Assembly (NCBI RefSeq): GCF_022846255.1
Contig: NZ_AP025682.1
Length of the DNA: 64,000 bases
Reading direction: 5' to 3' (one strand)
Origin: Escherichia coli
GTDB lineage: Bacteria > Pseudomonadota > Gammaproteobacteria > Enterobacterales > Enterobacteriaceae
The position numbers and the translations under genes were made by a program. Under the pieces are notes generated by a model. It saw nothing but the letters and a program-made list of their open reading frames with translations. It was not told the DNA's origin and ran no database searches. This document shows, one piece after another, positions 1-64,000 of the stretch. How positions within the stretch are numbered: position 1 is the first letter of the stretch; the number at the start of each line of letters is the position of its first letter.

Positions 1-219
1 TTTTCGATCATTCGTGAGGCTGGAAGACGTGCAGGATTAGCTGTAAAAGCACATCCTCATATGTTACGTCATGCCTGTGGTTTTGCTCTGGCTGACAATG
101 GTGTCGATACCCGACTACTTCAGGATTATCTGGGTCATCGAAATATTCAGCATACTGTCAGATACACAGCCAGTAATGCTGCTCGATTTAAAGGGGTGTG
201 GAAAAAAAAGCCTCGTTAA
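1..219 (+). CDS. Tyrosine site-specific recombinase, FimB/FimE family, C-terminal 72 codons only (5' end outside window)
   Basis: Frame-1 translation ...HPHMLRHACGFALADNGVDTRLLQDYLGHRNIQHTVRYTASNAARFKGVWKKKPR* has the conserved catalytic tail of FimB/FimE-type invertases; stop TAA 217-219. Track ORF 71-277 is the overlapping other frame. Confidence 0.8.
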   Translation, partial: FSIIREAGRRAGLAVKAHPHMLRHACGFALADNGVDTRLLQDYLGHRNIQHTVRYTASNAARFKGVWKKKPR

Positions 220-231
220 AACAGTACCTTC

Positions 232-247
232 TGATTCAAAATGTCAG
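232..247. repeat. Left inverted repeat TGATTCAAAATGTCAG
   Basis: Perfect 16-bp reverse-complement match to 494-509; starts 13 bp after recombinase stop. Confidence 0.7.
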
Positions 248-493
248 ATTCCTACGTTTTCCTCAATTCTTCCATAAAAAAACAGCTCATTCAATTAAAT
301 AAAACACATAACATGTTGATATTTCTCGCTAAAGTAAAATAACCCCATGATTTGAAATGATTAACCATAAAGGTCATACCAGTGATCAGTTTTCACTCGC
401 GTTGTTAAATAACACAAAATTAAAAACAATAAAAATCAAACAAATTAGATTTATATTCCAAGAAAATTAAATATTCAGGCTATTAAACCAAAC

Positions 494-509
494 CTGACAT
501 TTTGAATCA
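494..509. repeat. Right inverted repeat CTGACATTTTGAATCA
   Basis: Perfect reverse complement of 232-247; lies inside a perfect 33-bp palindrome (490-522) that ends 27 bp before the LuxR start codon. Confidence 0.7.
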
Positions 510-548
510 AAATGTCAGGTTTTGTAGCAATGGCGTGGACGAGTCTGA

Positions 549-1343
549 ATGAAGAAGCCTCTGGTTATTATCAGTGCCTGTCAGTTCACCAGGCTGGCAC
601 TGGAGTCTCTCATCCCAACGGACAGGTATCTCGTGCGGGTGTACAGCAACGTCACTACAGAGGTTGAATTCGTTTTAAAGACCTCCTGTGGCTACCTGTT
701 AGCTGATATCCCATCGCTTCCTTCGGGGGAGTTGGTTCTTCTGGCTTGTCTTGTCCGCTTGCGGAGTGATGCCGGGCAATGGCAGGTCTGCCTGACCGGT
801 GACTCCGACTGGTTCGATAATGCTCCTGCTGCAAGTCTGTATAACGGCTTCCCACGCATCGGCACCATGCTGACAGCGAGTCGTTATCAGAATCAAATTA
901 TCCGCTGGTTACTACGTCCTTTGCCCGGCGATATGAGCGATTTCTGGCTCCTGACTGCACGGGAGTTGAGCGTGCTTAAGATTCTGATGCAGGGTATGAG
1001 TTTCAGTGAGATTGCCCGTTATGAACAACGCAGTTCAAAGACCCTGCATGCGATTGCCACACGGGCTTTAATGAAACTTGGACTGGGAACACTGAGCGAT
1101 TTCAGGCTGCTCTATACGGGATGCGGTGACAGCAGAGTGAAACGGAATATACGGCTACATGCAAAATATATCGGACAACATTCCGCTCATCGACTCACTC
1201 AGTATGTGCAGAACATGGTATCCGGAATTCTTTATCCAGAGAAAGTTGCCGTTGGTGAATCAATAAATTCTGACGCCATATCCGGAAAAGTACTTTCCGG
1301 ACAAAGAAAAAATATGTCTAAAAAAAGACCAGGATTGTTATGA
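549..1343 (+). CDS. LuxR-family transcriptional regulator (264 aa), atypical N-terminal domain
   Basis: ATG at 549; LuxR-type HTH ...LTARELSVLKILMQGMSFSEIARYEQRSSKTLHAIATRALMKLGLGT...; N-terminus receiver-like but lacks the acidic DD pocket. Confidence 0.75.
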   Translation: MKKPLVIISACQFTRLALESLIPTDRYLVRVYSNVTTEVEFVLKTSCGYLLADIPSLPSGELVLLACLVRLRSDAGQWQVCLTGDSDWFDNAPAASLYNGFPRIGTMLTASRYQNQIIRWLLRPLPGDMSDFWLLTARELSVLKILMQGMSFSEIARYEQRSSKTLHAIATRALMKLGLGTLSDFRLLYTGCGDSRVKRNIRLHAKYIGQHSAHRLTQYVQNMVSGILYPEKVAVGESINSDAISGKVLSGQRKNMSKKRPGLL

Positions 1344-1496
1344 CACAGCAGCGTTGTTACTACCCCCCACTGCGGCGCATACGGACTCGCTACAGTGTAG
1401 GAGCCAAAATATTTCTACTGCTCTGGGCTGCAGGATTGGGAGGCACGCTGTACAGCCTGTACAGCGTGCTGGCGTACTGACATCTGTGAGGGAAGG

Positions 1497-2258
1497 ATGC
1501 GTTTCGTTCTTTTCTGTCCCTCAGGAATTGTACCAGCGCAGTTCGCAGCTCTATCAACCGGTTCTGTCGGCAATGTTACCTGCATCAGAACAGAAGAGGA
1601 GTTACGCAATAAATTGCGGCACAGGCCACAGAGTGTCGTGATATCGGCAGGGCGACCTGCCGAATGCGCTGAAATGTGGTTCCGATTTTATCGGGATCAC
1701 TCATTCGTGGTGGTGTTGTGCGTCGCACCCTTTTTTCTGCCACCAGATGTGAGTATTTCTGGCGTTCTCAAAAACCTGAGGTTACTGAAACCAGGAATGT
1801 CAGTAGAGCGTGTCATCAGTATTGCAAATGCCTCTGGTGGGTTTTCAGGGCTGAAACATGCAGAAATTTTGCCAGTTATGGACAGTTACTCTGTCTTTAT
1901 GAAAGAGGTGAATAACCGCACAAAGACAATCGTCATGTCAGAACGCTTCCCGGAAAAGCAAAAGAAGGTGTTGTCGTTGCTTCTTGCCGGACACAGCTGG
2001 GAATACAGTGCGCAGTTTCTCAAAACGGGGATAAGACAGATATGGCTTGCCGAGCAGTCGCTAAAAAAGCGTTGGGGAATACCGGACAGCATGTCATTGC
2101 GGGAAGCCCTGCTGCTTGGCAGCAATAAATTTCACGGTGATGGAAACGCATTGGAAACAACGAATGCCATGACATTGCGTGAAAACGGAAATACCAACAG
2201 GTATTCCGTGGTGGTAAATGCAGGGACGCAGGCTTTATCTCTGCATAAATATAAATAA
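1497..2258 (+). CDS. Second LuxR-like regulator (253 aa), degenerate HTH
   Basis: ATG at 1497 with AGGGAAGG SD; C-terminal ...EKQKKVLSLLLAGHSWEYSAQFLKTGIRQIWLAEQSLKKRWGI... resembles a LuxR/GerE HTH. Confidence 0.55.
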   Translation: MRFVLFCPSGIVPAQFAALSTGSVGNVTCIRTEEELRNKLRHRPQSVVISAGRPAECAEMWFRFYRDHSFVVVLCVAPFFLPPDVSISGVLKNLRLLKPGMSVERVISIANASGGFSGLKHAEILPVMDSYSVFMKEVNNRTKTIVMSERFPEKQKKVLSLLLAGHSWEYSAQFLKTGIRQIWLAEQSLKKRWGIPDSMSLREALLLGSNKFHGDGNALETTNAMTLRENGNTNRYSVVVNAGTQALSLHKYK

Positions 2259-2299
2259 GTGGGAAATTGAAATTAGTTACCAGAATGGAGAATTTCTTC

Positions 2300-4762
2300 A
2301 TGAAAAACAGTAAGGCATTTTACCGCAGCGCATTAGCAACAGCTATTGTTATGGCTCTTTCTGCACCAGCATTCGCTGCTGATAAAGCGGTATCAACTGA
2401 TTCGGTTACGCTGAATAAAGATAAGACAACTCTGGATCAAGATGTTGTTATTAACGGTGATAACAAGATTACAGCCGTAACAATTGAAACGTCAGATTCA
2501 GATAAAGACCTTAATGTTACTTTTGGCGGTCACGATATTACCGCCGCATCAACGGTAAACCAAGGTTTCGTTGAAGGTGTAAAAGTTAGCGGTGACAAAA
2601 ATGTTGTGATTAATGCTACAGGCTCCACCATCACAGCTCAAGGTGAAGGCACCTATGTCCGGTCTGCAATGGTCATTTCTTCAACTGGCGATGTTGTTGT
2701 TAATGGCGGTAATTTCGTTGCAAAAAATGAAAAAGGTAGTGCGACAGGGATATCTCTGGAAGGGCCCCAGGGAAATAATGTCACGCTCAATGGCACAACC
2801 ATAAATGCTCAAGGCAATAAGAACTCCAGCAACGGCTCCAGGGCAATTTTTGCTCAAAAGGTTAGCGGATTGGATGGTTTTAACGGTGATGCAACAGACA
2901 ACATTACCCTTGCTGGCTCAAATATTATTAATGGTCGGATTGAAACAATACTTATTGCCAAGGAGAATAAGGGAACTCATACAGTCAACCTGAATATTAA
3001 GGATGGCTCAGTAATTGGGGCGGCTAATAATAAACAAACAATTTATGCCTCAGCTTCGGCACAAGGAACAGGTTCAGCAACGCAAAATTTAAATTTGTCT
3101 GTTGCTGATTCAGCCATCTACTCTGATATCAAGGCCCTTTCTGTAAGCAATAGTTCAGTCGGTACCACAACAAATGTAAACATGAACGTTGCCCGCTCTT
3201 ACTGGGAAGGTAATGCTTATGCTGATGCTTATGGCGATAAAGCGAGTAGTAATCTGAATATAAATCTTTCCGATGGCTCAGTCTGGAAAGGTAACGTAGG
3301 TAAAGGTCTGGATGGTAGTGCACGTGTCACACTGAAAAACTCCAGCTGGGATGGTGATGTCAACAACGCCAAAACTGCTGTTTTTCTGACGGATGGTTCT
3401 GTGTGGAATGGTGCTGTTTCCATTAACGCGCCAGTGGACCGCGCATCAGTACCAATGGGCTCGGTTCAACCAAATAAAAGCAGTGTATCTCTGCAAAACG
3501 GGTCTGTCTGGAATGTTACGGGAGCCTCAACTGTTGATGCTCTGGCAGTAAAAGACAGTACGGTTAATATCACGAAGGCTACAGTCAATACTGGCACGTT
3601 TGCTTCTCAAAACGGCACTCTGATTGTTGATGCCTCTTCTGAAAACACTCTGGATATCAGCGGAAAAGCGAGCGGTGACTTGCGTGTTTACAGTGCGGGT
3701 TCATTGGATCTTATCAATGAACAAACGGCATTTATTTCTACCGGCAAAGACAGCACTCTAAAAGCCACAGGCACAACGGAAGGTGGTCTGTATCAATATG
3801 ACCTGACACAGGGAGCTGATGGTAACTTTTATTTCGTAAAAAACACGCATAAAGCATCCAACGCCAGCTCCGTGATTCAGGCAATGGCAGCTGCTCCGGC
3901 TAACGTTGCTAATCTGCAGGCTGACACGCTCTCCGCCCGTCAGGATGCTGTCCGTCTGAGCGAAAATGACAAGGGCGGCGTATGGATTCAGTACTTTGGC
4001 GGTAAACAGAAACATACCACCGCGGGAAATGCATCCTATGACCTGGATGTAAATGGTGTAATGCTGGGTGGTGATACCCGCTTCATAACTGAAGATGGTA
4101 GCTGGCTGGCCGGTGTGGCGATGTCTTCTGCGAAAGGTGACATGACTACCATGCAGAGCAAAGGTGACACTGAAGGTTACAGCTTCCACGCTTACCTGAG
4201 CCGCCAGTATAACAACGGTATCTTCATTGATACTGCTGCACAGTTTGGTCACTACAGCAACACGGCAGATGTTCGCCTGATGAATGGTGGCGGTACCTTT
4301 AAAGCTGACTTTAACACCAATGGTTTCGGTGCGATGGTTAAAGGTGGTTACACCTGGGAAGACGGTAATGGCCTGTTTATTCAGCCATATGCCAAACTGT
4401 CTGCTCTGACGCTGGAAGGTGTGGATTATCAGCTCAACGGCGTGGACGTTCATTCTGACAGCTATAACTCTGTGCTGGGTGAGGCCGGTACGCGCGTGGG
4501 TTATGACTTCGCTGTGGGCAACTCGACCGTTAAACCTTATCTGAATCTGGCCGCACTGAACGAATTCTCTGATGGCAACAAAGTCCGTCTGGGTGATGAG
4601 TCTGTCAATGCCAGCATTGACGGTGCAGCATTCCGCGTGGGTGCAGGTGTACAGGCTGATATCACCAAAAACATGGGAGCATATGCTAGCCTTGACTACA
4701 CCAAAGGTGACGACATTGAGAACCCGCTACAGGGTGTAGTTGGTATCAATGTGACCTGGTAA
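2300..4762 (+). CDS. Autotransporter (type Va) adhesin, pertactin/AIDA-like passenger plus C-terminal beta-barrel
   Basis: Signal peptide MKNSKAFYRSALATAIVMALSAPAFA; passenger repeats (NGTTINAQG, DGSVWKGNV, DGSVWNGAV, NGSVWNVTG); C-terminal translocator ending ...GVVGINVTW. Track ORF starts at TTG 2267; ATG 2300 has GGAG SD. Confidence 0.85.
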   Translation: MKNSKAFYRSALATAIVMALSAPAFAADKAVSTDSVTLNKDKTTLDQDVVINGDNKITAVTIETSDSDKDLNVTFGGHDITAASTVNQGFVEGVKVSGDKNVVINATGSTITAQGEGTYVRSAMVISSTGDVVVNGGNFVAKNEKGSATGISLEGPQGNNVTLNGTTINAQGNKNSSNGSRAIFAQKVSGLDGFNGDATDNITLAGSNIINGRIETILIAKENKGTHTVNLNIKDGSVIGAANNKQTIYASASAQGTGSATQNLNLSVADSAIYSDIKALSVSNSSVGTTTNVNMNVARSYWEGNAYADAYGDKASSNLNINLSDGSVWKGNVGKGLDGSARVTLKNSSWDGDVNNAKTAVFLTDGSVWNGAVSINAPVDRASVPMGSVQPNKSSVSLQNGSVWNVTGASTVDALAVKDSTVNITKATVNTGTFASQNGTLIVDASSENTLDISGKASGDLRVYSAGSLDLINEQTAFISTGKDSTLKATGTTEGGLYQYDLTQGADGNFYFVKNTHKASNASSVIQAMAAAPANVANLQADTLSARQDAVRLSENDKGGVWIQYFGGKQKHTTAGNASYDLDVNGVMLGGDTRFITEDGSWLAGVAMSSAKGDMTTMQSKGDTEGYSFHAYLSRQYNNGIFIDTAAQFGHYSNTADVRLMNGGGTFKADFNTNGFGAMVKGGYTWEDGNGLFIQPYAKLSALTLEGVDYQLNGVDVHSDSYNSVLGEAGTRVGYDFAVGNSTVKPYLNLAALNEFSDGNKVRLGDESVNASIDGAAFRVGAGVQADITKNMGAYASLDYTKGDDIENPLQGVVGINVTW

Positions 4763-4801
4763 GAATAAAGCAGTCGGTTCCCCTGTCGACTGTTATACCC
4801 C

Positions 4802-4830
4802 CCTGCAGGCAGCAGTATGCTGCCTGCAGG
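4802..4830 (+). terminator. Perfect 13-bp stem / 3-nt loop hairpin downstream of autotransporter (no U-tract)
   Basis: CCTGCAGGCAGCA-GTA-TGCTGCCTGCAGG, 40 bp after stop. Confidence 0.35.
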
Positions 4831-4946
4831 CTATAAATATCCAGTATTCATGATGCTGGCTTTTTGCTGATATTTACCCTGAACATTCCTGATACAGACT
4901 ATTAATACAATCTTATCTGCGACAGATTTCATTTTCTGGATATATT

Positions 4947-5615
4947 ATGAATGAACAAATCAAACAGGATATCGATCTGATTGAGATTTTATTTTATCTG
5001 AAGAAAAAGATTCGTGTTATCCTTTTTATTATAGCTATCTGTATGGCAATGGTGCTGTTGTTTCTGTATATCAATAAAGATAATATAAAAGTGAGTTACA
5101 GCCTAAAAATAAATCAGACAACACCAGGCATACTTGTTAGCTGTGATAGCAATAATAACTTTGTCTGTCAGACCACAATGACTGAAGATGTTATTCAGCG
5201 AATTACTACATTTTTTCAGACCAGCCCAGATGTCAAGAACAGAGAAATAAAGCTGGAATGGTCAGGAGATAAGAGAGATTTACCAACTGCTGAAGCGGAA
5301 ATATCTCGCGTGCAGGCGTCTATCATCAAATGGTATGCGTCAGAATACCATAATGGCAGGCAAGTTCTCGATGAGATACAAACGCCTTCAGCAATTAACA
5401 GTGAGCTTTATACAAAAATGATATACCTGACCAGGAACTGGTCACTATATCCGAACGGTGATGGCTGTGTCACTATAAGCTCACCAGAAATAAAAAATAA
5501 ATACCCTGCTGCCATTTGCCTGGCTCTGGGATTTTTTCTAAGTATTGTGATTTCTGTAATGTTTTGCCTTGTCAAAAAAATGGTAGATGAATACCAACAA
5601 AACTCTGGGCAGTAA
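4947..5615 (+). CDS. ykgH: Predicted inner-membrane protein YkgH
   Basis: 222 aa, N-terminal TM segment (ILFIIAICMAMVLLFLYI) and C-terminal TM; position next to ykgG matches ykgH. Confidence 0.6.
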   Translation: MNEQIKQDIDLIEILFYLKKKIRVILFIIAICMAMVLLFLYINKDNIKVSYSLKINQTTPGILVSCDSNNNFVCQTTMTEDVIQRITTFFQTSPDVKNREIKLEWSGDKRDLPTAEAEISRVQASIIKWYASEYHNGRQVLDEIQTPSAINSELYTKMIYLTRNWSLYPNGDGCVTISSPEIKNKYPAAICLALGFFLSIVISVMFCLVKKMVDEYQQNSGQ

Positions 5616-5685
5616 TAAACAGCATTCTGACAGAGAGTGCCTGTATAAAACTATAGTGACAGTGACCGGGAAGGGAGCCCGTCTT

Positions 5686-5708
5686 CAGGAATGGATTCCT
5701 GTCTTTTT
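5686..5708 (+). terminator. Intrinsic terminator after ykgH
   Basis: CAGGAAT-GG-ATTCCTG hairpin followed by TCTTTTT. Confidence 0.5.
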
Positions 5709-5857
5709 AACTGTAAATATCCTGGCATTATTAATGTCAGGATATTTACAGAAGAGCAGCATAACCATGACGGAACGGGGTTAAGTCAGGTTGTCCTTAA
5801 CGTTATTCACAACCTCGTATACCGCCTTCAGGTTTATGTCCAGACTACATATCTCTC

Positions 5858-6553
5858 TCAGCAATCCTCAATAATCAGATACACCGCTTTCACCGGACCA
5901 TGAACCCCGACGACTTTGATAAGCTCAATGTCCGCCGTTGAACTGGGACCACTGATGATGTTAATACATGACGGCATTCGTTCACCGGCCTGCGCTTTCT
6001 GATGCAATTTTTCTGCGAGTTGCGCTACACGCGGCAGGATTGTGCTTTTACGCAGGATAAAAAGAGAAGATTCCGGGAGCAGGCTCAATGAACGCCCGCG
6101 CCCGGCGGCGGAAAAAAGAACCACGCCTCCCGATTCGGTTAAACCATATTCAGCATATACGACGCCCACTTTAGCCTGCTCTGCTTGTGATATGTTCTCA
6201 ATACCTTTCGCCGGATCCCAAACAACGGCATTGCATTCCTGCTGCAAACGTTCGCTAATCCCCAATTCCTCCAGCCTCGTGTCACCACTAATCACGACCG
6301 ACTGATCTCCCAGCTCTTTACACAGACGTATTGCAGCTTCTGCCGCCTTCGCCTCGCTGGTCAGTTCACAGCGCGTCAACATAACATCGCTGGCAAACTG
6401 GATAAACGCGTCACAGCGCTGCTGTTGGGTAAGTTGGGTAAGCCGCTCGTTAGCATAGTTGTTAAGCGGCGCATCTTCTGCTTGCGGTTCAAGTCGCAGC
6501 GGGCGACCCAGTGCCTGAGCAACGTTATTCAAAAATTCGCTCCGATTATCCAT
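5858..6553 (-). CDS. ykgG: LutC-like protein YkgG (LUD domain)
   Basis: 231 aa from internal ATG (MDNRSEFLNNVAQALG...) with AGGAG SD; start overlaps ykgF stop (ATGGATAA). Confidence 0.8.
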   Translation of the reverse strand: MDNRSEFLNNVAQALGRPLRLEPQAEDAPLNNYANERLTQLTQQQRCDAFIQFASDVMLTRCELTSEAKAAEAAIRLCKELGDQSVVISGDTRLEELGISERLQQECNAVVWDPAKGIENISQAEQAKVGVVYAEYGLTESGGVVLFSAAGRGRSLSLLPESSLFILRKSTILPRVAQLAEKLHQKAQAGERMPSCINIISGPSSTADIELIKVVGVHGPVKAVYLIIEDC

Positions 6554-7973
6554 TCTTTTTCTCCTGCGCCTGATGTTTCTTAAACCAACTACGGAAACTC
6601 TCTCCGTCAGCTTCAGGAAGATCGCGTGCTTCCATCCAGTCGCTAATCGCGCCAAATTTGAGTGGTGTTTTGCCGCCATTGATAAACCAGCTTGCCGCAT
6701 GAGCACCAGCCATCATCCCAACTTTCCACAATCCTGGATGACTATTGGCATAAGCGAACATTTTTATCGCCCGTTGCTCTGCTTTTGCGGTGATCCCTTT
6801 TTCAGCCATCACCCGACGATGACGCAAAATCAGTTTTGACAGCGGAATACGCACCGGACACACGCTGTCACAAGCGGTGCATAAAGAGCAGGCGTAGGGT
6901 AAATCTTTAAAATCTTTATAGCCGCCAAGTAACGGGGAAATCACCGCACCAATTGGCCCTGGATAAATAGAGCCATATCCATGACCGCCAATATGGCGAT
7001 ATGCCGGACAAGTATTCATACAAGCCCCGCAGCGAATACAGCGCAGCACATCCCGAAATTCAGAGGCCAGCACCTCAGAACGCCCGTTATCGACAATAAC
7101 CAGATGAAACTCTTCAGGACCATCAACGTGCCCCGCTTCGCGCGGTCCTGTCAGCCAGGTGTTGTATCCCGTCAAACGTGCACCAACGGCACTGCGCGCC
7201 AGCATGGTGATCAATACATCTACCTCTGCAAACGTGGGGGCAATACGCTCCATTCCCATCACTGCAATATGCGTTTTAGGCAGCGTGGTACACATTCGCG
7301 CATTACCTTCATTGGTCACCAGGCATACCGAACCGGTCTCTGCCACCGCGAAATTACAGCCGGTAATACCTATTTCAGCACTGAGGAAATCTTCGCGGAT
7401 TTTTTGCCGAATGAATAAGGTCATCGCTTCAGGCGTTTCCGGCCCCTCATAGCCCAGACGTTCGTGTAGCACTCGACGGATCTGATGGCGATCTTTATGA
7501 ATTGCCGGGACCACAACATGAGAGGGCGGATCTTGATCCAGCTGGAGAATGTATTCACCCAGATCGGTTTCAATCACCTGAATGCCAGCATCCTGCAACA
7601 CATGATTGACACCAATCTCTTCGGTCACCATCGATTTAGATTTCACCACCTTCCGGGCATTTTTGCGTTGGGCAACCTGTAAAATGTAGCGGGTAGCGTC
7701 TTCTTTGGTTTTTGCAAAATAGACGTGACCGCCGTTTTGCGTCACTTTTTCTGAGAGCTGGTACAGATAAGCGTCGAGATTACTCAGAACATGATCACGT
7801 ATCTGGGCGGCCCGATCGCGCCACTCCTCCCAGTGCCCCAATTCATCGACCATTTTTTGCCGATTTGCCCCAATACGCTGCTGCGCGTTTGCCACCGCTT
7901 TGCGCATGATCGGATCTTCAATTTGCTGACGGATGCGTGTCTTAAAATCTGTATTACTGGTTTTGATCGACAT
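6546..7973 (-). CDS. ykgF: LutB-like iron-sulfur oxidoreductase YkgF
   Basis: 475 aa; two 4Fe-4S ferredoxin Cys clusters (CIRCGACMNTCP, CSLCTACDSVCP). Confidence 0.85.
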   Translation of the reverse strand: MSIKTSNTDFKTRIRQQIEDPIMRKAVANAQQRIGANRQKMVDELGHWEEWRDRAAQIRDHVLSNLDAYLYQLSEKVTQNGGHVYFAKTKEDATRYILQVAQRKNARKVVKSKSMVTEEIGVNHVLQDAGIQVIETDLGEYILQLDQDPPSHVVVPAIHKDRHQIRRVLHERLGYEGPETPEAMTLFIRQKIREDFLSAEIGITGCNFAVAETGSVCLVTNEGNARMCTTLPKTHIAVMGMERIAPTFAEVDVLITMLARSAVGARLTGYNTWLTGPREAGHVDGPEEFHLVIVDNGRSEVLASEFRDVLRCIRCGACMNTCPAYRHIGGHGYGSIYPGPIGAVISPLLGGYKDFKDLPYACSLCTACDSVCPVRIPLSKLILRHRRVMAEKGITAKAEQRAIKMFAYANSHPGLWKVGMMAGAHAASWFINGGKTPLKFGAISDWMEARDLPEADGESFRSWFKKHQAQEKKNG

Positions 7974-7983
7974 CTTTATATCC

Positions 7984-8703
7984 TCAGCGGCTCATCAGCA
8001 CTTCAGCAATATGCATCACTTTGACTTTCTGCCCTTCCCGTTGTAATCGTCCACTGATGTTCAGCAGGCAACTCACGTCAGCACCAATTAAATACTCAGG
8101 GCGGACTTCCATCAGGTGCACAACCTTTTCTTTCACCATCTCGCCGGATATTTCGGCCATTTTGACCGAGAACGTGCCGCCAAATCCGCAGCAGGTATCC
8201 TGTTCAGCAAAGGTCAACAGCTCCAGTCCACGCACATTTTTCAGCAGCGTAAGTGGTTCGTCCTTCACCCCCAGCTTACGGGCCAGGCTACAAGATGGGT
8301 GATACACCGCTCTCCCTTGCAAACTGGCACCTACATCGACTACCCCTAATGTATTAACAATAAAAGAGGTGAGATCCTGCATACGCGCGGCAACCTTTTC
8401 GGCACGTGATGCCCATTCAGGTTCATCCGCCAGATACGTCGGGTAACTTTTTACGGCATAGGTGCAAGAGCCAGCCGGTGAAATAATGGGATCGTCGTTA
8501 TCCTCCAGTGCGGCGATCAGATTTTTCATCCCTGGAATCGCTTCTTTGATATAACCACTATTGATCGCAGGCTGACCGCAGCATCCCTGTTTCTCCGGGA
8601 AATTTACGCGACAGCCGAGTTTTTCCAGTAGCAGCACGGAGTCTCGTGCCATTCTTGATTTCAGGGCGTCACCAATACAGGTGACAAAAAAATTGACATT
8701 CAC
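7984..8703 (-). CDS. ykgE: LutA-like Fe-S oxidoreductase YkgE (Cys-rich CCG domains)
   Basis: 239 aa, GTG start, CCG motifs (CCGQPAINSG, CCGFGGTF); first gene of ykgEFG. Confidence 0.85.
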   Translation of the reverse strand: MNVNFFVTCIGDALKSRMARDSVLLLEKLGCRVNFPEKQGCCGQPAINSGYIKEAIPGMKNLIAALEDNDDPIISPAGSCTYAVKSYPTYLADEPEWASRAEKVAARMQDLTSFIVNTLGVVDVGASLQGRAVYHPSCSLARKLGVKDEPLTLLKNVRGLELLTFAEQDTCCGFGGTFSVKMAEISGEMVKEKVVHLMEVRPEYLIGADVSCLLNISGRLQREGQKVKVMHIAEVLMSR

Positions 8704-9231
8704 AACTAATACTCCATTACTTCATGCCCATTTATGCCCGATGGTTCCCCCCTTCCGGGGGATCAATCATCAATAAATATGGCGTTCTTTTTTAATTGGC
8801 TAGCAACATACCACCCCTCATTTGTATGACAAATGATAATCTTTCATCTAAACTTCAAATGCAATAACTAATTTTATTTCTTTCGGCATCGCTCACATTT
8901 TATAGGGAAATCGACGATCATTTTTGGCATAAGAAATCCATTTAAAAAGGCTACATCCCTTATACCTATTCAGTGCTACTTATTCAGGGGTTATTGAGAT
9001 ATACACTGATGGTGTACAAACAAAATCACCAACAATAATTACGTATCAAGTAATAGTCGGCATTTTATTTAATTAAAGCAATTTAGTTTGCGTTTTTATT
9101 TAAAAACTGAGCTAGAGTCCATCAAAAAAAAATATATAAAGCCCAAAACCACCGTTGGAAATAGAAATAGTTGAAAGGCTCACAACTCCCGGAATGCGGA
9201 TTATCTTTACCCTGATTTCTGGCGGTTTTAT

Positions 9232-10086
9232 TCAGGGTGCAAGCTGTCTGACCCTTTCCCGATATTCTCCCGGAGTACAACCAAACTCGCGGACAAACGC
9301 CTTGTGAAAAGATGATTCACTGGCATAGCCTACTGACTCAGCGATCACCACAACAGGGAGCATTTCCCGGGAAAACATCTGGGCCGCTATTTGTAGACGC
9401 AACTTTGTTAATACAGCCAGCGGCGTGGTTCCGGAAACATCACGGAAAAGCTGGGCAAAACTTGCCCGGGACATGTGGGCGATGCTGGCCAGCGATTCGA
9501 CGGTCCAGGCGTGTCCTGGCATTTCCAGCATTTGCTGTATTACCGCACCAAGACGTGGATGCAGAAGCAAACTGAGAATGTTTTTCTCTGTATTAACCTG
9601 TGCAATCCACTCACGCACCGCGAGGGTAAAGAATGTAGCGCAGATCTGGCTACACAGAGCATCCACTCCCGGCATTGCCGATCTGGATTCCTGTTGTAAA
9701 AACGGGATCGCCTCCCTCAGCCAGTTATATTCCACGCTATGGTTCACTGGTGCTACAAACAGCGTTTCCGGCAAAGATGTTAAAAAATAACGCGCCGAAT
9801 GTTGCAGCCGAAGAGTGCCACAGACAATACAGGTCGATTCATTATCGACATGACTCAGGCGATGAGCTGAATTTTGTGGTAGCAGGACCACATTTCCCGG
9901 GCGTAATCTAAAAATCTCCCCCGTCGGCATTTCCAGCTTCGCCGCTCCTTGCGTTAACGCATGCCAACGAATAACCGACAATTCCCCGGCACCATGTGGA
10001 AGTTGCCAGTCACTTCCTAACACGCAATTCTTATCGATCGTTCCTTGTGGAGCGTTAAGCATCAACAAACGGCTAAGGGCATCCAT
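9232..10086 (-). CDS. rclR: AraC-family regulator RclR (reactive chlorine response)
   Basis: 284 aa from MDALSRLLMLNAPQG with AGGAG SD; C-terminal AraC HTH; divergent from rclA. Confidence 0.85.
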   Translation of the reverse strand: MDALSRLLMLNAPQGTIDKNCVLGSDWQLPHGAGELSVIRWHALTQGAAKLEMPTGEIFRLRPGNVVLLPQNSAHRLSHVDNESTCIVCGTLRLQHSARYFLTSLPETLFVAPVNHSVEYNWLREAIPFLQQESRSAMPGVDALCSQICATFFTLAVREWIAQVNTEKNILSLLLHPRLGAVIQQMLEMPGHAWTVESLASIAHMSRASFAQLFRDVSGTTPLAVLTKLRLQIAAQMFSREMLPVVVIAESVGYASESSFHKAFVREFGCTPGEYRERVRQLAP

Positions 10087-10312
10087 ATCAGACTCCTGAG
10101 TGGTTTTTTGATTACAAACACCAACAATCTTAGCCAATAATTAATCTAATACCATCAAATAGTTAATCATGATTTTTGTTTTGTGATTCTGATTAAGAAA
10201 AAGAAAATACCAGACGATAAGACAAAATATCAAGCGTTGTGAAGAAATGTTATTTGCTCTTTTGCGTCTATAGTCATGATGTCAAATGAACGCGTTTCGA
10301 CAGGAAATCATC

Positions 10313-11638
10313 ATGAATAAATATCAGGCAGTTATTATTGGTTTTGGCAAGGCTGGAAAAACATTAGCCGTCACGCTGGCAAAAGCAGGTTGGCGTGTGG
10401 CTCTCATCGAACAATCAAATGCAATGTATGGCGGGACCTGTATTAATATCGGCTGTATCCCAACCAAAACATTGGTTCATGACGCACAGCAGCACACAGA
10501 TTTTGTCCGTGCCATACAGCGTAAAAATGAAGTGGTTAATTTTTTACGTAATAAGAATTTTCATAATCTTGCGGATATGCCCAATATCGACGTGATCGAC
10601 GGCCAGGCGGAGTTTATCAATAATCATAGCCTGCGTGTTCATCGGCCTGGGGGAAATCTGGAGATTCATGGCGAGAAAATTTTTATTAATACCGGTGCAC
10701 AAGCCGTGGTTCCGCCAATTCCTGGAATTACCACCACGCCTGGTGTATATGACAGCACCGGATTACTTAATCTAAAAGAATTGCCTGGGCATTTAGGTAT
10801 TTTGGGCGGCGGATATATTGGCGTTGAGTTCGCCTCTATGTTCGCTAATTTTGGCAGCAAAGTAACCATTTTAGAGGCAGCTTCGCTGTTTTTGCCTCGG
10901 GAAGATCGGGATATTGCTGATAATATCGCGACGATTTTACGCGATCAGGGCGTCGATATAATCCTCAATGCCCATGTGGAGCGAATCAGTCACCATGAAA
11001 ATCAAGTGCAAGTGCATAGCGAGCACGCCCAACTGGCGGTGGATGCACTGTTAATAGCTTCCGGTCGTCAACCGGCTACCGCTTCGTTACATCCAGAAAA
11101 TGCAGGTATCGCAGTAAACGAGCGCGGGGCAATTGTCGTTGACAAGCAATTACATACCACCGCAAACAATATTTGGGCGATGGGAGATGTTACCGGCGGG
11201 CTGCAATTTACTTACATTTCACTGGATGATTACCGCATTGTGCGTGATGAGTTGCTGGGAGAAGGCAGACGTAGTACTGATGATCGGAAAAATGTGCCTT
11301 ATTCCGTATTCATGACACCGCCACTGTCCAGGGTTGGTATGACAGAAGAACAGGCCAGAGAGAGTGGTGCTGATATTCAGGTGGTGACATTGCCTGTAGC
11401 TGCAATTCCGCGTGCCAGAGTGATGAATGATACTCGTGGGGTATTAAAAGCGATTGTTGATAATAAAACCCAACGTATATTAGGGGCATCACTGCTGTGT
11501 GTTGACTCCCACGAGATGATCAATATAGTGAAAATGGTGATGGATGCCGGGCTGCCTTATAGCATATTACGCGATCAGATATTTACTCATCCGTCGATGA
11601 GCGAATCACTCAATGATCTATTTTCATTAGTCAAATAA
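10313..11638 (+). CDS. rclA: Pyridine nucleotide-disulfide oxidoreductase RclA
   Basis: 441 aa; FAD motif GFGKAGK and redox-active CINIGCIPTK. Confidence 0.85.
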   Translation: MNKYQAVIIGFGKAGKTLAVTLAKAGWRVALIEQSNAMYGGTCINIGCIPTKTLVHDAQQHTDFVRAIQRKNEVVNFLRNKNFHNLADMPNIDVIDGQAEFINNHSLRVHRPGGNLEIHGEKIFINTGAQAVVPPIPGITTTPGVYDSTGLLNLKELPGHLGILGGGYIGVEFASMFANFGSKVTILEAASLFLPREDRDIADNIATILRDQGVDIILNAHVERISHHENQVQVHSEHAQLAVDALLIASGRQPATASLHPENAGIAVNERGAIVVDKQLHTTANNIWAMGDVTGGLQFTYISLDDYRIVRDELLGEGRRSTDDRKNVPYSVFMTPPLSRVGMTEEQARESGADIQVVTLPVAAIPRARVMNDTRGVLKAIVDNKTQRILGASLLCVDSHEMINIVKMVMDAGLPYSILRDQIFTHPSMSESLNDLFSLVK

Positions 11639-11746
11639 ACTCAAAATCAGACGCCAGAACAAATATTCTGGCGTCTCAGAGAAAAGAATCTTATTAATTC
11701 CCTGTTACTTTATAACTTCTTAATCACTTCATTGATGGTATTTTAT

Positions 11747-11983
11747 ATGTTTAAAAAATCTGTTTTATTTGCAACACTATTATCTGGCGTTATGGCATTT
11801 TCCACCAATGCAGATGATAAAATAATTCTGAAACATATCAGCGTCTCATCAGTATCAGCATCACCGACAGTTCTTGAGAATGCCATTGCTGATATGGCCA
11901 GAAAATATAATGCTTCATCCTGGAAAGTTACATCGATGCGAATTGATAATAATTCAACCGCAACAGCAGTATTGTATAAATAA
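11747..11983 (+). CDS. rclB: Small periplasmic protein RclB
   Basis: 78 aa with signal peptide MFKKSVLFATLLSGVMAFSTNA (track ORF extends upstream to TTG 11732). Confidence 0.7.
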   Translation: MFKKSVLFATLLSGVMAFSTNADDKIILKHISVSSVSASPTVLENAIADMARKYNASSWKVTSMRIDNNSTATAVLYK

Positions 11984-11994
11984 GGATGTTTACA

Positions 11995-12588
11995 ATGGAA
12001 AGATACCTGCACCTGTTAAGTCGGGGAGATAAAATTGGCCTGACATTGATTCGTCTGAGTATTGCGATTGTTTTTATGTGGATTGGGTTATTAAAGTTTG
12101 TCCCTTACGAGGCAGACAGCATTACACCATTCGTCGCAAACAGTCCACTAATGTCGTTCTTTTATGAACACCCGGAAGACTATAAACAGCATCTGACTCA
12201 CGAAGGCGAATACAAACCAGAAGCAAGAGCATGGCAAACGGCTAATAATACCTATGGTTTTTCCAACGGTCTTGGCGTCGTGGAGGTGATTATTGCTCTG
12301 CTGGTTTTGGCTAATCCTGTCAATCGCTGGTTAGGTTTATTGGGTGGGCTGATGGCATTTACCACGCCGCTGGTAACACTCTCATTTTTAATCACCACCC
12401 CGGAGGCATGGGTACCCGCATTGGGTGACGCTCATCATGGTTTCCCTTATTTATCCGGTGCTGGTCGTCTGGTATTGAAAGATACTCTGATGCTGGCAGG
12501 TGCTGTCATGATAATGGCAGATTCGGCGCGGGATATTCTTAAACAACGCAGTAATGAATCCAGTTCAACGTTAAAAACTGAATATTGA
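11995..12588 (+). CDS. rclC: Inner-membrane protein RclC
   Basis: 197 aa from MERYLHLLSRGDK; AAGGA SD 8 nt upstream; multiple TM segments. Confidence 0.8.
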   Translation: MERYLHLLSRGDKIGLTLIRLSIAIVFMWIGLLKFVPYEADSITPFVANSPLMSFFYEHPEDYKQHLTHEGEYKPEARAWQTANNTYGFSNGLGVVEVIIALLVLANPVNRWLGLLGGLMAFTTPLVTLSFLITTPEAWVPALGDAHHGFPYLSGAGRLVLKDTLMLAGAVMIMADSARDILKQRSNESSSTLKTEY

Positions 12589-12747
12589 TAATCCGAACAC
12601 TGTCTGTTGTTCACTTTTTCAGGCGTCAGGCCCCCTTTCTGTTGATGAAGCCTGACGCCATATTACCGGAGATATGACAGAGTGAAGATCAATATCACTC
12701 CCCTGTTAAAAAATTTTTGTCGTCTCAGGTAAAATAAGTGATTAATA

Positions 12748-13632
12748 TCAATCATGTATTTTTACAGCAAGACAACCACGAACAAACTCAGGATTAAAAT
12801 GTTTTACCGATTCCCCAACATAACCTAAATCTAGCGAACTAATTTGCGCCATTTCTTTCTCTGTCAGTGAGAAATCCCAGATAGCAAAATTTTCTTCGAT
12901 ACGCTGTTGATGTGTTGATTTCGGAATAACGACCACTCCCCGTTGAATATTCCAACGCAGAATGACCTGAGAAATCGATTTTTGATGGGCATCTGCAATA
13001 CTCTGAAGCAGATTATTTTCAAAGGGTTTATGTCGTCCACCACCTAACGGAGCCCATGCTTCAGGCTGCACGTTATAATACTTCATGGTTGCCAGCGCCT
13101 CTGGTTGGGCAAAATAGGGATGCAACTCGACCTGGTTGACCATCGGTTTAACTCTTACCGTTTCACAAAAGTTCGCCAGAACATGAGGGTAGAAATTGGA
13201 AACCCCAATCGCTTTTAATTTGCCCTCTTCATAGGCATCTTCGAGTGCACGCCACGCACTAAAATAATCGCGCATGGCCTGGTGCAATAAATAGAGATCG
13301 AAGTATTCTAGCCCCGATTTTTTTAATGATGCTTCAATACCTGCTGCTGCAATATCCTGATTCAACATATCCTGCACCCACAATTTAGACGTTATAAATA
13401 ACTCTTCTCGGGTACATAAACCTTCAGATATGGCTTCACGAACGGCTTCACCGACGGCATCTTCATTACCGTATACCGCTGCAGTGTCGATGAGTCGATA
13501 ACCCGTGCGGATAGCATTCAACACTGACTGTTTGCACACGTCTTTATCGGTAACCTGAAAAACACCAAATCCCATCATCGGCATTTTCAGATTGTTACTT
13601 AATACGGAAAATTCCACTGTCAGTCCCTCCAT
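12748..13632 (-). CDS. Aldo-keto reductase (intact counterpart of the K-12 ykgQ fragment by position)
   Basis: AKR family (PMMGFGVFQ..., LIDTAAVYGNE, ...IPKS...); start uncertain (ATG 13632, or GTG/ATG a few codons in). Confidence 0.75.
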   Translation of the reverse strand: MEGLTVEFSVLSNNLKMPMMGFGVFQVTDKDVCKQSVLNAIRTGYRLIDTAAVYGNEDAVGEAVREAISEGLCTREELFITSKLWVQDMLNQDIAAAGIEASLKKSGLEYFDLYLLHQAMRDYFSAWRALEDAYEEGKLKAIGVSNFYPHVLANFCETVRVKPMVNQVELHPYFAQPEALATMKYYNVQPEAWAPLGGGRHKPFENNLLQSIADAHQKSISQVILRWNIQRGVVVIPKSTHQQRIEENFAIWDFSLTEKEMAQISSLDLGYVGESVKHFNPEFVRGCLAVKIHD

Positions 13633-13864
13633 TAGGTATGAACAATGAGTCTACGTTAAAACGTAACCTCAAATTAGTATGTGGATTTTGATATCACTTA
13701 TGCAAAAAATTCATTAATAATGTAGGACTGAAACCTCTCTATTTTTGGGGCAATGAAGCAGACGCTATCAGTGCTTTTGCCTTGGGACTTGCTGTTTTTG
13801 ATACACTTAGGGCCCAGGACATAACGAAAATGTGCGATATGACAAAGAATTAACGGAGTATGTG

Positions 13865-14722
13865 ATGATCAGGCAGAAGATTCTACAGCAGCTCCTGGAG
13901 TGGATTGAGTGCAATCTTGAGCACCCTATTTCAATCGAAGATATCGCACAGAAATCTGGCTACAGCAGACGCAACATCCAGCTTCTGTTCCGAAATTTCA
14001 TGCATGTGCCTTTGGGAGAATACATTCGCAAACGAAGGCTTTGTCGTGCCGCCATTCTTGTCCGGCTCTCCGCGAAATCTATGCTTGATATTGCACTCTC
14101 TTTGCATTTTGATTCACAGCAGTCATTCAGCCGCGAATTTAAAAAGTTATTCGGCTGCTCTCCCCGTGAATACCGCCACCGTGATTATTGGGATCTCGCA
14201 AATATCTTCCCTTCTTTTTTAATACGTCAACAGCAAAAGACGGAGTGTAGATTAGTCAACTTTCCTGAGACACCTATTTTTGGCAATTCATTTAAATATG
14301 ATATTGAAGTGTCGAATAAATTACCGGATGAAGAAGTCAAACTGCGACGTCATCATTTAGTCAGATGTATGAAGAATTTTAAGACGGATATCTATTTCGT
14401 CTCCACGTTCGAACCATCAACAAAATCGGTCGATTTGCTCACAGTTGAAACTTTTGCCGGTACGGTATGCAAACAAACCGATTCAGAGATGCCGAAAGAG
14501 TGGACAATTAACCGAGGACTGTATGCCTCTTTCCGCTATGAAGGTGAGTGGGAGCACTACCCTGAATGGGCGCGAAACCTCTATCTGATGGAATTACCTG
14601 CCAGGGGGTTAGCCAGAGTGAACGGCAGTGATATTGAGCGATTTTATTACAATGAAAACTTCGTCGAAATTGATAGCAATAACATTGTTTGCGAAATTTT
14701 TATCCCCGTTCGCCCGGTTTAG
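13865..14722 (+). CDS. ykgA: AraC/Rob-like regulator: N-terminal AraC HTH plus C-terminal GyrI-like domain
   Basis: 285 aa from MIRQKILQQLLEWIECNLEHPISIEDIAQKSGYSRRNIQLLFRNF... (Rob/SoxS-like); GGAG SD. Confidence 0.7.
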   Translation: MIRQKILQQLLEWIECNLEHPISIEDIAQKSGYSRRNIQLLFRNFMHVPLGEYIRKRRLCRAAILVRLSAKSMLDIALSLHFDSQQSFSREFKKLFGCSPREYRHRDYWDLANIFPSFLIRQQQKTECRLVNFPETPIFGNSFKYDIEVSNKLPDEEVKLRRHHLVRCMKNFKTDIYFVSTFEPSTKSVDLLTVETFAGTVCKQTDSEMPKEWTINRGLYASFRYEGEWEHYPEWARNLYLMELPARGLARVNGSDIERFYYNENFVEIDSNNIVCEIFIPVRPV

Positions 14723-14846
14723 CCTGTAACTCCATCACATAAGATTTACCCTACCCTGCCACCGTCTAATCGGTACCAGGGTAGGTATTCAGTAAATAAT
14801 GGCGCTGCGCATGTCAACGCCATTATTATTTATTACATCGTCGTTT

Positions 14847-17800
14847 TTATTTCTCCTCAGCGCCTTCAGTATCTGCAGGAACGGCGTTAATTGTCACAGT
14901 CACTGGTTTCATTTCATACCCTCCATATGTCAAAGAGTTGAATGTGAATGTGTATGTACCTGGCTTGTTGGTACTAAATGTACGCGTGATTTTCCCGCTC
15001 GCGAAATGGTCATTTTTCGACGGCAGGAACTGATAATCCGCCTCTGTCACCCCTTCCGGAGCCTCAATGTCGACCCACATGGTTCCTCCTACGGGGTTGA
15101 CACCCGACATCAGAGTAACCGTCAGTGTTGCAGTAGTCTTCCCGTCCGCCACCAGAGAATCTACACGCTCTGGAGATGCAGCGAGCACCGCGTTTTTATC
15201 ATCCGCGACGAATTTAGATTCGGCAGTTTTCGTCGATTCCTGACCGTCGGCCTGTTCCACTTTCGCCGTGAGTGTATATGTCGCTGCGACAGTGGTCGTG
15301 GCGGTGAAAATAGCCTGCCCTTGCTCATTCGTTGTCGCCGTCCCATTGGGAGTCAGAACTAAATTTTCCGGGCTGGCAGTCAGCGTCACTTCGCTATCTT
15401 TCAGCAGGTTGTTATTGGCATCAGTCACCGTAACTTTATACGTCTGTTTGGTTTTGCCGTCCGCCACTGCACGGTTGCCAATCACCTCAATACTGGAGAT
15501 GGTCGCCGTAGTCTTATCAGCCACAAACGTTACAGACTGCGCATTCGAAGGCTGGTCATTTCCTGCTGACGCCGTGATCTCATAGGTTCCGGCAGTCACG
15601 GAAACCACTTTCAGTTCCGCTTTACCCTCCTTGTCGGCGTTCACCATGATATTACCGTCTGCAAGCGGTTTGACGCCCCGAGGCAGATTAAAGACGACCA
15701 CAGCGCCAGGAAGAAGGTTGCCGTATTGATCCTTAACCGTTGCCGTCAGCGTAAAGGCATCTTTGCCGTTTGCCACTTTTTGAGCAGCGGCGTCTACCTC
15801 CAGGCTCGCCTGACCGGTACTGAAATCCGCCTTGAATTTCACCTTGACCGTCTTCTGAGAGTTTTTCACCGAGGCCTCGATCTCAAGTTCCCCTGCAACC
15901 GTTGACATAAGCTCAATGTCCACTTTCCCTGCCGCATTGGTTGTTACTGTATTCCCCGTCTTGCTGGTCACACCCTGCGGTAAAGTCAGCGTAACTTCTT
16001 GCCCCTGCAACGGGTTACCATAGCTGTCCACGACGGTCAGGGTTATCTGGTTAGCAGACTGTCCATTAGCCAGTTGGTTATTAACCTTCACTGTCATATC
16101 ACGAATCTCAGCCTTAGATGCGTCACCTGCAACATTCAGCACCAGTGGCTGAGCAACGGCATTTTGGCCGTTCACTCGCGGCATCACAGACAACTGACCC
16201 GCGGCAGATCCCAGCGTTAAGGTCGACACGTAGACCCCATTACCTTTCTCTGTCCAGTTTCCTGCTGAAGGACGCTCACTCCCCGTGCTGGCGGCACCAC
16301 TAAACACTGGTGCATCTGGCTTCAGCCCGGTGACCGGATTCCCGTACGCATCCTTCACGGTGAAGGTGAGTTCCGTCGTCGTTTTAACCGTTGGAGTTTT
16401 ATTGTCCGCAACAAGCGTAGAGTTCGCTGATGACATCTCTCCGGCAATAACAGTCAGCTGCGCGGCTTCGGTGGCTGCAGGCTGGCCGTTGAAGAGCGGC
16501 ATGACACGAAGCTCGCCCGTCTTTCCGCCTGTAGTTAACGTAGCAACATAGGAACCGTCACCTTTTTCGGTCCAACTGGAAACGGTCGCCCCTTCAGAGG
16601 CGGTCCCCGTCAAACTTGCCGACAACGAAAGACCACTGATAGCGTTGCCATGCGCATCTTTCGCCACCAGCGTTACGGTTGTGCTTTCACCGGCTTTTAC
16701 GTGATCTTCTGCGACAGAGACTTTCGACTGGTTTGAAGATAATGCATCAGCCACCACGGTTACTTTTGCCGCATTTGCTGCCGCGTCCTGCCCATTGAGC
16801 TTCGGCATAACGTCTAATTCACCCGCCGTAGTGCCGAGAGAAATCTGCGCAGTCCAGGTCCCGTCGCCATTATCCGTCCAGCCTGATGCCGTAGAACCAG
16901 CAGCAGCTGCGCCCGATAATGACGGTGCATCCGGATTGAGGCTGGTCACAGGGTTGTCATAGGCATCTTTTGCCGTCCAGATTGCCGTAACTGTACCGCC
17001 AACCACCGGTTTATCAGGATTCAGTGTGATGGACGAATGTGCTGCATCAAGCGGCCCGGCAACAAACTTCAGCGTTTGTTGTAACGTGCCCAGCTGATAC
17101 TGCTCGCTGAAGGCACGCACAACAACGTTCCCGGCACGGGTCGAAGAAACCGTGGCGCTGTAACCCCCTGGTTTTATTTCCGAAATGGCACCAACGGTTA
17201 CACCATTAGCGTCTTGCGGAACAAGTCGCAGGCGGCTGGCTTCTCCCGTCACCGGATTACCCTCGGAGTCCACCGCTGTCAGTGTCAGCGTGTAGGCTTG
17301 CTGACCATCAGCAACCACATCACCTGACGGCTCGTTAGCGCTCAGGGTGGAGTTTGCCACATCCATCATCGTGGCCCGCAGTTCTGCAGTGACAGTTTTG
17401 CTCATGTCATCAACGCTAACAGTAATCGTTGCCTCACCTGACTGCGTTCCGGTAGTAAAGACAGACTGATACACCCCTGCTTCAGTTTCGGTGAACTCAC
17501 CCAGTGTTGGCTTTGCCTGTGATTTAGTGGCCTTCAGGGTACGAGTCACAATATTTCCAGCCGGTTTGAAGGTTAGTTCAGTCTTGATCTGATCTTTCAT
17601 GCCCGTGACTGGCTGGCCCTCGGCGTCGCGCAGAGACAGCACCAGCGGCTTTTGCTCATTACCGTTAGCAAGCATTTGAATACGGCTCTGACCGTCAAGC
17701 GTTAACGCCGTACGATCGGCGCTCATACCAGCTCCGCTAATAACTACTTCTGTCTGCACACGTTTCGAGGCATTGCCTTTGTTATCGTAGGCAATCGCTG

Positions 17801-19097
17801 AAATCGCATAATAATTGTCTTTGCCTGCCTGATAAGCCGGGAGCGTCACTTGCCACTGGTTGCCCTGCCCCGTAATTTTTCCGCCTGCGGCCAGCAAAGA
17901 CGGCGCTTCCCATTGCACATTTTTCAGACCGTGAGTTGCTTTGCTGACCACAAGCCCCAGGGAAACCGTCTGGCCGCCCTTGCCTTCAATACGCTCAGGC
18001 AGAGCAATACGGATCACTTCAGATTTGCGATACTCAAGAACGATATTGTTATTACGCTCAACCAGGTCATAGCGGCTGCCTGCCAGCATTCGACGCTCGC
18101 GAATGCTGTCTGTATCGAGTTGTTTTTCCAGAGGTTCGCCAATCCGATAATTAACTTCCAGGCCAAAGCGAGTGTCATTCTCACCACTCTTGCCCTGCTT
18201 ATGCCCGGCACTCAGGGTCAGAAGAGGCACTGGCGTGTAATTCACTTCAGCGGTAATCGCATGTGGATCTTTCTGGCGTTTATCTTTACCAAACAGCCCG
18301 ACTTCATCGCCATAATACTGTTCATACATCAGGCTTGCGCCAAGCTGCGGCCAGGCGGGTAAATAGCCCTCAGCACGAATATCCCAGCCATTCGCCGGGC
18401 GTTCCTGATAATCCTCAACATCCGGCGATTTTTTCCAGCCAGAAGCCCGGATATAACCATTGGCGCTCAGTTTCAAATAATCACGCCAGTATTCCGCACC
18501 AACACCAATGCGGGTATGACTACGGGATAAATCATGATCGATAAAAGTATTCACCCCCGCCATCCAGTCATTTTCTGAAAAATGACGCCAGCCAAAACCA
18601 ATATTTGACTGAGTACGATCGTCGGTACGATGTATTGCCCCCTGAGTGAACAACATATTTGTCGGTGTATCATAAATCGGATAAAGCATTTCCAGCGAAG
18701 AGTCCTTCAGCGAGAAATTTTTATCGACATTCAGTTTGACGCGCGCAGTACCGTATTTCCCGAGCCACTCCTGAATTTCCTGGTTAGCTTTAGCGGTGGC
18801 CATTCCGGTAATAAAGTTACGTGTCGCATCGCTATCTGGCTGACTGCTTAAAAATGTCCCGGCATTAGCGGCAAGCGACGCGACATTTTTCTCCACGTTA
18901 TTATCAGCAGTTACCGTAGTATTTTCCATGCTCAACCGTGGCTGAACCGCATGCTGCGCACGTGCCGCCATTACTGGGGTAAAGGTGACAGCGAGTGGAA
19001 AAAGAACCTGAACAGAGATATTTGCCCACGCCACGCAGCGGGCCAGAACTGAATAACGAAATTGTGGTTGTTTATGACCTATTTTATAACGTGACAT
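14847..19097 (-). CDS. eaeH: Intimin/invasin-family outer-membrane adhesin EaeH/FdeC, full length (1416 aa)
   Basis: N-terminal signal plus inverse-autotransporter beta-barrel, then many tandem bacterial Ig-like domains; uninterrupted here. Confidence 0.85.
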   Translation of the reverse strand: MSRYKIGHKQPQFRYSVLARCVAWANISVQVLFPLAVTFTPVMAARAQHAVQPRLSMENTTVTADNNVEKNVASLAANAGTFLSSQPDSDATRNFITGMATAKANQEIQEWLGKYGTARVKLNVDKNFSLKDSSLEMLYPIYDTPTNMLFTQGAIHRTDDRTQSNIGFGWRHFSENDWMAGVNTFIDHDLSRSHTRIGVGAEYWRDYLKLSANGYIRASGWKKSPDVEDYQERPANGWDIRAEGYLPAWPQLGASLMYEQYYGDEVGLFGKDKRQKDPHAITAEVNYTPVPLLTLSAGHKQGKSGENDTRFGLEVNYRIGEPLEKQLDTDSIRERRMLAGSRYDLVERNNNIVLEYRKSEVIRIALPERIEGKGGQTVSLGLVVSKATHGLKNVQWEAPSLLAAGGKITGQGNQWQVTLPAYQAGKDNYYAISAIAYDNKGNASKRVQTEVVISGAGMSADRTALTLDGQSRIQMLANGNEQKPLVLSLRDAEGQPVTGMKDQIKTELTFKPAGNIVTRTLKATKSQAKPTLGEFTETEAGVYQSVFTTGTQSGEATITVSVDDMSKTVTAELRATMMDVANSTLSANEPSGDVVADGQQAYTLTLTAVDSEGNPVTGEASRLRLVPQDANGVTVGAISEIKPGGYSATVSSTRAGNVVVRAFSEQYQLGTLQQTLKFVAGPLDAAHSSITLNPDKPVVGGTVTAIWTAKDAYDNPVTSLNPDAPSLSGAAAAGSTASGWTDNGDGTWTAQISLGTTAGELDVMPKLNGQDAAANAAKVTVVADALSSNQSKVSVAEDHVKAGESTTVTLVAKDAHGNAISGLSLSASLTGTASEGATVSSWTEKGDGSYVATLTTGGKTGELRVMPLFNGQPAATEAAQLTVIAGEMSSANSTLVADNKTPTVKTTTELTFTVKDAYGNPVTGLKPDAPVFSGAASTGSERPSAGNWTEKGNGVYVSTLTLGSAAGQLSVMPRVNGQNAVAQPLVLNVAGDASKAEIRDMTVKVNNQLANGQSANQITLTVVDSYGNPLQGQEVTLTLPQGVTSKTGNTVTTNAAGKVDIELMSTVAGELEIEASVKNSQKTVKVKFKADFSTGQASLEVDAAAQKVANGKDAFTLTATVKDQYGNLLPGAVVVFNLPRGVKPLADGNIMVNADKEGKAELKVVSVTAGTYEITASAGNDQPSNAQSVTFVADKTTATISSIEVIGNRAVADGKTKQTYKVTVTDANNNLLKDSEVTLTASPENLVLTPNGTATTNEQGQAIFTATTTVAATYTLTAKVEQADGQESTKTAESKFVADDKNAVLAASPERVDSLVADGKTTATLTVTLMSGVNPVGGTMWVDIEAPEGVTEADYQFLPSKNDHFASGKITRTFSTNKPGTYTFTFNSLTYGGYEMKPVTVTINAVPADTEGAEEK

Positions 19098-19647
19098 TGA
19101 GATAATTTCCTGATGAACGAATTAACGAACATAGGCAGACACAAATAATGGCGTCTGCTTGTCAGAAAAACCGGGGATTTCCCGGTTTCCTTTTCCGCAG
19201 AAAAGGAAATACCTTTATGTAAGAAAGTACACCGCCACCTAATATATCCAGTGCCTGTAGCCACTCATCAGGTGGTTGGGCGCGGGATTATATTTTTATT
19301 TATGGGTGAAAATTTAGCTTTTTGTGCAAGTCATTAAATAGATACCTAAGTTATATTTCTTACTCTGCGGACAGTGAATAATTCATTATTCAGAGTGAAT
19401 AATAATGACCTGCCTTTAATTAGCAACTATTGGAAATACGTCGAAGTAGGTATATACGCCAGGATAAACCGATATATTTTTTATGGATATTCATTTTCCT
19501 TCATCAGACTGTGAATTGCAGGGATATCGAACTTGCACGACTCATCGCAACACTCAAACAGATTTATGAATTTCGTTCATAACCCCTGACAAATCCTGCC
19601 GTCTAATCGAGCTTTTCCCTTTACGTTATGCTTCTCATGAACGATAA

Positions 19648-22571
<2,924 letters not shown>

Positions 22572-22653
22572 CTAAACTTTCAGGAGATTTATTATGAATA
22601 AACGTATCCTCACGATTGCGCCATTCTTCTTACCGATATTCTGACACACATCA

Positions 22654-23580
22654 TTAACTTTCTATTTTTACTCTTTTCTCCACCATAAAATCAATAAAAG
22701 CACGAACTTTAGAGGGCATTCTCACCCGTGATGAAACATATATATAAAATCCAGGAAATGAAACGGCCCAATCCTCAAGAATCGGCTGTAACTTGCCCGC
22801 ATTGATATGTTCAGCGATTGCAAAATCCAGATGTTGAATGATACCCGTTCCATTCAGCGCCATTCGTATCATGCTTTCGTCATCATTAGAAATATACTTA
22901 CCTGACACCTCTATTTCGAACTCTTCATTACCCCCCACAACATTCGAAAACTCCCATGCTGAGAGTGCACCGCTACTTTTATGCCGCAACCGAAGACAAT
23001 TATGGTTACTCAATTCCTGAGGAGTTTCAGGAATACCGTGTTCTTTTAAATAATCTGGCGATGCCACAGTAACCAGTTTAATAAGCGGAGAAACAGGAAC
23101 GGCAGTCATATGCTCATCCAGTCCTTGCTCAAGACGTATGCCCACATCACAGCCGTCCGCAATAATGTTAGATAAACCGTCATCCATAATGAGTTCTATC
23201 TTTGTTTTAGGGTAACGAGTAAGAAACTCGCCAATATGAGGCTCAACAAGCATCCTTGCTGCAACACGGGAGGAATTTATTCTCAACAGTCCTGTAGGTT
23301 CAAGTTGGGTATCACCGACATCTTTCAACGCATCATCAATTTGCCCCAAAGCCGACACCAGCACTTCATACAGATGCTGTCCTTCCTCAGTAAGCGACAT
23401 ATTGCGGGTCGTACGGTATATCAGCTTGGTGTTAAGACGTTCCTCAAGAGATTTTAAATTCTGGGACAATGCGGCCCGCGTAATACCCATTTCAGAGGCT
23501 GCTCTGGAAAAACTGCCGGCACGAACAATCAGCGCAAACCAGGCAAGAGAAGGCAAAATTGAAGGCTCTATTTTCATCAT
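22654..23580 (-). CDS. LysR-family transcriptional regulator, divergent from hydrolase/OYE genes
   Basis: 308 aa from MMKIEPSILPSLAWFALIVRAGSFSRAASEMGITRAALSQNLKSLEERL. Confidence 0.8.
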   Translation of the reverse strand: MMKIEPSILPSLAWFALIVRAGSFSRAASEMGITRAALSQNLKSLEERLNTKLIYRTTRNMSLTEEGQHLYEVLVSALGQIDDALKDVGDTQLEPTGLLRINSSRVAARMLVEPHIGEFLTRYPKTKIELIMDDGLSNIIADGCDVGIRLEQGLDEHMTAVPVSPLIKLVTVASPDYLKEHGIPETPQELSNHNCLRLRHKSSGALSAWEFSNVVGGNEEFEIEVSGKYISNDDESMIRMALNGTGIIQHLDFAIAEHINAGKLQPILEDWAVSFPGFYIYVSSRVRMPSKVRAFIDFMVEKRVKIES

Positions 23581-23736
23581 TGTAAACCTTAACTTAACAC
23601 TGTGATAGATATTAGACCATTGATGATAACCAATACAAGTCATACTATTACGCCGTTCGCGATATGAACACGAATGCCAGTTGCGGATAATAGAAATGAT
23701 ATTTAAATCTGTTTAGGCAAATCCCTGGAGCTTGAA

Positions 23737-24657
23737 ATGAAAACTGTTTCGATAAAACACACTTACTGGGATATAGCTGCTGATATCTATTTCCCTGACG
23801 ATTTTAATAGTGAAAAAAAGTATCCTGCCATTATCAGTGCCCATCCAATTGGAAGCTGCAAAGAACAGACATCGGGTAGTGTGTATGGTGCCGCCCTGGC
23901 AAAAGCTGGCTTTATCGTCATTGCTTTTGATGCCAGTTTTCAGGGAAGCAGCGGTGGAGAACCGCGTTATCTGGAAGATCCAACAATGCGAGTAAAAGAC
24001 TTCAGCATTGTCGTTGATTACCTTACCACCTTACCTTACGTTGATGCCGGGCGTATTGGTGTACTGGGTATTTGTGGTGGAGGTGGATATGCCATTAATG
24101 CCGCAATGACAGAACGTCGGATTAAAGCCATTGGTACTGTCACGGGTGCAAACTACGGGCGTCTTATGCGTGAGGGATTTACAGCGTTTAATCCTATCGG
24201 AGCACTCGAAGCAATGGCGCAACAAAGAACAGACGAAGCTAACGGCGCAAAACTTCGCGTAGATGATTTGCTCCCTTCTTCTCCGGAAGCAGCTCTTGAA
24301 GCGGGATTAACAGAAATAGACCTTTTTGAAGCAACAGAATATTATCGTTCGCCACGAGGCTGTGCGCCTAATGGGGTAAATCGTTCGCTATTTTCACATC
24401 AGACTGTTGCCGTGGGCTGGGATGCTTTTCATCTTGCAGAAGTCCTGTTAACTCAACCACTAATGGTTGTAGTGGGCGATAGAGTGGGCGCTTTTGGTGC
24501 CTATCGTGACGGCTGCGAAATTATTGGTCGTGCAGCCTCAAAACATAAAGAACTGGTCGTGGTTGAAGGTTATTCACATTACGACCTGTATGATAAGCCA
24601 GAATCTGTGAAACAGGCGCTCGATAAATTAATTCCTTTTTACAAAACACATTTGTAA
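23737..24657 (+). CDS. Alpha/beta hydrolase, dienelactone-hydrolase-like with Cys nucleophile motif
   Basis: 306 aa; G-x-C-x-G nucleophile elbow (GVLGICGGGGYA); GGAG SD. Confidence 0.7.
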   Translation: MKTVSIKHTYWDIAADIYFPDDFNSEKKYPAIISAHPIGSCKEQTSGSVYGAALAKAGFIVIAFDASFQGSSGGEPRYLEDPTMRVKDFSIVVDYLTTLPYVDAGRIGVLGICGGGGYAINAAMTERRIKAIGTVTGANYGRLMREGFTAFNPIGALEAMAQQRTDEANGAKLRVDDLLPSSPEAALEAGLTEIDLFEATEYYRSPRGCAPNGVNRSLFSHQTVAVGWDAFHLAEVLLTQPLMVVVGDRVGAFGAYRDGCEIIGRAASKHKELVVVEGYSHYDLYDKPESVKQALDKLIPFYKTHL

Positions 24658-24828
24658 TAACTTTGCAGGGAGATTCATTATCTCCCTGACATTTATCCTT
24701 TATTGACTACACGACAATAATGAAATTACTCAAAAAGAATTCTATTAAAGAAAAAAGCATCAAAAAGTAGCAACTCAACTTATTAAGATTATACGCATTA
24801 AAATCAGATAAACATTTGAGGTATTGTT

Positions 24829-25971
24829 ATGACAAATAAACACCCATCATTGTTTTCTCCTTTTATGCTGACAGAAAAAATAAAGCTACGTAATCGTATC
24901 GTTATGGCTCCTATGACAACCTGGTCAGCTAATCCTGATGGAACCATCTCTGAGCAAGAACTCGAATTTTATAAACGTCGCTCACAAAATGTTGGTTTAG
25001 TAATAACAGGATGTACCTATGTCACGCCAAGCGGCATTGGGTTTACTCATGAATTTGCCGCGTATGACGACCGTTTCATTAACAGCCTTGAAAAGTTAGC
25101 AGCTGCAGCCAAAAGTGGCGGTGCTCCGGCTATTTTACAGATTTTCCACGCCGGTAATAAAGCTATCCCGGAGCTTGTGCCAAATAACGATGTTATTAGT
25201 GCCAGCGCATCAAGCGTAAAATCTGGTGACTTTATGAAGAGAGTGGTACAAAGCAGGGAAATGACTGAAAACGAAATTCAGGAAACCATTAGAGCATTCG
25301 GAGATGTCACAAAAAGGGCGATTAAAGCAGGTTTTGATGGCGTTGAACTTCATGGTGCGCACGGATTCCTTCTGCAGAATTTCTTCTCCCCTCTATTTAA
25401 CCAGCGTAATGACCGATGGGGAGGAGATCTTGAAGGACGTATGCGCTTCCCGCTGGCCGTATTACAGGAAGTAAAAAATGTAGTCTATGAATATGCGACA
25501 AAGCCCTTTGCTATCGGTTACAGAATATCTCCTGAAGAATCTGTAACAGGGGGGCTGCGGATAGAGGATACTTATAAACTCCTTGATCGACTCATTTCAT
25601 CCGGTATTTCGTATATACATACCTCGCTGGTCAGTATTAACGATAGCTACCCTGTTGAGTCGCCAAATGGCCCCCGAACTATTGAATTGATTTTAAATCA
25701 TATTGCAGGCAGAGTGCCGGTAATCGCCGCAGGTAAAATACGCACACCGTCTCAGGCTCAAGAAGCAATTTCCGCTGGCCTGCCACTTGTTGCGATCGGT
25801 AAAGGGCTGGTGATAAATCCAGAATGGGTGACTTTAGCTGAATCAGGTAGAAGTCATGAAATTCAAACAGCCCTTAATCCACAACGCGTTCCTGAATTAA
25901 CCATTCCGGATAAACTATGGGATCAAATTCAGGCATCGAAAGGAACTGGCTGGTTTCCGTTAATGGATTAA
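24829..25971 (+). CDS. NADH:flavin oxidoreductase, Old Yellow Enzyme family
   Basis: 380 aa; OYE TIM-barrel motifs (...RIVMAPMTT..., HGAHGFLLQNFFSPLFNQRND...); GAGG SD. Confidence 0.8.
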   Translation: MTNKHPSLFSPFMLTEKIKLRNRIVMAPMTTWSANPDGTISEQELEFYKRRSQNVGLVITGCTYVTPSGIGFTHEFAAYDDRFINSLEKLAAAAKSGGAPAILQIFHAGNKAIPELVPNNDVISASASSVKSGDFMKRVVQSREMTENEIQETIRAFGDVTKRAIKAGFDGVELHGAHGFLLQNFFSPLFNQRNDRWGGDLEGRMRFPLAVLQEVKNVVYEYATKPFAIGYRISPEESVTGGLRIEDTYKLLDRLISSGISYIHTSLVSINDSYPVESPNGPRTIELILNHIAGRVPVIAAGKIRTPSQAQEAISAGLPLVAIGKGLVINPEWVTLAESGRSHEIQTALNPQRVPELTIPDKLWDQIQASKGTGWFPLMD

Positions 25972-26443
25972 ATATCGATTACTCTCCCGAGAGTAAAACT
26001 ATCAAATCAATGAGTAACCGATACAGCCTCGCAAATTCTTTCAGATAATTAACCCGTCACTGCGGCACGTTCTCTCGTAAGGCGTGCCTGCAGTGTAATC
26101 CAGTATGTATCCGGCATAGTTGACGGTTTAATAGACTCAATTCCTCTCCCTGGTTACCTACAACGATATCTTGTATAACACCCCAGGAGATACGACGTTA
26201 CGATGAGATGCGATATGCTCCTCAGCGCCAATCAACGCCAGGACTGGGCCAGTCTTGAGATCAGACTCATTCCCGTAACTGATTTCAGGCGACATATATC
26301 AATGACGTTGGGGCAATAAAAGATAGCCGATGTAATACATCTATTCAAATTTGTGATACATGTCAAAAAATTGGTTGACCAAACTCGTTATTTATATAAG
26401 GGCACTTACGAAGTGCACTCTTTTTTAAAGCGAGGAAGTACCA

Positions 26444-26545
26444 ATGAAAGAGAATAAAGTACAGCAAATCAGTCATAAACTGATTAATATCGTTGTTTTT
26501 GTCGCAATTGTAGAATACGCCTATTTATTTCTCCATTTCTATTAA
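26444..26545 (+). CDS. ykgR: Small membrane protein, YkgR-like (33 aa)
   Basis: GAGGAAG SD then MKENKVQQISHKLINIVVFVAIVEYAYLFLHFY*; single TM helix; below track size cutoff. Confidence 0.5.
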   Translation: MKENKVQQISHKLINIVVFVAIVEYAYLFLHFY

Positions 26546-26880
26546 TAACGGCAATAAACTGTTCACTTCAGTGATATTTAAAATATGCATCCTCTCCCTT
26601 TTTTGTAAGTAATTATTATATCCGTGGGAGAGGAATACACATTGTCAGGTAATCAATCATGCTGCAATAAATCATCGGCCAGTAAAGTGGAGATAGCCTC
26701 CATTCTCGAAAAATCCATACTCTCAGCGAAACCATCATCAATCACTCATCCAGGCGTTTATGGGAGCGTCGCCAATGGCTGCTAACAATGCCAGACTTCC
26801 CCGTTGCGGAAATTCCACATCCCACAAATAGTCACAGTGATTGGGTGTTGAAATGATCCGGATGAGTATGTATCTTTACG

Positions 26881-26898
26881 GTTATGTTATAACATAAC
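26881..26898. promoter_or_regulatory. Zur box upstream of ykgM-ykgO
   Basis: Perfect 18-bp palindrome GTTATGTTATAACATAAC matching the Zur TGTTATA..TATAACA core, 9-12 bp upstream of the start codon. Confidence 0.6.
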
Positions 26899-26906
26899 AG
26901 GTAAAA

Positions 26907-27173
26907 ATGATGAAACCCAATATCCATCCTGAGTATCGTACTGTGGTGTTCCACGACACCAGCGTTGATGAGTACTTTAAAATCGGCTCGACTATCAAAA
27001 CAGACCGTGAGATTGAGCTGGATGGCGTAACGTATCCGTACGTAACAATTGATGTCTCTTCGAAATCGCACCCGTTCTATACAGGGAAGCTGAGAACAGT
27101 GGCATCAGAAGGAAATGTTGCACGGTTCACCCAACGTTTTGGTCGTTTTGTTAGCACGAAAAAGGGGGCATGA
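26907..27173 (+). CDS. ykgM: Ribosomal protein L31 paralog (type B, zinc-independent)
   Basis: M(M)[25 protein letters not shown]... lacking the CxxC zinc ribbon; ATG at 26907 or 26910. Confidence 0.9.
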
Positions 27174-27313
27174 TGAAAGTCCTTAACTCTCTGCGTACCG
27201 CAAAAGAACGCCATCCAGACTGTCAGATTGTGAAGCGAAAAGGACGGCTGTATGTGATTTGTAAATCTAATCCACGTTTTAAGGCCGTTCAGGGTCGTAA
27301 GAAAAAACGTTGA
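27173..27313 (+). CDS. ykgO: Ribosomal protein L36 paralog (46 aa)
   Basis: [46 protein letters not shown]; ATG overlaps ykgM stop (TGATG); below track size cutoff. Confidence 0.9.
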
Positions 27314-27363
27314 TTCAAAATTCGACGAATTAACGATATTTGTCTGATTAATAATCAGACCGG

Positions 27364-27402
27364 ATTAATGTTGGTGTATTTATTACACCAGCATTAATTT
27401 TC
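27364..27402 (+). terminator. Intrinsic terminator after ykgM-ykgO
   Basis: 15-bp stem (1 mismatch) ATTAATGTTGGTGTA/TACACCAGCATTAAT then TTTT. Confidence 0.6.
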
Positions 27403-28327
27403 CTGGGGATGTATCTTCCTGTTCATTTAAGGTCAACTGCCTGACGTTTCTCTCCGAATATTCCATTATATTAATGTTGACTTGTTGACCAGTTTCGCCC
27501 TGTATGCTGGCATCAACTCTATTTTAGACTGAACACGCCACTCAGTTTCCTCCCTTTGCGACGCAGCCTGCATTTACACTCAAACTGTTAAGATGATAAA
27601 TGTGGTAAATCTGTTGGTACTGACATAAAAACGTTTACGCCACAGGAACGGCCAGATCCATCGGTAACCCCATCGCCGACGTTCGAGTGCCAGTTAGAGT
27701 AACACGCACAGATGACTGAATGCAGTGCCCTGGCAAAGAGGCCATCGTTCCTGTGACAACTGGCAGTCTTCGTTTAACTTCACTTAATTTGGCTCTTGGG
27801 GGGCTTACCGGACAGATGACGTACTTACACCTGTTTAATTTTTCATCACTTATTGGGATGAACACCCATAACCATTTTGTGCGGCATGTTAATCCATTAA
27901 AACACCTTACCGATTGGCAAATCATCTTTAATTATGACTTATGATAGTTTTATATTCTATTTCTTATCATTTAAACTTGTTTTTTTACTAGTCCATTACA
28001 CAACACATTAAGACTATTCCTAACACCTCAGGGCAAAGTTCCTGGCTAATATAAAATGCAAGTAAGAATTGAACGTTATATTGCCAATAACCTTATGAAA
28101 CTGAATGTCTTTTTCTTCTTATCAAAAAAGCAATATTTTCATTTTTTGTAAATATTGACTTAACCATGGAATTCATTTTCTGTTCACATATTGACACTCA
28201 TCAGGAAAAAAACATAAATTTAAACCTAATCGAAATAATTAAAACTTAATCTCGTTTAACCTATATTGATATGTGCTACGTATCTTATTTACTTCCGATT
28301 TACTAAAGAAACTGAATGTACCTGTAA

Positions 28328-28939
<612 letters not shown>

Positions 28940-29013
28940 ACTCCAGGCAAGTTAGTTTTAAAAAATGACTCACCGGGACTTCATGTCCTCAATTCAACTC
29001 GGGAAGAAAAGCA

Positions 29014-29601
29014 ATGAAAAAAAAGGTTCTGGCAATAGCTCTGGTAACGGTGTTTACCGGTACAGGTGTAGCGCAGGCTGCTGACGTAACAGCTCAGGCT
29101 GTAGCGACCTGGTCAGCAACAGCCAAAAAAGACACCACCAGTAAGCTGGTTGTGACGCCACTCGGTAGCCTGGCGTTCCAGTATGCCGAAGGCATTAAAG
29201 GTTTTAACTCACAAAAAGGTCTATTTGACGTGGCTATCGAGGGTGACTCAACGGCTACCGCCTTTAAACTGACCTCACGCCTTATCACCAACACCTTAAC
29301 CCAGTTGGATACCTCAGGTTCCACACTGAATGTGGGCGTGGATTATAACGGCGCGGCAGTCGAAAAAACTGGCGATACCGTGATGATCGATACCGCCAAC
29401 GGCGTACTGGGCGGCAACCTTAGCCCACTGGCTAACGGTTACAATGCCAGCAATCGTACCACCGCACAGGATGGTTTCACTTTCTCCATCATCAGCGGCA
29501 CCACCAATGGTACCACCGCAGTAACCGATTACAGCACTCTACCGGAAGGCATCTGGAGCGGCGACGTTAGCGTACAGTTCGACGCTACCTGGACCAGTTA
29601 A
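29014..29601 (+). CDS. ecpA: E. coli common pilus major subunit EcpA (MatB)
   Basis: 195 aa; signal peptide [22 protein letters not shown]; T/S/G-rich pilin. Confidence 0.9.
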
Positions 29602-29616
29602 TCTCTCTGATGTACC

Positions 29617-29636
29617 AGCAGGGGTACCCCCCTGCT
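29617..29636 (+). terminator. Hairpin after ecpA (possible attenuator)
   Basis: AGCAGGGG-TACC-CCCCTGCT followed by TTATT, between ecpA stop and ecpB start. Confidence 0.35.
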
Positions 29637-29657
29637 TTATTCCTGGACGGAATTGTT

Positions 29658-30326
29658 ATGAAAAAGCACCTTCTGCCTCTCGCTCTGCTGTTTTCCGGAA
29701 TATCACCGGCCCAGGCGCTGGATGTCGGCGATATATCATCGTTTATGAACAGTGACAGCAGCACGCTAAGCAAAACGATCCAAAACAGTACCGACAGTGG
29801 CCGCCTCATCAATATCCGTCTCGAACGGCTCTCTTCACCGCTTGACGACGGGCAGGTTATCGCAATGGACAAGCCGGATGAGTTGCTACTCACTCCCGCC
29901 AGCTTGCTGCTACCCGCCCAAGCCAGCGAAGTGATCCGCTTCTTCTATAAGGGACCAGCAGATGAAAAAGAGCGCTACTACCGCATTGTCTGGTTTGATC
30001 AGGCCCTCAGTGATGCGCAGCGCGATAATGCCAACCGTAGCGCTGTGGCCACTGCTTCCGCCCGCATCGGCACCATTCTGGTCGTCGCACCCCGCCAGGC
30101 GAACTACCACTTTCAGTACGCCAACGGCTCCCTGACAAATACAGGAAATGCGACGTTGCGGATCCTCGCCTACGGCCCCTGCCTGAAAGCCGCCAATGGT
30201 AAGGAGTGTAAAGAGAATTACTACCTGATGCCGGGCAAGTCGCGTCGTTTTACCCGCGTGGACACGGCGGATAACAAAGGACGGGTTGCACTTTGGCAGG
30301 GTGATAAGTTCATTCCCGTGAAATAG
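29658..30326 (+). CDS. ecpB: Periplasmic pilus chaperone EcpB
   Basis: 222 aa from [20 protein letters not shown] (track ORF extends 16 codons upstream). Confidence 0.85.
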
Positions 30327-30351
30327 ATAGCTGTGCAGATGGATAACGACA

Positions 30352-32877
30352 ATGCCTTTACGACGGTTCTCCCCAGGACTGAAAGCCCAGTTTGCCTTCG
30401 GCATGGTCTTTTTGTTCGTTCAGCCCGATGCCAGCGCTGCTGACATAAGTGCGCAGCAAATAGGTGGGGTGATTATTCCGCAGGCCTTCAGTCAGGCGCT
30501 TCAGGACGGCATGAGCGTCCCGCTCTATATTCATCTCGCCGGTAGCCAGGGTCGCCAGGACGATCAGCGAATCGGCAGCGCTTTTATCTGGTTGGATGAT
30601 GGACAGTTACGCATCCGGAAAATACAGCTGGAAGAGAGTGAAGATAACGCCAGTGTCAGCGAACAAACTCGACAGCAACTGATGACTCTGGCCAACGCCC
30701 CGTTCAATGAGGCCCTTACCATCCCCCTGACTGACAACGCGCAGTTGGATCTCAGCTTGCGCCAACTGCTGCTGCAGCTGGTGGTCAAGCGCGAAGCGCT
30801 GGGCACCGTACTACGCTCACGTAGCGAAGACATCGGGCAGTCCAGTGTTAACACCCTCAGCAGTAATCTGAGCTATAACTTCGGCGTCTATAACAACCAG
30901 TTGCGTAACGGCGGGAGCAACACCTCCAGCTATCTGTCGCTGAATAACGTTACTGCGCTGCGCGAACATCACGTGGTGCTCGACGGCTCACTGTACGGGA
31001 TTGGTAGCGGTCAACAGGACAGTGAATTATATAAAGCGATGTATGAACGCGATTTTGCTGGTCACCGATTTGCCGGTGGAATGCTCGACACCTGGAACTT
31101 GCAGTCCTTAGGGCCGATGACCGCCATTTCAGCAGGGAAGATTTACGGCCTTTCCTGGGGAAACCAGGCCAGCTCCACCATCTTCGACAGCAGCCAGTCG
31201 GCCACGCCAGTGATCGCCTTTTTACCGGCGGCGGGCGAAGTACATCTCACCCGTGATGGGCGGCTACTAAGCGTTCAGAACTTCACCATGGGCAATCATG
31301 AAGTGGATACCCGGGGTCTACCGTACGGTATTTACGATGTGGAAGTTGAGGTAATCGTTAACGGTCGCGTGATCAGCAAACGCACCCAGCGGGTCAATAA
31401 GCTGTTTAGCCGGGGGCGTGGCGTCGGTGCACCGCTGGCGTGGCAGATATGGGGCGGTAGCTTTCATATGGATCGCTGGTCGGAAAACGGGAAAAAGACG
31501 CGACCAGCCAAAGAGAGTTGGCTGGCAGGTGCCTCGACCTCCGGCTCACTGAGTACGCTTAGCTGGGCGGCAACGGGATATGGATACGATAATCAGGCGG
31601 TGGGTGAAACCCGTCTGACGCTGCCGCTTGGGGGGGCGATCAACGTTAACCTGCAAAACATGCTGGCCAGTGACAGCTCATGGAGCAACATCGCCAGCAT
31701 CAGCGCCACTCTACCTGGAGGCTTCAGTTCGCTGTGGGTTAACCAGGAAAAAACCCGCATTGGCAATCAATTGCGACGTAGCGATGCCGACAACCGTGCA
31801 ATCGGCGGCACACTCAACCTGAACTCACTGTGGTCGAAGCTGGGTACGTTCAGCATCAGCTACAATGATGACCGCCGCTACAACAGCCATTATTACACGG
31901 CAGATTACTATCAAAGTGTCTACAGCGGTACCTTTGGTTCGCTTGGCCTGCGGGCCGGTATTCAGCGCTATAACAACGGCGACAGCAGCGCCAATACAGG
32001 GAAATATATCGCTCTCGATCTCTCGCTACCACTGGGCAACTGGTTTAGCGCAGGGATGACCCATCAAAACGGCTACACCATGGCAAACCTGTCAGCACGC
32101 AAACAGTTTGATGAAGGAACCATTCGCACTGTTGGTGCCAATCTGTCACGAGCCATCTCCGGCGATACCGGTGATGACAAAACCCTCAGCGGTGGGGCGT
32201 ATGCACAGTTCGACGCTCGTTACGCCAGCGGAACGCTGAACGTCAATAGCGCGGCGGACGGCTACATCAATACCAATTTGACCGCCAACGGCAGCGTCGG
32301 CTGGCAGGGTAAAAACATCGCTGCCAGCGGGCGGACCGATGGCAACGCTGGGGTGATATTCGACACTGGCCTGGAGAACGATGGTCAGATCAGCGCCAAA
32401 ATCAACGGGCGGATTTTCCCGCTTAACGGCAAGCGTAACTATCTCCCGCTCTCTCCCTATGGAAGATATGAGGTGGAGTTGCAGAACAGCAAAAACTCAC
32501 TCGACAGTTACGATATCGTCAGCGGTCGCAAAAGTCATCTGACTCTCTATCCAGGCAATGTCGCTGTCATTGAGCCAGAGGTGAAGCAGATGGTTACCGT
32601 CTCCGGTCGTATCCGTGCGGAAGACGGCACACTGCTGGCTAACGCACGGATTAACAACCATATCGGCCGAACCCGAACCGATGAAAACGGCGAGTTTGTC
32701 ATGGACGTGGATAAGAAATACCCCACTATCGATTTTCGCTACAGTGGCAATAAAACCTGCGAAGTGGCACTGGAACTCAACCAGGCGCGCGGTGCCGTCT
32801 GGGTCGGTGATGTGGTCTGCAGCGGCCTCTCATCGTGGGCGGCGGTGACGCAGACAGGAGAAGAGAATGAGAGTTAA
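30352..32877 (+). CDS. ecpC: Outer-membrane usher EcpC
   Basis: 841 aa with signal peptide; position in ecp operon. Confidence 0.9.
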
Positions 32878-34510
32878 CCTACTGATAGCGATGATAATCT
32901 TTGCGCTAATCTGGCCTGCAACCGCGCTCAGAGCGGCAGTGAGCAAAACAACCTGGGCGGATGCTCCGGCACGCGAGTTTGTGTTTGTCGAAAACAACTC
33001 AGACGACAACTTTTTCGTCACTCCTGGCGGGGCGCTGGATCCGCGCCTGACCGGTGCCAACCGCTGGACCGGTTTAAAATACAATGGTTCAGGAACCATC
33101 TATCAGCAAAGCCTCGGCTACATTGATAACGGTTACAACACCGGCCTTTATACCAACTGGAAGTTTGATATGTGGCTGGAAAATTCACCAGTTTCATCTC
33201 CTTTAACTGGCTTGCGCTGCATCAACTGGTACGCAGGGTGTAATATGACCACCAGTCTTATCCTGCCGCAAACCACCGACGCCAGTGGATTTTATGGCGC
33301 GACGGTGACCAGCGGCGGCGCGAAATGGATGCACGGCATGTTGTCAGACGCGTTTTACCAGTATCTGCAACAAATGCCCGTCGGCAGCAGCTTTACAATG
33401 ACCATCAATGCCTGCCAGACCTCTGTGAACTATGACGCCAGCAGCGGCGCACGCTGTAAGGATCAGGCCTCCGGCAACTGGTATGTTCGCAACGTCACCC
33501 ATACGAAAGCAGCAAATCTGCGGTTGATAAATACCCACTCGCTGGCGGAAGTATTTATCAACAGCGACGGAGTTCCGACTCTGGGCGAAGGGAACGCCGA
33601 CTGCCGGACGCAAACCATCGGCAGTCGTTCAGGATTAAGTTGTAAGATGGTTAACTATACCCTGCAAACAAACGGACTCAGCAACACCTCAATCCATATA
33701 TTCCCGGCGATCGCCAACTCGTCGTTAGCCTCGGCCGTCGGGGCGTACGATATGCAGTTCAGTCTGAATGGCAGTTCATGGAAACCGGTGAGCAATACTG
33801 CCTATTACTACACCTTCAACGAGATGAAGAGCGCAGACTCGATCTATGTTTTCTTCTCGAGCAACTTCTTTAAACAGATGGTGAACCTCGGGATCAGCGA
33901 TATCAACACCAAAGATCTATTCAACTTTCGCTTTCAGAACACCACATCACCGGAGTCTGGCTGGTATGAATTTTCTACCTCCAACACGCTGATTATCAAA
34001 CCCCGTGATTTCAGCATCAGTATTATCTCCGATGAATATACTCAGACACCGTCGCGGGAGGGATATGTCGGCAGCGGCGAGTCGGCACTCGATTTCGGCT
34101 ATATCGTAACCACCAGCGGTAAAACAGCTGCCGACGAAGTGCTGATCAAGGTGACCGGACCCGCGCAGGTGATTGGCGGGCGCTCCTATTGTGTCTTCAG
34201 CTCCGATGACGGTAAGGCTAAAGTACCGTTCCCGGCGACGCTTTCCTTTATTACCCGCAACGGAGCTACAAAAACCTACGATGCCGGGTGCGATGATAGC
34301 TGGCGGGATATGACCGATGCGCTGTGGTTGACCACACCGTGGACTGATATCTCTGGCGAAGTGGGGCAGATGGATAAGACCACAGTCAAATTTTCGATTC
34401 CAATGGATAACGCCATTTCTCTGCGTACGGTAGATGATAACGGCTGGTTTGGCGAAGTCAGCGCTTCAGGAGAGATTCATGTTCAGGCGACGTGGCGTAA
34501 CATTAACTAA
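32867..34510 (+). CDS. ecpD: Pilus tip adhesin EcpD
   Basis: 547 aa with signal peptide [23 protein letters not shown]; overlaps ecpC by 11 nt. Confidence 0.9.
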
Positions 34511-35189
34511 GGCCCTGCTGACAGTGGTCTGTATGCTGGCGGCACCTTTGACACAGGCGATTTCGGTCGGCAATCTGACTTTTTCACTGCCGTCCGAGAC
34601 TGACTTTGTCAGCAAACGTGTCGTGAATAACAACAAAAGCGCGCGGATATACCGTATTGCCATCAGTGCTATTGATAGCCCGGGCAGCAGTGAATTGCGC
34701 ACCCGACCGGTGGATGGTGAACTACTTTTCGCCCCCCGCCAGCTGGCGTTGCAGGCTGGTGAGAGCGAGTATTTTAAATTTTACTATCATGGTCCACGGG
34801 ATAACCGCGAGCGCTACTACCGGGTCTCATTTCGCGAGGTCCCCACTCGTAACCTGACAAAACGCAGCCCAACCGGCGGTGAGGTCAGCACGGAGCCGGT
34901 GGTGGTGATGGATACCATTCTGGTAGTACGACCACGTCAGGTTCAGTTTAAATGGTCCTTCGATCAGGTGACCGGAACGGTAAGTAACACCGGCAACACG
35001 TGGTTTAAGCTACTGATTAAACCAGGATGTGATTCGACCGAAGAGGAAGGCGATGCCTGGTATCTACGTCCGGGAGACGTGGTTCATCAGCCTGAGTTAC
35101 GTCAGCCGGGGAATCATTATCTGGTCTATAACGACAAATTCATTAAGATTAGCGATTCCTGTCCGGCTAAGCCCCCTTCGGCGGACTAA
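34479..35189 (+). CDS. ecpE: Second chaperone EcpE
   Basis: 236 aa from [27 protein letters not shown] with AGGAG SD; overlaps ecpD 3' end. Confidence 0.85.
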
Positions 35190-35501
35190 GACTTATCCAT
35201 CAGACGAGGGAAGAATTCCACCTCAGAGACTCAAAAATCGTTTAAATGATGTGGAAGCGATCGTCAATGTCACCTGTAACGATGAGCTTTCTCATATGCA
35301 CACCACAGTGTTCAGGAGACACGGAAAGGTACCAGGCGGCCTGCTAACGAGTGGTTTCTTCACTAATTAGGACGTAAAATCGGTAACGGCTGGAAATCAT
35401 TCAATACTCACACTATCGAAAGTACACCAGCCAACCGAGATACGTCCCTGCATACGACGTACCGCAGTTATCTTTACGATTTATAGCTGTACTGGTGAAT
35501 T

Positions 35502-35831
35502 ATGAGCAATCTGAATCCATGCATGACGTGTGGTGCCTGTTGTGCATTTTTCCGCGTCTCTTTTTACTGGGCCGAAGCCGACGATGCTGGCGGTACCATT
35601 CCCGCCAGGCTCACTGAACAAATATCCCCTTTTCACCGATGCATGAGCGGTACTAATCAGAAAAATCCCCGATGTATTGCCCTTGCAGGAACACCGGGCA
35701 AAAATGCCTGCTGCACGATATATGAAAATCGATCGTCCACATGCAGAGAATTCGCCATGTCTGGTGAGAACGGAGAAGTCAATGAGGCTTGCAATCGTGC
35801 AAGAGCTAAATACGGGCTAACACCGTTATAA
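35502..35831 (+). CDS. ykgJ: YkgJ-family cysteine-cluster (putative zinc/iron-binding) protein
   Basis: 109 aa, [11 protein letters not shown] and C-x-T-x-Y-x(n)-C motifs. Confidence 0.8.
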
Positions 35832-35853
35832 ATATACAATAATTAATTGCATT

Positions 35854-35888
35854 GCCCCGCCAGCTGTAATAGCGGGGCTTCGTTTTTC
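35854..35888 (+). terminator. Intrinsic terminator after ykgJ
   Basis: GCCCCGC...GCGGGGC stem followed by TTCGTTTTTC. Confidence 0.6.
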
Positions 35889-36038
35889 AGGGACAACAAA
35901 ACCTGAAACTTCTTCCATTTTCCAGCAACAATGCCTCTTCTTCTGTAGCGTTCTCCGGATCTACATCATCCTGAAGTAGCGCGATATGATCACTGACTGT
36001 CCGCATCAGAATATGAAAAGCAACGTTTTTAACCTATA

Positions 36039-36065
36039 AAAATGGCGCTATATTTGCGCCATTTT
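36039..36065 (-). terminator. Intrinsic (bidirectional) terminator after yagU
   Basis: AAAATGGCGC-TATATTT-GCGCCATTTT perfect 10-bp stem flanked by A/T runs. Confidence 0.6.
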
Positions 36066-36079
36066 TATCATTCAAAGCA

Positions 36080-36694
36080 TTATCTATTTGAGCCTAAAGG
36101 GATCTCAGGATCTGGCTCATGGGTAATTCTGTTTCGTAAATCTCTGCGAATAATTTCAATAGACCAGAACCAGACTAAATGTCCAAAAATTTCAGAGACA
36201 TTCTCATACCACGGAAGCTCAAAGAGAGGTGGCGTAAGTCCCATGAGAGGGAATGAAATCATATGAACAAAAAGTTGCGCTAAAGCACCTGCCAGTAAGC
36301 CCTGCCAAAGTTTAATTTTCGGAAATACTTCGGCGACCACACAGTAACCAACGGCAAAAACTATCGAAAAGATTATGTGCGTTACACCAACCCAGTTAAA
36401 GACATGCCCGGCGAAGGTATAAACAGCCGAATTTGGATCTGTCAGTCCCAACCAATCCCGAAGAAAAATGTACGGAGGATTGAGAAAGTTACGGGAGCAA
36501 TCAATTTGGCCTGCAGCCCTGATTAATGATTCCGGACCACACGCTGCATTAAACATATCAACCGGACTACGTGGTGGCAATGGAACTTCTGCCCCCCACT
36601 TAACAAATGCGGAAACAACGCCAGCAATCAGCCCAATGAATGCAGCAAGACCATAACGTCTGCGGTTTGGTGGAGTTTGTTCAAATATATTCAT
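36080..36694 (-). CDS. yagU: Inner-membrane protein YagU (DUF1440)
   Basis: 204 aa, multi-[36 protein letters not shown]... Confidence 0.85.
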
Positions 36695-36901
36695 ATCTAC
36701 CCTGCTTGTACCATTATGTTATACACCTCTTTAGGAGTATTCATAAAACAAGGCAAATGTAAAGAACTGTATTGTTTTGTATAACCACATGGTTACCTAA
36801 TCGCCAATTAATATAAGCTCCATTATTTCTCCATATTTTTATGTTAGAAGTGACAAGGAGAAATGTAATGTTTCTCTCAGAGAATATAAATCATTCCTTT
36901 T

Positions 36902-36926
36902 GCCCACCTTAATGGTGGGCTTTTTT
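36902..36926 (+). terminator. Intrinsic terminator in the yagU-thrW spacer
   Basis: GCCCACC-TTAAT-GGTGGGC then TTTTTT; overlaps the stop of a 14-codon mini-ORF. Confidence 0.5.
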
Positions 36927-37151
36927 ATGCAAAACCTGAACGTCCTGTGGTATTCCTCTGGCATAATGATTTTCGCGATTAACCAACAACCAGACCAGCA
37001 AAGACGCCACCACAAGCACAGCAACATCCATCAGGCTTGCCACACCCCATGCGTGCGGCTCAAAGCCGCCATGGCATATTAATCCGCTTGCCATTTTCGA
37101 ACAGCTGATTGGTTTAGTCCGGTGTTTCCCTGCTTGCACTTAAAAATGAGC

Positions 37152-37226
37152 GGATGGGAAACTCTCGAAATGGTTCGTCGATATGCTCACCTCGCACCTA
37201 ATCACCTTACCGAACACGCACGGTAA
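37152..37226 (+). pseudogene. Remnant: last about 25 codons of a phage-type tyrosine integrase
   Basis: ...[24 protein letters not shown] (RYAHL catalytic-Tyr tail); upstream frame is not integrase-like; lies 89 bp from the tRNA-Thr 3' end. Confidence 0.45.
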
Positions 37227-37314
37227 ATAGATTCGATCCTGAACCCATCGGTCCCAAATCTGTCCCAATAAAAAATAAGGAAGGTATTAGTGATGTGTAA
37301 CTTATTGATTTAAA

Positions 37315-37390
37315 TGGTGCCGATAAGAGGAGTCGAACCTCCGACCTTCGCATTACGAATGCGCTGCTCTACCAACTGAGCTATATCGGC
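37315..37390 (-). tRNA. thrW: tRNA-Thr (anticodon CGU)
   Basis: 76-nt cloverleaf read on minus strand: acceptor GCCGATA/TATCGGC, D-arm GCTC-AGTTGGTA-GAGC, anticodon loop TTCGTAA, T-arm GGAGG-TTCGACT-CCTCT, encoded CCA. Confidence 0.95.
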
Positions 37391-37504
37391 CCTGAAAGGA
37401 CATGTTCACGAACGTGAATCACGGTGGACAAGGTTAAAACTAACCGGGCGATGCGTCAATGGCCTTGTGAATCAAATGGCTACTTTTGCATCACCCGGTT
37501 TTAT

Positions 37505-38758
37505 TTACGCACGAATGGTGTAATCACCAATGCCGATCCACTTGTAAGTGGTCAGTGCTTCCAGCCCCATTGGGCCACGCGCGTGGAGTTTTTGTGTGCT
37601 TACCGCCACTTCCGCACCCAGTCCAAACTGGCCGCCGTCGGTAAACCGCGTAGAGGCGTTAACGTAAACAGCGGACGAATCCACTTCGTTAACAAAACGC
37701 TGGGCGTTGCGCATATCGCGGGTCAGGATCGCATCGGAGTGTTGTGTGCCGTGTTCACGAATATGGGCGATGGCATCGTCAAGATCGCTGACGATTTTGA
37801 CGTTCAAATCTAATGACAGAAACTCATCGTCATACTCTTCCGCTTTAACAGCCACCACCTTCGCGGGGCCTGTCTGCAACTGCGCCAGCGCAGCTGCATC
37901 TGCGTGTAATGTCACGCCGCTTTCCGCCATTTGTTTGCTTAATGCGGGCAGGAAGCTATCGGCGATGTTTTTATTTACCAGCAACGTTTCTACCGTATTA
38001 CATGTGCTCGGACGCTGAGTTTTCGCGTTGACAATTACTTTCAGGGCTTCAGCGATCTCTGCACTTTCATCAACGTAAATATGGCATACGCCTATACCGC
38101 CTGTGATCACCGGGATTGTCGACTGTTCGCGGCACAGCTTATGCAGCCCAGCGCCACCACGCGGGATCAGCATGTCGATGTATTTATCCATACGCAGCAT
38201 TTCACTGACCAGCGCGCGGTCAGGATTATCAATCGCCTGCACGGCACCCGCCGGTAAGCCACAGGATTTCAGGGCGTCCTGAATCACCGCCACCGTTGCA
38301 GCGTTAGTGCGACAGGTTTCTTTGCCGCCGCGCAGGATCACCGCGTTACCCGTTTTCAGGCACAGCGAAGCGACATCAACCGTCACGTTCGGGCGAGCTT
38401 CATAAATCACGCCAATCACCCCCAGCGGCACGCGACGGCGCTCCAGACGCAGACCACTGTCCAGTACGCCGCCATCGATTACCTGCCCCACCGGATCGGC
38501 GAGATTGCACACCTGGCGCACATCGTCGGCAATGCCTTTCAGCCGTGCGGGCGTCAGTGCCAGACGGTCAAGCATCGCTTCGCTAAGGCCATTGGCACGC
38601 GCGTCTGCAACATCCTGCGCGTTAGCGTTGAGGATACTTTCGCTTTGTGCTTCCAGTTCATCGGCGATTTTTTCCAGCACACGATTTTTTTCGCGGCTGG
38701 AGAGTTGCGCTAATTTATACGAGGCTTGCTTCGCGGCAATGCCCATTTGTTCCAGCAT
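37505..38758 (-). CDS. proA: Gamma-glutamyl phosphate reductase
   Basis: 417 aa, [38 protein letters not shown]... Confidence 0.95.
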
Positions 38759-38769
38759 CGGCCAGCTCC

Positions 38770-39873
38770 TTAACGGGTAATCATGTCATCACGGTGAACG
38801 GCAACCGGGCCGTATTCATATCCCAGTATTGCATCAATTTCTTGCGAGTGGTGTCCGGCAATACGGCGTAATGCATCGCTGTTGTAACGACTGACGCCGT
38901 GGGCGATATCGCGACCTTCGAGGTTGCAAATACGGATGACTTCACCACGCGAGAAATTGCCAGTCACGCTTTTAATGCCTTTCGGCAACAGGGAGCTGCC
39001 GCGTTCAAGAATGGCGGCAGTTGCCCCTTCATCTACCGTGATTTCACCCGCTGGCGGCGCACCGAAAATCCAGCGTTTACGGTTTTCAAGCGGAGTTGCC
39101 TGGGCATGGAACAGCGTACCCACGGAAATGCCTTCCATCACATCACCAATAACGCCCGGCTTGCTGCCCGCGGCAATAATGGTGTCGATACCCGCACGGC
39201 AAGCCACGTCCGCGGCCTGCAATTTGGTACTCATGCCGCCAGTTCCGAGGCCTGAAACGCTATCACCGGCAATCGCGCGCAGTGCGTCATCAATGCCGTA
39301 CACATCTTTAATCAGTTCTGCCTGCGGATTGCTGCGCGGGTCAGCGGTATACAAACCTTTTTGATCGGTCAGCAGCAACAGTTTATCGGCACCCGCCAGA
39401 ATCGCCGCCAGCGCAGAAAGGTTATCGTTATCACCGACCTTAATCTCTGCCGTAGCGACAGCATCGTTCTCATTAATTACCGGAACGATATTGTTATCGA
39501 GCAACGCACGCAGGGTATCGCGGGCGTTCAGGAAGCGTTCACGATCTTCCATATCAGCACGGGTCAGCAACATCTGCCCGACATGAATGCCGTAAATTGA
39601 AAACAGCTGTTCCCACAGTTGAATCAGTCGACTCTGCCCTACCGCCGCCAGCAATTGTTTCGAGGCGATAGTCGCAGGTAGTTCCGGGTAACCCAGGTGC
39701 TCACGTCCGGCGGCAATCGCGCCCGACGTCACAATAACAATCCGATGCCCGGCGGCATGTAACTGCGCGCACTGGCGAACGAGTTCAACAATATGGGCAC
39801 GGTTCAGGCGGCGCGATCCGCCTGTTAGCACACTGGTGCCGAGTTTTACCACCAGCGTCTGGCTGTCACTCAT
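38770..39873 (-). CDS. proB: Glutamate 5-kinase
   Basis: 367 aa from [32 protein letters not shown]...; C-terminal PUA domain. Confidence 0.95.
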
Positions 39874-40160
39874 GATTCTCTGCCATTCAATTTTAGGAAA
39901 AATGATATCAAACGAACGTTTTAGCAGGACTGTCGTCGGTTGCCAACCATCTGCGAGCAAAGCATGGCGTTTTGTTGCGCGGGATCAGCAAGCGTAGCGG
40001 CAGTTGTTTACGCTTTTATTACAGATTTAATAAATTACCACATTTTAAGAATATTATTAATCTGTAATATATCTTTAACAATCTCAGGTTAAAAACTTTC
40101 CTGTTTTCAACGGGACTCTCCCGCTGAATATTCGCGCGTTAATTAAAATCAGGAATGAAA

Positions 40161-41216
40161 ATGAAAAAGAGCACTCTGGCATTAGTGGTGATGGGCATTG
40201 TGGCATCTGCATCCGTACAGGCCGCAGAAATATATAACAAAGACGGTAATAAACTGGATGTCTATGGCAAAGTTAAAGCCATGCATTATATGAGTGATAA
40301 CGACAGTAAAGATGGCGACCAGAGTTATATCCGTTTTGGTTTTAAAGGCGAAACACAAATTAACGATCAACTGACTGGTTATGGTCGTTGGGAAGCAGAG
40401 TTTGCCGGTAATAAAGCGGAGAGTGATACTGCACAGCAAAAAACACGTCTCGCTTTTGCCGGGTTGAAATATAAAGATTTGGGTTCTTTCGATTATGGTC
40501 GTAACCTGGGCGCGCTGTATGACGTGGAAGCCTGGACCGATATGTTCCCGGAATTTGGTGGCGACTCCTCCGCACAGACCGACAACTTTATGACCAAACG
40601 CGCCAGCGGTCTGGCGACGTATCGGAACACCGAATTCTTCGGCGTTATCGATGGCCTGAACTTAACCCTGCAATATCAAGGGAAAAACGAAAACCGCGAC
40701 GTTAAAAAGCAAAACGGCGATGGCTTCGGCACGTCATTGACATATGACTTTGGTGGCAGCGATTTCGCCATCAGTGGAGCCTATACCAACTCTGATCGCA
40801 CCAACGAGCAGAACCTGCAAAGCCGTGGCACAGGCAAGCGTGCAGAAGCATGGGCAACAGGTCTGAAATACGATGCCAATAATATTTATCTGGCAACTTT
40901 CTATTCTGAAACACGCAAAATGACGCCAATAACTGGCGGCTTTGCCAATAAGACACAGAACTTTGAAGCGGTCGCCCAATACCAGTTTGACTTTGGTCTG
41001 CGTCCGTCGCTGGGTTATGTCTTATCGAAAGGGAAAGATATTGAAGGAATCGGTGATGAAGATCTGGTCAATTATATCGATGTTGGTGCTACGTATTATT
41101 TCAACAAAAATATGTCGGCATTTGTTGATTATAAAATAAACCAACTGGATAGCGATAATAAGCTGAACATCAATAATGATGATATTGTCGCGGTTGGCAT
41201 GACCTATCAGTTTTAA
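40161..41216 (+). CDS. phoE: Outer-membrane phosphoporin PhoE
   Basis: 351 aa from [21 protein letters not shown]; porin ending ...VAVGMTYQF. Confidence 0.9.
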
Positions 41217-41224
41217 TGGATATT

Positions 41225-41245
41225 GCCGGATGTGATGCATCCGGC
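41225..41245. terminator. Hairpin between convergent phoE and crl
   Basis: GCCGGATG-TGATG-CATCCGGC, 8-bp perfect stem. Confidence 0.45.
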
Positions 41246-41254
41246 ACATTTCAC

Positions 41255-41713
<459 letters not shown>

Positions 41714-42958
41714 TTAACACAACCGTTTTTCGATCCAGTCTGTGATTTCCTGAAGGCCTTTGTCAAAATTCCGATACACCGGGTTAAATGGGATCTCTAA
41801 TAATTTACCGTCAGCAGATGACGACGTGATTAAGCGTGAGTCCTCTTCCGGGCTGAACGGATCGTTCTTCCAGTAGCCTGATAACATTGGCGTTGGGCAG
41901 CGACGTCCCAGCAATCCTTGCACTTTTAATGAATAGCGATTCAACTCCACGCGCAACGCTTCATCGGAAGCATCATGCATCCCTAAACGACTGGCCAGAA
42001 CGTCAAGATACATTTCCGGCACCTGTTGCTGGCACTTAAAATCACTCAACAGGGTATGAACTACCGGACCAAGACAGGCAACCACTTTCAGACGCGGCGA
42101 TTCAAGGTATGCCAGACGCACGGCAACGTTAGCGCCGAAACGGAAACCAAAGGCCGCGACGCGAGTGTGATCCACCCACGGTACGTTAGGCAGCGCCTTT
42201 AAAACGTGCTGATGCAACAGGCTGGAGTCCTGGGTGAGCTTCCATTTTGAAGAAAAGCCCACCGACGGCATATCAATAGTCAGCATAGCAATGCCGCGCG
42301 GCGCAAAATAACGTTCATACAGGCTGTAATAGTCCGTCTGCATCGCATCCAGACCACCACACATTAATACTGTCGGGAACGGGCCATCGCCTTTCGGCAT
42401 ATGCAAAAAGCCGGTGATGGGCGCACCGCCGGGTACGGTAAACTCCATCTGCCGCATCGTGCCCGGCAGACGCTGAGCGGCCTCTTCATAGGCGCGGTTT
42501 GACAAAGCCTGCGCTTGCTCGGCCAGGTCATCTCCTTTCAGATGAGGATAGGCAGCAATGTTGTACAACGTAGCCGCATGCAGCCAGTGTCGACCGCTGA
42601 GTTGCGGATCTTCTTCCGCACAGGCTTTTTGTTGCCACACCATCGCCTGGGTAGCCCACTCATAAATCCAGTTGCCGCCGCGGTAGCCAATCACCGTATC
42701 GTATAAATCATCGTCGGTACGTTCGGCATCGCTCATCACAATACGCGCCTGGACATCGAGGATTTCACGTGGGTCAATGCCGCGCCAGATCCACATCAGA
42801 CGGTTAATCATGCGATACCAGTGAGGGATGGTTTTACCATCAAGGGCCGACTGCACAGGCAGTTGTGCGCCGTGACTAAAGCGGCGGACTAGCGTCGAGG
42901 TTTCAGGATGTTTAAAGCGGGGTTTGAACAGGGTTTCGCTCAGGTTTGCCTGTGTCAT
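41714..42958 (-). CDS. frsA: Alpha/beta-hydrolase esterase FrsA
   Basis: 414 aa, [21 protein letters not shown]... Confidence 0.9.
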
Positions 42959-43049
42959 GGATGCAGCCTCCAGAATACTTACTGGAAACTATTGTAACCC
43001 GCCTGAAGTTAAAAAGAACAACGCCCGGCAGTGCCAGGCGTTGAAAAGA

Positions 43050-43508
43050 TTAGCGACCGGAGATTGGCGGGACGAATACGACGCCCATATCCCACGGCTG
43101 TTCGATCCAGGTATTTTGCGGAATATCAACAACATAATCATCAACCAGCGGACGACCGGCCGGTTTTGCGAAGATGGTGACAAAGTGCGCTTTTGGATAC
43201 ATTTCACGAATCGCAACCGCAGTACCACCGGTATCTACCAGGTCATCAATAACGATGAAGCCTTCGCCATCGCCTTCTGCGCGTTTCAGCACTTTAAGCT
43301 CGCGCTGGTTGTCGTGATCGTAGCTGGAAATACAAACGGTATCGACATGACGAATACCCAGTTCACGCGCCAGTAACGCACCCGGTACCAGACCGCCACG
43401 GCTTACGGCAATAATGCCTTTCCATTGTTCAGAAGGCATCAGTCGGCTTGCGAGTTTACGTGCATGGATCTGCAACATGTCCCAGGTGACGATGTATTTT
43501 TCGCTCAT
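43050..43508 (-). CDS. gpt: Xanthine-guanine phosphoribosyltransferase
   Basis: 152 aa, [23 protein letters not shown]... with PRPP motif [11 protein letters not shown]. Confidence 0.95.
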
Positions 43509-43768
43509 GTGAAGTGTCCCAGCCTGTTTATCTACGGCTTAAAAAGTGTTCGAGGGGAAAATAGGTTGCGCGAGATTATAGAGATCTGGCGCACTAAAAA
43601 CCAGTATTTCACATGAGTCCGCGTCTTTTTACGCACTGCCTCTCCCTGACGCGGGATAAAGTGGTATTCTCAAACATATCTCGCAAGCCTGTCTTGTGTT
43701 GACAACATTTTCTGCTAACCCTGTGACCTGCAATACTGTTTTGCGGGTGATCGACAAGGAGACTTAAC

Positions 43769-45226
43769 GTGTCTGAACTGTCTCAATTATCTCCACAGCC
43801 GCTGTGGGATATTTTTGCCAAAATCTGTTCTATTCCTCACCCGTCCTATCATGAAGAGCAACTCGCTGAATACATTGTTGGTTGGGCAAAAGAGAAAGGT
43901 TTCCATGTCGAACGCGATCAGGTAGGTAATATCCTGATTCGTAAACCTGCTACCGCAGGTATGGAAAATCGTAAACCGGTCGTCTTGCAGGCCCACCTCG
44001 ATATGGTGCCGCAAAAAAATAACGACACCGTGCATGACTTCACCAAAGATCCTATCCAGCCTTATATTGATGGCGAATGGGTTAAAGCACGCGGCACCAC
44101 GCTGGGTGCGGATAACGGCATTGGTATGGCCTCTGCACTGGCGGTTCTGGCTGACGAAAACGTGGTTCACGGCCCGCTGGAAGTGCTGCTGACCATGACC
44201 GAAGAAGCCGGTATGGACGGTGCTTTTGGCTTACAGAGCAACTGGTTGCAGGCTGATATTCTGATTAACACCGACTCCGAAGAAGAAGGTGAAATCTACA
44301 TGGGTTGTGCGGGAGGTATCGACTTCACCTCCAACCTGCATTTAGATCGTGAAGCGGTTCCAGCTGGTTTTGAAACCTTCAAGTTAACCTTAAAAGGTCT
44401 GAAAGGCGGTCACTCCGGCGGTGAAATCCACGTTGGCCTGGGTAATGCCAACAAACTGTTGGTGCGCTTCCTGGCGGGTCATGCAGAAGAACTGGACCTG
44501 CGTCTTATTGATTTCAACGGCGGCACACTGCGTAACGCCATCCCGCGTGAAGCCTTTGCGACCATTGCTGTCGCAGCTGATAAAGTCGACACCCTGAAAT
44601 CTCTGGTGGATACCTATCAGGAGATCCTGAAAAACGAACTGGCAGAGAAAGAGAAAAATCTGGCATTGCTGCTGGACTCTGTTGCGAACGATAAAGCTGC
44701 CCTGATTGCGAAATCTCGCGATACCTTTATTCGTCTGCTGAACGCCACCCCGAACGGTGTGATCCGCAACTCCGACGTGGCAAAAGGTGTGGTCGAAACC
44801 TCCCTGAACGTCGGTGTGGTGACCATGACCGACAATAACGTAGAAATTCACTGCCTGATCCGTTCTCTGATCGACAGCGGTAAAGACTACGTAGTGAGCA
44901 TGCTGGATTCGCTGGGTAAACTGGCAGGTGCGAAAACCGAAGCAAAAGGCGCATATCCTGGCTGGCAGCCGGACGCTAACTCTCCGGTAATGCATCTGGT
45001 ACGTGAAACCTATCAGCGTCTGTTCAACAAAACGCCGAACATCCAGATTATCCACGCGGGCCTCGAATGTGGTCTGTTCAAAAAACCGTATCCGGAAATG
45101 GACATGGTGTCTATCGGGCCAACCATCACCGGTCCACACTCCCCGGATGAGCAAGTTCATATCGAAAGCGTTGGTCATTACTGGACGCTTCTGACTGAAC
45201 TGCTGAAAGAAATTCCGGCGAAGTAA
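43769..45226 (+). CDS. pepD: Cytosol non-specific dipeptidase (aminoacyl-histidine dipeptidase)
   Basis: 485 aa, GTG start after AAGGAG SD, MSELSQLSPQPLWDIFAKICSIPHPSYHEEQL... Confidence 0.95.
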   Translation: MSELSQLSPQPLWDIFAKICSIPHPSYHEEQLAEYIVGWAKEKGFHVERDQVGNILIRKPATAGMENRKPVVLQAHLDMVPQKNNDTVHDFTKDPIQPYIDGEWVKARGTTLGADNGIGMASALAVLADENVVHGPLEVLLTMTEEAGMDGAFGLQSNWLQADILINTDSEEEGEIYMGCAGGIDFTSNLHLDREAVPAGFETFKLTLKGLKGGHSGGEIHVGLGNANKLLVRFLAGHAEELDLRLIDFNGGTLRNAIPREAFATIAVAADKVDTLKSLVDTYQEILKNELAEKEKNLALLLDSVANDKAALIAKSRDTFIRLLNATPNGVIRNSDVAKGVVETSLNVGVVTMTDNNVEIHCLIRSLIDSGKDYVVSMLDSLGKLAGAKTEAKGAYPGWQPDANSPVMHLVRETYQRLFNKTPNIQIIHAGLECGLFKKPYPEMDMVSIGPTITGPHSPDEQVHIESVGHYWTLLTELLKEIPAK

Positions 45227-45238
45227 TTATTTGATTTG

Positions 45239-45270
45239 CTGCCGGATGGCGTTTAATCGCCTTCCGGCAG
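45239..45270. repeat. REP-like palindromic unit / terminator after pepD
   Basis: CTGCCGGATGGCG...CGCCTTCCGGCAG imperfect palindrome between convergent pepD and prfH. Confidence 0.55.
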
Positions 45271-45282
45271 TTTCATCCTTCA

Positions 45283-45897
45283 TTATCCTTCGATAAAAGC
45301 CATCCCTGTGAACGTTCGTCGCGGGTTGCCACGTTCAATCTGGTGATGGAACATTCGCCGCTGCGATTTCAGCGCCGCGCTATTTTCCTGTTGCTGTTGT
45401 TCCAGCTTCCAGGCAATCAGTAATCGCGCCAGCCGCTTGTTAGCATGCTGACTGCGCTCTGACTGAACCTTCACGCTAATACCGGATGCCAGATGCGTGG
45501 CGCGTACCGCCGAGTCGGTTTTATTGACATGTTGACCGCCCGGCCCCGACGAACGCAGCGTCTCATAACGGATCGCGTCGGATTGTTCCTGCTCATCAGC
45601 GGTAAAACGCCCAATGCCCAGAAACCAGTTTTTGCGCCCATGATGAGGCCGATACGGACTCGGACAAATCCACTGGATAGTGCCACACCAGCTTTCGCTT
45701 AGAGCCCATGCGTTATCGCCATCCAGAGAAATCAGCGCCGAACGCAGTGTGTCAGAGTAGCGACCCGTTTCTGTTTCCAGCACCGTTACCGCGACGTCCT
45801 GTCGGGTAGCTTCTTTAATCAGCCTGTCCAGTGCTTTTCTCACTGCGAGACAACATTCTTCCGGCCCCTGAGCAGAGGAGAGTTGTAGCAAGATCAT
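45283..45897 (-). CDS. prfH: Peptide chain release factor homolog PrfH (RF-H)
   Basis: 204 aa from [14 protein letters not shown]...; RF domain with [13 protein letters not shown]; ATG overlaps rtcB stop (ATGA). Confidence 0.85.
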
Positions 45898-47045
45898 CCT
45901 TTTTTCCCTCCACTGTTTTTGAGCGTCAGCACCGGGCGCAGTCGCGCGACAGGAATAATTAACCCAGCCAGCACCAGACATTGCACCACGCTTTCAGCCG
46001 ATTTATAGGCTTGTGGCGCTTCTTCAAAGATGAGTTGTTTATCGCGACAAATTACCCGACTGCCAAGTTCAGTCCGCGAGAGTTGCGTCGCCGTGTATTT
46101 CGCTGCCAGACGCCCTTTACACTCGGTGCGCCCCCATTTACGCCCCGCCCCATGCGCCAGCGAGTGGAGCGTTTTTTCGTTCGCAACAGGTTTAACCAGC
46201 CAGGAGTAATCGCCGCGTGAACCGGGAATAATCACCAGACCGTTGTCATCCGGCGTGGCGCCTTTACGATGCAACCAGCCCTGTTGATCGCCGATTTGGC
46301 ACGCGCTAACAAAGTTATGCGCCACATCCAGAACCGGACTTCCGGTGGCCTTAACTTGTTGCATTATGCGCAAAGCGATCAGCTGGCGATTAATACGCGC
46401 AAACGCCAGCGCATCGTCATGTTCCGCAATATACCGTAGCGCGTCGTCACTGCCTTCAGGCAAACCATGATGCGAAAACGAGGCAATATGCCGCTGTAAA
46501 ATAGACTGCCCCAATCCCCTCGAGCCGCTATGAACCAGCAGTTGCAGATGCTGCGCATCCAGACCAGCCAGTGCAAACAGTTCCGCGTCGATAATTTGAT
46601 CAATCTGTTGCAGTTCTGCGAAGTGGTTACCGCCACCGATGGAGCCAAGCGAGTTGTGCCACGGATGCTGTGCAAATGCTGACGGCAGGTTTTCCTCCAG
46701 CCAGCTTTCTTCAGCAACGTCATCCAGATCTGATAATCGCTTTTCAAACTTATCGGCGTTGTATTTGCGAGCGAGAATATCTGTTTGCCATAGCGCCATG
46801 CCGCAGCCGATATCATTGCCGACCAGTGCCGGGTAAAAACGGCCTACGGAGAAGAACGCTGCGCCAATCGGGTAGCCGCGTCCGGGATGTAAATCTGGCA
46901 TCCCCACAACGCGCTGCATGTTGGGTAAATTTGCCGTGGTGTGTAATTGTTGGATCGCTAAACTCTCGATCCACAGGTCATCAGATGCGATGGTAAATAC
47001 CGCATCGGATAAGGGACGAATATATTTGCCCATGTACCATTCCAT
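45894..47045 (-). CDS. RtcB-family RNA ligase paralog coupled to prfH
   Basis: 383 aa; RtcB metal-binding motifs (...GGNHFAELQ..., ...HGAGR...); translationally coupled upstream of prfH. Confidence 0.85.
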
Positions 47046-47222
47046 TTATGAATAAAAATCAGGAAATGGCAGACGAATCCAGGGCAAGAAAAAAGAATTA
47101 ATCCTGGAAAGGTCTGCAAAGAGTCATTGATAAAGGATTTGTCATGATTTACCTCCTTGCAGTTTGTGGAATAAGAAAACGCGCACATACTAGACGGGCG
47201 TTATTTTCATTGCAAGCTGGAT

Positions 47223-47675
47223 TTAATGTTGCGGTTTATATCGCATATAAAAATTAGTAAACCACGTTCCCCGGCATTCAACGCGCTGCTGCTTAACTGT
47301 CTGAAAACCATAACGTTCAAAAAAGGGTTTTGCGGTTATGCTGGCGTCCACCGTAAGTTCGGATTCAGACTTAATCAATGGTTTTAACAAAGCGCTGGCA
47401 ACTCCGCGTCGGGTGTATTCCGGTTCAACAAATAACATATCGATATAATGTCCAATGCGGGTAATAAAACCAACCGGTTGTGCATTAATAACTGCAACCC
47501 GCACTTGTGATTTCGCGAGTTTCTCCTTCCAGCGAGATTCGTCAATCTGCGCCCAGGCGGCAATTTGCTGTGGAGAATAGTGCTGACTCGCCGTCATCGT
47601 AACAGCTCGAAGGAAAATAGCGCATAGTTGCTGAAAATCACCAGGCTGATAGTTTCTTATTTGTATGTTATTCAT
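47223..47675 (-). CDS. yafP: GNAT-family N-acetyltransferase YafP
   Basis: 150 aa; last gene of dinB-yafN-yafO-yafP. Confidence 0.85.
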   Translation of the reverse strand: MNNIQIRNYQPGDFQQLCAIFLRAVTMTASQHYSPQQIAAWAQIDESRWKEKLAKSQVRVAVINAQPVGFITRIGHYIDMLFVEPEYTRRGVASALLKPLIKSESELTVDASITAKPFFERYGFQTVKQQRVECRGTWFTNFYMRYKPQH

Positions 47676-47684
47676 AATATAAAT

Positions 47685-48083
47685 TCAAAAACGCATGCGA
47701 AACGCTTCTGCCATTTTCCCAATTTTATGCATTTGGTTGTTATCTCGAGCCAGTTTATGAGGTTCAGGTTTCAGAATGGCAATGAGCAACCATGCTTGCT
47801 CATCAAACGCACCCTGACAATATACCAAATGCGCTGCGTCATTCGTTCTGCTGAATTGGCGCAACTGTGGCGGAAATGGATTATTCACATTTGCCAGATG
47901 AATATGAGCAACTCGCTCAAATTTGATTAATGGCCAGGTAAACGAGTCGTCGTAGAGTGCATCGCGACCAAATATATCTGGCAAAACACCGTCACGCTTA
48001 TAGGAAATAAAATCCGCCGTTAACGCATCAAGTTCCTCTGCTGTAAGTTGCAGGCGAATAAGTTTTGTTTTGAATACCCGCAT
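47685..48083 (-). CDS. yafO: Ribosome-dependent mRNA interferase toxin YafO
   Basis: 132 aa, immediately downstream of yafN. Confidence 0.85.
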   Translation of the reverse strand: MRVFKTKLIRLQLTAEELDALTADFISYKRDGVLPDIFGRDALYDDSFTWPLIKFERVAHIHLANVNNPFPPQLRQFSRTNDAAHLVYCQGAFDEQAWLLIAILKPEPHKLARDNNQMHKIGKMAEAFRMRF

Positions 48084-48085
48084 CC

Positions 48086-48379
48086 TTATTCCTTAAAGTC
48101 ATTGAAATCATCATCCGTCATATCATTAAGATATTGTTCAGCGCGGCGTGTAATTTCCTCTAATCTTGCGGCACTCGGACGGAAGCGCGCCTTAACCAGT
48201 TTTTTCTCCTCTTGTTCAGCAAGCATGTCCATTAACGCTTCAAATGCGCTGGCACTTAAGAGATATCCTGCGGGGCGATTATTAGAAAGAACCGCAACCG
48301 GTTGATCAATAAAGTATTTAGCTGGGTTTTTACGTAACTCAGTGATATTGACCGATTTTTCAGCGAGAATTCGATGCAT
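48086..48379 (-). CDS. yafN: Antitoxin YafN (Phd/YefM fold)
   Basis: 97 aa, MHRILAEKSVNITELRKNPAKYF... Confidence 0.85.
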   Translation of the reverse strand: MHRILAEKSVNITELRKNPAKYFIDQPVAVLSNNRPAGYLLSASAFEALMDMLAEQEEKKLVKARFRPSAARLEEITRRAEQYLNDMTDDDFNDFKE

Positions 48380-48430
48380 ACAGTGATCCCCTCATAATAA
48401 TGCACATCAGAATATACATAATAGTATACA

Positions 48431-49486
48431 TCATAATCCCAGCACCAGTTGTCTTTCCATTTGAGGGTCAAGTAACGTCACATGCAGCCCCACCAGACGC
48501 ACACCGCGCCCGCCACGGCGTTCATCCCAGGTTTTACGCGCGGTGGCGATTAAGTCAGCTTTATTCAGCCGCGGCCAGACGTGCTCCTGAGTGGTTTGCT
48601 GAAAATCATCAAACTTTAATTTCACCCCCTGGCGAGCAATCAGTAAATCAGGTTTTACCTTTGCCAGACGGCGTTCAAGTTCAGGATACAGCCGCTCGAT
48701 AATCGCTTCACATTCAGACCAGTGATGAATATCTTCCGCCATCGTGCGTTCCACGCCGACGGATTTTCGCAACCGTTCACTGTTAACGTCGCGCTCGTCA
48801 ATCCCCTGACTACGCTCCCACAAAATGCGGCCAAATTTGCCAAAACGTTTGAGCAGAGTCACCAGATCACACTTTTGCACATCACCGCAGGTCCGCAGCC
48901 CCATCGCTTCCAGTTTTGCCGCCGAGACTTTGCCGACGCCGGGAATTTTTGCCAGCGGTAAGGTTTGCAGAAATGCCGGAACTTCTGCCGGCGTAATCAC
49001 AAACTGGCCGTTGGGTTTATTCATGTCGGAGGCGATTTTGGCGAGAAACTTGACCGGCGCAACGCCCGCAGACGCCGTCAGTTGCAGCTCGTTGAAGATC
49101 GTCTGGCGGATTTCCTGGGCGATGAGGGTCGCAGAACCGTGGCAATGGACGCTATCGGTGACATCGAGATAGGCTTCATCCAGTGATAACGGTTCAATGC
49201 GCGAGGTATAGCGCGAGAAAATTTCGCGGATATGATTTGAGGCTTCTTTGTAGGCGTCAAAGCGCCCTGGAAGCAAGGTGAGATGCGGGCATAATTTGAG
49301 CGCCATCCCTGTCGGCATAGCGCTACGTACGCCAAATTTACGCGCGGGATAATTGGCGGTGCTGATTACCCCCCGTCGTTCGCGGCTGCCGCCAATAGCA
49401 ATAGGGATATCGCGCAGGGCGGGATTGTCGCGCATCTCCACCGCTGCGAAAAAGCAGTCCATATCCACATGAATGATTTTACGCAT
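48431..49486 (-). CDS. dinB: DNA polymerase IV
   Basis: 351 aa, [33 protein letters not shown]... (Y-family polymerase). Confidence 0.95.
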
Positions 49487-49502
49487 TGCTCACCTCTCAA
49501 CA

Positions 49503-49518
49503 CTGGTAAAGTATACAG
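49503..49518 (-). promoter_or_regulatory. LexA (SOS) box upstream of dinB
   Basis: Minus strand reads CTGTATACTTTACCAG (CTGT-N8-ACAG class), 17 bp upstream of dinB ATG. Confidence 0.75.
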
Positions 49519-49556
49519 TGATTTCAGGGTTTGAGAAATGCGTAAAGATTCAGCAT

Positions 49557-50480
49557 TTAACGCGTTCGCTGCGAAAGCACCTGCTGCTTATCCAGCTTTT
49601 GCACCAGCGGCTGCACCACTTTATCCCCATGCTGACCAAAGTATTGATACAGCGTATCGGACGCGCTTTTAGTCAGCACCATAATCTCAATGCGCCGGTT
49701 GCCCGCGCTTTGCGGATTTTTCGCGTCCAGCAGCATCTGGTCCGCCATTGCGCTCACCTGCATCACTTTATCTTCCGGCATTCCTGCCTCTTCCAGCACC
49801 CGACGAGCCGAAAGCGCGCGGTCACCCGAAAGGTTCCAGTTGTTGTAGATATTGTTTTTGTAGGCCATCGCATCGGTATGCCCGGTAATAATAATTTTGT
49901 TATCGAGCGAGTCGAACACTGGCGCGAGCTCCACCAGCAGCGTTTTAAAGAACGGCATAATCTGCGCGCTGCCGCGTTCGAACATATTGCGATTCTGGTC
50001 GTCTTTAATCAGCACGCGTAATCCCTGCGGGACAATCTCCATCTCCAGATTCGCTTCCATATGCGCATCACGGGCAATGGTGTTGATGCTGGTTGCCAGC
50101 TCACCAAGCTCGGTGGCGGATTTCTTCTTCAGCAGCGCCGTTTTCTCGTTGACGTCGCGCGCTTTTTTCTCCGTCTCTTCCGGCACCGCCACGGTGGCAG
50201 GTTTTGACGGATGAGACGGGCTGATTTTATTTAACGGCGACAGCCCACCACCGTTAAAAATCGACTGCCCGTGCAGCGCGGCGATAATGCTTTCACGCTC
50301 GGATTTACTGACGCTATTGACAATCCACAGCGTCATAAATAGCGCCATCATCGCCAGGGTAAAGTCGGCGAACGCTACCTTCCACGCCCCGCCGTGGTGC
50401 CCGGCATGATTCTTTTTGATCTGCCGCCGGACGATGGTGGTTTTTGCCCCACGCTCGCGGCGGTTGCCCGTCTTTCTCAT
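49557..50480 (-). CDS. lafU: Lateral-flagellar stator protein, MotB-like
   Basis: 307 aa from MRKTGNRRERG...; TM segment then C-terminal OmpA-like peptidoglycan-binding domain. Confidence 0.85.
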   Translation of the reverse strand: MRKTGNRRERGAKTTIVRRQIKKNHAGHHGGAWKVAFADFTLAMMALFMTLWIVNSVSKSERESIIAALHGQSIFNGGGLSPLNKISPSHPSKPATVAVPEETEKKARDVNEKTALLKKKSATELGELATSINTIARDAHMEANLEMEIVPQGLRVLIKDDQNRNMFERGSAQIMPFFKTLLVELAPVFDSLDNKIIITGHTDAMAYKNNIYNNWNLSGDRALSARRVLEEAGMPEDKVMQVSAMADQMLLDAKNPQSAGNRRIEIMVLTKSASDTLYQYFGQHGDKVVQPLVQKLDKQQVLSQRTR

Positions 50481-50482
50481 GC

Positions 50483-51346
50483 TTATTCTTGCTCCAGCAT
50501 CGCATTCACCCATGCATCGAGGTTGGCGAAGGTCGGTTTGGACGCCAGATGCAGCAGCTTACGCCCGGCGTCCACCGCCAGCAGCGTCGGTTTGCCGCCC
50601 GCCTGGGCCACCAGCACGGTACGCACACACTCCAGCAGCGAATGTTCCGCCCGCGCCTGCTGTTCCATGGCGTTGGCGAGCGGGTCCATCAGGCAGTAGC
50701 AAATAAACACGCCTAAAAATGTCCCCACCAGCGCTGCCGCCACTTTCAGGCCAATCAGGGCGATAGAACCGTCAATTGACTGCATGGTGATGATGATGCC
50801 CAGCACTGCCGCGCAAATACCAAATCCCGGCATCGCTTCGGCGGTCCGTTGCAGCGAGCGTGACGGCGTTAACAGCGACTCTTCAGCGGTGTCCAGCTCC
50901 TGATCGAGAATGCCTTCCAGTTCATGGGCGTCGATTTTACCCATCGCCATCAGGCGAAAGTTATCGGCAATAAAAGTCACCAGCCGCTTCTGGGTTAACA
51001 CCAGCGGGTATTTCTGGAAAACGGTACTCTCTTCCGGCTGCTCAATATGCTGATCCAACATCCGCAGACCGCCGTTTTGTACCATTTCAAGCAACTCATA
51101 CAGGCACATTAATAGCTGGCGCTGAAACTCCGGCCCGAGCTGTTTTTTACTGATCACGCCTTTAATTTGATGGGCAATCTCTTTCAGCACATGTTTCGGG
51201 TTCCCAATAATCATCGCCCCGAAACCCGCACCCAAAATAATGATCATTTCCGCCGGTTGCCAGATAGCCACTAATTGGCCGCCCGCTTCAAAATAACCGC
51301 CAAATACGCAGCCGAGCACCACCAGTAAACCTAATATTTTTTGCAT
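50483..51346 (-). CDS. lafT: Lateral-flagellar stator protein, MotA-like
   Basis: 287 aa, four TM segments, MotA/TolQ/ExbB family. Confidence 0.85.
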   Translation of the reverse strand: MQKILGLLVVLGCVFGGYFEAGGQLVAIWQPAEMIIILGAGFGAMIIGNPKHVLKEIAHQIKGVISKKQLGPEFQRQLLMCLYELLEMVQNGGLRMLDQHIEQPEESTVFQKYPLVLTQKRLVTFIADNFRLMAMGKIDAHELEGILDQELDTAEESLLTPSRSLQRTAEAMPGFGICAAVLGIIITMQSIDGSIALIGLKVAAALVGTFLGVFICYCLMDPLANAMEQQARAEHSLLECVRTVLVAQAGGKPTLLAVDAGRKLLHLASKPTFANLDAWVNAMLEQE

Positions 51347-51358
51347 GATTTCTTCACT

Positions 51359-52078
51359 TTAATTCGGATAGACAAAATCACGAATTTTCTGCGCGATCTG
51401 TTTATTCAGTTGACAAATTCGGGCCTCGGTTAGCCCTAATACCAGCGCAATCTCTTTGAGATTCATCTCATGCTGGTAATACATGGAGAGGATCAGTTGC
51501 TCTTTTTCGCTTAATTGTGAAAGCGCGTGTTGCAGCATTTTCTGCGTGACAAACTGATCTTCCAGGTCTCTGCCAGCAAGCGGAATACCCGGTCCTTCGC
51601 CGTTCAGCAGTTCGTCCAGGCTGGCGAGCGTTTCCGCCCCTTCCAGTTGCTGATATTCGAGATAATCTTCATGCGAGATCCCTTCCTCAGCCAGCTCCTG
51701 CCACTCCGGTTCGTGCCCCAGTTTTTTACGCGTTTCGCGAATCAGGTCTTTCATCTGATGATATTTCTGTCGCAGCTGGCGCGGTCGCCAGTCGAGAGCG
51801 CGCAGCTCATCCAGGATCGCACCGCGAATACGGTGCACGGCATAGCCCGCAAAACCTTCGTCCGGCAGCCCATAGCGACGAATGGCCTTCAACAGCCCCA
51901 TTAACGCCGTTTGTTCCATATCCTGACGGTCAATAATGCAATTACACTGCGGGGCAAGGTGCCGCACCACTTTACGCACCAACGGTAAATAGGCCTGCAA
52001 GTAGTGGCTCTCCTGCTGCGGGGTTAATACCGGCGCGGCAGCAAATTCTTCTGACTCGAATAATACGTCCTGTAGCAT
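51359..52078 (-). CDS. lafS: Sigma-28 (FliA)-type sigma factor of the lateral system
   Basis: 239 aa; region 2 and region 4 HTH (...LKEIALVLGLTEARICQLNKQIAQKIR...). Confidence 0.85.
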   Translation of the reverse strand: MLQDVLFESEEFAAAPVLTPQQESHYLQAYLPLVRKVVRHLAPQCNCIIDRQDMEQTALMGLLKAIRRYGLPDEGFAGYAVHRIRGAILDELRALDWRPRQLRQKYHQMKDLIRETRKKLGHEPEWQELAEEGISHEDYLEYQQLEGAETLASLDELLNGEGPGIPLAGRDLEDQFVTQKMLQHALSQLSEKEQLILSMYYQHEMNLKEIALVLGLTEARICQLNKQIAQKIRDFVYPN

Positions 52079-52097
52079 GTTTATATCCGCCTGGTGA

Positions 52098-52565
52098 TTA
52101 CTGGAAGACCACTTTTTTCACCAGTAAATCCTTATACGGTGCGCTCATTTTGCGACGCTGAAGATCTTTCTTTAACGCATCCGAAATCAGTTTGCGGATG
52201 GCAGATATTTTCATGCCGCGCAAATCTTCAAATTTCATTTCCGTCAGGCATTCAACTGCAATACTTTGATACAGAGGCTCCTGATGTTTTATTTTTTCCG
52301 CCTCTTTGTCACTGGCGACCACCATCACTAATTCCGCCGACAAATAATGATCCGCGCCGTTGTTGTCATGCAAAGTGACAATGGTTTCCGGCAGCGTCAC
52401 AAATACGCTCTTGCTCTCATCCAGAGCTTCCACCGATTCCGTTTGCGCGGCGGTAGTCGGTTTTCCTTTTCCGGCATAATGATGCCAGACACTCCATCCT
52501 GCTCCAGCGCCGACCACCAACGCCAGAACGGCGCTGACCACGCCTGCCACCACGATTTTCTTCAT
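52098..52565 (-). CDS. lafF: FliL-like flagellar basal-body-associated protein
   Basis: 155 aa, single N-terminal TM segment. Confidence 0.75.
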   Translation of the reverse strand: MKKIVVAGVVSAVLALVVGAGAGWSVWHHYAGKGKPTTAAQTESVEALDESKSVFVTLPETIVTLHDNNGADHYLSAELVMVVASDKEAEKIKHQEPLYQSIAVECLTEMKFEDLRGMKISAIRKLISDALKKDLQRRKMSAPYKDLLVKKVVFQ

Positions 52566-52572
52566 ATTGCCT

Positions 52573-53634
52573 TTACACTTTGATCAAAACGGATTCGTTC
52601 TGTTGAAATTGAGGCGCATCATCAAGCTGTAAGGCGGCACTCACCTCTTCCTGCTGATGGCCCGACTGTTGTTGCTGCTGCGACTGCCCTTCGGAGGAGA
52701 CCTGTACGTTCACCTCCATAAAATTTTGCGCCGTCAGATGCTGGCGGAGATCGTCGCTAAACTGCTGTAACGCGCGGCAAACTTCACTTTGGTTCGCGCC
52801 GATGTGCACCATCAGTTTGCCGTTGTCGAGTTGTACGGCGATCTCGAGCTTGCCAAGCGACGGTGGATCGAGACGGATGGTGGAGATCTGCTGTTGTTTG
52901 TTGAGCTGAAAGTGGATCTGATCTTTCAACAGCGTCGTCAGTTTTTCGCCCAGTTCGTCGATCGAAAGCGTGGCTGGTTTGGCGACAATCTCCTGATGAT
53001 CGCTGACCAGCTCCGGCGTCTTAACCTGCAACACCGCACGCGCAATAACCAGTTCGCTGTCCGACACTTTTTCCGTTTTACGCTCGACCTGCGGGCGCGC
53101 GTTCACACGGGTTAGTTCAGGTTTCGGGCGAGCTGGCTGTGTTGAGACGCGCGGCTGCGTCGGTGCAATGGCATGTAAATCTTCACTGGCGTAAGTCGCC
53201 AGTCTGGCCTGCTGTTCGGGTTTCGCCTGCGGCAACTGACCGATCAGCTCCTGCAACTGCGGCGGCAACGGCGTGAGTTCCTGCTGCTGCGTCGGGCGTT
53301 GCGCCGCGTTTTGCACCACCGCTTTCGTCAATTGCTGGATAACCGGCGATGTTGCGACGTTTCGCGGCTGCGGCGTGTCCTGATGCGGCGCGGCAGGTTG
53401 CGGAAGTAACAGCGCCATTAGCGCCTGCATCGCCACCGGATCGTTCTCCTGCGGGCGCGTCGCCTGTTGCTGACTGGTTTTTGCGCTATGAACGCGCTCC
53501 GCCACCGCCGCGACCGCCATTTTCGGCAGGGTAAACGCGGGCGCGTTTTCACTACTCACCGGCGGTAAAATATCCGCTTTCAGCGACGCCGTTTCCGCAA
53601 GTGTTCCGAGCGTGGCAAGCAATGCCGGATTCAT
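52573..53634 (-). CDS. lafE: Hook-length control protein, FliK-like
   Basis: 353 aa, Pro/Gln-rich middle, C-terminal FliK domain (...RLDPPSLGKLEIAVQLDNGKLMVHIGANQ...). Confidence 0.75.
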   Translation of the reverse strand: MNPALLATLGTLAETASLKADILPPVSSENAPAFTLPKMAVAAVAERVHSAKTSQQQATRPQENDPVAMQALMALLLPQPAAPHQDTPQPRNVATSPVIQQLTKAVVQNAAQRPTQQQELTPLPPQLQELIGQLPQAKPEQQARLATYASEDLHAIAPTQPRVSTQPARPKPELTRVNARPQVERKTEKVSDSELVIARAVLQVKTPELVSDHQEIVAKPATLSIDELGEKLTTLLKDQIHFQLNKQQQISTIRLDPPSLGKLEIAVQLDNGKLMVHIGANQSEVCRALQQFSDDLRQHLTAQNFMEVNVQVSSEGQSQQQQQSGHQQEEVSAALQLDDAPQFQQNESVLIKV

Positions 53635-53942
53635 GACTTCTCCGAAAGTAAATTAACAATTGAGTAGGCCAGTACGCCTTCCTGATGCCGCTGATGCTGT
53701 TCCATACGCGCCTTCAACACTTCTGCACGCTGCTCGCGCCGTTTAATCAGGGCATTAAACGCGCCGTACAGCTGCGCCTTCACCGCACACAACTGCGCCG
53801 CGTCGGTTTCCGCCGCCACGTAATCGTGAAACTGGCGCATCAACTGCTGATGCAGTGCCGGAAGGCGTCGCCAGCGTTGCTTGTCGAGGGCTTCGTTCAT
53901 CGCTTCAACCAGCGCGAAAAGTTGCCTGCGTTGTTTTTCCAT
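53631..53942 (-). CDS. lafD: FliT-like flagellar export chaperone (by position after fliS homolog)
   Basis: Helical 103 aa from MEKQRRQLFALVEAMNEALDK; alternative GTG start at 53984 would overlap lafC. Confidence 0.5.
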   Translation of the reverse strand: MEKQRRQLFALVEAMNEALDKQRWRRLPALHQQLMRQFHDYVAAETDAAQLCAVKAQLYGAFNALIKRREQRAEVLKARMEQHQRHQEGVLAYSIVNLLSEKS

Positions 53943-53946
53943 CGTC

Positions 53947-54339
53947 TTAACCCAGCTTGCCCGAAAGCCCTTCCCAGCCTTCACGCAGGTTGCTTAAGAT
54001 CAGCATCACTTCATCGATTTTCTCTGCCGACAGTTCGCCGCTGGCCTCATACAAGCGATACACACAGTGGTCATAGAGGCGCGAAAGGTTGACCACCAGC
54101 TCGCCGCCAGTTTCAAACTCCAGCGAACTGGTGAGCGCATTGAGAATGTCGATGCATTTATTGATGCTCTGGGCTTTCTTCTCGAAACGCCGCCCTTCAA
54201 TATGGCTTTTGGCGCGTTCCAGCTCGTCCATCAGACCAGAAAACAGCACCAGCACCAGTTCCAGAGGCGATGCCGCCGCAGTACGCGCCGCGAGATCGAT
54301 CTCTTTATATTGCGAATAGCCGTCCTGTACTTGGTACAT
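53947..54339 (-). CDS. lafC: FliS-like flagellin-specific chaperone
   Basis: 130 aa, MYQVQDGYSQYKEIDLAARTAAASPLELVLVLFSGLMDELERAK... Confidence 0.8.
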   Translation of the reverse strand: MYQVQDGYSQYKEIDLAARTAAASPLELVLVLFSGLMDELERAKSHIEGRRFEKKAQSINKCIDILNALTSSLEFETGGELVVNLSRLYDHCVYRLYEASGELSAEKIDEVMLILSNLREGWEGLSGKLG

Positions 54340-54361
54340 CTTTAGGGATATTCCTTCTGAG

Positions 54362-55678
54362 TTACGCGAATGCCGCCATGCTGGCTTTCATGGTGTACAC
54401 CTCGACCAGCGTGTTGGTGTACTCCTCGAGATAACGGTCGTAGTTGGCGTTATAGGTATCAGTAAGCTGATCGCCTTCGTCCTGAATTTTGCTCATCTGA
54501 TCGTCAATGTTCTGCTGGCGCAGGGTGATGATGCCGTTGCTGGAGTCCGTGTAGGTGTTAATCAGGTCGTCCATCTGTGCCACCATGCTGTTGTCGCCAA
54601 CGAAAATAGAGGTCAGACCGTCAGGATTTTTCGCCATTTCGTCGTTGAACTGGTCGGAGTCAATCTGTAAGTGGCCGTGAGAATCAAGCGTGATGCCATA
54701 GTCAACAATCGACACCCCGTTGTAGCTGGCATGGGCGATATCATCGAGCTGGTTCGCCAGTGAGCTGAGTCCGGCGTCACCCGCAAATACCCCGGCGCTG
54801 GTACTGTCATCACCGTGGGTGGTCAACGAATCAACCGTATCAATCAAGGTGTTATAAGCATCAACAAAGGTCTGTACTTTCTCCTGGCTGGCGCTGGAAT
54901 CTTCGCTGATGTTAAAGGTAGTGAGATCGCTGTCAGAATCGCTGACTTCGGTGAAAGTCATGGTGACGCCGGGGATCACATCATCAAAGGTATTGCTGCT
55001 ATTAGTGATCTCTGGCCCCGTGGCGCTGCCGAGATGAATAATCGCGTCCTGGGCGGAGGAAACATCCGTAGCAACAGGCGCGCTGGCGCTGTCGTTGCTG
55101 GCGTCATGCCCCGTTACGCTCACCGAAAATGCGCTCTGCGCCCCGGTGCTATCGGAGGTGAGCATAATCGTGGTGGTGCCGTCGGTTTTTACCAGTGCCG
55201 CCGACACGCCCGGATTGTCATCAGAGTCGTTAATCGCATTCACCAGTTCACTGGCGTCGATAAAACCGTCGCCGTCACCGTTCTGATCTGCCGCCGACAG
55301 ATCAATATCCATGGTGCTGTCGCCCATCGTCAGTTCGAAGGTGCCGGTAGCGGAAAAGGCGTCGTCGCCCATACTGAACGTGGTTTGCTGCCCCTGTGCC
55401 AGTTGCTCAACGAAAAATGAGTAGCTTCCCGCCTGCACCTGCGAGTTAGCGGAAACGGTCGCCGAGTCATTATTGCTGGTGGCGGCAAACGTCACCGGGC
55501 CGTCAGTATCGCTGTTCAGCGCGTCAACGGCGCTCTGAAAATCGCTCAACGCTGAGCTGAGCGAGTCCAGGCCGCTGCTTTCAGCATCCAGCTCGCTCTG
55601 CTTCTCCTGCAAATTGGCTGCCTGAGTGGCAACATCCGCATAAGCGATTTCTTGCGCAATGGTTCTTGGGTTGATCAT
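54362..55678 (-). CDS. lafB: Flagellar filament cap (HAP2), FliD-like
   Basis: 438 aa, N- and C-terminal heptad regions typical of FliD. Confidence 0.8.
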   Translation of the reverse strand: MINPRTIAQEIAYADVATQAANLQEKQSELDAESSGLDSLSSALSDFQSAVDALNSDTDGPVTFAATSNNDSATVSANSQVQAGSYSFFVEQLAQGQQTTFSMGDDAFSATGTFELTMGDSTMDIDLSAADQNGDGDGFIDASELVNAINDSDDNPGVSAALVKTDGTTTIMLTSDSTGAQSAFSVSVTGHDASNDSASAPVATDVSSAQDAIIHLGSATGPEITNSSNTFDDVIPGVTMTFTEVSDSDSDLTTFNISEDSSASQEKVQTFVDAYNTLIDTVDSLTTHGDDSTSAGVFAGDAGLSSLANQLDDIAHASYNGVSIVDYGITLDSHGHLQIDSDQFNDEMAKNPDGLTSIFVGDNSMVAQMDDLINTYTDSSNGIITLRQQNIDDQMSKIQDEGDQLTDTYNANYDRYLEEYTNTLVEVYTMKASMAAFA

Positions 55679-55812
55679 TGATGACTCCGGATAACGATGT
55701 CAGGTTATTGGCAAAAGGCGTGCCAATAATTTTTATGTGAATAATCAATAAATTGAAAAAGGGGCGGAAATGGTGTTTCCGGTCTGGCGGAAAAAAGCCT
55801 GCCGCTGAAAGC

Positions 55813-55873
<61 letters not shown>

Positions 55874-55883
55874 AAGTCCGCCA

Positions 55884-56798
55884 TTACTGCAGCAGGCTGG
55901 AAACCATGCTGGACATGCTGTTGGACTGTTTCAGCATGGTGATGCCGGTCTGCATCAGCACCTGCTGTTTAGTCATGTTGGACGCTTCCGTCGCGTAGTC
56001 GGTATCCATAATGTTACCGATAGCGACTTCGGTGTTGTCCTGCATACTGGTCAGGTTATTAGCGGTGTCGTTCAGACGGTTGATAGACGCCCCCAGCTTG
56101 GACTGGATCTGCGAAACATCATCCATCGCGGTAGAAATGCTGGTGATCATCTGGTTAGCCGAGCCAGACGCAGTCAGCTCAGTACCGCCAGAAACGCCTG
56201 CGGTGCCAGTGGTGTCAGCCTGATCCGCACTGAAGGAGTTGCTGATAGCAGAAAGATCCGTCACCAGGGTATTCAGCTGGCTTGAAATATTCACGGTCAT
56301 GGTGTCGGAAGATTCCGCGCCCACCTGGAAAGTTACTGCGCTCTGGAACAGACCGTCAGTACCGGTGTTGCTGGTACCGGAAACACCGAACAGGTTGGTG
56401 CCGCCGTAAGTGGTGTTTTGCAGCATGTCAGACATCTGCTGACCCAGTTCATCGTATTCGTCCTGCATCGCCTGCAGATCGTCGTCGCTGTAGGTGCCGT
56501 TCGCTGCCTGAGTTGACAGGTCTTTCATACGACCCAGCACATCAGACATTTCGTCGAACATGCTGTCAGCGGTTTGCAGCATCGCGGTGGCATCATTGAT
56601 GTTGCTCAGCGCCACACCCATACCGCTGGACTGTGCTGTCAGACGGTTAGCAATTTGTTTGCCTGCGGCGTCATCGGCAGAAGAGTTAATCCGGTTACCC
56701 GTTGCCAGGCGTTCCATAGATGTAGACAGAGAAGAGCTGCTTTTACTGATTGCATTAACGGCGGCCATTGAGGCGTTATTGGTGTTAATAGATAACAT
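55884..56798 (-). CDS. lafA: Lateral flagellin
   Basis: 304 aa from MLSINTNNASMAAVNAISKSSSSL... to ...MLKQSNSMSSMVSSLLQ with AAGGAG SD (track ORF extends 22 codons upstream). Confidence 0.85.
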   Translation of the reverse strand: MLSINTNNASMAAVNAISKSSSSLSTSMERLATGNRINSSADDAAGKQIANRLTAQSSGMGVALSNINDATAMLQTADSMFDEMSDVLGRMKDLSTQAANGTYSDDDLQAMQDEYDELGQQMSDMLQNTTYGGTNLFGVSGTSNTGTDGLFQSAVTFQVGAESSDTMTVNISSQLNTLVTDLSAISNSFSADQADTTGTAGVSGGTELTASGSANQMITSISTAMDDVSQIQSKLGASINRLNDTANNLTSMQDNTEVAIGNIMDTDYATEASNMTKQQVLMQTGITMLKQSNSMSSMVSSLLQ

Positions 56799-57232
56799 GA
56801 TACTGCTCCTTGGGATTAATCGTTTTCGTTTCGATACCCTGTAAAAACGACACCTCAGGAGCAAACTTAAAATCGCCGTTAAAATTTTTTCGCCACGTAT
56901 TATCCGATGCCACTTTTAGCTAAAAAAAGCAGAGGTTAAATTCAGATAAAAAGATTATTAGCAATATCTGCCACATGGCCAGGAATCAAAATATGTCTTT
57001 ATCAAATGCTTGATATAGTTAAGATTGTCATCAATTAACGCGTTTTCTTCTCAATGTACTGATGCCAAAATTTACATTGCGTTGCAAATAGTACACGTTT
57101 AGCTATTGTGCCTGTCCTGTCATTTCGTTACATTTCCACGCCATATAGTGATTAAGAATAATCCTATTACCATAAAATATTAATTATCACGCAGAAAAAT
57201 CATCTTCTCAGGGACGTATAAGACTGTGCTTT

Positions 57233-58126
57233 ATGCAAAGCACTATCAGGAAACATTTATCCCTTGCTAAGGTAAACTCAACTATGAGTATTATTATCAA
57301 CAACTGGCGGATGGACCCGTCGCTTAATGCCTTAATACATTGCGAAACGGGTGAAACACGTCGTCTCGGCGAATACCATTTTATTTTGCTGGAAACATTA
57401 GCAAAAAATGCCGATGTGGTTTTATCGCGATCTTATTTATGTGCCGAAGTATGGAAGAACCGCATTGTCGGCGGTAACAGCCTGCCGACGGCGATCCACG
57501 CTCTGCGCGTTGCCATTGATGATGACGGCAAGCAACAGAACATTATTAAAACCATCCCGAAAAAAGGGTACCTGTGCAATAAAGAGTATGTGTCTTTGCC
57601 GGAGTCATCGCCTGCAGAAGCGCTGATTATTACCGACCAGATACAAGATACAGCCCCAGAAGAGATATCTTCGACAACACCGCCTGTACCTGTTAGAAAA
57701 AAACATAAAGGACTGATGGGGTTAGCGTTGGCCGCAGCTGTTATATTTATTGGCTCGACCGTGGGGTATTCACACTTGAAAAGTACACCTGACGCCCCGC
57801 AACTGGTAAAAGAGTCAATTAACAGTCCAAGAATAAAAATATTTCATTTAACTTCTGCTGGAGAAAATAATTCCGTACCGTTACTATCACAAACCCTCGC
57901 ACCAGGAAAAGACAAACTCGATAATTTATTGTCAGCGCATAATATGACAATGACAACCTATTATAAATATGTTCGTAACCGACTGGAGAGTGATATTGTT
58001 CTGCGCAACCAGTGCAATGGTAGCTGGCAATTAACCTTTAATGTGGAAGGTTGGCAGAACAGCGATATTAATAGCGCGATGTATCAGAATTTAGAGAAGT
58101 TGTTAAATACTGTGCAGAAATGCTGA
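57233..58126 (+). CDS. lafZ: ToxR/CadC-like membrane-anchored transcriptional regulator
   Basis: 297 aa; N-terminal OmpR/PhoB-type winged helix, one TM segment (GLMGLALAAAVIFIGSTV), periplasmic C-terminus; divergent from lafA. Confidence 0.65.
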   Translation: MQSTIRKHLSLAKVNSTMSIIINNWRMDPSLNALIHCETGETRRLGEYHFILLETLAKNADVVLSRSYLCAEVWKNRIVGGNSLPTAIHALRVAIDDDGKQQNIIKTIPKKGYLCNKEYVSLPESSPAEALIITDQIQDTAPEEISSTTPPVPVRKKHKGLMGLALAAAVIFIGSTVGYSHLKSTPDAPQLVKESINSPRIKIFHLTSAGENNSVPLLSQTLAPGKDKLDNLLSAHNMTMTTYYKYVRNRLESDIVLRNQCNGSWQLTFNVEGWQNSDINSAMYQNLEKLLNTVQKC

Positions 58127-58141
58127 TGAGTGCCAATATAT

Positions 58142-58178
58142 GCCGGATGCGACGCTAAACGCGTCTTATCCGGCCTAC
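58142..58178. repeat. REP (palindromic unit)
   Basis: GCCGGATGCGACGCTAAACGCGTCTTATCCGGCCTAC, canonical REP between lafZ and lafW. Confidence 0.7.
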
Positions 58179-58184
58179 CGATAA

Positions 58185-59162
58185 TTACCCCAATAAATTC
58201 CTCACCGTCTGGCTGGAAATTCGCGCCTGACCGTTCACAGCCTGCAATAAAACCTGATAGTTATGATTGGCGCTATCAAGCACACCGCCGAGATTTTCCG
58301 ATGCCTGCACCGCGTTTTCCGTTTGCGGGAAGCGCGACATGCCGTCGATCAGCTGCCGCGCTTTTTCCTGCTGCACCGCCATCTTCGCGCGCTGCTGATT
58401 AATGTTTTCTAACGTCTGAGAAATCCCCGCCCCACCCTGTTGCAGGCTTTGCGCTAAGCGGTCCGCCTGTGACGGTTCGGCAAAGGTTTTTAGCGGCATA
58501 AACGCTGATTTATCACCATCGGTACGCACGCTTAAGGTTCGTTCGATATGGGGCCACTGTTTTTCAGTGGTGGAGAAGCTGATGCCATCGGCGTGTTGAT
58601 GCATCTGAACGCCCACGCGGCGCAGAGCGTTGGTCAGCCGCGTCTGATACTGCGCGGCGCTGTCATCCTCAGACAGCATCACCGCCGAAAGCTGAGTCTG
58701 CCGCCCGTCAGAGACGCTGAACATGCGCGTTCCCGGCGTGGGATTGTGTACCAGATTCGTCAGATCCGGCGAGTGAAAAGTCACCCGCGCTTCCCCCTGC
58801 AACACTGGCTGCAACTGGCGGTCCACCGCGCCGCCGGAAAGCGCGGTGCGTTTGTCCAGCATCTGCATCAGCGCTGAACTCTGCGCCTGCCCGCCCTTAC
58901 GCTGGCTGTGACGGTAATCGAGCAACTGCTGTTCCAGTTGCCCGAGATAGTGATCCGCCTGCTGCAACGTGGTGAGCTGATCGTTAAGCTGCACACTGTA
59001 ACGCTGCGGGCGAGTGGTAATCAGCGGCGAGGCCGGATATTCACTCGCCGTCGCCGGGAGTTTTTGCCGCACCGCCTGAGTGGGCGCAACGGTTGACGAC
59101 GATACCGCAGCGCTATGCGCGCCGCCGGTGGCGAGTGATGAAGATGTAAGTCCGACCTGCAT
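58185..59162 (-). CDS. lafW: Flag-2 protein of unknown function
   Basis: 325 aa, Ser/Gln-rich, no recognisable domain; placed by synteny between lfgL and lafZ. Confidence 0.5.
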   Translation of the reverse strand: MQVGLTSSSLATGGAHSAAVSSSTVAPTQAVRQKLPATASEYPASPLITTRPQRYSVQLNDQLTTLQQADHYLGQLEQQLLDYRHSQRKGGQAQSSALMQMLDKRTALSGGAVDRQLQPVLQGEARVTFHSPDLTNLVHNPTPGTRMFSVSDGRQTQLSAVMLSEDDSAAQYQTRLTNALRRVGVQMHQHADGISFSTTEKQWPHIERTLSVRTDGDKSAFMPLKTFAEPSQADRLAQSLQQGGAGISQTLENINQQRAKMAVQQEKARQLIDGMSRFPQTENAVQASENLGGVLDSANHNYQVLLQAVNGQARISSQTVRNLLG

Positions 59163-59178
59163 ACGGTTCCTGAAAGAG

Positions 59179-60108
59179 TTAGAGAACGCTGAATAAATTC
59201 AACTCACTCACTTTCGAGTAAGTCTTGAGGGTAGCTTCCATTGCCACTTCCAGTCCGGTAAAGGTGATCGACGCCGGGCCGTAATCGAGATCCTGTAAAG
59301 AACCAATCAACTCATCATTAGAGGTAGAAATATCGGTCTGCGCATCGCTCAGCATCGACATGGTGTTCTGCGTCTCGCCAAGCGACGCAATCGAGGCGTT
59401 GAGATCGTCCGAAGCGGTATCCACCACATCAACGGCGTTCTGAAGATCGCTCTGCACCTGCGGATCTGCCGGGTCAACATCCGGGTTTTGCAGCTCCTGC
59501 GACAGGGAATTAAGGGTGTTGAGCACGTCTAAATTACTGCCGAAGAAATCGCTCGCCGCCACGTTGGTATCCACTTCCACGCCGTTCGACACCGTAGTCT
59601 GACGATGGTCACTGTTACCCTGATAGCTATAGCTGTCGGTCACACCATCACCGTCATCATCCACAGCCACAATCGGCGGCTGATCGTTGATGGTGCCGCC
59701 AAAGACGTAATGCCCGTCTTCATCCTGATAGTTCAGCGCCGCGACCATTGATTCGGTGAGCGACTCAATATCCTGGCCGAGGCTTGCCAGCGAATCGGCG
59801 GTATTGGTGCCGTTCGCTGCTTCCAGCAGGTCGTCACGCACCGCCAGCAGGCTGTTGTTGACGCCATCAAGAATAGACTCCTGCTGGCTTAAGCCCGCCG
59901 ACGCGGAGTCGATATTGCTCTGATACTGTTCAATCGCCGACTGCTGGCGGTTTAACTGGGTGATGCGCGTGGCGGCGATTGGGTCATCCGACGGCTGCAA
60001 AATTTCCTTGCCGGTTGCCATCTGCTCGACCACATGCGCCAGAGAGCCGGAGAGATTATTAAAACTTTGCGTCATCGAGACGTAGGTTTGTTGGGTGGTT
60101 ACTCGCAT
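59179..60108 (-). CDS. lfgL: Hook-filament junction protein (HAP3), FlgL-like
   Basis: 309 aa from MRVTTQQTYVSMTQSFN with GGGAG SD; flagellin-like terminal helices. Confidence 0.8.
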   Translation of the reverse strand: MRVTTQQTYVSMTQSFNNLSGSLAHVVEQMATGKEILQPSDDPIAATRITQLNRQQSAIEQYQSNIDSASAGLSQQESILDGVNNSLLAVRDDLLEAANGTNTADSLASLGQDIESLTESMVAALNYQDEDGHYVFGGTINDQPPIVAVDDDGDGVTDSYSYQGNSDHRQTTVSNGVEVDTNVAASDFFGSNLDVLNTLNSLSQELQNPDVDPADPQVQSDLQNAVDVVDTASDDLNASIASLGETQNTMSMLSDAQTDISTSNDELIGSLQDLDYGPASITFTGLEVAMEATLKTYSKVSELNLFSVL

Positions 60109-60122
60109 TTTCGCGCTCCCGC

Positions 60123-61499
60123 TTAGCTGCACATTTCCAGCACCGAATCGAAAATCTCGGCCCCGGCGGAAATGACTTTCAGATTGGCTTCATAAATTTG
60201 TTGATAGGTGATCAGGTTCACCGCCTCTTCGTCCATGCTGACGCCGCTGACGCTACTCTGCTGGTTTTGCGCTTCGGAATAGACATTGGACGCGGCATCG
60301 ACTTCCGTCTGGTTTTGCTGACTGTAAATGCCGATATTGCTGATGATTGACGAGCACGCCTGCCCGACCGTCACACTGCCGAGGTTGGCTATCTCCAGCG
60401 GTTCGGTGGAGATATTGATCAGCGCCTGCAGGTTGTCGCTGTTGCCGCTTTCGTCCGGTGAACTGGAAAACGCCAGCTCATCGGCAGTGATATCCGGGTT
60501 AACGGTCAGTGGGCCGTCGGCATTGCTGGCATCGTAAATAAACAGTGGCTCGCCGGGGTTACCGTTGAGATCGTAGCCCTGCGCCAGCTGGTTGTTGACC
60601 GCATCGGCGAACTGCGACGCCATGCTGTTGATGGTGTCGGTCAGCGGCGTCAGCACATCGTTTTGATAATCAAACAGTGCGCCTAATGAACCGCCAGTGT
60701 CGGTGGTCATCGTCGAGATGGTTCCGGCGAAGGTCAGCGTCATACTTGCTGTACCATCGGCGTTGGTTTCCAGCGCGATGGTCGAGCTTTGCTGCCCGCT
60801 CACCAGCGGCTGACCGTTTTTCAGGGTGACGTTGTAGTTGCCCTGGTCGTCAACATTGACCTGCACGTCCATCATTCCGCTCAGTTCTTCCACCATCTGA
60901 TCGCGGGCGTCGTACAGCGCGGAGGCGTTATCGCCGTTGGCTTCGGCCTGAGCGATTTGCTGGTTATAGCTGGCGATGCCGCTGGTCAGCGTATTGATTT
61001 GCGATACCATCGCCTGCTGCTGACTGATGATTTCCGTGCTTTGCGAGTCGATGTAATCCAGCGTGTTGTCGATGCGCAAGGACAGCGCCCCGGCTTCGCT
61101 GATCACCTGCTCGCGCAGGGCGGAATCATCGGGGCTGGTGGTCGCTTCGTTAAGGGCAGCGAAAAAGTTATCGAAGCCGCCGCTCAGACTGCTGTTATCG
61201 TCGCTCAGTACCGCTTCCAGTTGTGTGAGATACCCTTGTTGGGTGCTGTAATAGCCGTAATCGCTGGCGGCATACCATACCTGATTAACCTGATACTGGT
61301 TGGAGACGCGGCGAATACTGTCGACCTGCACGCCGTTACCGGCGCTGTTCGGCGAACCACCGCTGGCACCGATGGTGCTGATCTCCGCCACCTGGCGGGT
61401 GTAGCCCGTGGTCATGGCGTTAGCGGTGTTTTGCGCCGTGACGTTCAGCTCCACCTGCGCGGTTGATGCGCCGCTGTAGCCGATGTTAATCATGTCCAT
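60123..61499 (-). CDS. lfgK: Hook-associated protein 1, FlgK-like
   Basis: 458 aa, MDMINIGYSGASTAQVELNVTAQNTANAMTTGYTRQ... Confidence 0.85.
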   Translation of the reverse strand: MDMINIGYSGASTAQVELNVTAQNTANAMTTGYTRQVAEISTIGASGGSPNSAGNGVQVDSIRRVSNQYQVNQVWYAASDYGYYSTQQGYLTQLEAVLSDDNSSLSGGFDNFFAALNEATTSPDDSALREQVISEAGALSLRIDNTLDYIDSQSTEIISQQQAMVSQINTLTSGIASYNQQIAQAEANGDNASALYDARDQMVEELSGMMDVQVNVDDQGNYNVTLKNGQPLVSGQQSSTIALETNADGTASMTLTFAGTISTMTTDTGGSLGALFDYQNDVLTPLTDTINSMASQFADAVNNQLAQGYDLNGNPGEPLFIYDASNADGPLTVNPDITADELAFSSSPDESGNSDNLQALINISTEPLEIANLGSVTVGQACSSIISNIGIYSQQNQTEVDAASNVYSEAQNQQSSVSGVSMDEEAVNLITYQQIYEANLKVISAGAEIFDSVLEMCS

Positions 61500-61582
61500 G
61501 TTGGGTCCTTACCGGTAAATCGTGCCGGTTAAAAGCGGCGTGAAGTTGGGGATTCTTAAGTGGATAATGGTGCGCGCTGATG

Positions 61583-61690
61583 CCCTCACCCCGGCCCTCT
61601 CCCACAGGGAGAGGGCGAAAACCTGCGCCATATTCACCTCCGCGCTCAATCGGTCCCCTCGCCCCTTTGGGGAGAGGGTTAGGGTGAGGG
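61583..61690. repeat. Composite GC-rich inverted-repeat element in the lfgJ-lfgK spacer
   Basis: CCCTCACCCCGGCCCTCTCCC (61583-61603) versus inverted GGGAGAGGGTTAGGGTGAGGG (61670-61690), plus local perfect hairpin GCCCTCTCCC-ACA-GGGAGAGGGC (61594-61616). Confidence 0.6.
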
Positions 61691-61704
61691 GCAAAGCGCG
61701 CCCC

Positions 61705-62004
61705 TCATTTCCCCTTCGGCGACAACTGCTTCACAATCATCGCCGCAATCCCAATCCCGTGCTGCTGCGCCAGGGTGTTACACAACTCATCGTCATAAAA
61801 CCCCTGCATCATGCGCACCGAATCGCTGTTAAATGGGTTATCTTTCGAATCGAACAACTCGTTGGTTTTACGCATCTCTTTCAGCATGTTGCGTAAAAAA
61901 ATCGCCTCAAACTGTTCCGCGGCCTGCCTGATATCATTGGCCTGAACCTTCGGCCCCATTAACGCATCGCTGCCGTCAATCCCGCCGCTGCCGTTGATTT
62001 TCAT
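61705..62004 (-). CDS. lfgJ: FlgJ-like rod-binding protein (N-terminal domain only, no muramidase)
   Basis: 99 aa, ...AAEQFEAIFLRNMLKEMRK... Confidence 0.75.
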   Translation of the reverse strand: MKINGSGGIDGSDALMGPKVQANDIRQAAEQFEAIFLRNMLKEMRKTNELFDSKDNPFNSDSVRMMQGFYDDELCNTLAQQHGIGIAAMIVKQLSPKGK

Positions 62005-63119
62005 CAGATCACCTCCAGGTCGGCATCCAGCGCGCCCGCCTCATGCAGCGCCTGCAAAATCGACATAATGTCATCCGGCGTCGCGCCTAAACTGTTCAAC
62101 GCATTAACCAACGTTTTCAGGCTGCTCGACTCCGGCAAACTCACCACGCCCGGACGGGCATGATTCACCGCGATATTGCTCTGTGGCGTTACTGCCGTAC
62201 GCCCGCCCGCAAAGGCATTCGGTTGGCTGACGTTGCTGGTTTCGTTAATTGAGACAGTCAGGCTGCCATGCGACACCGCCGCCGCGTGCAGCGCGATGCC
62301 ATCGCCCATCACCACCGTACCGGTACGCGAGTTAAACACCACGCGGGCGCGGATTTTCTCCGCCTGCACCTGCACATCATCCAGTTGCGACATAAACGCC
62401 ACCCGCGCGCCGGGGCTGGTGGGCGCACGCACAGTGACGTTGGTGGAACTCTGCGCCGTGGCAATGCCGCCAAACGAGGCGTTGATCGCCGCCGCAATGT
62501 TGTTGGCGTCTTTAAACGACGGGCGTTTCAGGTTGAGCGTGATGGTGTCGCCCATCTGAAAATCGCTGGGGATCTCGCGCTCCACCGTCGCGCCGTTGGG
62601 AATTAACCCGGCGGTTGGCGTATTAACCGTTACGCTCGAACCGCTGGCCCCGGTGGCATTCATCCCGCCCACCACCACGCTGCCCTGCGCCAGCGCATAA
62701 ACTTCGCCATCCGCGCCGTGCAACTGGGTCAGCAACAAAGTGCCGCCACGAATACTTTTGGCATCGCCAATCGACGAAACGGTGACATCAATGGTCTGCC
62801 CGCGCGAGTACATCGGCGGCAGCGTGGCGCTCACCGCCACCGCGGCGACGTTTTTCACCTTCGGGTCGATTTTATTCGGCAGTTGCACGCCAAACTGGCG
62901 CAGCATATTGGTGATGGTCTGGTTGGTGAATTTGACCTGGTTTTTATCGCCCGTGCCGTCGAGGCCGACCACCAGGCTGTAGCCGACCAGTTGGTTTTCA
63001 CGCACGCCCTGTACGTTGACCAGCGATTCCAGCGATTGCGCCAGCGCCACGCCAGGTAGCGCCAGGCTCACGGTGATTACTGCGGCCTTTATCCAGTTTT
63101 GCATTGCACTCTCCGGCAT
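62004..63119 (-). CDS. lfgI: Flagellar P-ring protein, FlgI-like
   Basis: 371 aa with signal peptide; start overlaps lfgH stop. Confidence 0.9.
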
Positions 63120-63784
63120 TAAATCGGGAACAGAGGATGGTTAAACAGTCGCGTCAACCAGCCTGCGGCGTTGGCGTCGCTTAACGCGCCGCGTCCGGCA
63201 TAGGAGATGCGGGCATCGGCGATCCGCTGCGAGGAAACCGAGTTGTCGTTCTGGATGTCGTCGGCGCGCACCAGGCCGCTTAAGCGGATGTACTCATCGC
63301 CCTGGTTGAGGGTCAGCCATTTTTCGCCGCGAATTTCCAGGATGCCGTTAGGCTGCACCGCATGGACGGAAACGGTGATCTCCCCGCGCAGGCTGTTCTG
63401 CTGCTGGGAAGTGGCGCTGCCGTCAAAGTCGCGGTTGGCATCAATGGAGCCGGAAAGCTTATCTTTGGTGTGTCCAAAAATGGTCGGCGCGCCGATATCG
63501 ACGGTGTTGCTTTTGCCGAAGTTGGTTTTCGCCTGTTTGCTCGACTGGGTGGATTCTTCGAGGATCACCGTCAGGATATCGCCCACGCGGTAAGCCCGCC
63601 GGTCGGCAGTTAGCGACCAGTTGTAGCCGGTTTCAAACACGCCCCCGGCACGCCCGTCTGCCGGAGGCGGCGCTTCGGTGGTTGGTGGCGCAAAGTATGC
63701 GTCGTCTTTTTTGACCAGAATGGCCTGCGATTCACACCCGCTAAGCAGGGGAAGCAGCGCCACCAGCCAGAGATAATTTTTCAC
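63119..63784 (-). CDS. lfgH: Flagellar L-ring lipoprotein, FlgH-like
   Basis: Called from GTG ([19 protein letters not shown], lipobox LLSGC); the 25 codons the track adds upstream are read through a REP unit. Confidence 0.8.
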
Positions 63785-63821
63785 GTTCTGCCTGTTTAAA
63801 TACAGTGAGTTATGTGCTCTT

Positions 63822-63858
63822 GTAGGTCGGATAAGACGCCTCAGCGTCGCATCCGACA
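63822..63858. repeat. REP (palindromic unit) between lfgG and lfgH
   Basis: GTAGGTCGGATAAGACGCCTCAGCGTCGCATCCGACA. Confidence 0.7.
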
Positions 63859-63865
63859 TTTCGCC

Positions 63866-64000
63866 TTACAGCGTCTGGCTGATGTACTGCAACATATCGT
63901 CCGCTGCTGACACCATTTTGGCGTTCATCTCGTACGCGCGTTGCACCGTAATCATCGCCACCATTTCGTTGACGATATCCACGTTCGAGCCTTCGAGCGC
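63866..64000 (-). CDS. lfgG: Distal rod protein, FlgG-like, C-terminal 44 codons (gene continues beyond window)
   Basis: Minus-strand translation ...ALEGSNVDIVNEMVAMITVQRAYEMNAKMVSAADDMLQYISQTL* is the conserved FlgG C-terminus. Confidence 0.8.
   Translation of the reverse strand, partial: ALEGSNVDIVNEMVAMITVQRAYEMNAKMVSAADDMLQYISQTL

Follow-up and report, generated by a model that had tools for sequence, protein, structure and literature searches.

A conserved hairpin between ecpA and ecpB, a probable leaky terminator behind the pilin gene of the ecp (mat) fimbrial operon

In the pap operon, a stable papA mRNA that carries the pilin only is derived from the papBA transcript, and its 3' end is an RNase-resistant terminator structure (PMC5927463). 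The same source names CFA/I as a case of differential mRNA decay in a fimbrial operon of pathogenic E. coli (its reference 11, Jordi 1993), and describes the intercistronic REP hairpin of malE-malF, which protects the upstream, more needed segment from 3' exonucleases. The ecp operon, whose ECP/Mat fimbriae count among the adhesins most widely found in E. coli and related bacteria, shares with pap the order of regulator, major pilin, hairpin and assembly genes. The purpose appears alike in both, an excess of pilin message; the processed ecpA mRNA is known second-hand, from the passage of PMC5962669 that attributes it to Lehti 2013. There is, however, no sequence similarity between the two operons, pap being a classical and ecp an alternative chaperone-usher system, and whereas the 3' end of the pap message has been described, the ecp hairpin is likened to it from sequence, with an RNase E cut and a 3' end that are putative. 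CFA/I and ECP both belong to the alternative class; CFA/I differs in that the chaperone gene, cfaA, precedes cfaB, and in that the mechanism described for it is differential decay, not termination. A structure after the major subunit gene cfaB reportedly takes part. Both malE-malF and ecp have an intercistronic hairpin after the upstream gene, but the REP element belongs to a multi-copy family without a U tract, whereas the ecp hairpin is single-copy and is followed by a conserved T tract. As the design is textbook for pilus operons (pap, CFA/I), the present analysis adds an annotation and a well-supported comparative case, and no new principle.

The window, by which we mean the whole 64-kb stretch of E. 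coli DNA that was analysed, contains a complete ecpRABCDE (matABCDEF) operon, and the 2.1 kb surrounding the hairpin are 100% identical to E. coli Nissle 1917. The genes are as follows.

28397..28939, plus strand: ecpR (matA), LuxR-type activator, gene 1 of the operon (NCBIfam equivalog; RefSeq 543-nt gene)
29014..29601, plus strand: ecpA (matB), major pilin (NF047910, 313.9 bits; TAA stop codon at 29599-29601)
29658..30326, plus strand: ecpB, chaperone, the first gene that would depend on read-through (Pfam EcpB_C)
30352-32877, plus strand: ecpC, usher (CooC_C and TcfC domains)
32867-34510, plus strand: ecpD, tip adhesin (NCBIfam equivalog)
34434-35189, plus strand: ecpE, second chaperone (coordinates of the mechanical ORF)

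EcpR, EcpA and EcpD were identified by NCBIfam equivalog models and EcpB by the Pfam EcpB_C model, while Pfam assigned EcpC to the CS1/Tcf-type ushers of the alternative chaperone-usher class; all identities are consistent with RefSeq annotation across 5007 E. coli genomes. The mechanical ORF of ecpR starts at 28349, and the alignment to the NCBIfam model begins at residue 17, in agreement with the 543-nt RefSeq gene. For ecpB the mechanical ORF begins at 29610, with an in-frame ATG, and a signal peptide results when the start annotated at 29658 is used. ORFs at 549-5615 were considered as a second pilus operon for comparison and were rejected, as a LuxR-family regulator and an autotransporter are found there. 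The part of PMC10038029 that cites Martinez-Santos 2012 describes the ecp genes as an operon whose promoter lies 121 bp upstream of ecpR, and a scan of the plus strand from 28782 to 36500 found no promoter-like sites. If the promoter upstream of ecpR is the only one, expression of ecpB-E would require that transcription read through the ecpA-ecpB junction, whose parts are listed below.

29602..29616, plus strand: spacer from the stop codon to the hairpin, 15 nt (16 nt to the G-C core)
29617..29636, plus strand: putative terminator/stabiliser hairpin, 8 bp, of which 6 are G-C
29637..29644, plus strand: interrupted U tract TTATTCCT, the expected RNA release site
29645..29657, plus strand: ecpB ribosome-binding region GGACGGAATTGTT

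An earlier note on this DNA had placed a hairpin just after ecpA, between ecpA and ecpB, and the sequence reads as it stated: the 5' arm AGCAGGGG occupies 29617-29624, the loop TACC 29625-29628 and the 3' arm CCCCTGCT 29629-29636, so that the hairpin stands 16 nt past the ecpA stop codon and 21 nt ahead of the ecpB start codon. The T-rich run that the note had placed after the stem is present, but it is short and interrupted; counted from the G-C core the tail is TTTATTCC, with 5 T in 8, and the T run itself is modest (UUUAUUCC). The 56-nt spacer folds with a minimum free energy (MFE) of -18.5 kcal/mol in a structure that includes the 8-bp hairpin (z = -2.17 versus dinucleotide shuffles), and the isolated hairpin accounts for -14.5 kcal/mol. 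When 140, 260 or 460 nt were folded, the seven core pairs retained a pairing probability of at least 0.97. The stem is of the form expected of intrinsic terminators (G+C-rich, about 5-14 bp, loop of 3-8 nt) and is followed directly on its 3' side, on the transcribed strand, by a U-rich tract, though an interrupted one; the opposite strand of the E. coli hairpin has no T run. In our own implementation of the d'Aubenton-Carafa score, the E. coli hairpin reached d = +12, a value that is only moderate, in agreement with the interrupted U tract.

A short palindrome of this kind might arise by chance or be a copy of a REP/BIME-like repeat with no specific role, and a loose terminator scan, which includes the ecpA-ecpB site, gave that possibility some room, because its enrichment over shuffles was weak (14 sites found versus 9.2 expected). 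Since the loose scan was barely enriched, a stricter one was devised, which accepted a site when its stem was perfect, spanned 7 bp or more and held 5 or more G-C pairs, when its loop measured 3-8 nt, and when 4 or more of the 6 nt that follow were T. The strict scan returned 8 distinct sites on both strands of the window versus 0.6 +/- 0.8 in 30 dinucleotide shuffles, an enrichment of about 13-fold, and at these rates a chance match in this 56-nt spacer on this strand would be expected about 3 times in 10,000. When the 8 strict sites were compared with the ORF list, the ecpA-ecpB hairpin was the only one within an operon, the rest lying outside large ORFs. The terminators at operon ends in the window, for example 36902-36920 (GCCCACC-TTAAT-GGTGGGC followed by TTTTTT), resemble the ecp hairpin in their G+C-rich perfect stem, short loop and T tract; they differ from it in lying outside large ORFs and in having an unbroken run of 4-6 T, whereas the ecp hairpin is intra-operonic and is followed by an interrupted TTTATT, as would be expected for incomplete termination. 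With respect to repeats, an Rfam scan of 27000-37000 (E up to 1) found no family match at 29602-29657, and a covariance model of the hairpin, which matched the ecpA-ecpB junction only, detected no second copy, either elsewhere in the window or among 31 related loci (next best E > 1); the hairpin is thus not a member of a multi-copy REP/BIME family. Together with the presence of a hairpin at the same position in about 15 genera, described below, which excludes chance, these results leave the reading as a chance palindrome or stray repeat scarcely credible.

In order to compare the junction across genera, an EcpB alignment was scanned against one genome per species, yielding 32 loci, from 30 of which the spacer could be taken; 27 of the spacers were distinct. 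The 27 come from Escherichia, Klebsiella, Raoultella, Enterobacter, Phytobacter, Pluralibacter, Cedecea, Citrobacter, Pantoea, Serratia, Kosakonia, Morganella and Symbiopectobacterium, about 15 enterobacterial genera in all. Every one of the 27 distinct spacers contains a G+C-rich hairpin whose stem has 6-10 bp and whose loop has 3-6 nt; it mostly starts 16-17 nt past the pilin stop codon, and from its end to the chaperone ATG there are mostly 22-23 nt. In every orthologous operon examined, the hairpin occupies the same position between the gene for the major subunit and the assembly genes. The stems themselves differ: GCAGGGG/CCCCTGC in the Escherichia-Klebsiella group, GCAGGGA/TCCCTGC in Pluralibacter, GGCGGG/CCCGCC in Serratia and Symbiopectobacterium, GGGCAG/CTGCCC in Morganella, and GCAGGAGCGA/TCGCTCCTGC in Kosakonia sacchari. 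By our d'Aubenton-Carafa implementation, d exceeded 0 in 24 of the 30 orthologous loci; the negative scores include K. spallanzanii, Phytobacter locus b, C. amalonaticus and one MAG.

Pairs were counted on 21 distinct sequences aligned by the covariance model; standard pairs filled 99.0% of the cells, versus 54-74% when the partner was slid by 1-3 columns, in an alignment that, being fitted to the model, is biased toward structure. A first model-based alignment had been replaced because it held reverse-strand and noise matches, and a plain MAFFT alignment of the 27 spacers was left out of the pair counts because it misaligned the divergent stems. Among the 21 model-aligned sequences, changes on both sides occur at three pairs and G·U wobbles at 6 of the 10 pairs; within the GCAGGGG group covariation is modest, with three pairs invariant and four varying on one side only. 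A base-anchored pair table gave 100% pairing in cis versus 76% with the arms swapped, a comparison that is partly circular, as the pairs were taken from predicted hairpins. That genera differ in the whole stem while its position stays fixed is, on the sequences compared here, a stronger argument than these covariation statistics.

The same comparison bears on whether the palindrome could be a DNA site for a dimeric protein, such as EcpR or another regulator. The E. coli element is a perfect 8-bp inverted repeat, and the spacer contains TTCCT at 29640-29644, a motif that is reportedly the EcpR box. That motif was rejected as an EcpR box, since its conservation does not extend to other genera and chance alone would produce a given 5-mer about 125 times in the window. 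Between genera it is the pairing that is kept and not the sequence of the arms; the G·U pairs at 6 of 10 positions are non-palindromic in DNA; and the element is strand-asymmetric, with its T tract on the sense strand only. The differing stems, compensatory changes, G·U pairs and strand asymmetry favour an RNA element over a DNA site, which we regard as a highly improbable explanation.

An RNA hairpin behind a pilin gene may act by ending transcription, by protecting the RNA upstream of it, or both, and here the sequence that follows the stem is the main discriminant. Over the 27 spacers, the fraction of T at positions +1 to +6 after the core was 1.0, 0.93, 0.70, 0.52, 0.93 and 0.81, and at most 0.37 beyond, figures that are somewhat inflated because the tail contributes to the score by which the ends of the hairpin were set. 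Uninterrupted runs of 6-7 T are found in an Enterobacter MAG, Phytobacter, Pantoea and Symbiopectobacterium. We considered whether the hairpin might serve as a barrier to 3' exonucleases without any termination, an endonuclease cutting downstream and chew-back then leaving a stable ecpA segment. Such an account would agree with the processed ecpA mRNA of regulated stability that PMC5962669, where it cites Lehti 2013, mentions, with the wide occurrence in E. coli operons of differential decay with protective 3' structures, CFA/I being named among them (PMC5927463), and with the weak, interrupted U tract of E. coli and the existence of transcripts that span the hairpin. A barrier alone would nevertheless be served by the stem and needs no T tract, yet a tract of about 6 nt is conserved in genera with differing stems, and several of these genera have it as a canonical run of 6-7 T. 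It is mainly for this reason that a terminator is preferred to a pure stabiliser, and protection without termination is to our minds unlikely, though it keeps a real share of the probability. The two roles are compatible and not exclusive.

We therefore favour, as the likely though by no means certain reading of the sequence, a leaky intrinsic (Rho-independent) terminator that would also form the protective 3' end of ecpA-ending transcripts, in the manner of papA and cfaB. The partial terminator that the earlier note had proposed behind the pilin gene is supported by the conservation of hairpin, T tract and spacing in about 15 genera despite changing stems, by its being the sole strict terminator-like site within an operon in the window, by the promoter upstream of ecpR on which the downstream genes are reported to depend (PMC10038029), by the read-through seen in RT-PCR (below), by the processed ecpA mRNA of differing stability that is known second-hand, and by the precedent of pap.

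Published transcript data were examined for evidence of RNA that ends at, or crosses, the junction. The primer pairs designated 'ecpA' and 'ecpB' in PMC5962669 map to 28996-29655 and 29606-30385 of the window, and both amplicons cross the hairpin. RT-PCR products were obtained for all six ecp genes in four strains and three media, in a qualitative assay (PMC5962669); products that span the hairpin imply some read-through, so any termination must be incomplete. To Lehti 2013 that paper attributes the finding that EcpR/MatA makes the processed ecpA mRNA more stable when temperature is low, pH is acidic or acetate is high (PMC5962669). RNA-seq papers that name the mat operon gave no per-gene abundances, and a search of the open full-text literature on ecpA together with terminator, hairpin or stem-loop found no description of this hairpin; it may already be implicit in Lehti 2013. 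The ecp operon is poorly expressed in laboratory cultures of K-12. For this reason we regard as uninformative the absence of a sense 3' end at the ecpA-ecpB junction from an E. coli K-12 Term-seq table (PMC7815308), which has only an antisense end in ecpA.

In the proposed mechanism, transcription would begin upstream of ecpR, and once polymerase had passed the hairpin at 29617-29636 and stood on the UUUAUU tract, a fraction of the complexes would release their RNA. The released transcripts would end just past ecpA, and the remainder would continue into ecpB-E. Whether an ecpA-ending RNA came from termination or from cleavage of a longer RNA, the hairpin would shield it from 3'-to-5' exonucleases, and this protection, combined with processing between ecpR and ecpA, would give an abundant and stable pilin message. 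The outcome would be more message for EcpA than for the chaperone, usher and adhesin, an excess that is consistent with a fibre built mainly of EcpA. The geometry of the junction suggests how its parts could work together: with 16-17 nt from stop codon to stem, the hairpin could form behind a terminating ribosome, its 5' arm being uncovered; the interrupted U tract would lead to partial release; and the 22-23 nt to the ecpB ATG would keep the ribosome-binding site accessible on RNA that reads through. What we infer from the sequence is that termination occurs at the U tract, that it is partial and that it affects protein ratios; its efficiency could be low, as the U tract is short and interrupted. 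On this basis the ecpA-ecpB hairpin probably sets how much pilin message there is relative to message for the assembly genes, and it is worth keeping when the ecp operon is cloned or engineered.

Downstream of the main hairpin, a second, weak helix of 5 bp is predicted at 29639-29653 (ATTCC-TGGAC-GGAAT), the loop of which holds the GGA of the ecpB ribosome-binding region. Over 21 orthologues the helix is 74% paired; at one position A-U is replaced by C-G, the outer pair cannot form in 16 of the 21, and the helix is absent from the MFE structure in longer contexts. We asked on these grounds whether the structures of the spacer might mainly set the translation of ecpB, through access to its Shine-Dalgarno sequence or by uncoupling it from translation of ecpA. 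The small helix and the nearly constant 22-23 nt from stem to ecpB ATG are what such an account would draw upon; the weakness of that helix speaks against it, as does the position of the main hairpin, which is clear of the ribosome-binding region, and the T tract would be left unexplained. A mainly translational role is in our estimation very unlikely. Somewhat less so, but still a speculative suggestion, is that the junction is a regulated attenuator, at which read-through or the stability of ecpA RNA is tuned by temperature, EcpR/MatA or another factor; in that case the constant geometry, and with it the conserved box containing GGA that follows the U tract, might belong to a regulated switch. 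If this were true, the ratio of pilin to assembly machinery would be a controlled variable, which could explain why strains with transcripts of every ecp gene are unequal in their production of ECP (PMC5962669).

Within E. coli, the 62-nt junction was matched in 4966 of 5426 complete genomes; 1252 of the records are identical to the window and 3694 have 95-99% identity. Changes in the sampled genomes fall mostly in the loop. In three of four full-length variants that were inspected, the only difference is a 1-nt indel in the loop (TAGCC or TCC for TACC) or a base substitution in the part of the spacer that precedes the stem; the stem is also kept in a divergent E. coli (L001), whose loop is GCCA. 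The fourth, a rare variant in strain 61_150228 (L036), has the 3' arm CCCCAGCT in place of CCCCTGCT, in which a T-to-A change breaks an A-U pair in mid-stem. In E. coli OkiPb01676 (L037, about 2030-3300), the 3' arm of the hairpin is interrupted by an IS421 (IS4-like) element; within 2 kb downstream the annotation has no ecpB but a hypothetical gene and rayT, and the assembly genes appear from this sequence to have been lost.

A different rearrangement is present in Klebsiella indica (L002, 2745-3000), whose ecpA-ecpB spacer is 256 nt long versus the usual length of about 58 nt. In order, this spacer contains a 13-bp hairpin without a T tract, an insertion of about 200 nt that holds a REP-like palindrome, TAGGCCCGAGTAAGCGAAGCGCCACCGGGC, and a degenerate second copy of the hairpin that bears the usual TTATTTCACGG tail, so that stem and U tract are naturally split. 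The conserved geometry, together with natural variants (loop indels, the mismatch of 61_150228 and the K. indica split), is ready material for work on the tuning of leaky terminators.

Other features near ecpA were recorded in the course of the analysis. About 25 nt upstream of the ecpA ATG there is a further candidate hairpin.

28975..28989, plus strand: candidate ecpA 5'-leader hairpin, GGGAC-TTCAT-GTCCT

This stem or variants of it occupy the equivalent position in E. coli, Klebsiella, Raoultella, Pantoea, Citrobacter and Phytobacter (GGGAC/GTCCC in Klebsiella, GGGC/GCCT in Raoultella; GGAC/GTCC also occurs), and by analogy with papBA it could be a 5' protective structure of the processed ecpA mRNA. 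Further upstream, tblastn with E. coli EcpR (E up to 1e-5) over about 2.3 kb upstream of ecpA in loci L007-L030 found no homologue, Pantoea sp. 1.19 excepted; the negative loci are those of Raoultella, most Enterobacter, Serratia, Kosakonia, Morganella and others. To judge from these searches, the regulator gene may be absent, divergent or located elsewhere in such operons.

Within ecpA, on the minus strand from 29400 to 29360, lies a terminator-like antisense hairpin, GTTGGCGGTATCGATCATCACGGTATCGCCAGT followed by TTTTTTCG, which needs G·U pairs and hence forms in antisense RNA only. No promoter-like site was found near it on the minus strand in a scan of the window. The sequence of the antisense hairpin matches a Term-seq 3' end at MG1655 310323(+), designated 'antisense' to ecpA in two entries (PMC7815308, Adams et al. 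2021). Downstream of the ecp operon, the minus strand contains a full-length match to Rfam IS009 at 35874-36074 (197 bits, E = 2e-48). Within this match, the perfect palindrome ATGGCGC-N7-GCGCCAT at 36042-36062 is accompanied by T runs on both strands, on account of which it looks like a bidirectional terminator.

Follow-up and report, generated by a model that had tools for sequence, protein, structure and literature searches.

What separates yagU from thrW in this Escherichia coli chromosome, and why are the two genes so close together? The window analyzed here, a 64,000-nucleotide stretch of contig NZ_AP025682.1, carries ecpE, ykgJ, yagU (minus strand), a gap, thrW (minus strand), proA, and proB, and the identical gene order was found in RefSeq loci that are 99.7% identical to the window. 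An initial reading made from the sequence only had placed yagU about 620 bp from tRNA-Thr(CGU) and had stated that CP4-6 and several other genes lie between these anchors in K-12. Both points were borne out. The gap measures 620 bp, and in K-12, where yagU and thrW are approximately 40 kb apart, the intervening DNA consists of paoABCD, a LysR pseudogene, and the cryptic prophage CP4-6. The same reading held that an element was once integrated at thrW and then almost wholly deleted, and the remnants of two phage genes described below (an integrase and a phrog_1443 gene) support this. We conclude that the interval, which we refer to as the scar, is very probably what is left, inert and decayed, of a temperate phage whose SfI/SfII/SfV-type tyrosine integrase inserted it at the thrW 3' end. 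We regard it as unexceptional: thrW is a well-known tRNA hotspot, and the prophage remnant already carries an annotation. Its left flank, yagU, encodes an inner-membrane protein of the DUF1440 family. The features of the locus are collected in Table 1.

Table 1. Features of the scar and its flanks, in window coordinates
Feature	Position	Strand	Basis or remark
yagU	36080-36694	-	ORF of 204 aa; annotated as yagU in near-identical RefSeq loci
Conserved yagU upstream region	36695-36855	.	Homology with the initial 161 bp of the spacer between yagU and paoA in K-12
AAGGAG, Shine-Dalgarno-like hexamer across deletion junction 2 (36855/36856)	36855-36860	+	Alignment with K-12
Orphan segment, 120 bp, holding the 14-codon ORF and the terminator	36856-36975	.	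Found in this scar only
14-codon ORF, MFLSENINHSFCPP	36868-36912 (TAA at 36910-36912)	+	Absent from the RefSeq annotation
Intrinsic terminator (stem GCCCACC/GGTGGGC, loop TTAAT, then TTTTTTA)	36902-36927	+	Predicted
Mechanically called ORF, 76 aa	36909-37139	-	Chimera of phrog_1443 remnant and flanking sequence
3' remnant (~codons 52-96 of 97) of a lambdoid late-region membrane-protein gene	36976-37103	-	phrog_1443, ev207 gp24-like
Integrase pseudogene remnant, codons 307-372 of a 372-aa Sf-type thrW integrase	37104-37300	+	tblastn, blastn, alignment
14-bp spacer from int stop to tRNA 3' end (attL arm)	37301-37314	.	Alignment with intact prophages
thrW, tRNA-Thr(CGU), intact	37315-37390	-	ARAGORN; Rfam tRNA, 71 bits

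Two phage gene remnants and the deletion junctions

The scar was compared with a full-length thrW integrase. A tblastn search revealed 38 identities in 44 residues (86% protein identity; E = 6e-24), and blastn gave 86 to 88% identity over 231 nt, from int nucleotide 919 past the stop codon and into the tRNA. The remnant keeps part of the C-terminal catalytic domain with the catalytic-tyrosine motif RYAHL (RRYAHL). There is no complete, uninterrupted frame of ~372 codons; the 66 codons that are left are interrupted by one nonsense change (CAA to TAA at 37224-37226) and two frameshifting indels (2 nt lost near 37142 and 1 nt lost at 37269/70). Judged by these lesions, the remnant is a pseudogene fragment, and RefSeq already annotates it as such (37143-37300, a pseudo-integrase noted as "frameshifted; internal stop"). 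The sequence-only reading had correctly described the 3' remnant of an integrase pointing at the tRNA, but the stretch it took for the last ~25 codons (37152-37226) is the middle of the 66-codon remnant, and the stop codon at its end is the nonsense change of CAA rather than the native stop.

The full-length reference integrase comes from strain Res13-Lact-PEB20-37-A, where an intact lambdoid prophage carries its gene at a distance of 14 bp from thrW. It matches phrog_1 and further integrase PHROGs and is 98 to 99% identical to the integrases of Shigella phages SfI, SfII, SfIV, and SfV. Phages of the SfI/SfII/SfIV/SfV type integrate into thrW beside proA via a 46-bp core (PMC3636060). In the window, the int 3' end lies beside the tRNA 3' end with the same spacing as in the intact prophage, which is the arrangement of an attL site. 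Immediately upstream of int in the intact E. coli thrW prophage is a helix-turn-helix gene, in the place where Sf phages have xis, and exo/bet/gam are found further on. A P4-like or CP4-6-type island was also considered as the source of the integrase fragment, in place of a lambdoid/Sf-type phage, given that K-12 has CP4-6 at thrW and that CP4-like islands with cbtA/yeeU ends adjoin the scar in some strains. This source was rejected and is almost certainly wrong: K-12 IntF yields no alignment to the remnant, whereas the Sf-type integrase is 86% identical to it in protein and 86 to 88% in DNA, and the genes accompanying the Sf-type int in the intact thrW prophage (helix-turn-helix, exo/bet/gam) also argue against an island.

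Further inspection of the scar revealed a second phage fragment, missed in the earlier reading, on the minus strand directly adjoining the integrase remnant. It is 83 to 84% nucleotide identical to a gene present in 46 phage records and matches phrog_1443 (E = 5.5e-8) and phrog_34165 (E = 2.2e-14). In lambdoid phages this 97-aa gene sits after the side-tail-fibre genes (for example, ev207 gp24 and its counterpart in PhiR49_2). The translated remnant aligns to phage residues ~52 to 96, transmembrane helix included, and carries a 5-nt deletion. The phrog_1443 homology and the int homology meet at a single base, 37103, indicating a clean deletion junction at which everything between them was removed. 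These two fragments are all that was found of phage genes between yagU and thrW, with no phage structural, regulatory, or replication genes. The late-gene fragment strengthens the reading of the interval as a prophage scar.

We also noted that an IMG/VR provirus located beside the scar (locus L012, 7851-7975) has its own phrog_1443-type gene, which shares 82% identity with the remnant in the scar. A fossil and a live phrog_1443 homologue thus lie within a few kilobases of each other in some genomes.

The 76-aa ORF on the minus strand runs through the late-gene remnant, and RefSeq calls part of it (36909-37094) a 61-aa "hypothetical protein." All 16 of its matches were scar variants or read-through chimeras, some of them antisense to int, and none of the 16 was a full-length protein sharing the C-terminal tail of the ORF. 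Differences between scar variants within this ORF are mostly nonsynonymous (9 versus 4 and 13 versus 5), and in Nissle 1917 the ORF has an internal stop. On this substitution pattern, the ORF appears to evolve neutrally and is not a conserved or maintained gene.

At the yagU end, K-12-type genomes match the 620-bp query at positions 1 to 161 only. Alignment with the K-12 yagU-paoA spacer shows that the homology stops at 36855/36856, between GTGACA and AGGAG. The sequence-only reading had suggested looking for a second, directly repeated copy of the 3' end of thrW as a check on past integration; the result was negative, in that no second copy with 3 or fewer mismatches in 18 nt, and hence no core repeat that could represent attR, was found anywhere in the window. 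Short repeats within the scar were at chance level, and none was relevant. Because the window retains no attR repeat, there is nothing to link the second junction to the end of the prophage. A thrW 3'-end repeat is present beside the scar in strains that later gained another island.

From the homologies and junctions, we infer the following order of events. In the orientation of the window, the prophage would have read attR, cargo genes (plus strand), a terminator, the last late/tail genes (minus strand), the remaining phage genes, xis, int (plus strand), and attL/thrW. A first deletion would have joined the middle of the phrog_1443 gene to int codon 307 at 37103, so that practically all of the prophage was lost. 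In a second event, a deletion or rearrangement, a point 120 bp beyond the late gene would have been joined to the yagU upstream region; attR would have gone at this step, as would the paoABCD side when K-12-type genomes are taken as the reference. Later decay would have consisted of point mutations and small indels. The plus-strand terminator would once have closed an attP-proximal cargo operon convergent on the late operon, and the 14-codon ORF would be either the truncated tail of a cargo gene or a chance ORF, with its AAGGAG assembled at the deletion junction.

The orphan segment, its terminator, and the 14-codon ORF

Between the two junctions lies the 120-bp orphan segment. By blastn, it is present in 1,299 of 5,426 complete E. 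coli genomes, each of which has one copy, located inside the scar. No donor was found in the phage collection by blastn or tblastn. Exact-pattern scans of IMG/VR likewise gave no donor, every match being a proviral contig that runs into the scar, and among GTDB species representatives there were two chance matches (Scalindua and Priestia), both confined to the 25-nt hairpin. With no donor found, it is position and strand that point to a phage origin.

The hairpin belongs to the predicted terminator. It spans 36902-36920, with a 7-bp stem containing six G-C pairs and a calculated energy of -14 kcal/mol, and is followed by T6. An equally strict terminator arose in 1 of 3,000 shuffles of the region, and this is the sole one so strict in the window; the predicted terminator is therefore well beyond chance. 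It would act on the plus strand only, because no T-run follows on the minus strand. The sequence-only reading had described a strong intrinsic terminator with the stop codon of the 14-codon ORF inside it, and this is what was observed. The stop codon falls within the hairpin because of the palindromic TTAA in the loop, which also stops the minus-strand ORF. One genome has an uncompensated C>A change in the stem, which also converts Pro to Thr in the 14-codon ORF.

As a general rule of layout, in prophage orientation, such phages carry attP-proximal cargo genes that share the strand of int and are convergent with the last late gene (PMC3636060). In related phages the plus-strand cargo ends in a terminator that converges on this gene. 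SfV carries gtrABV (gtrA-gtrB-gtrV) as cargo, with an annotated rho-independent terminator, and at the matching place ev207 has sitABCD and PhiR49_2 a dinI-like gene. Since the strand and position of the predicted terminator match the layout of these relatives, it is most likely the inherited end of a phage attP-proximal cargo operon. We accordingly propose that the whole orphan segment may be what remains of an attP-proximal cargo unit of the lost prophage, namely its 3' end with the terminator.

Alternatively, the segment could be ancestral chromosomal DNA from beyond attR. The pao genes would then never have been present in this lineage, the paoABCD side of K-12 would be derived, and the terminator would belong to a lost host gene rather than to a phage. 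The failure to find a phage donor fits this alternative, as do the genome counts (paoA in 3,452 to 3,613 genomes and the scar in 1,299), which, as total counts only, are compatible with scar and pao being alternative haplotypes. However, the segment is missing from all complete E. coli genomes without the scar, and the GTDB representatives gave chance hairpin matches only. There is also no thrW core repeat between the segment and the late-gene remnant, and in position and strand the segment agrees with the terminators that close the cargo of related phages. We consider an ancestral origin unlikely and retain the cargo-unit origin as our proposal.

The remaining question is whether the 14-codon ORF and its surroundings form a gene. 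The ORF has an ATG at 36868 preceded by AAGGAG at a 7-nt spacing, so that both a start codon and a ribosome-binding site are present. When the 620 bp were dinucleotide-shuffled, 3.3% of the shuffles contained an ATG-initiated ORF of 14 or more codons with a 6-mer Shine-Dalgarno sequence, which corresponds to ~3 expected per 64 kb; in a scan of the whole window, the ORF is thus not beyond chance. The sole sigma-70-like match of the promoter scan in the scar region is on the minus strand (36763-36736) and faces yagU. No plus-strand match was obtained in the window or in K-12, and a paoA promoter kept in the shared 161 bp was on this account rejected as a driver of the ORF. Homologues of the ORF were found neither in phages (tblastn) nor outside the scar in complete E. 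coli genomes (blastn). Against the sRNA families of Rfam 15, the best scores within 36821-36937 were 15 to 26 bits against gathering thresholds of 41 to 99, and these sub-threshold matches were driven by the terminator. The RNA of 36850-36930 is predicted to fold better than shuffled sequences (z = -2.85), with the Shine-Dalgarno sequence paired to UCCUU just before the terminator hairpin.

Just 3' of AAGGAG, at 36863-36870, the overlapping ATGTAATG forms a start-stop pair (ATG TAA), and the ATG of the 14-codon ORF follows immediately.

Comparison of scar variants revealed that 36735-36942 is identical in variants whose flanks differ by 5 to 7%, and that this block reaches well beyond the ORF. 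The sequence of the element itself is identical in six of the seven scar loci compared. Such invariance could mean constraint; recombination blocks explain it equally well. Nearly all copies of the ORF have the same sequence and thus offer no substitutions from which selection could be read; the one variant seen is nonsynonymous. A seemingly divergent variant (P0015/L015) is an indel-ridden assembly of a Nissle-like strain and was left out of the conservation analysis.

One could read the Shine-Dalgarno sequence, ORF, and terminator as a working small gene that arose from prophage debris, either an Hfq-type sRNA of ~75 nt (5' stem-loop, terminator hairpin, and U-tail) or the mRNA of a 14-aa micropeptide. 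The canonical AAGGAG at 7-nt spacing, the strength of the terminator against shuffles, the predicted pairing of the Shine-Dalgarno sequence, and the identity of six of seven loci speak in favor of such a gene. We nonetheless judge this reading quite improbable. The Shine-Dalgarno sequence is split by the deletion junction, an ORF of this kind turns up by chance at the frequency given above, the plus strand has no sigma-70-like match, all Rfam matches fall far under their gathering scores, and no homologue exists beyond the scar among the sequences searched. Moreover, one genome carries the uncompensated stem mutation with its Pro-to-Thr change, and identity between strains is uninformative at the divergence of E. 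coli, the flanking non-ORF block being equally invariant. The stronger claim, that 36855-36927 is an expressed orphan gene (sRNA or micropeptide) created at the deletion junction and kept in about one-quarter of E. coli, is very improbable. If true, it would mean that an orphan gene is retained in ST131, Nissle 1917, and other B2 lineages, in parallel with the origin of EcsR2 (see below); transcription of the small terminator-bearing element would make it the second new RNA born of phage debris at this locus. Rather, the ORF is probably spurious, or else it is the C-terminal end of a cargo gene that was truncated. The sequence-only reading had grouped the 14-codon ORF, AAGGAG, and the terminator as a module. 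All three are present; the grouping is probably incorrect, because the Shine-Dalgarno sequence straddles a deletion junction, the plus strand lacks a promoter match, and the terminator fits an inherited phage feature.

Distribution of the scar and later use of thrW

The scar, with the same junctions, is present in ~1,299 of 5,426 complete E. coli genomes, i.e., about one-quarter. The full 620 bp is found in 1,259 genomes, including ST131, Nissle 1917, and ATCC 25922. In 79 of the 5,426, as in the window, the scar lies directly against thrW-proA. The other scar genomes have a later element between the scar and thrW. In Nissle 1917 this is the vat island, which is without a tRNA repeat; elsewhere, CP4-like or retron-bearing islands leave 16 to 46 nt of the thrW 3' end duplicated immediately next to the scar. 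The 45/46-nt version of this repeat is the published 46-bp Sf core (core sequence from PMC3636060). The location of these islands between the scar and thrW, some with a thrW repeat, indicates that the scar is old, that it predates the islands, and that the site stayed active. The scar is probably not needed for thrW, which is intact and is still used as an integration site.

The boundaries of individual elements were also inspected. In Nissle 1917 (locus L002, 3607-3700; also L015), the scar stops at ...TTGATTTAAA; unrelated sequence, IS1 fragments, and vat come next, so that the boundary of the vat island on the yagU side shows no att-type thrW repeat. In K-12 (locus L019, 1766-3166 and 35193-35991), intF marks the end of CP4-6 closer to paoD, and thrW is bordered by the end with the ykfI/yafW toxin-antitoxin genes. 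A CP4-like island in strain 23CRST013 (L004) is turned the other way, with its cbtA end next to the scar.

Two sets of sequence variants accompany this history. The first is a second flavor of the scar (loci L004, L009, L012, and L016), which has both deletion junctions in common with the window and a different integrase C terminus (...YAHLSVRHFTAHASKIKGTRGE...) from 37193 on. Its sequence indicates a probable later recombination of the resident remnant with another thrW-targeting element. The second concerns the tRNA gene itself. The counterpart of the 46-bp Sf att core is 37315-37360, and the window allele differs from it at two compensatory T-stem positions, being GGAGG/CCTCT where K-12, L016, and the published Sf core have GTAGG/CCTAT. 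The existence of two thrW alleles, with both changes inside the core, suggests that different integrated elements may have supplied the 3' half of the tRNA gene.

The importance of these observations is small beyond annotation hygiene. The scar explains the pseudo-integrase and the 45- to 76-aa "hypothetical protein" that RefSeq records beside yagU in more than 1,000 genomes; the latter is a chimera built on a phage gene fragment and should not count as a gene. The fixed deletion junctions, 36855/56 and 37103, mark the carrier lineages and show that vat and other thrW islands came later. Genomes such as that of the window, in which the scar lies directly against thrW, approximate the ancestral target site of the thrW islands.

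Comparison with known systems

The closest known relatives of the lost element are the serotype-converting Shigella flexneri phages SfI, SfII, SfIV, and SfV together with lambdoid E. coli prophages that have this integrase as well (e.g., in NZ_CP062853). They share with the scar the integrase family (the 3' 200 nt are 86 to 88% identical), the target (thrW beside proA), the 14-bp spacing from int stop to tRNA, the 46-bp core region, and a layout in which plus-strand cargo and a terminator converge on the last late gene. Unlike these phages, the scar has 66 of 372 int codons left, and these are disrupted; it has no xis, gtr, structural genes, or attR, and the thrW core allele of the window has the two compensatory differences from the published core. 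CP4-6 of K-12 shares with the scar the tRNA hotspot, the flanks proA and yagU, and a defective integrated state. However, CP4-6 is P4-like, extends over 34 kb, encodes an unrelated integrase (IntF), and retains many genes, whereas the window holds less than 0.5 kb of phage-derived sequence, from another kind of phage. The vat island and other pathogenicity islands occupy the same site between proA and yagU. In Nissle 1917 and many B2 strains an identical scar forms the yagU-proximal edge of the island, whereas the window has no island.

Phage debris is also present on the other side of yagU. In the ykgJ-yagU spacer, 35874-36074 (minus strand) is a full-length match to Rfam IS009 (RF02111; 197 bits) that coincides with EcsR2, and the EcsR2 primer matches 35962-35986 exactly. 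At this place the RefSeq annotation of Nissle has a 39-aa "tail fiber assembly protein" fragment. With EcsR2 on one side and the scar on the other, yagU is flanked on both sides by phage debris. EcsR2 is an sRNA reported to derive from a degraded phage tail-fibre gene, a documented instance of phage debris becoming an sRNA, and thus resembles the scar in being phage debris next to yagU. Its 5' and 3' ends have been measured, it has an Rfam model, and its authors detected it in each of the 66 RefSeq E. coli genomes they inspected. The 14-codon ORF and terminator, in contrast, have no promoter match and belong to no family, and they are known from sequence alone.

Follow-up and report, generated by a model that had tools for sequence, protein, structure and literature searches.

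How is rtcB2-prfH, a gene pair that mends damaged ribosomes, regulated in E. coli, and is the copy found in the 64,000-nucleotide stretch of DNA analysed here (the window) a working one? We found no explanation of the regulation of E. coli rtcB2-prfH in the searchable literature, and one paper on the module states that the natural expression level decides whether PrfH is needed. Both genes lie on the minus strand of the window: rtcB2 (45894..47033) encodes a release-factor-H-coupled RNA ligase of the RtcB family, of 379 aa, and prfH (45283..45897) encodes peptide chain release factor H. The ORF listing and the raw sequence bear out the initial annotation in letting the TGA of the ligase ORF overlap the prfH ATG at 45894-45897, in giving the release-factor homolog 204 aa (ORF 45283..45897, from the ATG at 45897-45895) and in considering both genes intact, with no frameshifts or internal stops in either. 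Its 383-aa ligase holds as the longest ORF (45894..47045, from the first ATG to the stop TGA at 45896-45894) but not as the protein, which is likely to start at the ATG at 47033-47031 and to be 379 aa long, since the upstream ATG (47045) is not conserved (it is ACG in strain GPEC389), RefSeq annotates a product of 379 aa, and the alignment of NCBIfam NF007153 to the longest ORF begins at residue 5.

The plus-strand TCAT at 45894-45897 is ATGA on the minus strand, an overlap of the rtcB2 stop and the prfH start by exactly 4 nt. A Shine-Dalgarno-like GGAGGG, read from the sequence within the 3’ end of rtcB2 (45906..45911, minus strand), lies 8 nt 5’ of the prfH ATG. Judging from this overlap and the internal Shine-Dalgarno, the two genes are arranged for coupled translation. 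A stop-start overlap, or a gap of no more than 2 nt, was seen in 14 other loci from 12 genera (the only loci where the rtcB2/prfH junction could be read), and a GGGGAG/GGAGG element occupies the same junction position in Salmonella, Kosakonia, Cronobacter, Limnobaculum, Pseudomonas and Tahibacter. Between the convergent pepD and prfH, an imperfect REP-like palindrome read from the sequence (CTGCCGGATGGCG-6 nt-CGCCTTCCGGCAG, 45239..45270) probably marks the 3’ ends of both transcripts; it was not called in the terminator scan because no T-run follows it. The promoter/terminator scan found no terminator after yafP or after prfH.

On their profile matches, the family assignments of the two products are unambiguous. 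RtcB2 scores 641 bits against NF007153 (cutoff 407), with residues 5-382 on profile positions 1-378 of 379, and 620 bits against TIGR03073 ‘release_rtcB’ (cutoff 272), and it also matches Pfam PF01139. Its motifs (GNDIGCG from residue 72, GGGNHF from 133, HSGSRGLG from 168, VAHNF from 237 and HGAGR from 294) align with those of Thermus and Pyrococcus RtcB, and the catalytic GMP-accepting histidine, H294, is present; prfH sits directly 3’ of rtcB2 in the same orientation with an ATGA junction, as expected of a release-factor-H-coupled RtcB. PrfH scores 328 bits against TIGR03072 ‘release_prfH’ (cutoff 167) and stays under the cutoffs of other release factors (prfB 94 bits, cutoff 370; prfA 83, cutoff 423; ArfB 34, cutoff 100), with a Pfam RF-1 domain at residues 106-194. 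It is 100% identical over 204 residues to chain 8 of PDB 7SA4, which is E. coli PrfH solved on the damaged ribosome. PrfH is a release factor without domain 1, its N-terminal part forming a pocket for the cleaved, 3’-phosphorylated A1493, and the protein of the window likewise lacks RF domain 1, its 204 aa aligning to RF2 residues 143-316 only. The suggestion in the initial annotation to look for a motif replacing GGQ is moot, because the GGQ peptidyl-tRNA hydrolase motif is retained at residues 120-122; nothing is replaced, and the codon-recognition part alone differs. Of the residues listed in PMC9304027 as forming the pocket for the cleaved A1493 3’-phosphate and the contacts with h18, S12 and H69, all are found (R52, S53, R83, H86, R88, K89, N90, R181, H184 and R189), as is the further rRNA-contact residue H85. 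Both genes are thus full length, with all catalytic and recognition residues present.

What such a pair does is published knowledge, to which the gene pair itself adds nothing new. The ribotoxins colicin E3 and CdiA-CT(ECL) cut 16S rRNA between A1493 and G1494, which leaves the ribosome stalled. Only on ribosomes with this cut does PrfH release the peptide (PMC9304027), and RtcB2 then seals the 16S rRNA of the 30S subunit thus freed. RtcB2 of strain ATCC 25922 re-ligates cut 30S and not cut tRNAs (PMC9304027), deletion of either rtcB2 or prfH sensitises ATCC 25922 cells to colicin E3 (PMC9223846), and the order of rescue and repair events has been refined in PMC13166195. The rescue or repair of damaged ribosomes, which the initial annotation had called ‘proposed’, has thus since been established experimentally (PMC9304027, PMC9223846, PMC13166195). 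RtcB2 in the window differs from that of ATCC 25922/JCM 5491 at 2 of 379 residues (377/379 identical), with H126 and A139 in place of R126 and V139; of these, A139 agrees with the family consensus, seen in 235 of 236 homologs. We found no argument against gene function in the sequence of rtcB2 or prfH, and identity (PrfH) or near-identity (RtcB2) to the tested proteins supports the view that RtcB2 and PrfH of this strain would be a functional repair pair. We therefore consider it very probable that the window genes make up an intact E. coli RtcB2-PrfH ribosome rescue-and-repair module, including a putative promoter and leader switch of its own. The full-length rtcB2-prfH locus is present in 2709 of 5426 complete E. 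coli genomes, about half; considering that the module is a well-studied defence against ribotoxins and intact in so many of them, its presence would mainly mark the strain as likely to be tolerant of colicin E3, unlike K-12.

The sole fresh point of the locus is a conserved leader mini-gene upstream of rtcB2. Directly 3’ of the yafP stop, alignments point to a promoter-like site, TTGCAA-17 nt-TAGTAT (47187..47215, minus strand), followed by a GC-rich GTGCGCG. It matches the consensus at 8 of 12 positions, which falls under the threshold of the promoter scan, so that the scan of the yafP-rtcB2 spacer listed no promoter. The arrangement TTGCnA-17-TAnnAT is kept in Klebsiella, Citrobacter, Providencia, Proteus, Limnobaculum and Pseudomonas despite different upstream genes. 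Further downstream, the alignments show a leader ORF of 15 codons (MTNPLSMTLCRPFQD and a stop; 47098..47145, minus strand) with a strong Shine-Dalgarno, AAGGAGGT (47158-47151), 6 nt 5’ of its ATG. A short ORF with its own Shine-Dalgarno precedes the ligase gene in 21 leaders, and such a leader ORF was found in Escherichia, Klebsiella, Citrobacter, Salmonella, Kosakonia, Cronobacter, Limnobaculum, Proteus, Providencia, Pseudomonas and Tahibacter. It is 13-16 codons long across these taxa, with a variable N-terminal half and a conserved yUUUGCrGrC near the end. Enterobacterales conserve the whole set of Shine-Dalgarno, ATG, ORF and four RNA segments (see below), which can still be made out in Pseudomonas and Tahibacter. 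A metagenome scan gave 26 matches with leader context, all at the rtcB2 locus (24 directly 5’ of rtcB2 or of a K-12-type remnant, and two on contigs that stop before the gene), and 15 further matches without that context. At gathering thresholds, Rfam returned just IS009 and a tRNA for the whole window, and a permissive scan of 46900-47350 gave sub-threshold chance matches only (STnc350 at 20 bits, cutoff 60), so that the leader does not correspond to any curated RNA family. In the literature that could be searched, which does not extend to Morita et al. 2009 (J Bacteriol), we found no description of this leader for any of the Enterobacterales, E. coli included, and no ribosome-profiling or reporter evidence on the E. 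coli leader. From these features we infer an operon with its own promoter and a 15-codon leader ORF that is the counterpart of Pseudomonas aeruginosa PA5471.1, which senses ribosome stalling and thereby controls the homologous operon, armZ-prfH (PMC3516279, PMC12057347, PMC13041342).

The leader RNA, all on the minus strand, can pair in alternative ways. Segment 1 (CUGCAAGG, 47155..47162) overlaps the leader Shine-Dalgarno and can pair with segment 2 (RNAalifold columns 59-69 with 99-108). Segment 2 (CUUUGCAGAC, 47112..47121), which comprises leader codons 9-12, can pair with segment 1 or, via GCAGAC, with segment 3. A small hairpin, CCAGG...CCUGG (47079..47107), follows, with the leader stop UAA in its loop. 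In segment 3 (CGUCUGCCAUUUCC, 47062..47075), GUCUGC can pair with segment 2, or the whole segment can pair with the rtcB2 ribosome-binding site. Segment 4 (GGAAUGGUACAUG, 47031..47043) holds the Shine-Dalgarno region and AUG of rtcB2 and is complementary to segment 3.

Pairs between segments 2 and 3 were counted from segments tabulated by an anchor and from a mini-alignment; a MAFFT alignment of 15 leaders was left out of the pair counts because it misaligned segment 3 of Proteus and Providencia. Across 12 sequences, the segment 1:2 helix is 98% paired, yet its two sides never change together and so give no compensatory change, and the small hairpin is also 98% paired, with invariant stems and a variable loop. 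For segments 2 and 3, each of 21 leaders out of 21 has exactly one hexamer with full complementarity to segment 2 at 38-50 nt 5’ of the rtcB2 ATG, in four pair types (GCAGAC/GUCUGC, GCAGGC/GCCUGC, GCGGAC/GUCCGC and GCGGGC/GCCCGC). All cells are paired (100%), compensatory changes occur at two of the six pairs, and none of 500 shuffles attains the score, a statistic that is partly circular because segment 3 was located by its complementarity to segment 2. The RNAalifold helix between segments 3 and 4 (columns 151-164 with 187-199) contains one compensatory pair, A-U in six sequences and U-A in four, and the duplex is worth -12 to -14 kcal/mol in most Enterobacterales (-10.6 in Salmonella, -9.4 in Providencia). 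Covariation is limited to three positions, because most paired positions are invariant. In free-RNA folds, the rtcB2 start site (segment 4) is sequestered in 12 of 12 sequences; when folds are constrained as though a ribosome occupied the leader start or codon 4, the cost of opening it falls from about 11 to about 7 kcal/mol, with the same direction of change in all 12. Against this, the minimum-free-energy structures obtained under that constraint show the start site of several species paired again, with a different stretch of upstream sequence.

A nascent-peptide arrest motif (CRPFQD) was considered as the main cause of the conserved leader C terminus and rejected, because position 12 can be P, H, L, R, Q or S, because Arg11 becomes Gly exactly where the paired segment 3 base also changes, and because Pseudomonas leaders end differently.

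We propose that the leader likely switches rtcB2-prfH on in E. coli when ribosomes stall, since it is preserved throughout Enterobacterales and corresponds to PA5471.1, which has been characterised. At rest, segment 3 of the mRNA would pair with the ribosome-binding site and AUG of rtcB2, and segment 1 with segment 2, two pairings that would leave rtcB2-prfH poorly translated. A ribosome lingering on the leader start or first codons would hide segment 1, segment 2 would then capture segment 3, and the rtcB2 start site would become free. Such masking predicts constitutive rtcB2 expression when CCAUUUCC is mutated. Colicin-E3-cut ribosomes accumulate at start codons (PMC13166195). A cut ribosome parked on the leader AUG could cover segment 1, whereupon GCAGAC would capture GUCUGC and uncover the Shine-Dalgarno and AUG of rtcB2, from which the remaining intact ribosomes would make the repair enzymes. 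That enterobacterial rtcB2-prfH is in this way self-induced, by a damage sensor in its own mRNA, we put forward tentatively, as a serious possibility that may well not hold.

It is also possible, though rather unlikely, that the genes are intact and the upstream block is a mere promoter and 5’ UTR without a switch, in which the short ORF is untranslated or irrelevant, and that the operon is constitutive at a low level or receives read-through from the SOS-inducible dinB-yafNOP. Read-through from the yafP side is possible because no terminator is predicted between yafP and rtcB2, the mostly invariant leader positions could be explained by a protein-binding or promoter element, and ‘moderate’ natural expression has been called sufficient (PMC13166195). 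Nor is the overall leader fold unusually stable: the whole-leader fold of the window sequence is no more stable than its shuffles (z = -1.2), and fold stability alone is no argument for a switch. On the other hand, the block moves with rtcB2 into unrelated neighbourhoods (Limnobaculum, Proteus, Providencia and Pseudomonas), and a strong, correctly spaced Shine-Dalgarno is kept before 13-16 codons free of in-frame stops while the N-terminal codons diverge. The compensatory changes in GCAGAC/GUCUGC, one of which turns an Arg codon into Gly, and the experimental proof of a leader peptide for the Pseudomonas counterpart also argue against an inert leader.

A switch could, alternatively, act by transcription attenuation as in P. 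aeruginosa, through premature termination or Rho before rtcB2, rather than by masking of the start site. The homologous PA5471.1 system has been described as a four-segment transcription attenuator, and a U-rich stretch, CAUUUCCUGAUUUUUAUU, follows the segment 2:3 hairpin of E. coli. However, this hairpin is unlikely to be an intrinsic terminator because the U-run is set apart from the stem, and the terminator scan made no call there; if the hairpin did terminate, early stalling would turn the operon off, opposite to the Pseudomonas logic. Moreover, the leader stop and the rtcB2 AUG are just 52 nt apart, compared with about 250 nt in P. aeruginosa, and in Enterobacterales the Shine-Dalgarno and AUG of rtcB2 have their direct complement in segment 3, with a compensatory change. 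We accordingly regard attenuation as doubtful and masking of the start site as the preferred reading of the leader.

For the gene products, it is highly improbable that PrfH, in the manner of ArfB or Capnocytophaga PrfH, rescues stalled ribosomes on truncated mRNAs in general rather than specialising in decoding-centre damage: a tailed PrfH subfamily does rescue intact and damaged stalled ribosomes alike (PMC12829566), but the PrfH of the window is identical to EcPrfH, which neither bound nor released peptide on intact ribosomes (PMC9304027), and like it stops at residue 204 without the C-terminal tail that defines the separate Capnocytophaga-type subfamily (PMC12829566), placing it in the tail-less one.

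If the masking switch operates as proposed, the same switch would answer antibiotics that inhibit the decoding centre or elongation, and the E. coli module would be a functional counterpart of the Pseudomonas PA5471.1-armZ antibiotic sensor. The homology between this leader and the stalling sensor of Pseudomonas yields a concrete, testable hypothesis that would link ribosome damage to induced ribosome repair, and the leader would join the literatures on E. coli repair and on Pseudomonas MexXY antibiotic resistance, which now hardly cite each other. An indirect report has the K-12 gene ykfJ inducible by 4-azaleucine (PMC3516279).

Among the closest known systems is the module of ATCC 25922 (Tian et al. 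2022, PMC9304027; Maviza et al. 2022, 2026, PMC9223846 and PMC13166195), which occupies the same locus as that of the window, between pepD and yafP, and shares with it the ATGA overlap, the leader region, PrfH (100%) and RtcB2 (377/379). In the window, the toxin-antitoxin pair yafN-yafO is still present between dinB and yafP, whereas ATCC 25922 is without it. K-12 shares locus, leader and flanks, with 97-98% DNA identity over the retained parts; the initial annotation described its locus as degraded, and indeed ykfJ (b0235) and prfH (b0236) are annotated as pseudogenes. They are so because of a 1027-bp deletion between imperfect 9-bp repeats (8/9 matching), TACCCGGCA and TACCCGACA, which map to 46835-46827 and 45808-45800 of the window, so that K-12 is missing RtcB2 from residue 72 to the C terminus and the first 38 residues of PrfH. 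K-12 also has a 129-bp ERIC-like element just 5’ of the rtcB2 start, and the ERIC-like insertions of other strains all fall within the loop of the segment 3:4 helix, a placement that speaks for the proposed leader structure.

The RtcB1 ligase of the RtcB1-RtcA system (rtcBA) belongs to the same superfamily as RtcB2, PF01139, and has the same metal-ligand and GMP-histidine motifs. The rtcBA genes are under the control of the sigma-54 activator RtcR. RtcB1 is about 28% identical to RtcB2, its gene is in an operon with rtcA, and it mends cleaved tRNAs and not the colicin-E3-type cut in 16S rRNA (PMC9304027).

In P. aeruginosa, armZ (PA5471), an RtcB2-type gene, is followed by prfH (PA5470) with an ATGA overlap, as in the window. 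Upstream, both species have a promoter-like site, a Shine-Dalgarno GCAAAGGAGG and a short leader ORF with CUUUGCAGrC (..LCR..), then GUCUGCC about 43 nt 5’ of the ATG and a similar start region, AUGGAUUGG..AUGGGC (AUGGAwUGG..AUGGGC). The P. aeruginosa leader, MIQFSTLCRLRLA, fits the published PA5471.1 in its 13 codons, Q3 and F4 (PMC13041342), and we infer that it is PA5471.1 from that length and those residues rather than from a deposited sequence. The two systems differ in the number of leader codons (13 in P. aeruginosa, 15 in E. coli) and in the gap from leader to ligase gene, which in P. aeruginosa contains extra structures. ArmZ of P. aeruginosa has acquired an anti-repressor role towards MexZ, the mechanism there is reported as transcription attenuation and not start-site masking, and its segment 3:4 duplex is no better than shuffles.

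The rtcB2 leader can finally be compared with translational attenuation of the ermC/cat type, with which it shares a short leader ORF and, by our folds, four segments. In ermC attenuation, a ribosome stalled in the leader causes the RNA to re-pair and uncovers the downstream start. Stalling in the rtcB2 leader would similarly re-pair the RNA and expose the downstream Shine-Dalgarno and AUG. Unlike ermC/cat, the rtcB2 leader has no apparent drug-specific arrest peptide, as its amino acids vary and its conserved codons are explained by RNA pairing, and its segment 1 is the leader’s own Shine-Dalgarno, whereas in ermC/cat it is a stretch inside the ORF.

The window carries frsA, gpt and pepD and then, on the minus strand, prfH, the rtcB-like gene (rtcB2), yafP, yafO, yafN, dinB and lafU. 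The overlapping rtcB-paralog/prfH pair proposed in the initial annotation was recovered in our ORF list and in the raw sequence: the rtcB-like ORF (minus strand, 45894..47045) encodes 383 aa counted from its first ATG, prfH (minus strand, 45283..45897), read from the ATG at 45897-45895, encodes 204 aa, and the plus-strand TCAT at 45894-45897 corresponds to a coding-strand ATGA in which the TGA of the rtcB-like ORF overlaps the ATG of prfH, with GGAGGG (minus strand, 45911-45906) 8 nt ahead of the prfH ATG. The length of 383 aa first given for the ligase holds as read from the first ATG, but the true rtcB2 start is most likely 47033, giving 379 aa, because the first ATG (47045) is ACG in the alignment for strain GPEC389, RefSeq annotates rtcB2 in three strains as 1140 nt (379 aa), the alignment of NCBIfam NF007153 to the ligase ORF begins at residue 5, and the published numbering of the catalytic H294 agrees with a 379-aa protein. 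In two database proteins, P0003 (522 aa) and also P0039 (583 aa), each 83-96% identical to the window RtcB2, a single chain contains both the RtcB and the RF-1 Pfam domain; each could be a genuine rtcB2-prfH fusion that arose when the ATGA stop was lost, or could reflect a frameshift introduced by sequencing. Between the convergently oriented genes pepD and prfH there is a REP-like imperfect palindrome (window 45239-45270, 13-bp arms and a 6-nt loop), at which a terminator scan made no call.

In profile searches, the ligase ORF scored 641 bits against NF007153 (cutoff 407) and 620 bits against TIGR03073 'release_rtcB' and also matched Pfam RtcB, while the 204-aa ORF scored 328 bits against TIGR03072 'release_prfH' (cutoff 167) and well under the RF1, RF2 and ArfB cutoffs, with its Pfam RF-1 domain at residues 106-194. 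A search of solved structures found PrfH identical at 204/204 residues to chain 8 of 7SA4 (EcPrfH on a damaged ribosome) and no close relative of RtcB2, the top match being Thermus RtcB (E = 6e-31). Only R126H and V139A separate the window RtcB2 from the studied ATCC 25922/JCM 5491 protein; A139, present in 235/236 of the homologs retrieved, is the family consensus, and residue 126 varies. RtcB2 retains its metal-ligand motifs and H294, and PrfH retains GGQ at 120-122 and all of the rRNA-contact residues named in the cryo-EM paper (PMC9304027).

The proposal that the pair is a ribosome rescue and repair system is borne out by published work (PMC9304027, PMC9223846, PMC13166195). EcPrfH, which occupies the A site and recognises 3'-phosphorylated A1493, is active in peptide release only on 70S ribosomes with a 16S rRNA break between A1493 and G1494; EcRtcB2 rejoins cut 30S subunits and not cut tRNAs, the opposite holds for RtcB1, and both PrfH release and RtcB2 ligation are required to counter E3-like toxins in vivo (PMC9304027). 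Deletion of either gene sensitises ATCC 25922 to colicin E3, to which K-12 derivatives are sensitive because their locus is truncated (PMC9223846). Colicin-E3-cut ribosomes pile up at start codons, where PrfH frees fMet from them, and RtcB2 by itself can repair 30S and vacant 70S (PMC13166195). The operon, its stop/start overlap and the ~1-kb K-12 deletion had already been described by Baranov et al. 2006; given this and the published biochemistry and genetics, the interpretation is therefore right and its subject already known.

The intact rtcB2-prfH pair is thus known, and it is also common. Of the 5426 complete E. coli genomes searched with a 2051-bp locus query, 5415 had a match, and 2709 carried at least 80% of the query at one place, annotated there as 'RNA ligase RtcB family protein' and 'prfH'; the other genomes, among the matches listed, have K-12-type (~50% coverage) or other partial forms. 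The top complete-genome match was strain MS20657 (99.5% identical). Comparison with K-12 located the degradation noted for that strain, a deletion of 1027 bp between TACCCGGCA (window 46835-46827) and TACCCGACA (45808-45800), with both genes intact in the window.

Several neighbouring features vary among strains. The yafN-yafO toxin-antitoxin pair (window 47685-48379, minus strand), between dinB and yafP, is also present in K-12 and MS20657 and is absent from ATCC 25922/JCM 5491 and GPEC389 (comparison loci L001 and L003), where the frames of dinB and yafP share 4 nt. A Flag-2 lateral flagellar cluster that looks intact (window 49557-63859, minus strand) encodes full-length LafU (NF005273, 580 bits), MotA, a FliA-type sigma factor, lateral flagellin LafA (667 bits), FliD, FlgK and FlgI; K-12 and MS20657 have only lafU/lfhA remnants at this site. 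A tRNA-Thr(CGU) adjoins proA (window 37315-37390, minus strand) with no island inserted there, and in MS20657, the closest complete genome, the same tRNA carries a vat autotransporter island. The window also contains an apparently intact 1416-aa intimin/invasin-type inverse autotransporter ORF (14847-19097, minus strand), whose top NCBIfam domain, IatC_Nterm (643 bits), falls under the model cutoff, and, close to yagU, a 197-bit match to Rfam IS009 (35874-36074, minus strand).

The point that we did not find in the literature is a leader ORF upstream of rtcB2 (47145-47098, minus strand), in which AAGGAGGT is followed after 6 nt by an ATG and 15 codons encoding MTNPLSMTLCRPFQD. It is not annotated in any inspected RefSeq E. 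coli record, nor described for E. coli in the searchable literature, which did not reach Morita et al. 2009, where it may be mentioned. The ORF and its near-perfect Shine-Dalgarno are invariant in a yafP-rtcB2 spacer alignment of five E. coli strains, and with its flanks (47028-47216, minus strand) it comprises the Shine-Dalgarno, a promoter-like site that is weak by consensus, and four complementary segments including the rtcB2 start site. The same architecture was seen at RtcB2 loci from a genome scan (four Escherichia, two Klebsiella, one Citrobacter and one further Enterobacteriaceae). Scanning metagenomes for the DNA motif TTGCAGNCNTTNCCAGGANTAA produced 41 matches, 15 of them without leader context; the 26 with leader context were all the rtcB2 locus, 24 lying directly upstream of rtcB2 or a K-12-type remnant and two on contigs that end before the gene. 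The loci of more distant homologs (in Salmonella, Kosakonia, Cronobacter, Limnobaculum, Proteus, Providencia, Pseudomonas sp. YH-1, P. aeruginosa and Tahibacter) have a 13-16-codon ORF after GCAA(A)GGAG, with yUUUGCrGrC inside and a promoter-like TTGCnA-17-TAnnAT ahead of it despite differing upstream genes. The gene directly upstream of the leader is dinB in Salmonella, Kosakonia, Cronobacter and Citrobacter.

RNAalifold on 12 enterobacterial leaders predicted three helices: helix A, between segment 1 CUGCAAGG (overlapping the leader Shine-Dalgarno) and segment 2 CUUUGCAG (about leader codons 9-11); a small CCAGG/CCUGG hairpin with the leader stop codon in its loop; and helix C, between segment 3 CGUCUGCCAUUUCC and segment 4 GGAAUGGUACAUG (the rtcB2 Shine-Dalgarno and AUG). 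One pair of helix C is compensatory (A-U in 6 leaders, U-A in 4, mismatched in 2); the remaining predicted pairs are all invariant, speaking neither for nor against structure. Segment 2 GCAGAC is also complementary to segment 3 GUCUGC, and each of the 21 distinct leaders has a single hexamer that is a full complement of segment 2, located 38-50 nt ahead of the rtcB2 ATG, the pairs being GCAGAC/GUCUGC, GCAGGC/GUCUGC (with a G-U pair), GCAGGC/GCCUGC (Limnobaculum, Tahibacter), GCGGAC/GUCCGC (Proteus) and GCGGGC/GCCCGC (Providencia). In a mini-alignment, 100% of cells of the 2:3 helix were paired and 2/6 pairs compensatory, above 500/500 shuffles, with segment 3 chosen by complementarity. The segment 2 change in Proteus and Providencia converts leader Arg11 to Gly, which argues that the conserved feature is the RNA pairing rather than the peptide. 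In Proteus (locus L058, 1858-2006) rtcB2 codon 2, otherwise invariantly GGC, is GAC, and the GUCC of its segment 3 GUCCGC is able to form a perfect pairing with GGAC, a possible additional compensatory change that would tie segment 3 to the start region of rtcB2.

Strains differ in whether a palindromic, ERIC/IRU-like element is inserted at a site immediately before the rtcB2 start (window ~47047-47052). Among the loci compared (K-12 L002, L003, L005, L008 and L011), the insert measures 129 bp in K-12 (L002:3330-3460) and in Escherichia sp. L005, and GPEC389-type strains have one of ~56 bp; the site is empty in the window, ATCC 25922 and MS20657, and Klebsiella spallanzanii has an independent ERIC-like insertion just ahead of the rtcB2 start. 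All of these insertions fall inside the helix C loop.

In computed folds of the free RNA, the rtcB2 start site was sequestered in 12/12 sequences. A ribosome footprint on the leader start or codon 4 gave the 2:3 hairpin in most of the 12, two regaining the free fold at codon 4, and lowered the mean computed cost of opening the start site from 11.0 to 7.0 kcal/mol (10.4 with the footprint on codon 8 and 8.2 on the stop codon), with the start site re-pairing elsewhere in some constrained folds. For most Enterobacterales the energy of the 3:4 duplex lies between -12 and -14 kcal/mol, with -10.6 in Salmonella and -9.4 in Providencia, and the duplex is stronger there than ~90-99% of shuffles; in the two Pseudomonas leaders it was not above chance in the shuffle comparison. 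The whole-leader fold of the window sequence was no more stable than shuffles. From these models we infer that the leader may act as an ermC-like switch, in which a ribosome delayed at the leader start or first codons would cover segment 1; segment 3 would then be taken up by segment 2, leaving the start site of rtcB2 open. Since colicin-E3-cut ribosomes stall at start codons (PMC13166195), ribosome damage itself could be the inducer of rtcB2-prfH. Our own observations are of intact genes, their coupled arrangement, a conserved leader homologous to PA5471.1, and alternative complementarities that are conserved and show limited covariation; that PrfH acts in release on damaged ribosomes and RtcB2 then ligates them has been shown by others.

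PA5471.1 is the P. aeruginosa leader peptide that senses ribosome stalling and so controls the homologous armZ-prfH operon (PMC3516279, PMC12057347, PMC13041342); ykfJ, the K-12 rtcB2 remnant, is reported to be inducible by 4-azaleucine (reviewed in PMC3516279). The P. aeruginosa upstream ORF that we found, MIQFSTLCRLRLA, fits the published PA5471.1 (13 codons, Gln3, Phe4; PMC13041342), and sequence comparison identifies the E. coli leader ORF as its homolog and counterpart. The leader-to-ligase spacer is ~200 nt longer in P. aeruginosa, but the hexamer complementary to segment 2 is still found there 38-50 nt before the ATG.

Follow-up and report, generated by a model that had tools for sequence, protein, structure and literature searches.

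A Four-Gene dinB-yafN-yafO-yafP Operon and Its LexA Box at the Border of the Flag-2 Cluster in Escherichia coli

Results and Discussion

Gene Content of the Locus

The window, which is the whole 64,000-nucleotide stretch of Escherichia coli DNA that was analyzed, was subjected to ORF calling. Four consecutive open reading frames, all full length and all on the minus strand, were found to fill the interval from 47223 to 49518 exactly. The yafP stop codon ends at position 47223 and a LexA box begins at position 49518 on that strand, and the limits given for this locus in the original prediction, which was made from the sequence alone, are therefore exact. The genes were named by using the NCBIfam equivalog models with their curated cutoffs, with Pfam domains as support, and all four proteins pass these cutoffs by a wide margin (Table 1). 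The genes yafN and yafO lie between dinB and yafP on the same strand, with short gaps of 51 nt (dinB-yafN), 2 nt (yafN-yafO), and 9 nt (yafO-yafP). The locus is almost certainly an intact dinB-yafN-yafO-yafP operon of E. coli in its four-gene form. The presence of this operon had been predicted, and the family models, the RefSeq annotation, and the alignment to K-12 all agree with that prediction; a standard annotation comparison returned the same four names in the RefSeq genomes of E. coli.

Table 1. Positions of the Genes and Other Features Found at the Locus and in Its Flanks
Feature	Position in the window	Strand	Basis
lafU, longest ORF, 318 aa (stop codon at 49557)	49557-50513	minus	NF005273, 579 bits vs cutoff of 383
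lafU-dinB spacer, 70 nt, with promoter-like site, LexA box, and RBS	49487..49556	minus	identical to K-12
promoter-like PdinB	49510..49537	minus	consensus scan, 9/12 matches
-35-like hexamer TTCTCA	49537..49532	minus	consensus scan
-10-like hexamer TATACT	49515..49510	minus	consensus scan
LexA (SOS) box CTGTATACTTTACCAG, 20-mer form CACTGTATACTTTACCAGTG	49503..49518	minus	exact match, PWM, K-12 identity
ribosome-binding site GAGAGG	about 49498..49493	minus	
dinB, DNA polymerase IV, 351 aa	48431..49486	minus	NF002677, 547 bits vs cutoff of 256
ATTATGA direct repeat, first copy	48429-48435	minus	
dinB-yafN spacer, 51 nt, site of the yafNO promoter mapped in K-12	48380..48430	minus	2 substitutions vs K-12
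yafN, Phd/YefM-type antitoxin, 97 aa	48086..48379	minus	NF007300, 194 bits vs cutoff of 99
yafO, ribosome-dependent mRNA interferase toxin, 132 aa	47685..48083	minus	NF007377, 245 bits vs cutoff of 153
ATTATGA direct repeat, second copy	47673-47679	minus	
yafP, GNAT N-acetyltransferase, 150 aa	47223..47675	minus	NF007338, 326 bits vs cutoff of 146
weak hairpin (AACGC...GCGUU) followed by UUUCUUAUU	47169..47202	minus	MFE fold
15-codon ORF MTNPLSMTLCRPFQD with its Shine-Dalgarno sequence	47098-47158 (ORF, 47145..47098)	minus	
RtcB-family RNA ligase gene and prfH (peptide chain release factor H), both intact	45283-47045	minus	

The DinB protein contains the Pfam domains IMS (PF00817), IMS_HHH (PF11798), and IMS_C (PF11799), and also PF21999. 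It matches the solved structures of E. coli Pol IV (PDB 4IR1, E 4e-236), and its C-terminal 110 residues match PDB entry 1UNN, which is named "DNA polymerase IV" and which we take to be the complex of the little finger with the beta-clamp. The residues D8, F13, Y79, D103, and E104 are retained at the K-12 positions, as is the C-terminal QLVLGL. In Pol IV, D8, D103, and E104 are the catalytic acidic residues, F13 is the steric gate, and QLVLGL is the beta-clamp motif.

YafN was matched to PF02604 (PhdYeFM_antitox) with 32.6 bits versus 29.8, and YafO was matched to PF13957 (YafO_toxin). A sequence search of the PDB returned no solved structure for YafO. YafP belongs to PF13673 (Acetyltransf_10) and matches the GNAT structure 2FIW with an E value of 2e-17. 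The gene for the antitoxin is directly upstream of the gene for the toxin, both with family-level matches, and the embedded YafN/YafO toxin-antitoxin pair that had been predicted is borne out by the equivalog models, the Pfam domains, and the 2-nt gap. By analogy with K-12, YafO is expected to be toxic, YafN is expected to neutralize it, and the pair would have an autoregulated promoter.

LexA Box and Promoter of dinB

The strand of the operon was left unstated in the original prediction, yet the LexA box was quoted there in the minus-strand orientation, which is the orientation of Table 1. There are 16 nt between the box and the ATG of dinB and the last base of the box is at -17, so that its earlier placement "17 bp upstream" of dinB is acceptable. 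The box had also been called canonical. This description holds for the core, which is CTG-N10-CAG with an AT-rich center, but it is loose for the remainder because CCAG stands in place of ACAG in the right half and the box matches the perfect palindrome TACTG(TA)5CAGTA at 13 of 20 positions.

The 16-mer CTGTATACTTTACCAG is unique in the window and is contained in none of 100 shuffles. The looser pattern CTGT-N9-CAG has nine matches in the window, which include the dinB box. A symmetric position weight matrix (PWM) for LexA was constructed from 16 K-12 boxes printed in PMC3009722, with the dinB box excluded. The dinB box was found to be the best of the nine matches and the highest scoring site anywhere in the window (16.08 bits), near the lower end of the range of the training boxes (15.5-26.1 bits). 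When the 64-kb window was shuffled 300 times, a score of at least 16.08 bits was reached in 30 cases. The dinB box is an authentic LexA box from the weak end of the range, whose motif score by itself does not reach significance across 64 kb. Its significance comes instead from its position within the 70-nt spacer, from its overlap with the -10-like hexamer, and from its identity to the dinB box of K-12.

These same observations bear on the rival reading in which the 16-mer matches by chance and dinB lies outside the control of LexA in this strain. The frequency of equally high scores in shuffled windows and the incomplete fit to the palindrome would be compatible with chance. However, the box lies in the 70-nt spacer immediately upstream of dinB, where it overlaps with the -10-like hexamer, and it is base-for-base identical in the alignment to the K-12 dinB box, which is printed among the LexA boxes of the UV-induced genes (PMC3009722). 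In addition, a 76-nt query that covers the lafU-dinB spacer was matched with at least 95% identity in 5411 of 5426 complete E. coli genomes. A chance match is extremely improbable, and we retain the assignment of the site as the LexA box of dinB. With the same 76-nt query, 2022 records were found at an identity of at least 99%. Strains such as R12 vary at the first base of the 20-mer CACTGTATACTTTACCAGTG, and for this reason a search with the 20-mer matched only two genomes of Escherichia sp.

The putative -35 and -10 hexamers of PdinB are separated by a 16-nt spacer and were assigned on the strength of the 9/12 match to the consensus. The TATACT hexamer lies inside the LexA box, and upstream of dinB no other promoter-like site is well placed. 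Given the identity of the box to the K-12 site, it would be expected to bind LexA and to permit derepression of dinB after DNA damage.

Regions Flanking the Operon

Upstream of dinB are lafU, a motA-like gene, a gene for a FliA-family sigma factor, and more Flag-2 genes that continue to the end of the window. The locus had been described as marking the boundary with Flag-2, and this description is correct, with lafU and further lateral-flagellar genes directly upstream of dinB. The longest ORF for lafU has its start 31 nt inside the motA-like gene that precedes it. The true start of lafU is probably an internal ATG near 50480, since the match to the family model begins at residue 22 and a 307-aa product is annotated in E. 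coli SMS-3-5. Neither the terminator scan nor folding identified a terminator-like site in the lafU-dinB spacer (49487-49556), and transcription from lafT-lafU could therefore enter the LexA-bound dinB promoter in strains with an intact Flag-2 cluster.

Downstream of yafP, the genes for the RtcB-family RNA ligase and PrfH are intact and share the strand of the dinB operon. They encode the RtcB2-PrfH pair, which has been described as acting in the rescue and repair of ribosomes (PMC9223846, PMC9304027). The spacer between yafP and rtcB contains a 15-codon ORF that is preceded by the consensus Shine-Dalgarno sequence AAGGAGGT. The 62-nt unit of this ORF is 100% identical in six sequences, namely the window, K-12, STEC299, R12, SMS-3-5, and Escherichia sp. 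E1V33, and in the last of these the flanks of the ORF are only about 95% identical. The ORF is unannotated in the RefSeq records examined and has no match in Rfam, and the 15-aa peptide was not found in the literature searched.

The arrangement on this side raises the question of where the SOS transcript ends. In an alternative to a unit that ends with yafP, the transcript from PdinB would read through into rtcB and prfH (47045..45283), and the ribosome-repair pair would be partly inducible by DNA damage. The genes are on the same strand with a yafP-rtcB spacer of about 180-190 nt, and a consensus scan found no sigma-70-like promoter match on the minus strand between yafP and rtcB, although the scan is a crude consensus filter that would miss a weak or non-sigma-70 promoter. 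After yafP, nothing resembles a terminator except the weak hairpin with its U-tract (Table 1), which was missed by the terminator scan and which lies in a region whose fold z-score is not significant; however, the hairpin with UUUCUUAUU may terminate transcription well enough. The RtcB2-PrfH paper is silent on the native regulation of the pair. K-12 is uninformative here, because its counterparts of the two genes, ykfJ and prfH, are pseudogenes and an extra repeat-like insertion is present. The longer transcript is unlikely, and the unit is taken here to end with yafP.

The flanking spacers, without a convincing terminator, would allow transcriptional coupling of the operon with its neighbors but do not demonstrate it. 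A coupling with RtcB2-PrfH is considered because no clear terminator follows yafP and because the 15-codon ORF is perfectly conserved. More broadly, the dinB operon might not be an isolated SOS unit in those strains where both flanks are intact. RtcB2-PrfH could be fed by, or co-regulated with, the SOS transcript that carries yafO, or transcription of the lateral-flagellar motor genes could run into dinB, where bound LexA would act as a roadblock. We regard this wider proposal as quite unlikely.

The similarity to other strains is not uniform along this region. Over 45600-50325, the prfH-rtcB-yafP side is 99.7% identical to R12 and dinB-lafU is 97.5% identical, and STEC299 is 98.9% identical across the whole segment. 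Among the complete E. coli genomes, the identity is at most 98.6% over the operon, at most 97.5% over the 22-kb context, and at most 98.8% over the neighboring core genes. This pattern points to recombination breakpoints close to the yafNO segment or to a lineage not represented in the collection. We read it as what may be an ordinary recombinational mosaic within E. coli and not as the mark of a separate species.

Proposed Regulation of the Operon

The regulation that is proposed for this locus follows from its orthology to the operon of K-12. A LexA dimer on the box would cover the -10 hexamer of PdinB and keep transcription low. Upon DNA damage, self-cleavage of LexA, stimulated by RecA, would free PdinB, and one transcript would then span all four genes. 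This SOS transcript would provide Pol IV for translesion synthesis, the antitoxin YafN along with the ribosome-dependent mRNA interferase YafO, and the acetyltransferase YafP for the modification of nitroaromatic genotoxins. The yafNO genes would also be transcribed from their own promoter in the dinB-yafN spacer, which would be repressed by YafN. During translation or amino acid stress, degradation of YafN by Lon would derepress this second promoter.

For K-12, yafNO has been reported to have two promoters, namely PdinB, which is under SOS control, and one just upstream of yafN that is autoregulated by YafN and depends on Lon, and the induction of yafNO by mitomycin C is lost when PdinB is deleted (PMC2814082). 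YafO was characterized in the same report as a translation-dependent mRNA interferase. All of dinB, yafN, yafO, and yafP are co-induced after ciprofloxacin (PMC11002266), and YafP, which has a functional link to Pol IV, influences how toxic and how mutagenic nitroaromatic compounds are (PMC3105422). The description of the operon in the original prediction as SOS-controlled can be kept for PdinB with its K-12-identical box. For yafNO it would capture only part of the regulation, given the YafN-autoregulated promoter in K-12.

A second, "putative" LexA box has been proposed at the yafNO promoter (PMC2814082). This candidate was rejected, because the PWM gives nothing above -1.2 bits in 48350-48470. 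The absence of a LexA-like site from this interval agrees with the report that the proximal promoter is unresponsive to mitomycin C (PMC2814082). No match to Rfam at E <=1 was found in 46900-49700, and the three spacers do not fold more stably than shuffled sequences.

Comparison with K-12 and Other Forms of the Operon

A 2.5-kb query matched 5416 of 5426 complete E. coli genomes, with the annotations dinB, yafN, yafO, yafP, and lafU. The coverage of the query is at least 80% in 2832 of the 5416 matching genomes; the lower-ranked among the matches listed have a coverage of 70% and are without yafNO. Two forms of the operon are common, the four-gene form and a dinB-yafP fusion without yafNO, the latter in about half of the complete E. 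coli genomes. This dimorphism has been reported previously, with 60% versus 40% of the sequenced strains and with an ATGA overlap of dinB and yafP in the fused form, and the four-gene form was considered to be ancestral (PMC3105422). The two-gene form of CFT073 and R12 has the same LexA box core, dinB, and yafP as the window, and the YafP of R12 is identical to that of the window; it lacks yafNO and has the dinB/yafP overlap by ATGA (PMC3105422), whereas the window has the four-gene form. In the window, the yafNO pair is bracketed by a 7-nt direct repeat, ATTATGA (Table 1), and R12 keeps exactly one copy. The repeat extends the ATGA microhomology reported in PMC3105422.

In two genomes, yafO has decayed. 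In SMS-3-5, which is Flag-2-positive, the annotation has yafO frameshifted (positions 5687-6086 of the extracted locus, L006), whereas the yafO of the window is intact. In Escherichia sp. E1V33, a deletion of about 375 bp (about 1700-1770 of L005) takes nearly all of yafO and leaves an orphan yafN antitoxin gene beside yafP. The decay of yafO with yafN being kept is a third form of the operon besides the published four-gene and two-gene forms.

These losses invite the reading that yafNO in the window is a decaying, nonfunctional remnant and that only dinB and yafP matter. Beyond the frameshift in SMS-3-5, the deletion in E1V33, and the absence of yafNO from about half of the E. coli genomes (PMC3105422), the window YafO contains the substitution E83A, which is found in neither K-12 nor STEC299. 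An exact 45-nt yafO pattern spanning E83A has no match among the GTDB species representatives. Against this, the yafN and yafO ORFs are full length, with start codons, stop codons, and spacing as in K-12, and both proteins score far above their equivalog cutoffs. It is very unlikely that the pair is a remnant, and the four-gene operon is regarded as intact. The other YafO substitution relative to K-12, E66V, and both YafN substitutions are also present in STEC299.

The operon of K-12 MG1655 (b0231-b0234) contains the same four genes in the same order, with the same lengths and the same gaps of 51, 2, and 9 nt between them. At the DNA level the two operons are 96.8-96.9% identical, and the 70-nt promoter spacer, the LexA box included, shows no difference. 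Relative to K-12, the proteins differ by one residue in DinB (M210T), by two in YafN (P61L and I62V, which make it identical to the YafN of STEC299), by two in YafO (E66V and E83A), and by eight in YafP. The locus is already known and ordinary, as had been stated at the outset; it is near-identical to a K-12 operon with a documented box and documented SOS induction, and it does not change what is known of SOS regulation, Pol IV, or YafNO. Its value is only that of an annotation landmark, by which the strand is set and the Flag-2 cluster is delimited from the rtcB-prfH/pepD side.

The flanks also differ from those of K-12. In K-12, lafU, lfhA, ykfJ, and prfH are pseudogenes, whereas the window counterparts (lafU, the adjacent Flag-2 genes, rtcB, and prfH) are intact. 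An lfhA-lafU deletion scar takes the place of the Flag-2 cluster in both K-12 and STEC299. Between its yafP and ykfJ, K-12 also has an insertion of about 145 nt that the window, STEC299, and R12 lack and that presumably resembles an ERIC/IRU repeat. The insertion is located at about 6320-6465 of the K-12 locus (L002), corresponding to about 47050 of the window, and E1V33 seems to carry a similar one. In SMS-3-5, the order prfH-rtcB-yafP-yafO-yafN-dinB-lafU-motA-like and onward is the same as in the window over 22 kb at an identity of about 97.4%, and the 22-kb segment aligns to lafU, motA, the FliA-family sigma factor gene, fliL, fliK, fliS, fliD, lafA, flgL, flgK, and onward. The strain analyzed here carries the ancestral four-gene form of the operon with its neighbors intact on both sides, unlike K-12.

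Follow-up and report, generated by a model that had tools for sequence, protein, structure and literature searches.

Full-length reading frames along a very probable Flag-2 lateral flagellar locus of Escherichia coli

Flag-2 is the secondary, lateral-type flagellar system of E. coli, inserted between dinB and yafL. We asked whether the flagellar genes next to dinB in a stretch of 64,000 nucleotides of E. coli DNA (the window) belong to this system, whether they are intact, and what they might serve. Positions 49557-64000 of the window very probably represent Flag-2 cluster 3 (lafWZABCDEFSTU) together with the distal part of cluster 2 (lfgG-L). ORFs and NCBIfam models gave the order lafU-T-S-F-E-D-C-B-A on the minus strand, lafZ on the plus strand and lafW-lfgL-K-J-I-H-G again on the minus strand, i.e., 16 complete Flag-2 genes and a cut lfgG (Table 1). 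An earlier note on this DNA had described Flag-2 content, order and strands next to dinB, and this description was borne out by the ORFs, by NCBIfam and by collinearity with E. coli 042. Its count of 16 genes in all is one too low, as lafW had been left out.

Table 1. Features of the dinB-proximal part of the Flag-2 locus (positions in the window)
Feature	Position	Strand	Description	Evidence
dinB	48431-49486		70 bp from lafU	
lafU	49557..50480	-	MotB-type stator, lateral motor, 307 aa	NCBIfam equivalog NF005273, 579 bits vs cutoff 383
lafT	50483..51346	-	MotA-type stator, 287 aa	TIGR03818, 375 bits vs cutoff 304
lafS	51359..52078	-	FliA/WhiG-type sigma-28 factor of the lateral system, 239 aa	NF009091, 442 bits vs cutoff 339
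lafF	52098..52565	-	FliL-like, basal-body-associated, 155 aa	FliL models, E 1e-8 to 1e-10, below cutoff
lafE	52573..53634	-	FliK-like hook-length control, 353 aa	T3SS (YscP) length-determinant domain TIGR02514, E 8e-9, below cutoff
lafD	53631..53942	-	FliT-position chaperone candidate, 103 aa	Position and PGAP ortholog name
lafC	53947..54339	-	FliS export chaperone, 130 aa	TIGR00208, 79 bits vs cutoff 54
lafB	54362..55678	-	FliD-like filament cap, 438 aa	FliD models, E 1e-43, below equivalog cutoff
sigma-54 site	55710..55725	-	Consensus TGGCACGCCTTTTGCC	33 nt upstream of lafB start codon
REP-type palindromes	55796..55887	.	With a GC-rich hairpin that precedes a T-run; downstream of lafA	Sub-threshold Rfam naRNA4 (REP-derived); direct reading
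lafA	55884..56798	-	Lateral flagellin, 304 aa	NF033376 lat_flg_LafA_1, 667 bits
lafA/lafZ divergent control region	56799..57283	.	AT-rich	GC 0.41-0.42 vs 0.55-0.60 in structural genes
lafZ	57284..58126	+	Membrane-anchored winged-helix regulator, ToxR/CadC-like architecture, 280 aa	Pfam Trans_reg_C, residues 25-97, E 4e-13
VR2 (variable region)	58127..58184	.	Between lafZ and lafW	Empty save one REP-like element
lafW	58185..59162	-	Flag-2-specific protein, 325 aa; between lafZ and lfgL	
lfgL	59179..60108	-	Hook-filament junction FlgL, 309 aa	TIGR02550, 196 bits, above cutoff
lfgK	60123..61499	-	Hook-associated FlgK, 458 aa	TIGR02492, 351 bits, above cutoff
GC-rich repeat	61563..61701	.	Imperfect palindrome, ~130 bp	Between lfgJ and lfgK
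lfgJ	61705..62004	-	Rod-binding domain protein, 99 aa	FlgJ N-terminal models, positions 19-97 only
lfgI	62004..63104	-	P-ring protein, 366 aa; signal-peptide-like N-terminus	NF003676, 450 bits, above cutoff
lfgH	63119..63784	-	L-ring lipoprotein, 221 aa from GTG start; lipobox LLSGC	NF009072, 432 bits, above cutoff
REP-type element	63825..63908	.	Between lfgG and lfgH	Sub-threshold Rfam naRNA4; direct reading
lfgG	63866..64000	-	Distal rod protein, last 44 codons in window	TIGR02488 C-terminal match, E 3e-17

At the insertion site, dinB adjoins lafU, and yafL comes after lfhA in contig L038. LafW, LafZ and LafK have been described as Flag-2-specific markers without flag-1 orthologs (PMC6993521). 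The amino acid identity to 042 was 96.6% for LafW and 97.1% for LafZ in the window, and 98.2% for LafK in the same-lineage extension. All three clusters of the system (lfhAB-lfiRQPNM-lafK-lfiEFGHIJ, lfgNMABCDEFGHIJKL and lafWZABCDEFSTU) were recovered, collinear with 042, cluster 3 and lfgG-L being in the window and the remainder in contigs overlapping at 100% identity. Moreover, LafA matched the NCBIfam exception model for lateral flagellins above its cutoff of 440 bits. K-12 keeps only fragments at this site, as the earlier note had stated: lfhA and lafU pseudogenes, the lfhA'-lafU' deletion scar, are all that lies next to dinB in MG1655.

The content and carriage of Flag-2 and its K-12 remnant are already published (Ren 2005; De Maayer 2020; PCN033 2015). 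Among the 5,426 complete E. coli genomes, each half of the locus was present in ~23%, and a complete, undamaged Flag-2 is ordinary among carrier strains. Its presence in this strain, shared with about one in four E. coli genomes, means little beyond bookkeeping.

No frameshift or internal stop was detected in any gene of the window, as had been noted before, and every one of these genes equals its orthologs in NZ_CP027447.1 and E. coli 042 in length. The earlier note had left completeness unjudged, as the cluster runs past base 64000. This caveat is lifted, because three contigs (BFRP01000396.1, DRR322657_28 and DRR102846_1633), which overlap the window or one another at 100% identity, carry the remaining genes, lfgG through lfhA, at full length. 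In the resulting composite, to which the window itself contributes 16.2 of the 42 genes and other assemblies of the same lineage everything beyond base 64000, the locus from lafU to lfhA measures 37.5 kb and all of its ORFs (42/42) are full length. Conserved motifs are retained as well: LafK has GAFTGA, LfhB has NPTH, LfgH has its lipobox, and LafU has the stator Asp within the motif FADF.

We then compared the locus with known systems. The Flag-2 locus of strain 042 (Ren et al. 2005; NC_017626.1, 284.7-323.2 kb) occupies the same site between yafL/rayT and dinB and agrees with the present locus in its three clusters, their gene order and their strands. All 42 proteins are 90.6-100% identical; nucleotide identity along the collinear sequence is only 94-97%. 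It differs from the present locus in that lfgC (flgC) is frameshifted in 042 but intact in our composite, in that rayT adjoins lfhA, and in that VR2, between lafW and lafZ, is empty here but encodes a RelE/ParE toxin and an HTH protein in 042. The ST131 strain EC958, the porcine ExPEC strain PCN033 and NZ_CP027447.1 carry the full gene set with intact lfgC, as here, but the EC958 locus lacks lafWZ according to its authors (PMC4637896), whereas both genes are present in the window. In terms of established features and of PMC6993521, the locus resembles the lateral flagellar (laf) systems of Vibrio parahaemolyticus and Aeromonas hydrophila: the sigma-54 activator LafK lacks a receiver domain, LafS serves as the dedicated sigma-28 factor, the flagellin is short, the stators are of the MotAB type and the genes run lafA-B-C-(X/D)-E-F-S-T-U. 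Compared to these, enterobacterial Flag-2 has the additional genes lafW and lafZ, which have no flag-1 counterpart (PMC6993521). The primary peritrichous system of E. coli, flag-1, has homologous structural, export and stator proteins. Flag-2 differs from it in its separate locus, in predicted sigma-54/LafK instead of FlhDC control, in a FlgJ without muramidase domain, in a flagellin of only 304 aa and in the lack of chemotaxis genes in the locus.

Some gene assignments had to be qualified. The gene previously called FlgJ-like does encode a rod-binding domain (its ortholog carries Pfam Rod-binding and the RefSeq name 'rod-binding protein'), but its product is only 99 aa long and the HMM matches included no muramidase domain. 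Similarly, the FliT-like label of lafD holds for its position and PGAP name but has no HMM support, as neither NCBIfam nor Pfam gave a match. For three genes the orthologs were informative: that of lafF is a FliL family protein according to RefSeq, that of lafE carries Pfam Flg_hook, and that of lafB carries Pfam FliD_N and FliD_C. LafC and LafA are 100% and LafU is 99% identical to their 042 counterparts at the amino acid level. The longest ORF of lafU starts at 50513 and that of lfgH reaches 63859; the full-length LfgG has 261 aa in a same-lineage contig (L020).

The divergent gene lafZ had been described as a ToxR-like regulator, which holds for its architecture only, as LafZ gave no match to the ToxR family. 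Against the CadC equivalog, LafZ scored 34 bits (E 1e-8) vs a cutoff of 400. A hydrophobic segment (GLMGLALAAAVIFIGSTVGY) is followed by a C-terminal domain of ~120 aa, and LafZ thus fits the ToxR/CadC-type membrane-bound regulators by architecture alone (winged helix, single transmembrane segment and periplasmic C-terminal domain). LafW, for which no domain family matched, models as a putative divergent axial protein of the flagellin/FlgL type. Of the two genes specific to Flag-2, one thereby gains a concrete hypothesis.

The history of the genes was investigated by comparing the allele with other lineages. Pooled over 35 genes, pN/pS relative to NZ_CP027447.1 was 0.079, and the genes have therefore been kept by selection: the Flag-2 proteins evolved under strong purifying selection. 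For lafA, dN was 0 and dS was 0.07 against another lineage, and lafE was the sole gene with a dN/dS near 1. The allele is 3-5% diverged in nucleotide sequence from all complete RefSeq genomes and is a mosaic, with lafU 100% and lfgK 95% identical. Selection on the locus may have been relaxed recently, given that Flag-2 is decaying in many other lineages of the species.

With respect to regulation, the sigma-54 consensus site upstream of lafB is the single exact TGGCAC-N5-TTGC match within the 64-kb window, and further sigma-54 consensus sites are found upstream of lfgB and of a lysine methylase gene. Strain PCN033 has the same site at lafB and also one at lfgB (PMC4578781). The lafB site fits a cascade from LafK/sigma-54 to LafS/sigma-28, which has been proposed on the model of Vibrio and Aeromonas lateral flagella. 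A strict scan of the lafA-lafZ region revealed no canonical sigma-28 or sigma-54 site, and upstream of lafA neither promoter scan nor sequence reading revealed a convincing sigma-28 promoter. Upstream of lfgM there is a perfect -35 element (TAAAGTTT) with a poor -10. The palindromes and hairpin downstream of lafA probably form its terminator region.

Judged by its gene content and by the lateral systems of Vibrio and Aeromonas, the locus may work as follows. The sigma-54 activator LafK, encoded outside the window, would turn on the sigma-54 promoters at lfgB and lafB, and the lafBCDEFSTU operon would then supply LafS (sigma-28) and the stator LafTU (MotAB type) along with the cap, the chaperones and hook-length control. 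After export of the anti-sigma factor LfgM, LafS would drive lafA. FlgK, FlgL and the flagellin-like LafW may form or modify the hook-filament junction. The membrane regulator LafZ, ToxR-like in architecture, probably links expression to an envelope or environmental signal. A less probable reading is that this rare, intact and selectively maintained allele encodes a working lateral flagellum, conditionally expressed via LafK/sigma-54 and LafZ (for instance in the cold, on surfaces, under viscosity or outside the host), with LafW in the hook-filament junction. If this is true, LafW would be an extra flagellin-like junction protein with no counterpart in any well-studied flagellum.

It is quite possible that the locus is intact in sequence yet silent, an ancestral cluster that is no longer expressed and stands at an early stage of the loss observed in most strains. 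Consistent with this notion, Flag-2 is gone from ~77% of the complete genomes of E. coli, K-12 keeping stubs only, and damage is seen among carriers in the form of an ISL3 insertion at lfgB (L025), split or fused lfhB and lfhA (L039 and L027), a split lfiG (L037) and the frameshifted flgC of 042. In EC958, the single E. coli strain with a seemingly intact locus for which such a test was found in the literature covered, LafA was undetected at 28 or 37 C, motility was only fliC dependent, and a lafA mutant was still motile (PMC4637896). This agrees with the earlier remark on how poorly Flag-2 function is established in this species. However, functionless drift would not be expected to leave a pN/pS of 0.08 and a LafA that is identical in amino acids across lineages differing at 7% of synonymous sites, and every one of the 42 frames is intact in this lineage. 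Retention of the apparatus for another role, such as type III secretion export, adhesion or surface sensing instead of swimming or swarming, was raised by De Maayer et al. for taxa with a working flag-1 and agrees with the unaffected motility of a Y. enterocolitica flag-2 knock-out (PMC6993521), but it is unlikely. [quoted passage not shown] For the conditionally expressed lateral flagellum described above, as for its alternatives, a lineage with 42 intact genes, clear signs of purifying selection and an empty VR2 would offer a clean background for expression and function experiments.

Finally, the intergenic regions of the locus contain repeats and variable segments. VR2 has ~235 extra bases in NZ_CP027447.1. 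The GC-rich repeat between lfgJ and lfgK had no Rfam match and has a predicted hairpin energy of -87 kcal/mol; the Flag-2 locus contains a second copy, 91% identical, in the interval that separates its methylase gene from its glycosyltransferase gene.

The region from position 49557 to the end of the window belongs to the known Flag-2 locus of E. coli. It comprises 16 complete reading frames and one cut frame, all of them on the minus strand but one, and lafU lies 70 bp from the end of dinB. Genes were assigned by NCBIfam profile matches, and these placements of the reading frames show that the gene list of the earlier note was right in content, order and strand, with the exception of lafW, which it had left out; its observation is thus confirmed but for this one gene, and its interpretation is supported. 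LafZ carries a Trans_reg_C winged helix at its N-terminus, followed by a hydrophobic segment and a C-terminal domain. This architecture is of the ToxR/CadC type, and by score the protein is a member of neither family.

Features of the window, of its same-lineage extension (composite coordinates, which start as those of the window) and of related contigs
Feature	Position	Strand	Assignment or content
Inverse autotransporter gene	14847-19097	minus	intimin/invasin type, uninterrupted, 1,416 aa
Metabolic/regulator gene block	19663-25971		two aldo-keto reductases, two LysR regulators, lactonase-like protein, Old Yellow Enzyme-type reductase
tRNA-Thr(CGU) region	35190-37390		tRNA-Thr(CGU), ORF, proA
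ORF near tRNA-Thr(CGU)	36080-36694		204 aa, no NCBIfam match
Flag-2, lafU to lfhA	49557-87072 (composite)
LafU		minus	NCBIfam equivalog, 579 bits
LafT		minus	NCBIfam MotA
LafS		minus	NCBIfam FliA/WhiG sigma factor
LafF		minus	FliL-like by NCBIfam
LafE		minus	FliK/YscP-type length-control protein by NCBIfam
LafD		minus	103 aa, FliT position, no NCBIfam match
LafC		minus	FliS by NCBIfam
LafB		minus	FliD by NCBIfam
LafA		minus	lateral flagellin, NCBIfam exception model, 667 bits
lafA-lafZ divergent region and lafZ	56799-58126		AT-rich
LafZ		plus	regulator
VR2	58127-58184		variable region between lafZ and lafW
LafW	58185-59162	minus	325 aa, no NCBIfam match
FlgL, FlgK, FlgI, FlgH		minus	NCBIfam matches
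FlgJ		minus	99 aa, rod-binding domain
FlgG		minus	last 44 codons in window
Palindrome, first copy	61563-61701		about 130 bp
Palindrome, second copy	70862-70993 (composite); L020:12606-12744 (same-lineage contig)		about 130 bp
Restriction-modification pair	about 1-2100 of L003, L005, L007 (other lineages)		EcoRII/Dcm, in place of lfgM and lfgN
ISL3 transposase gene	L025:19321-20940 (other lineage)		at lfgB
Flank past lfhA	L038:6424-8225 (same-lineage contig)		dpaA (yafK) directly after yafL

Gene content and order are the same in the interval between yafL/rayT and dinB on the annotated chromosome of E. coli 042. The window and its extension are collinear with it at 94-97% nucleotide identity, with breaks only at intergenic or variable regions, and 42 of 42 proteins are 90.6-100% identical to their 042 counterparts. 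K-12, which had been said to keep only fragments at this site, indeed has lfhA and lafU pseudogenes alone, abutting dinB (strain MG1655). We rejected a recently acquired foreign island: the site, the scar left by the deletion in K-12 and the occurrence of the locus also in E. albertii and E. fergusonii fit an ancestral locus that was lost many times, as published. The locus, its place and its regulatory signature were already known.

All gene lengths in the window are equal to those of the orthologs in NZ_CP027447.1 (a complete RefSeq genome of another lineage) and 042, in line with the earlier reading that no frameshift was visible. The single large difference from NZ_CP027447.1 is in the intergenic VR2, where about 235 bp of AT-rich remnant present in that genome are missing. 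The VR2 of 042 holds a RelE/ParE toxin gene and an HTH gene, whereas that of the window lacks both; it contains one REP-like element and is otherwise empty.

None of the 5,426 complete E. coli genomes in RefSeq belongs to the strain of the window; the closest of them is 97% identical in the locus and 98.7% identical in flanking core genes. Exact copies of five of the strain's proteins are confined to four or five public contigs, among them a 4.94-Mb chromosome with protein accessions running consecutively through the operon. The window was extended by exact-protein look-up with BFRP01000396.1 (GCA_005387665.1), Logan DRR322657_28 and Logan DRR102846_1633, three contigs with overlaps of 5.7, 5.5 and 3.2 kb, to the window or to one another, at 100% identity. 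Same-lineage contigs were reached through FlgL, FlgA, the cytidylyltransferase-like protein and FliM, which are specific to the lineage; FlgN, FliG and FliI have the same sequence in different lineages, so that their look-up yielded other lineages only.

The resulting composite measures 91.7 kb and, past base 64000, consists of other assemblies of the same lineage and not of the window itself. Extension beyond this point had been proposed as a check for the remaining genes, and in the composite all 42 of 42 Flag-2 genes are uninterrupted. As far as sequence can tell, the question of completeness is thus resolved toward an intact locus. The hallmark motifs GAFTGA of LafK, NPTH of LfhB, the lipobox of LfgH and the stator aspartate of LafU were found, and lfgC, which is frameshifted in 042, is intact in the composite. 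Variable region VR1 encodes a lysine methylase resembling FliB, a GT2 glycosyltransferase and a cytidylyltransferase-like protein. On the same-lineage contig L038, neither the dinJ-yafQ toxin-antitoxin pair nor rayT, the neighbours of this site in K-12, is present past lfhA.

At a coverage of at least 80%, the late half of the locus was detected in 1,264 and the early half in 1,272 of 5,426 complete E. coli genomes. This carriage of about 23% matches the published 20-24% (PMC6993521; PMC4578781). Decay was observed in other E. coli lineages with identical FlgK or FliM (loci L003, L005, L007, L025, L027, L037 and L039), including the restriction-modification pair and the ISL3 transposase listed in the table, an lfhB-lfhA fusion, a split lfhB and a split lfiG; a missing lfgD call is a further sign of decay among carriers. 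An intact copy is thus normal, though not universal, among carriers; according to De Maayer et al., 78% of flag-2 loci have the complete core set (PMC6993521).

Pooled over 35 comparable Flag-2 genes, the comparison with NZ_CP027447.1 gave a pS of 0.13 and a pN of 0.010 (ratio, 0.079), the FliK-like lafE being the sole gene with a ratio near 1. In this comparison, LafA showed zero amino-acid changes at a dS of 0.07; the LafA of 042 is likewise identical to it. Identity to the nearest RefSeq locus (L001) varied from gene to gene, with 100% for lafU, 99.7% for lafC and lafD, 94% for lafF and about 95% for lfgK, lfgL and lfgI, and synonymous divergence from L001 reached up to 0.24 in the locus, compared to 0.09 in the adjoining dinB. 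This mosaic pattern, with divergence well above that of dinB, suggests recombination among old alleles. Recombination in this region was reported for ST131 (PMC4637896).

An exact TGGCAC-N5-TTGC occurs once in the whole window, 33 nt upstream of the start codon of lafB. In the extension, correctly oriented sigma-54 sites with one mismatch precede both lfgB and the methylase gene. Those of lafB and lfgB had earlier been reported for strain PCN033 (PMC4578781). A strict scan for a sigma-28 promoter upstream of lafA (TAAAGTTT-N10-12-GCCGATAA) gave nothing convincing, and a generic scan for sigma-70 promoters and terminators gave counts not above those of shuffled sequence. lafA looks monocistronic, since REP elements and a GC-rich hairpin follow at its 3' side. 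The GC content of the lafA-lafZ divergent region and lafZ is 0.41-0.47, compared to 0.55-0.60 in the surrounding structural genes. LafK, a sigma-54 activator that lacks a receiver domain, is present together with the sigma-28 factor LafS and the anti-sigma factor LfgM; by analogy, the regulatory scheme is therefore most likely the cascade that controls lateral flagella in Vibrio and Aeromonas. In such a cascade, LafK and sigma-54 would activate the basal-body, hook and lafB-U operons, and export of LfgM would then allow LafS to activate lafA.

LafW had no significant counterpart among Pfam, NCBIfam and PHROGs families or PDB sequences, and neither BLASTP nor hhalign related it significantly to LfgL or LafA. 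Among 1.84 billion cluster representatives, a search recovered about 50 full-length members of a small family, whose consensus has a flagellin-like C-terminal motif (Q-A-x-x-A-Q-A-N...T-V-x-x-L-L) and whose profile gives a weak match (E, 0.006) to the C-terminal helices of Bacillus flagellin. In the AlphaFold2 model (pLDDT 82, pTM 0.70), the first 50 or so residues are disordered; a long N-terminal helix follows, and then come an inserted alpha/beta domain and helices at the C-terminal end. When this model was compared to the PDB with Foldseek, all 11 of 11 matches with an E value of at most 1e-3 were flagellins, and FlgL came next; TM scores were low. The family profile and the predicted fold, on which this reading is based, argue with moderate strength that LafW is a divergent axial protein of the flagellin/FlgL type with a disordered export N-terminus. 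This fits its old label of "putative hook-associated protein" and its place directly after lfgL.

A GC-rich imperfect palindrome in the window, with a predicted hairpin of -87 kcal/mol, has a second, 91% identical copy elsewhere in the locus; fragments of it also lie near lfhA and gmhA. This palindrome looks like a miniature repeat element; it had no Rfam match, and the Rfam search returned sub-threshold matches to the REP-derived naRNA4 only.

Strain EC958 yielded no detectable LafA at 28 or 37°C, and its motility was solely fliC-dependent (PMC4637896). De Maayer et al. called flag-2 function unresolved and cited a functional homologue in Plesiomonas (PMC6993521). Our literature search returned no evidence of Flag-2 expression in E. 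coli and no later functional study there, so that the caution of the earlier note on function was justified; the sequence changes nothing in this respect.

Elsewhere in the window, a block of metabolic and regulator genes lies between the inverse autotransporter gene and the ecp fimbrial operon. The inverse autotransporter gene occupies what is probably the position of eaeH in K-12. The 204-aa ORF, presumably of yagU size, lies about 600 bp from tRNA-Thr(CGU), with proA next. This tRNA site, at which K-12 presumably has CP4-6, seems to be without prophage; in NZ_CP027447.1 an integrase gene and phage-type genes adjoin the same tRNA-Thr(CGU).

Follow-up and report, generated by a model that had tools for sequence, protein, structure and literature searches.

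The plus-strand gene at positions 57284..58126 of the window, the 64,000-nucleotide stretch of Escherichia coli contig NZ_AP025682.1 analysed here, is by sequence comparison the lafZ gene of Flag-2, the lateral flagellar locus of E. coli, and its product is, by sequence and structural modelling, a membrane-tethered putative transcription factor of the ToxR/VtrA class. Our preferred account, to which we give a probability of roughly 0.6, is that LafZ of Flag-2 lost its partner protein in Escherichia and Pseudocitrobacter, is still under selection there and acts alone on the region between lafA and lafZ. Flag-2 occurs in roughly one in four E. coli genomes (1278/5426) and in many enteric pathogens, LafZ is its only obvious environmental input, and a 2024 paper calls the function and regulation of the system "not fully understood" (PMC11420993). 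The gene itself has already been described, as both the literature and NCBI records name it. What is added here, all of it by computation, is a corrected start codon, the VtrA/ToxR co-component class tied to Flag-2, a rereading of a gene previously treated as "VR2 cargo" and the orphan status of LafZ in Escherichia; these points are useful yet incremental.

Identity and fold class of LafZ

The open reading frame encoding LafZ spans 57233..58126 on the plus strand (297 aa), and the preliminary description had placed the start at 57233. Alignment instead supports 57284 (M18 of the 297-aa frame), yielding a protein of 280 aa plus stop: every homologue opens with MSII(I/V)NNWRMD, and the 17-codon extension upstream (57233..57283, plus strand) is unconserved, missing in most homologues and probably non-coding 5′ UTR. 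RefSeq chose the same start in strain SMS-3-5, and the alignment to ToxR opens at residue 3 of the 280-aa form, identical copies of which were found on 283 public E. coli contigs. The lafA-lafZ intergenic region is therefore 485 bp (56799..57283) rather than the 434 bp first given, whereas its description as AT-rich (35% G+C) holds.

The 90%-identity protein cluster that contains the window protein also includes HAM6310456.1, which NCBI names "lateral flagellar transmembrane regulator LafZ", and cluster mates at NCBI bear the LafZ name. According to citations in PMC6993521 and PMC7526173, the name was given in 2005 by Ren et al. to a "putative transmembrane regulator"; the preliminary description missed both this name and the matching published description. 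As far as the accounts in the same two papers go, LafZ of E. coli 042 is the same gene, likewise located between lafA and lafW in cluster 3 and described alike. LafZ is also among three genes reported to be unique to Flag-2 (PMC6993521, PMC7526173). A literature search turned up no experimental study of LafZ from any organism, which agrees with the original statement that its signal and targets are unreported. Annotation pipelines mostly label the window protein "CadC family"; identity with CadC itself was rejected (34 bits against a cut-off of 400 for the NCBIfam CadC model, and no full-length match to this equivalog with its large periplasmic sensor of two subdomains).

Among 5426 complete E. 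coli genomes, 1278 match the stretch 56600-58400, and in 1194 the identity is 95-99%; identity of the locus to Flag-2 across the 1278 genomes is 97-98%. The matches are always chromosomal and annotated as lafA, a regulator and a hook-associated protein. In SMS-3-5 the order is lafU-motA-sigma factor-fliL-fliK-(hypothetical)-fliS-fliD-lafA, regulator, (hypothetical)-flgL-flgK, which comprises Flag-2 cluster 3 and part of cluster 2. The resulting order lafU...lafA, lafZ, lafW-lfgL agrees with the published cluster 3 order lafWZABCDEFSTU (PMC6993521), and lafZ occupies the position of its orthologous group within cluster 3. On one side lies the divergent lateral flagellin gene lafA (55884..56798, minus strand) and on the other the convergent lafW (58185..59162, minus strand), which encodes a Flag-2-specific putative hook-associated protein (PMC6993521). 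As originally noted, lafZ is the sole plus-strand gene in the Flag-2 portion of the window. The G+C content is 42.6% in lafZ and 35% in the lafA-lafZ intergenic region, compared with 53% in lafA and 59% in lafW.

Sequence and fold comparisons bear out the original assignment to the ToxR/CadC-type membrane-bound regulators, with ToxR the closest relative and CadC next. The sole Pfam match is Trans_reg_C (aa 42-114 of the 297-aa frame; E=1.5e-13, 51 bits, cut-off 26), an OmpR/PhoB-type winged-helix DNA-binding domain at 57356..57574 (plus strand) that begins near residue 25 of the 280-aa protein; the winged-helix N-terminus has no receiver domain, as in the ToxR-like class. The closest solved relatives of this domain by sequence are Vibrio cholerae ToxR (8b4b, E=3e-8) and then E. 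coli CadC (5ju7, E=2e-6), both of which outrank all response regulators in the PDB. An AlphaFold model of LafZ, built with 49 family members, has an overall pLDDT of 87.7 and a full-length pTM of 0.49. Foldseek places ToxR-DNA complexes at the top of the PDB matches (TM 0.84-0.88, 33-35% identity) and CadC next. E. coli CadC is likewise a membrane-tethered winged-helix regulator and has a periplasmic disulfide.

Pfam, hydropathy and the model also agree with the architecture proposed earlier: a winged helix, one transmembrane helix and a predicted periplasmic domain. The DNA-binding domain is followed by a cytoplasmic linker predicted to act as a disordered tether (residues 112-132, pLDDT <50; 57617..57679, plus strand), which varies in length and sequence in alignments and has a dN/dS of 0.19-0.44. 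One hydrophobic segment alone exceeds 1.6 on the Kyte-Doolittle scale (1.98; aa 160-180 of the 297-aa frame, GLMGLALAAAVIFIGSTVGYS; core GLMGLALAAAVIFIGSTVG, aa 160-178), and this predicted single transmembrane helix (57710..57772, plus strand) is modelled as one long helix. The motif RKKHK precedes it on the cytoplasmic side, suggesting an N-in/C-out topology, as in the ToxR-like class, with a predicted cytoplasmic N-terminus and ~117 C-terminal residues in the periplasm. This C-terminal domain (57773..58123, plus strand) is modelled confidently (pLDDT >90) and has no Pfam match. Its element order in the E. coli model, strand-strand-helix-strand-strand-strand-helix, is the order common to the periplasmic domains of VtrA and ToxR (Kinch et al., PMC9214523), consistent with a VtrA/ToxR-type domain. 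Two cysteines within it, C244 (codon 58013-58015) and the final residue C280 (codon 58121-58123), do not vary across 49 sequences whose identity to the window protein is only 29-66%. By analogy, the pair resembles the near-C-terminal disulfide cysteine of the co-component class, and a disulfide is predicted.

The partner gene in Enterobacterales

The preliminary description treated LafZ as a one-component regulator, which fits Escherichia only; in the majority of genera, lafZ forms one half of a gene pair of the VtrA/VtrC type. Gene neighbourhoods were compared by an exhaustive search of representatives (45 clusters, E-values up to 1e-30) and a scan of one genome per species (80 loci across Enterobacterales). 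Outside Escherichia and Pseudocitrobacter, a downstream partner gene overlaps lafZ to some extent in ~60 of 73 loci, and in 49 loci the partner frame overlaps the end of lafZ by 20-29 nt. The partner frames are homologous between loci, encode ~155 aa with a strongly hydrophobic N-terminus, have no Pfam domain and are annotated "hypothetical protein" everywhere. The overlapping arrangement is that of toxRS, vtrAC, tcpPH and psaEF.

Foldseek with full-length LafZ returned matches to the DNA-binding domain only, so the periplasmic domain was modelled as a fusion with the partner. For this, the periplasmic domain of Citrobacter braakii LafZ was joined to its partner by a Gly/Ser linker and modelled with 40 paired sequences, giving a pLDDT of 85.5 and a pTM of 0.83, well above the full-length LafZ value; this suggests a defined LafZ-partner complex, in the partner-bearing genera only. 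The top PDB match of the fusion model is VtrC (E=0.03), a fold comparison made on the Citrobacter orthologue and not on the window protein. By sequence and model, then, LafZ and its partner are in most genera a "co-component" system of the VtrA/VtrC type as Kinch et al. 2022 use the term, and the partner is predicted to be a membrane-anchored VtrC/ToxS-like barrel protein in complex with LafZ.

The likeness to characterised systems is one of fold and gene arrangement. VtrA/VtrC of Vibrio parahaemolyticus, a bile-salt receptor that controls T3SS2 (PDB 5kev/5kew), shares only 6-11% sequence identity. VtrA lacks a disulfide, whereas LafZ has the invariant cysteine pair; VtrA/VtrC belongs to a T3SS context and LafZ to a flagellar one; and LafZ of the window has no VtrC-like partner. 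Similarity to the periplasmic domain of Vibrio ToxR, from the ToxR/ToxS pair, is not detectable by sequence, a ToxS-like gene is absent from E. coli, and the known ToxR targets ompU, ompT and toxT are unrelated. The same two-gene logic is found in the cassettes of Kinch et al. 2022, namely PsaE/PsaF, YqeI/YqeJ, GrvA/FidL, MarT/FidL and Yersinia pseudotuberculosis BZ17_3283/3282, which share with lafZ and its partner a C-terminal cysteine encoded in or near the gene overlap. That study mentions neither flagella nor Flag-2 (PMC9214523), and E. coli lafZ would fail its neighbour-gene filter. It lists BZ17_3283/3282 as a cassette of unknown function whose regulator has a periplasmic domain at 235-348 (PMC9214523). 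The lafZ homologue of Y. pseudotuberculosis Flag-2 encodes 348 aa and overlaps a gene for a 148-aa partner, and from length and gene arrangement BZ17_3283/3282 is probably Yersinia LafZ with its partner.

The partner frame is absent from the window and from loci L001 and L005-L011 in the locus comparison, and no Escherichia protein is among the best 120 of 174 partner homologues. Thus the adjacent, co-oriented gene for a lipocalin-like partner that characterises co-component systems is present in ~60 orthologous loci of other genera and missing here. The lafZ-lafW gap measures 58 bp in the window and ~60 bp in SMS-3-5 and other Escherichia and Pseudocitrobacter loci, which have no partner frame, against ~450-540 bp in most partner-bearing loci; the exception is L005, with a 307-bp gap and likewise no partner frame. 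Between the convergent lafZ and lafW, in the slot used elsewhere by the VtrC/ToxS-like partner, lies a REP hairpin (58142..58178; dG -23.6 kcal/mol, z=-4.3) that is the unique exact match to the REP pattern; Rfam gives only sub-threshold REP-like matches, including the REP-derived naRNA4. By these comparisons, Escherichia and Pseudocitrobacter have lost the partner gene, and a REP element stands in its place. E. coli 042 differs in having a toxin-antitoxin pair between lafW and lafZ (PMC3032704), where the window has the REP element only.

A comparative study of Flag-2 assigned the slot of the partner to "variable region 2", whose genes, mostly hypothetical, it regarded as horizontally acquired cargo. 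We tentatively propose, at a little under even odds, that this "VR2 cargo" gene supplies the sensor in an ancestral co-component system with LafZ, by which expression of lateral flagella in many enterics would be linked to a small molecule sensed in the periplasm, and that in Escherichia and Pseudocitrobacter the two-protein sensor has been reduced to a working stand-alone regulator. If true, this would show a VtrA/ToxR-type regulator functioning without its obligate partner. In genera that keep the partner, membership of the VtrA/ToxR class suggests a lipid, bile or pH cue.

The lafA-lafZ control region and possible targets

Composition and phylogenetic footprinting single out the AT-rich divergent region at 56799..57283 as a control region, and the most likely target of LafZ, we infer, lies within it. 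An alignment of Escherichia and Pseudocitrobacter lafA-lafZ regions shows sharp conserved islands amid diverged sequence. The first island is a 15-mer, GATTATTAGCAATAT (56953..56967), a candidate operator that is identical in Escherichia and Pseudocitrobacter and recurs in Citrobacter and Phytobacter with 1-2 substitutions. The second is a 23-mer, AAAATTTACATTGCGTTGCAAAT (57067..57089), a candidate lafZ promoter or operator that is identical across Escherichia and Pseudocitrobacter despite saturated synonymous sites. The spacing from the 15-mer to the 23-mer is always 114 bp, and the 15-mer keeps a constant distance to the lafA promoter block within each clade. That block, on the minus strand (56824..56872) and conserved from Escherichia to Citrobacter, comprises the lafA leader (56824-56852) and a sigma-28-like -35 element, TTAAGTTT (within 56860-56872). 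From the consensus TAAAGTTT-N11-GCCGATAA, we read it as a putative sigma-28-like lafA promoter, with a poor -10 match. In Citrobacter and Phytobacter, the DNA-binding domain of LafZ also hardly varies.

Neither the exact 15-mer nor the 23-mer occurs elsewhere in the window or in the rest of Flag-2. Loose matches to the 15-mer number 12 in the window (3.15 expected) and are scattered through unrelated genes, so that the enrichment is probably a compositional effect. Within the intergenic region, a search for repeats and inverted repeats returned short chance-level pairs only, scanning for sigma-70 promoters yielded weak matches (9/12) but no convincing lafZ promoter, and no intrinsic terminator was detected. 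Two further assignments were rejected: the conserved blocks do not fit a ToxR box (TNAAA-N5-TNAAA) on inspection, and a sigma-54 promoter at the 15-mer would have a GG-to-GC spacing two bases short.

In the mechanism that we favour, LafZ would still work alone, without its partner. Held at the membrane, it would bind AT-rich DNA within the 485-bp region, with the 15-mer and the 23-mer as candidate sites, and would thereby modulate transcription of lafA, of its own gene or of both, probably by antagonising the silencing of this AT-rich region. How active or stable the protein is would probably depend on its periplasmic domain, through a disulfide, pH or proteolysis, since the loss of the partner excludes a ligand bound to it; for E. 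coli, membership of the VtrA/ToxR class likewise suggests the hypothesis of control through a disulfide or proteolysis. Two specific DNA elements are singled out here; the gain in practice is modest, and the gene is not new.

The alternative that survives best, though we consider it unlikely, is that LafZ stands at the top of the Flag-2 hierarchy and activates lafK, which encodes the sigma-54 activator, or another distant promoter rather than lafA, in the way that ToxR controls toxT and VtrA controls vtrB. Relatives typically turn on a downstream regulator (PMC4933562, PMC9214523). Sigma-54-type promoters are present upstream of lafB (55710-55725, minus strand) and lfgB, and together with the sigma-28-like element at lafA they imply a LafK to LafS cascade that would still need an input; the lfiM-lafK intergenic region of SMS-3-5, moreover, is also AT-rich (41% G+C). 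Against this, neither conserved lafA-lafZ element is present upstream of lafK, which lies outside the window, or elsewhere in Flag-2 of SMS-3-5, the one strain searched, and the fixed distance of the 15-mer from the lafA promoter block within each clade favours a target at lafA. The same promoters fit the known LafK/sigma-54 to sigma-28 cascade, which may suffice without LafZ, so a role for LafZ would be additional rather than required.

Selection on the orphan regulator

Partner loss could also mean loss of function, because VtrA and ToxR need their partners: VtrA has no activity in the absence of VtrC, and ToxR loses stability when ToxS is missing (PMC4933562, PMC7265457). LafZ of Escherichia would then be a non-functional relic that, once the partner was deleted, was no longer activated or stabilised and merely persisted. 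We regard this as improbable on the evidence of selection. Across the whole partner-less clade, dN/dS is 0.00-0.07 in the DNA-binding domain and 0.08-0.19 in the periplasmic domain, compared with 0.19-1.1 in the linker and membrane helix, and the low values extend to Pseudocitrobacter, where synonymous sites are saturated. Purifying selection on both domains indicates that the orphan is maintained and not decaying. Both cysteines are kept and the flanking cis elements are conserved, which is likewise at odds with a relic.

The public E. coli sequences supply evidence on both sides. About a fifth of the sequences in the LafZ clusters are shortened or frameshifted, through several independent truncating alleles. 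An A7 homopolymer just before the membrane helix (57697..57703, plus strand) is a natural -1 frameshift site, and a cluster of 150 sequences ends in ...RKNIKD*, as predicted from a one-A deletion, leaving a stub without the membrane helix. A C-terminal frameshift allele that loses the last cysteine accounts for 263 sequences, and N-terminal disruptions for ~230. In E. coli, mutations frequently inactivate Flag-2, and the system is not known to function there (PMC3032704), which, like the absence of the partner from Escherichia, would suit a relic. The dominant allele (2295 cluster members), however, is intact, as is the copy in the window.

Least probable, and in our view very improbable, is that LafZ is a self-contained one-component sensor that uses its periplasmic or membrane portions to perceive viscosity or contact with a surface and directly activates lafA. 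Lateral flagella of Vibrio and Aeromonas are induced on surfaces, E. coli LafZ does stand alone, and lafZ diverges from lafA across a conserved control region; yet the ancestral system consists of two proteins, one of them a lipocalin-like partner of the kind that binds bile salts in VtrA/VtrC and ToxR/ToxS (PMC4933562, PMC10624426), sensing of mechanical load is known for no member of the class, and LafZ is reported to be unique to enterobacterial Flag-2, with the surface-responsive lateral systems of Vibrio and Aeromonas lacking lafZ (PMC7526173). Mechanical surface sensing by LafZ is thus unlikely, and the coupling of flagellin to surface or viscosity cues suggested in the preliminary description finds no support, as the relatives studied so far respond to periplasmic bile salts, pH or redox state (PMC9214523, PMC4933562). 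Some loci carry lafZ and its partner without an adjoining lafA, or outside flagellar clusters altogether (Erwinia, Pantoea and others), which counts further against a surface sensor and weakens a strict link between lafZ and lafA.

The lafZ-partner cassette within and beyond Flag-2

In most Enterobacterales the 3' end of lafZ is overlapped by the gene for a VtrC/ToxS-like partner protein, as at 6863-7336 in L002, 6929-7408 in L017 and 7001-7447 in L085 (handles denote lafZ-homologue loci from other genomes) and at ~55 further loci. The family is conserved and unannotated, with proteins of ~155 amino acids that have a hydrophobic N terminus and a predicted VtrC/ToxS-like barrel; no Pfam domain was found in it, its members are annotated as 'hypothetical' everywhere, and the Flag-2 literature counts the gene as cargo of variable region 2. 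Erwinia, Pantoea, Kosakonia and Pluralibacter carry lafZ-partner pairs (around 5900-7400 in each of L032, L044, L054, L059 and L078) without a single flagellar gene in the surrounding 6 kb, so the cassette is not restricted to Flag-2. Among these, the loci inspected from Erwinia and Pantoea (L032, L044 and L054) are flanked by one common set of non-flagellar genes. Such pairs may be leftovers of a lost Flag-2 locus or independent paralogues.

In a Pseudescherichia-like clade, a TonB-dependent receptor gene and enterobactin-type genes precede the lafZ-partner pair in place of lafA. The order in L002, L023 and L028 is fepA, lafZ-partner and then lafW-lfgL and onwards, with lafW still adjoining the pair. 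L025 has the same upstream genes without lafW, its flagellar side having been wholly lost. Two tandem lafA flagellin genes lie upstream of lafZ in the Yersinia pseudotuberculosis Flag-2 locus (L085, 2688-5348), and Budvicia (L050) has three lafA-like matches.

Flag-2 and its promoters in the window

Synteny with E. coli E7-1N7 suggests that Flag-2 is limited to ~49.5-64 kb of the window and that positions 1-49500 are mostly ordinary chromosome, including hyxR-hyxAB, ykgEFG, rclRABC, fdeC, the ecp operon, proAB, phoE, crl, pepD, prfH-rtcB, yafNOP and dinB. A sigma-54-type promoter, TGGCACGCCTTTTGCC, is predicted upstream of lafB (55710-55725, minus strand), and a perfect one, TGGCACAGCGATTGCT, upstream of lfgB in L087 (32585-32600); both are consistent with class 2 operons dependent on LafK.

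Repeats and short motifs around lafA-lafZ

REP elements border the lafA-lafZ unit on both sides: one at 58142-58178, between lafZ and lafW in the slot of the partner gene elsewhere, and one or two at 55796-55887, between lafB and lafA. All of them give sub-threshold matches to naRNA4, a REP-derived Rfam family. With up to three mismatches, the intergenic 15-mer pattern (56953-56967) has 12 matches across the whole window versus 3.15 expected, a number reached in 0 of 100 shuffles. The surplus matches are dispersed among unrelated genes and therefore probably reflect compositional heterogeneity.

An A7 tract (57697-57703) lies directly 5' of the segment encoding the lafZ membrane helix. One E. 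coli cluster, of 150 sequences, carries a natural -1 frameshift at this tract that yields a predicted soluble DNA-binding stub ending RKNIKD*; the tract may be a slippage hotspot.
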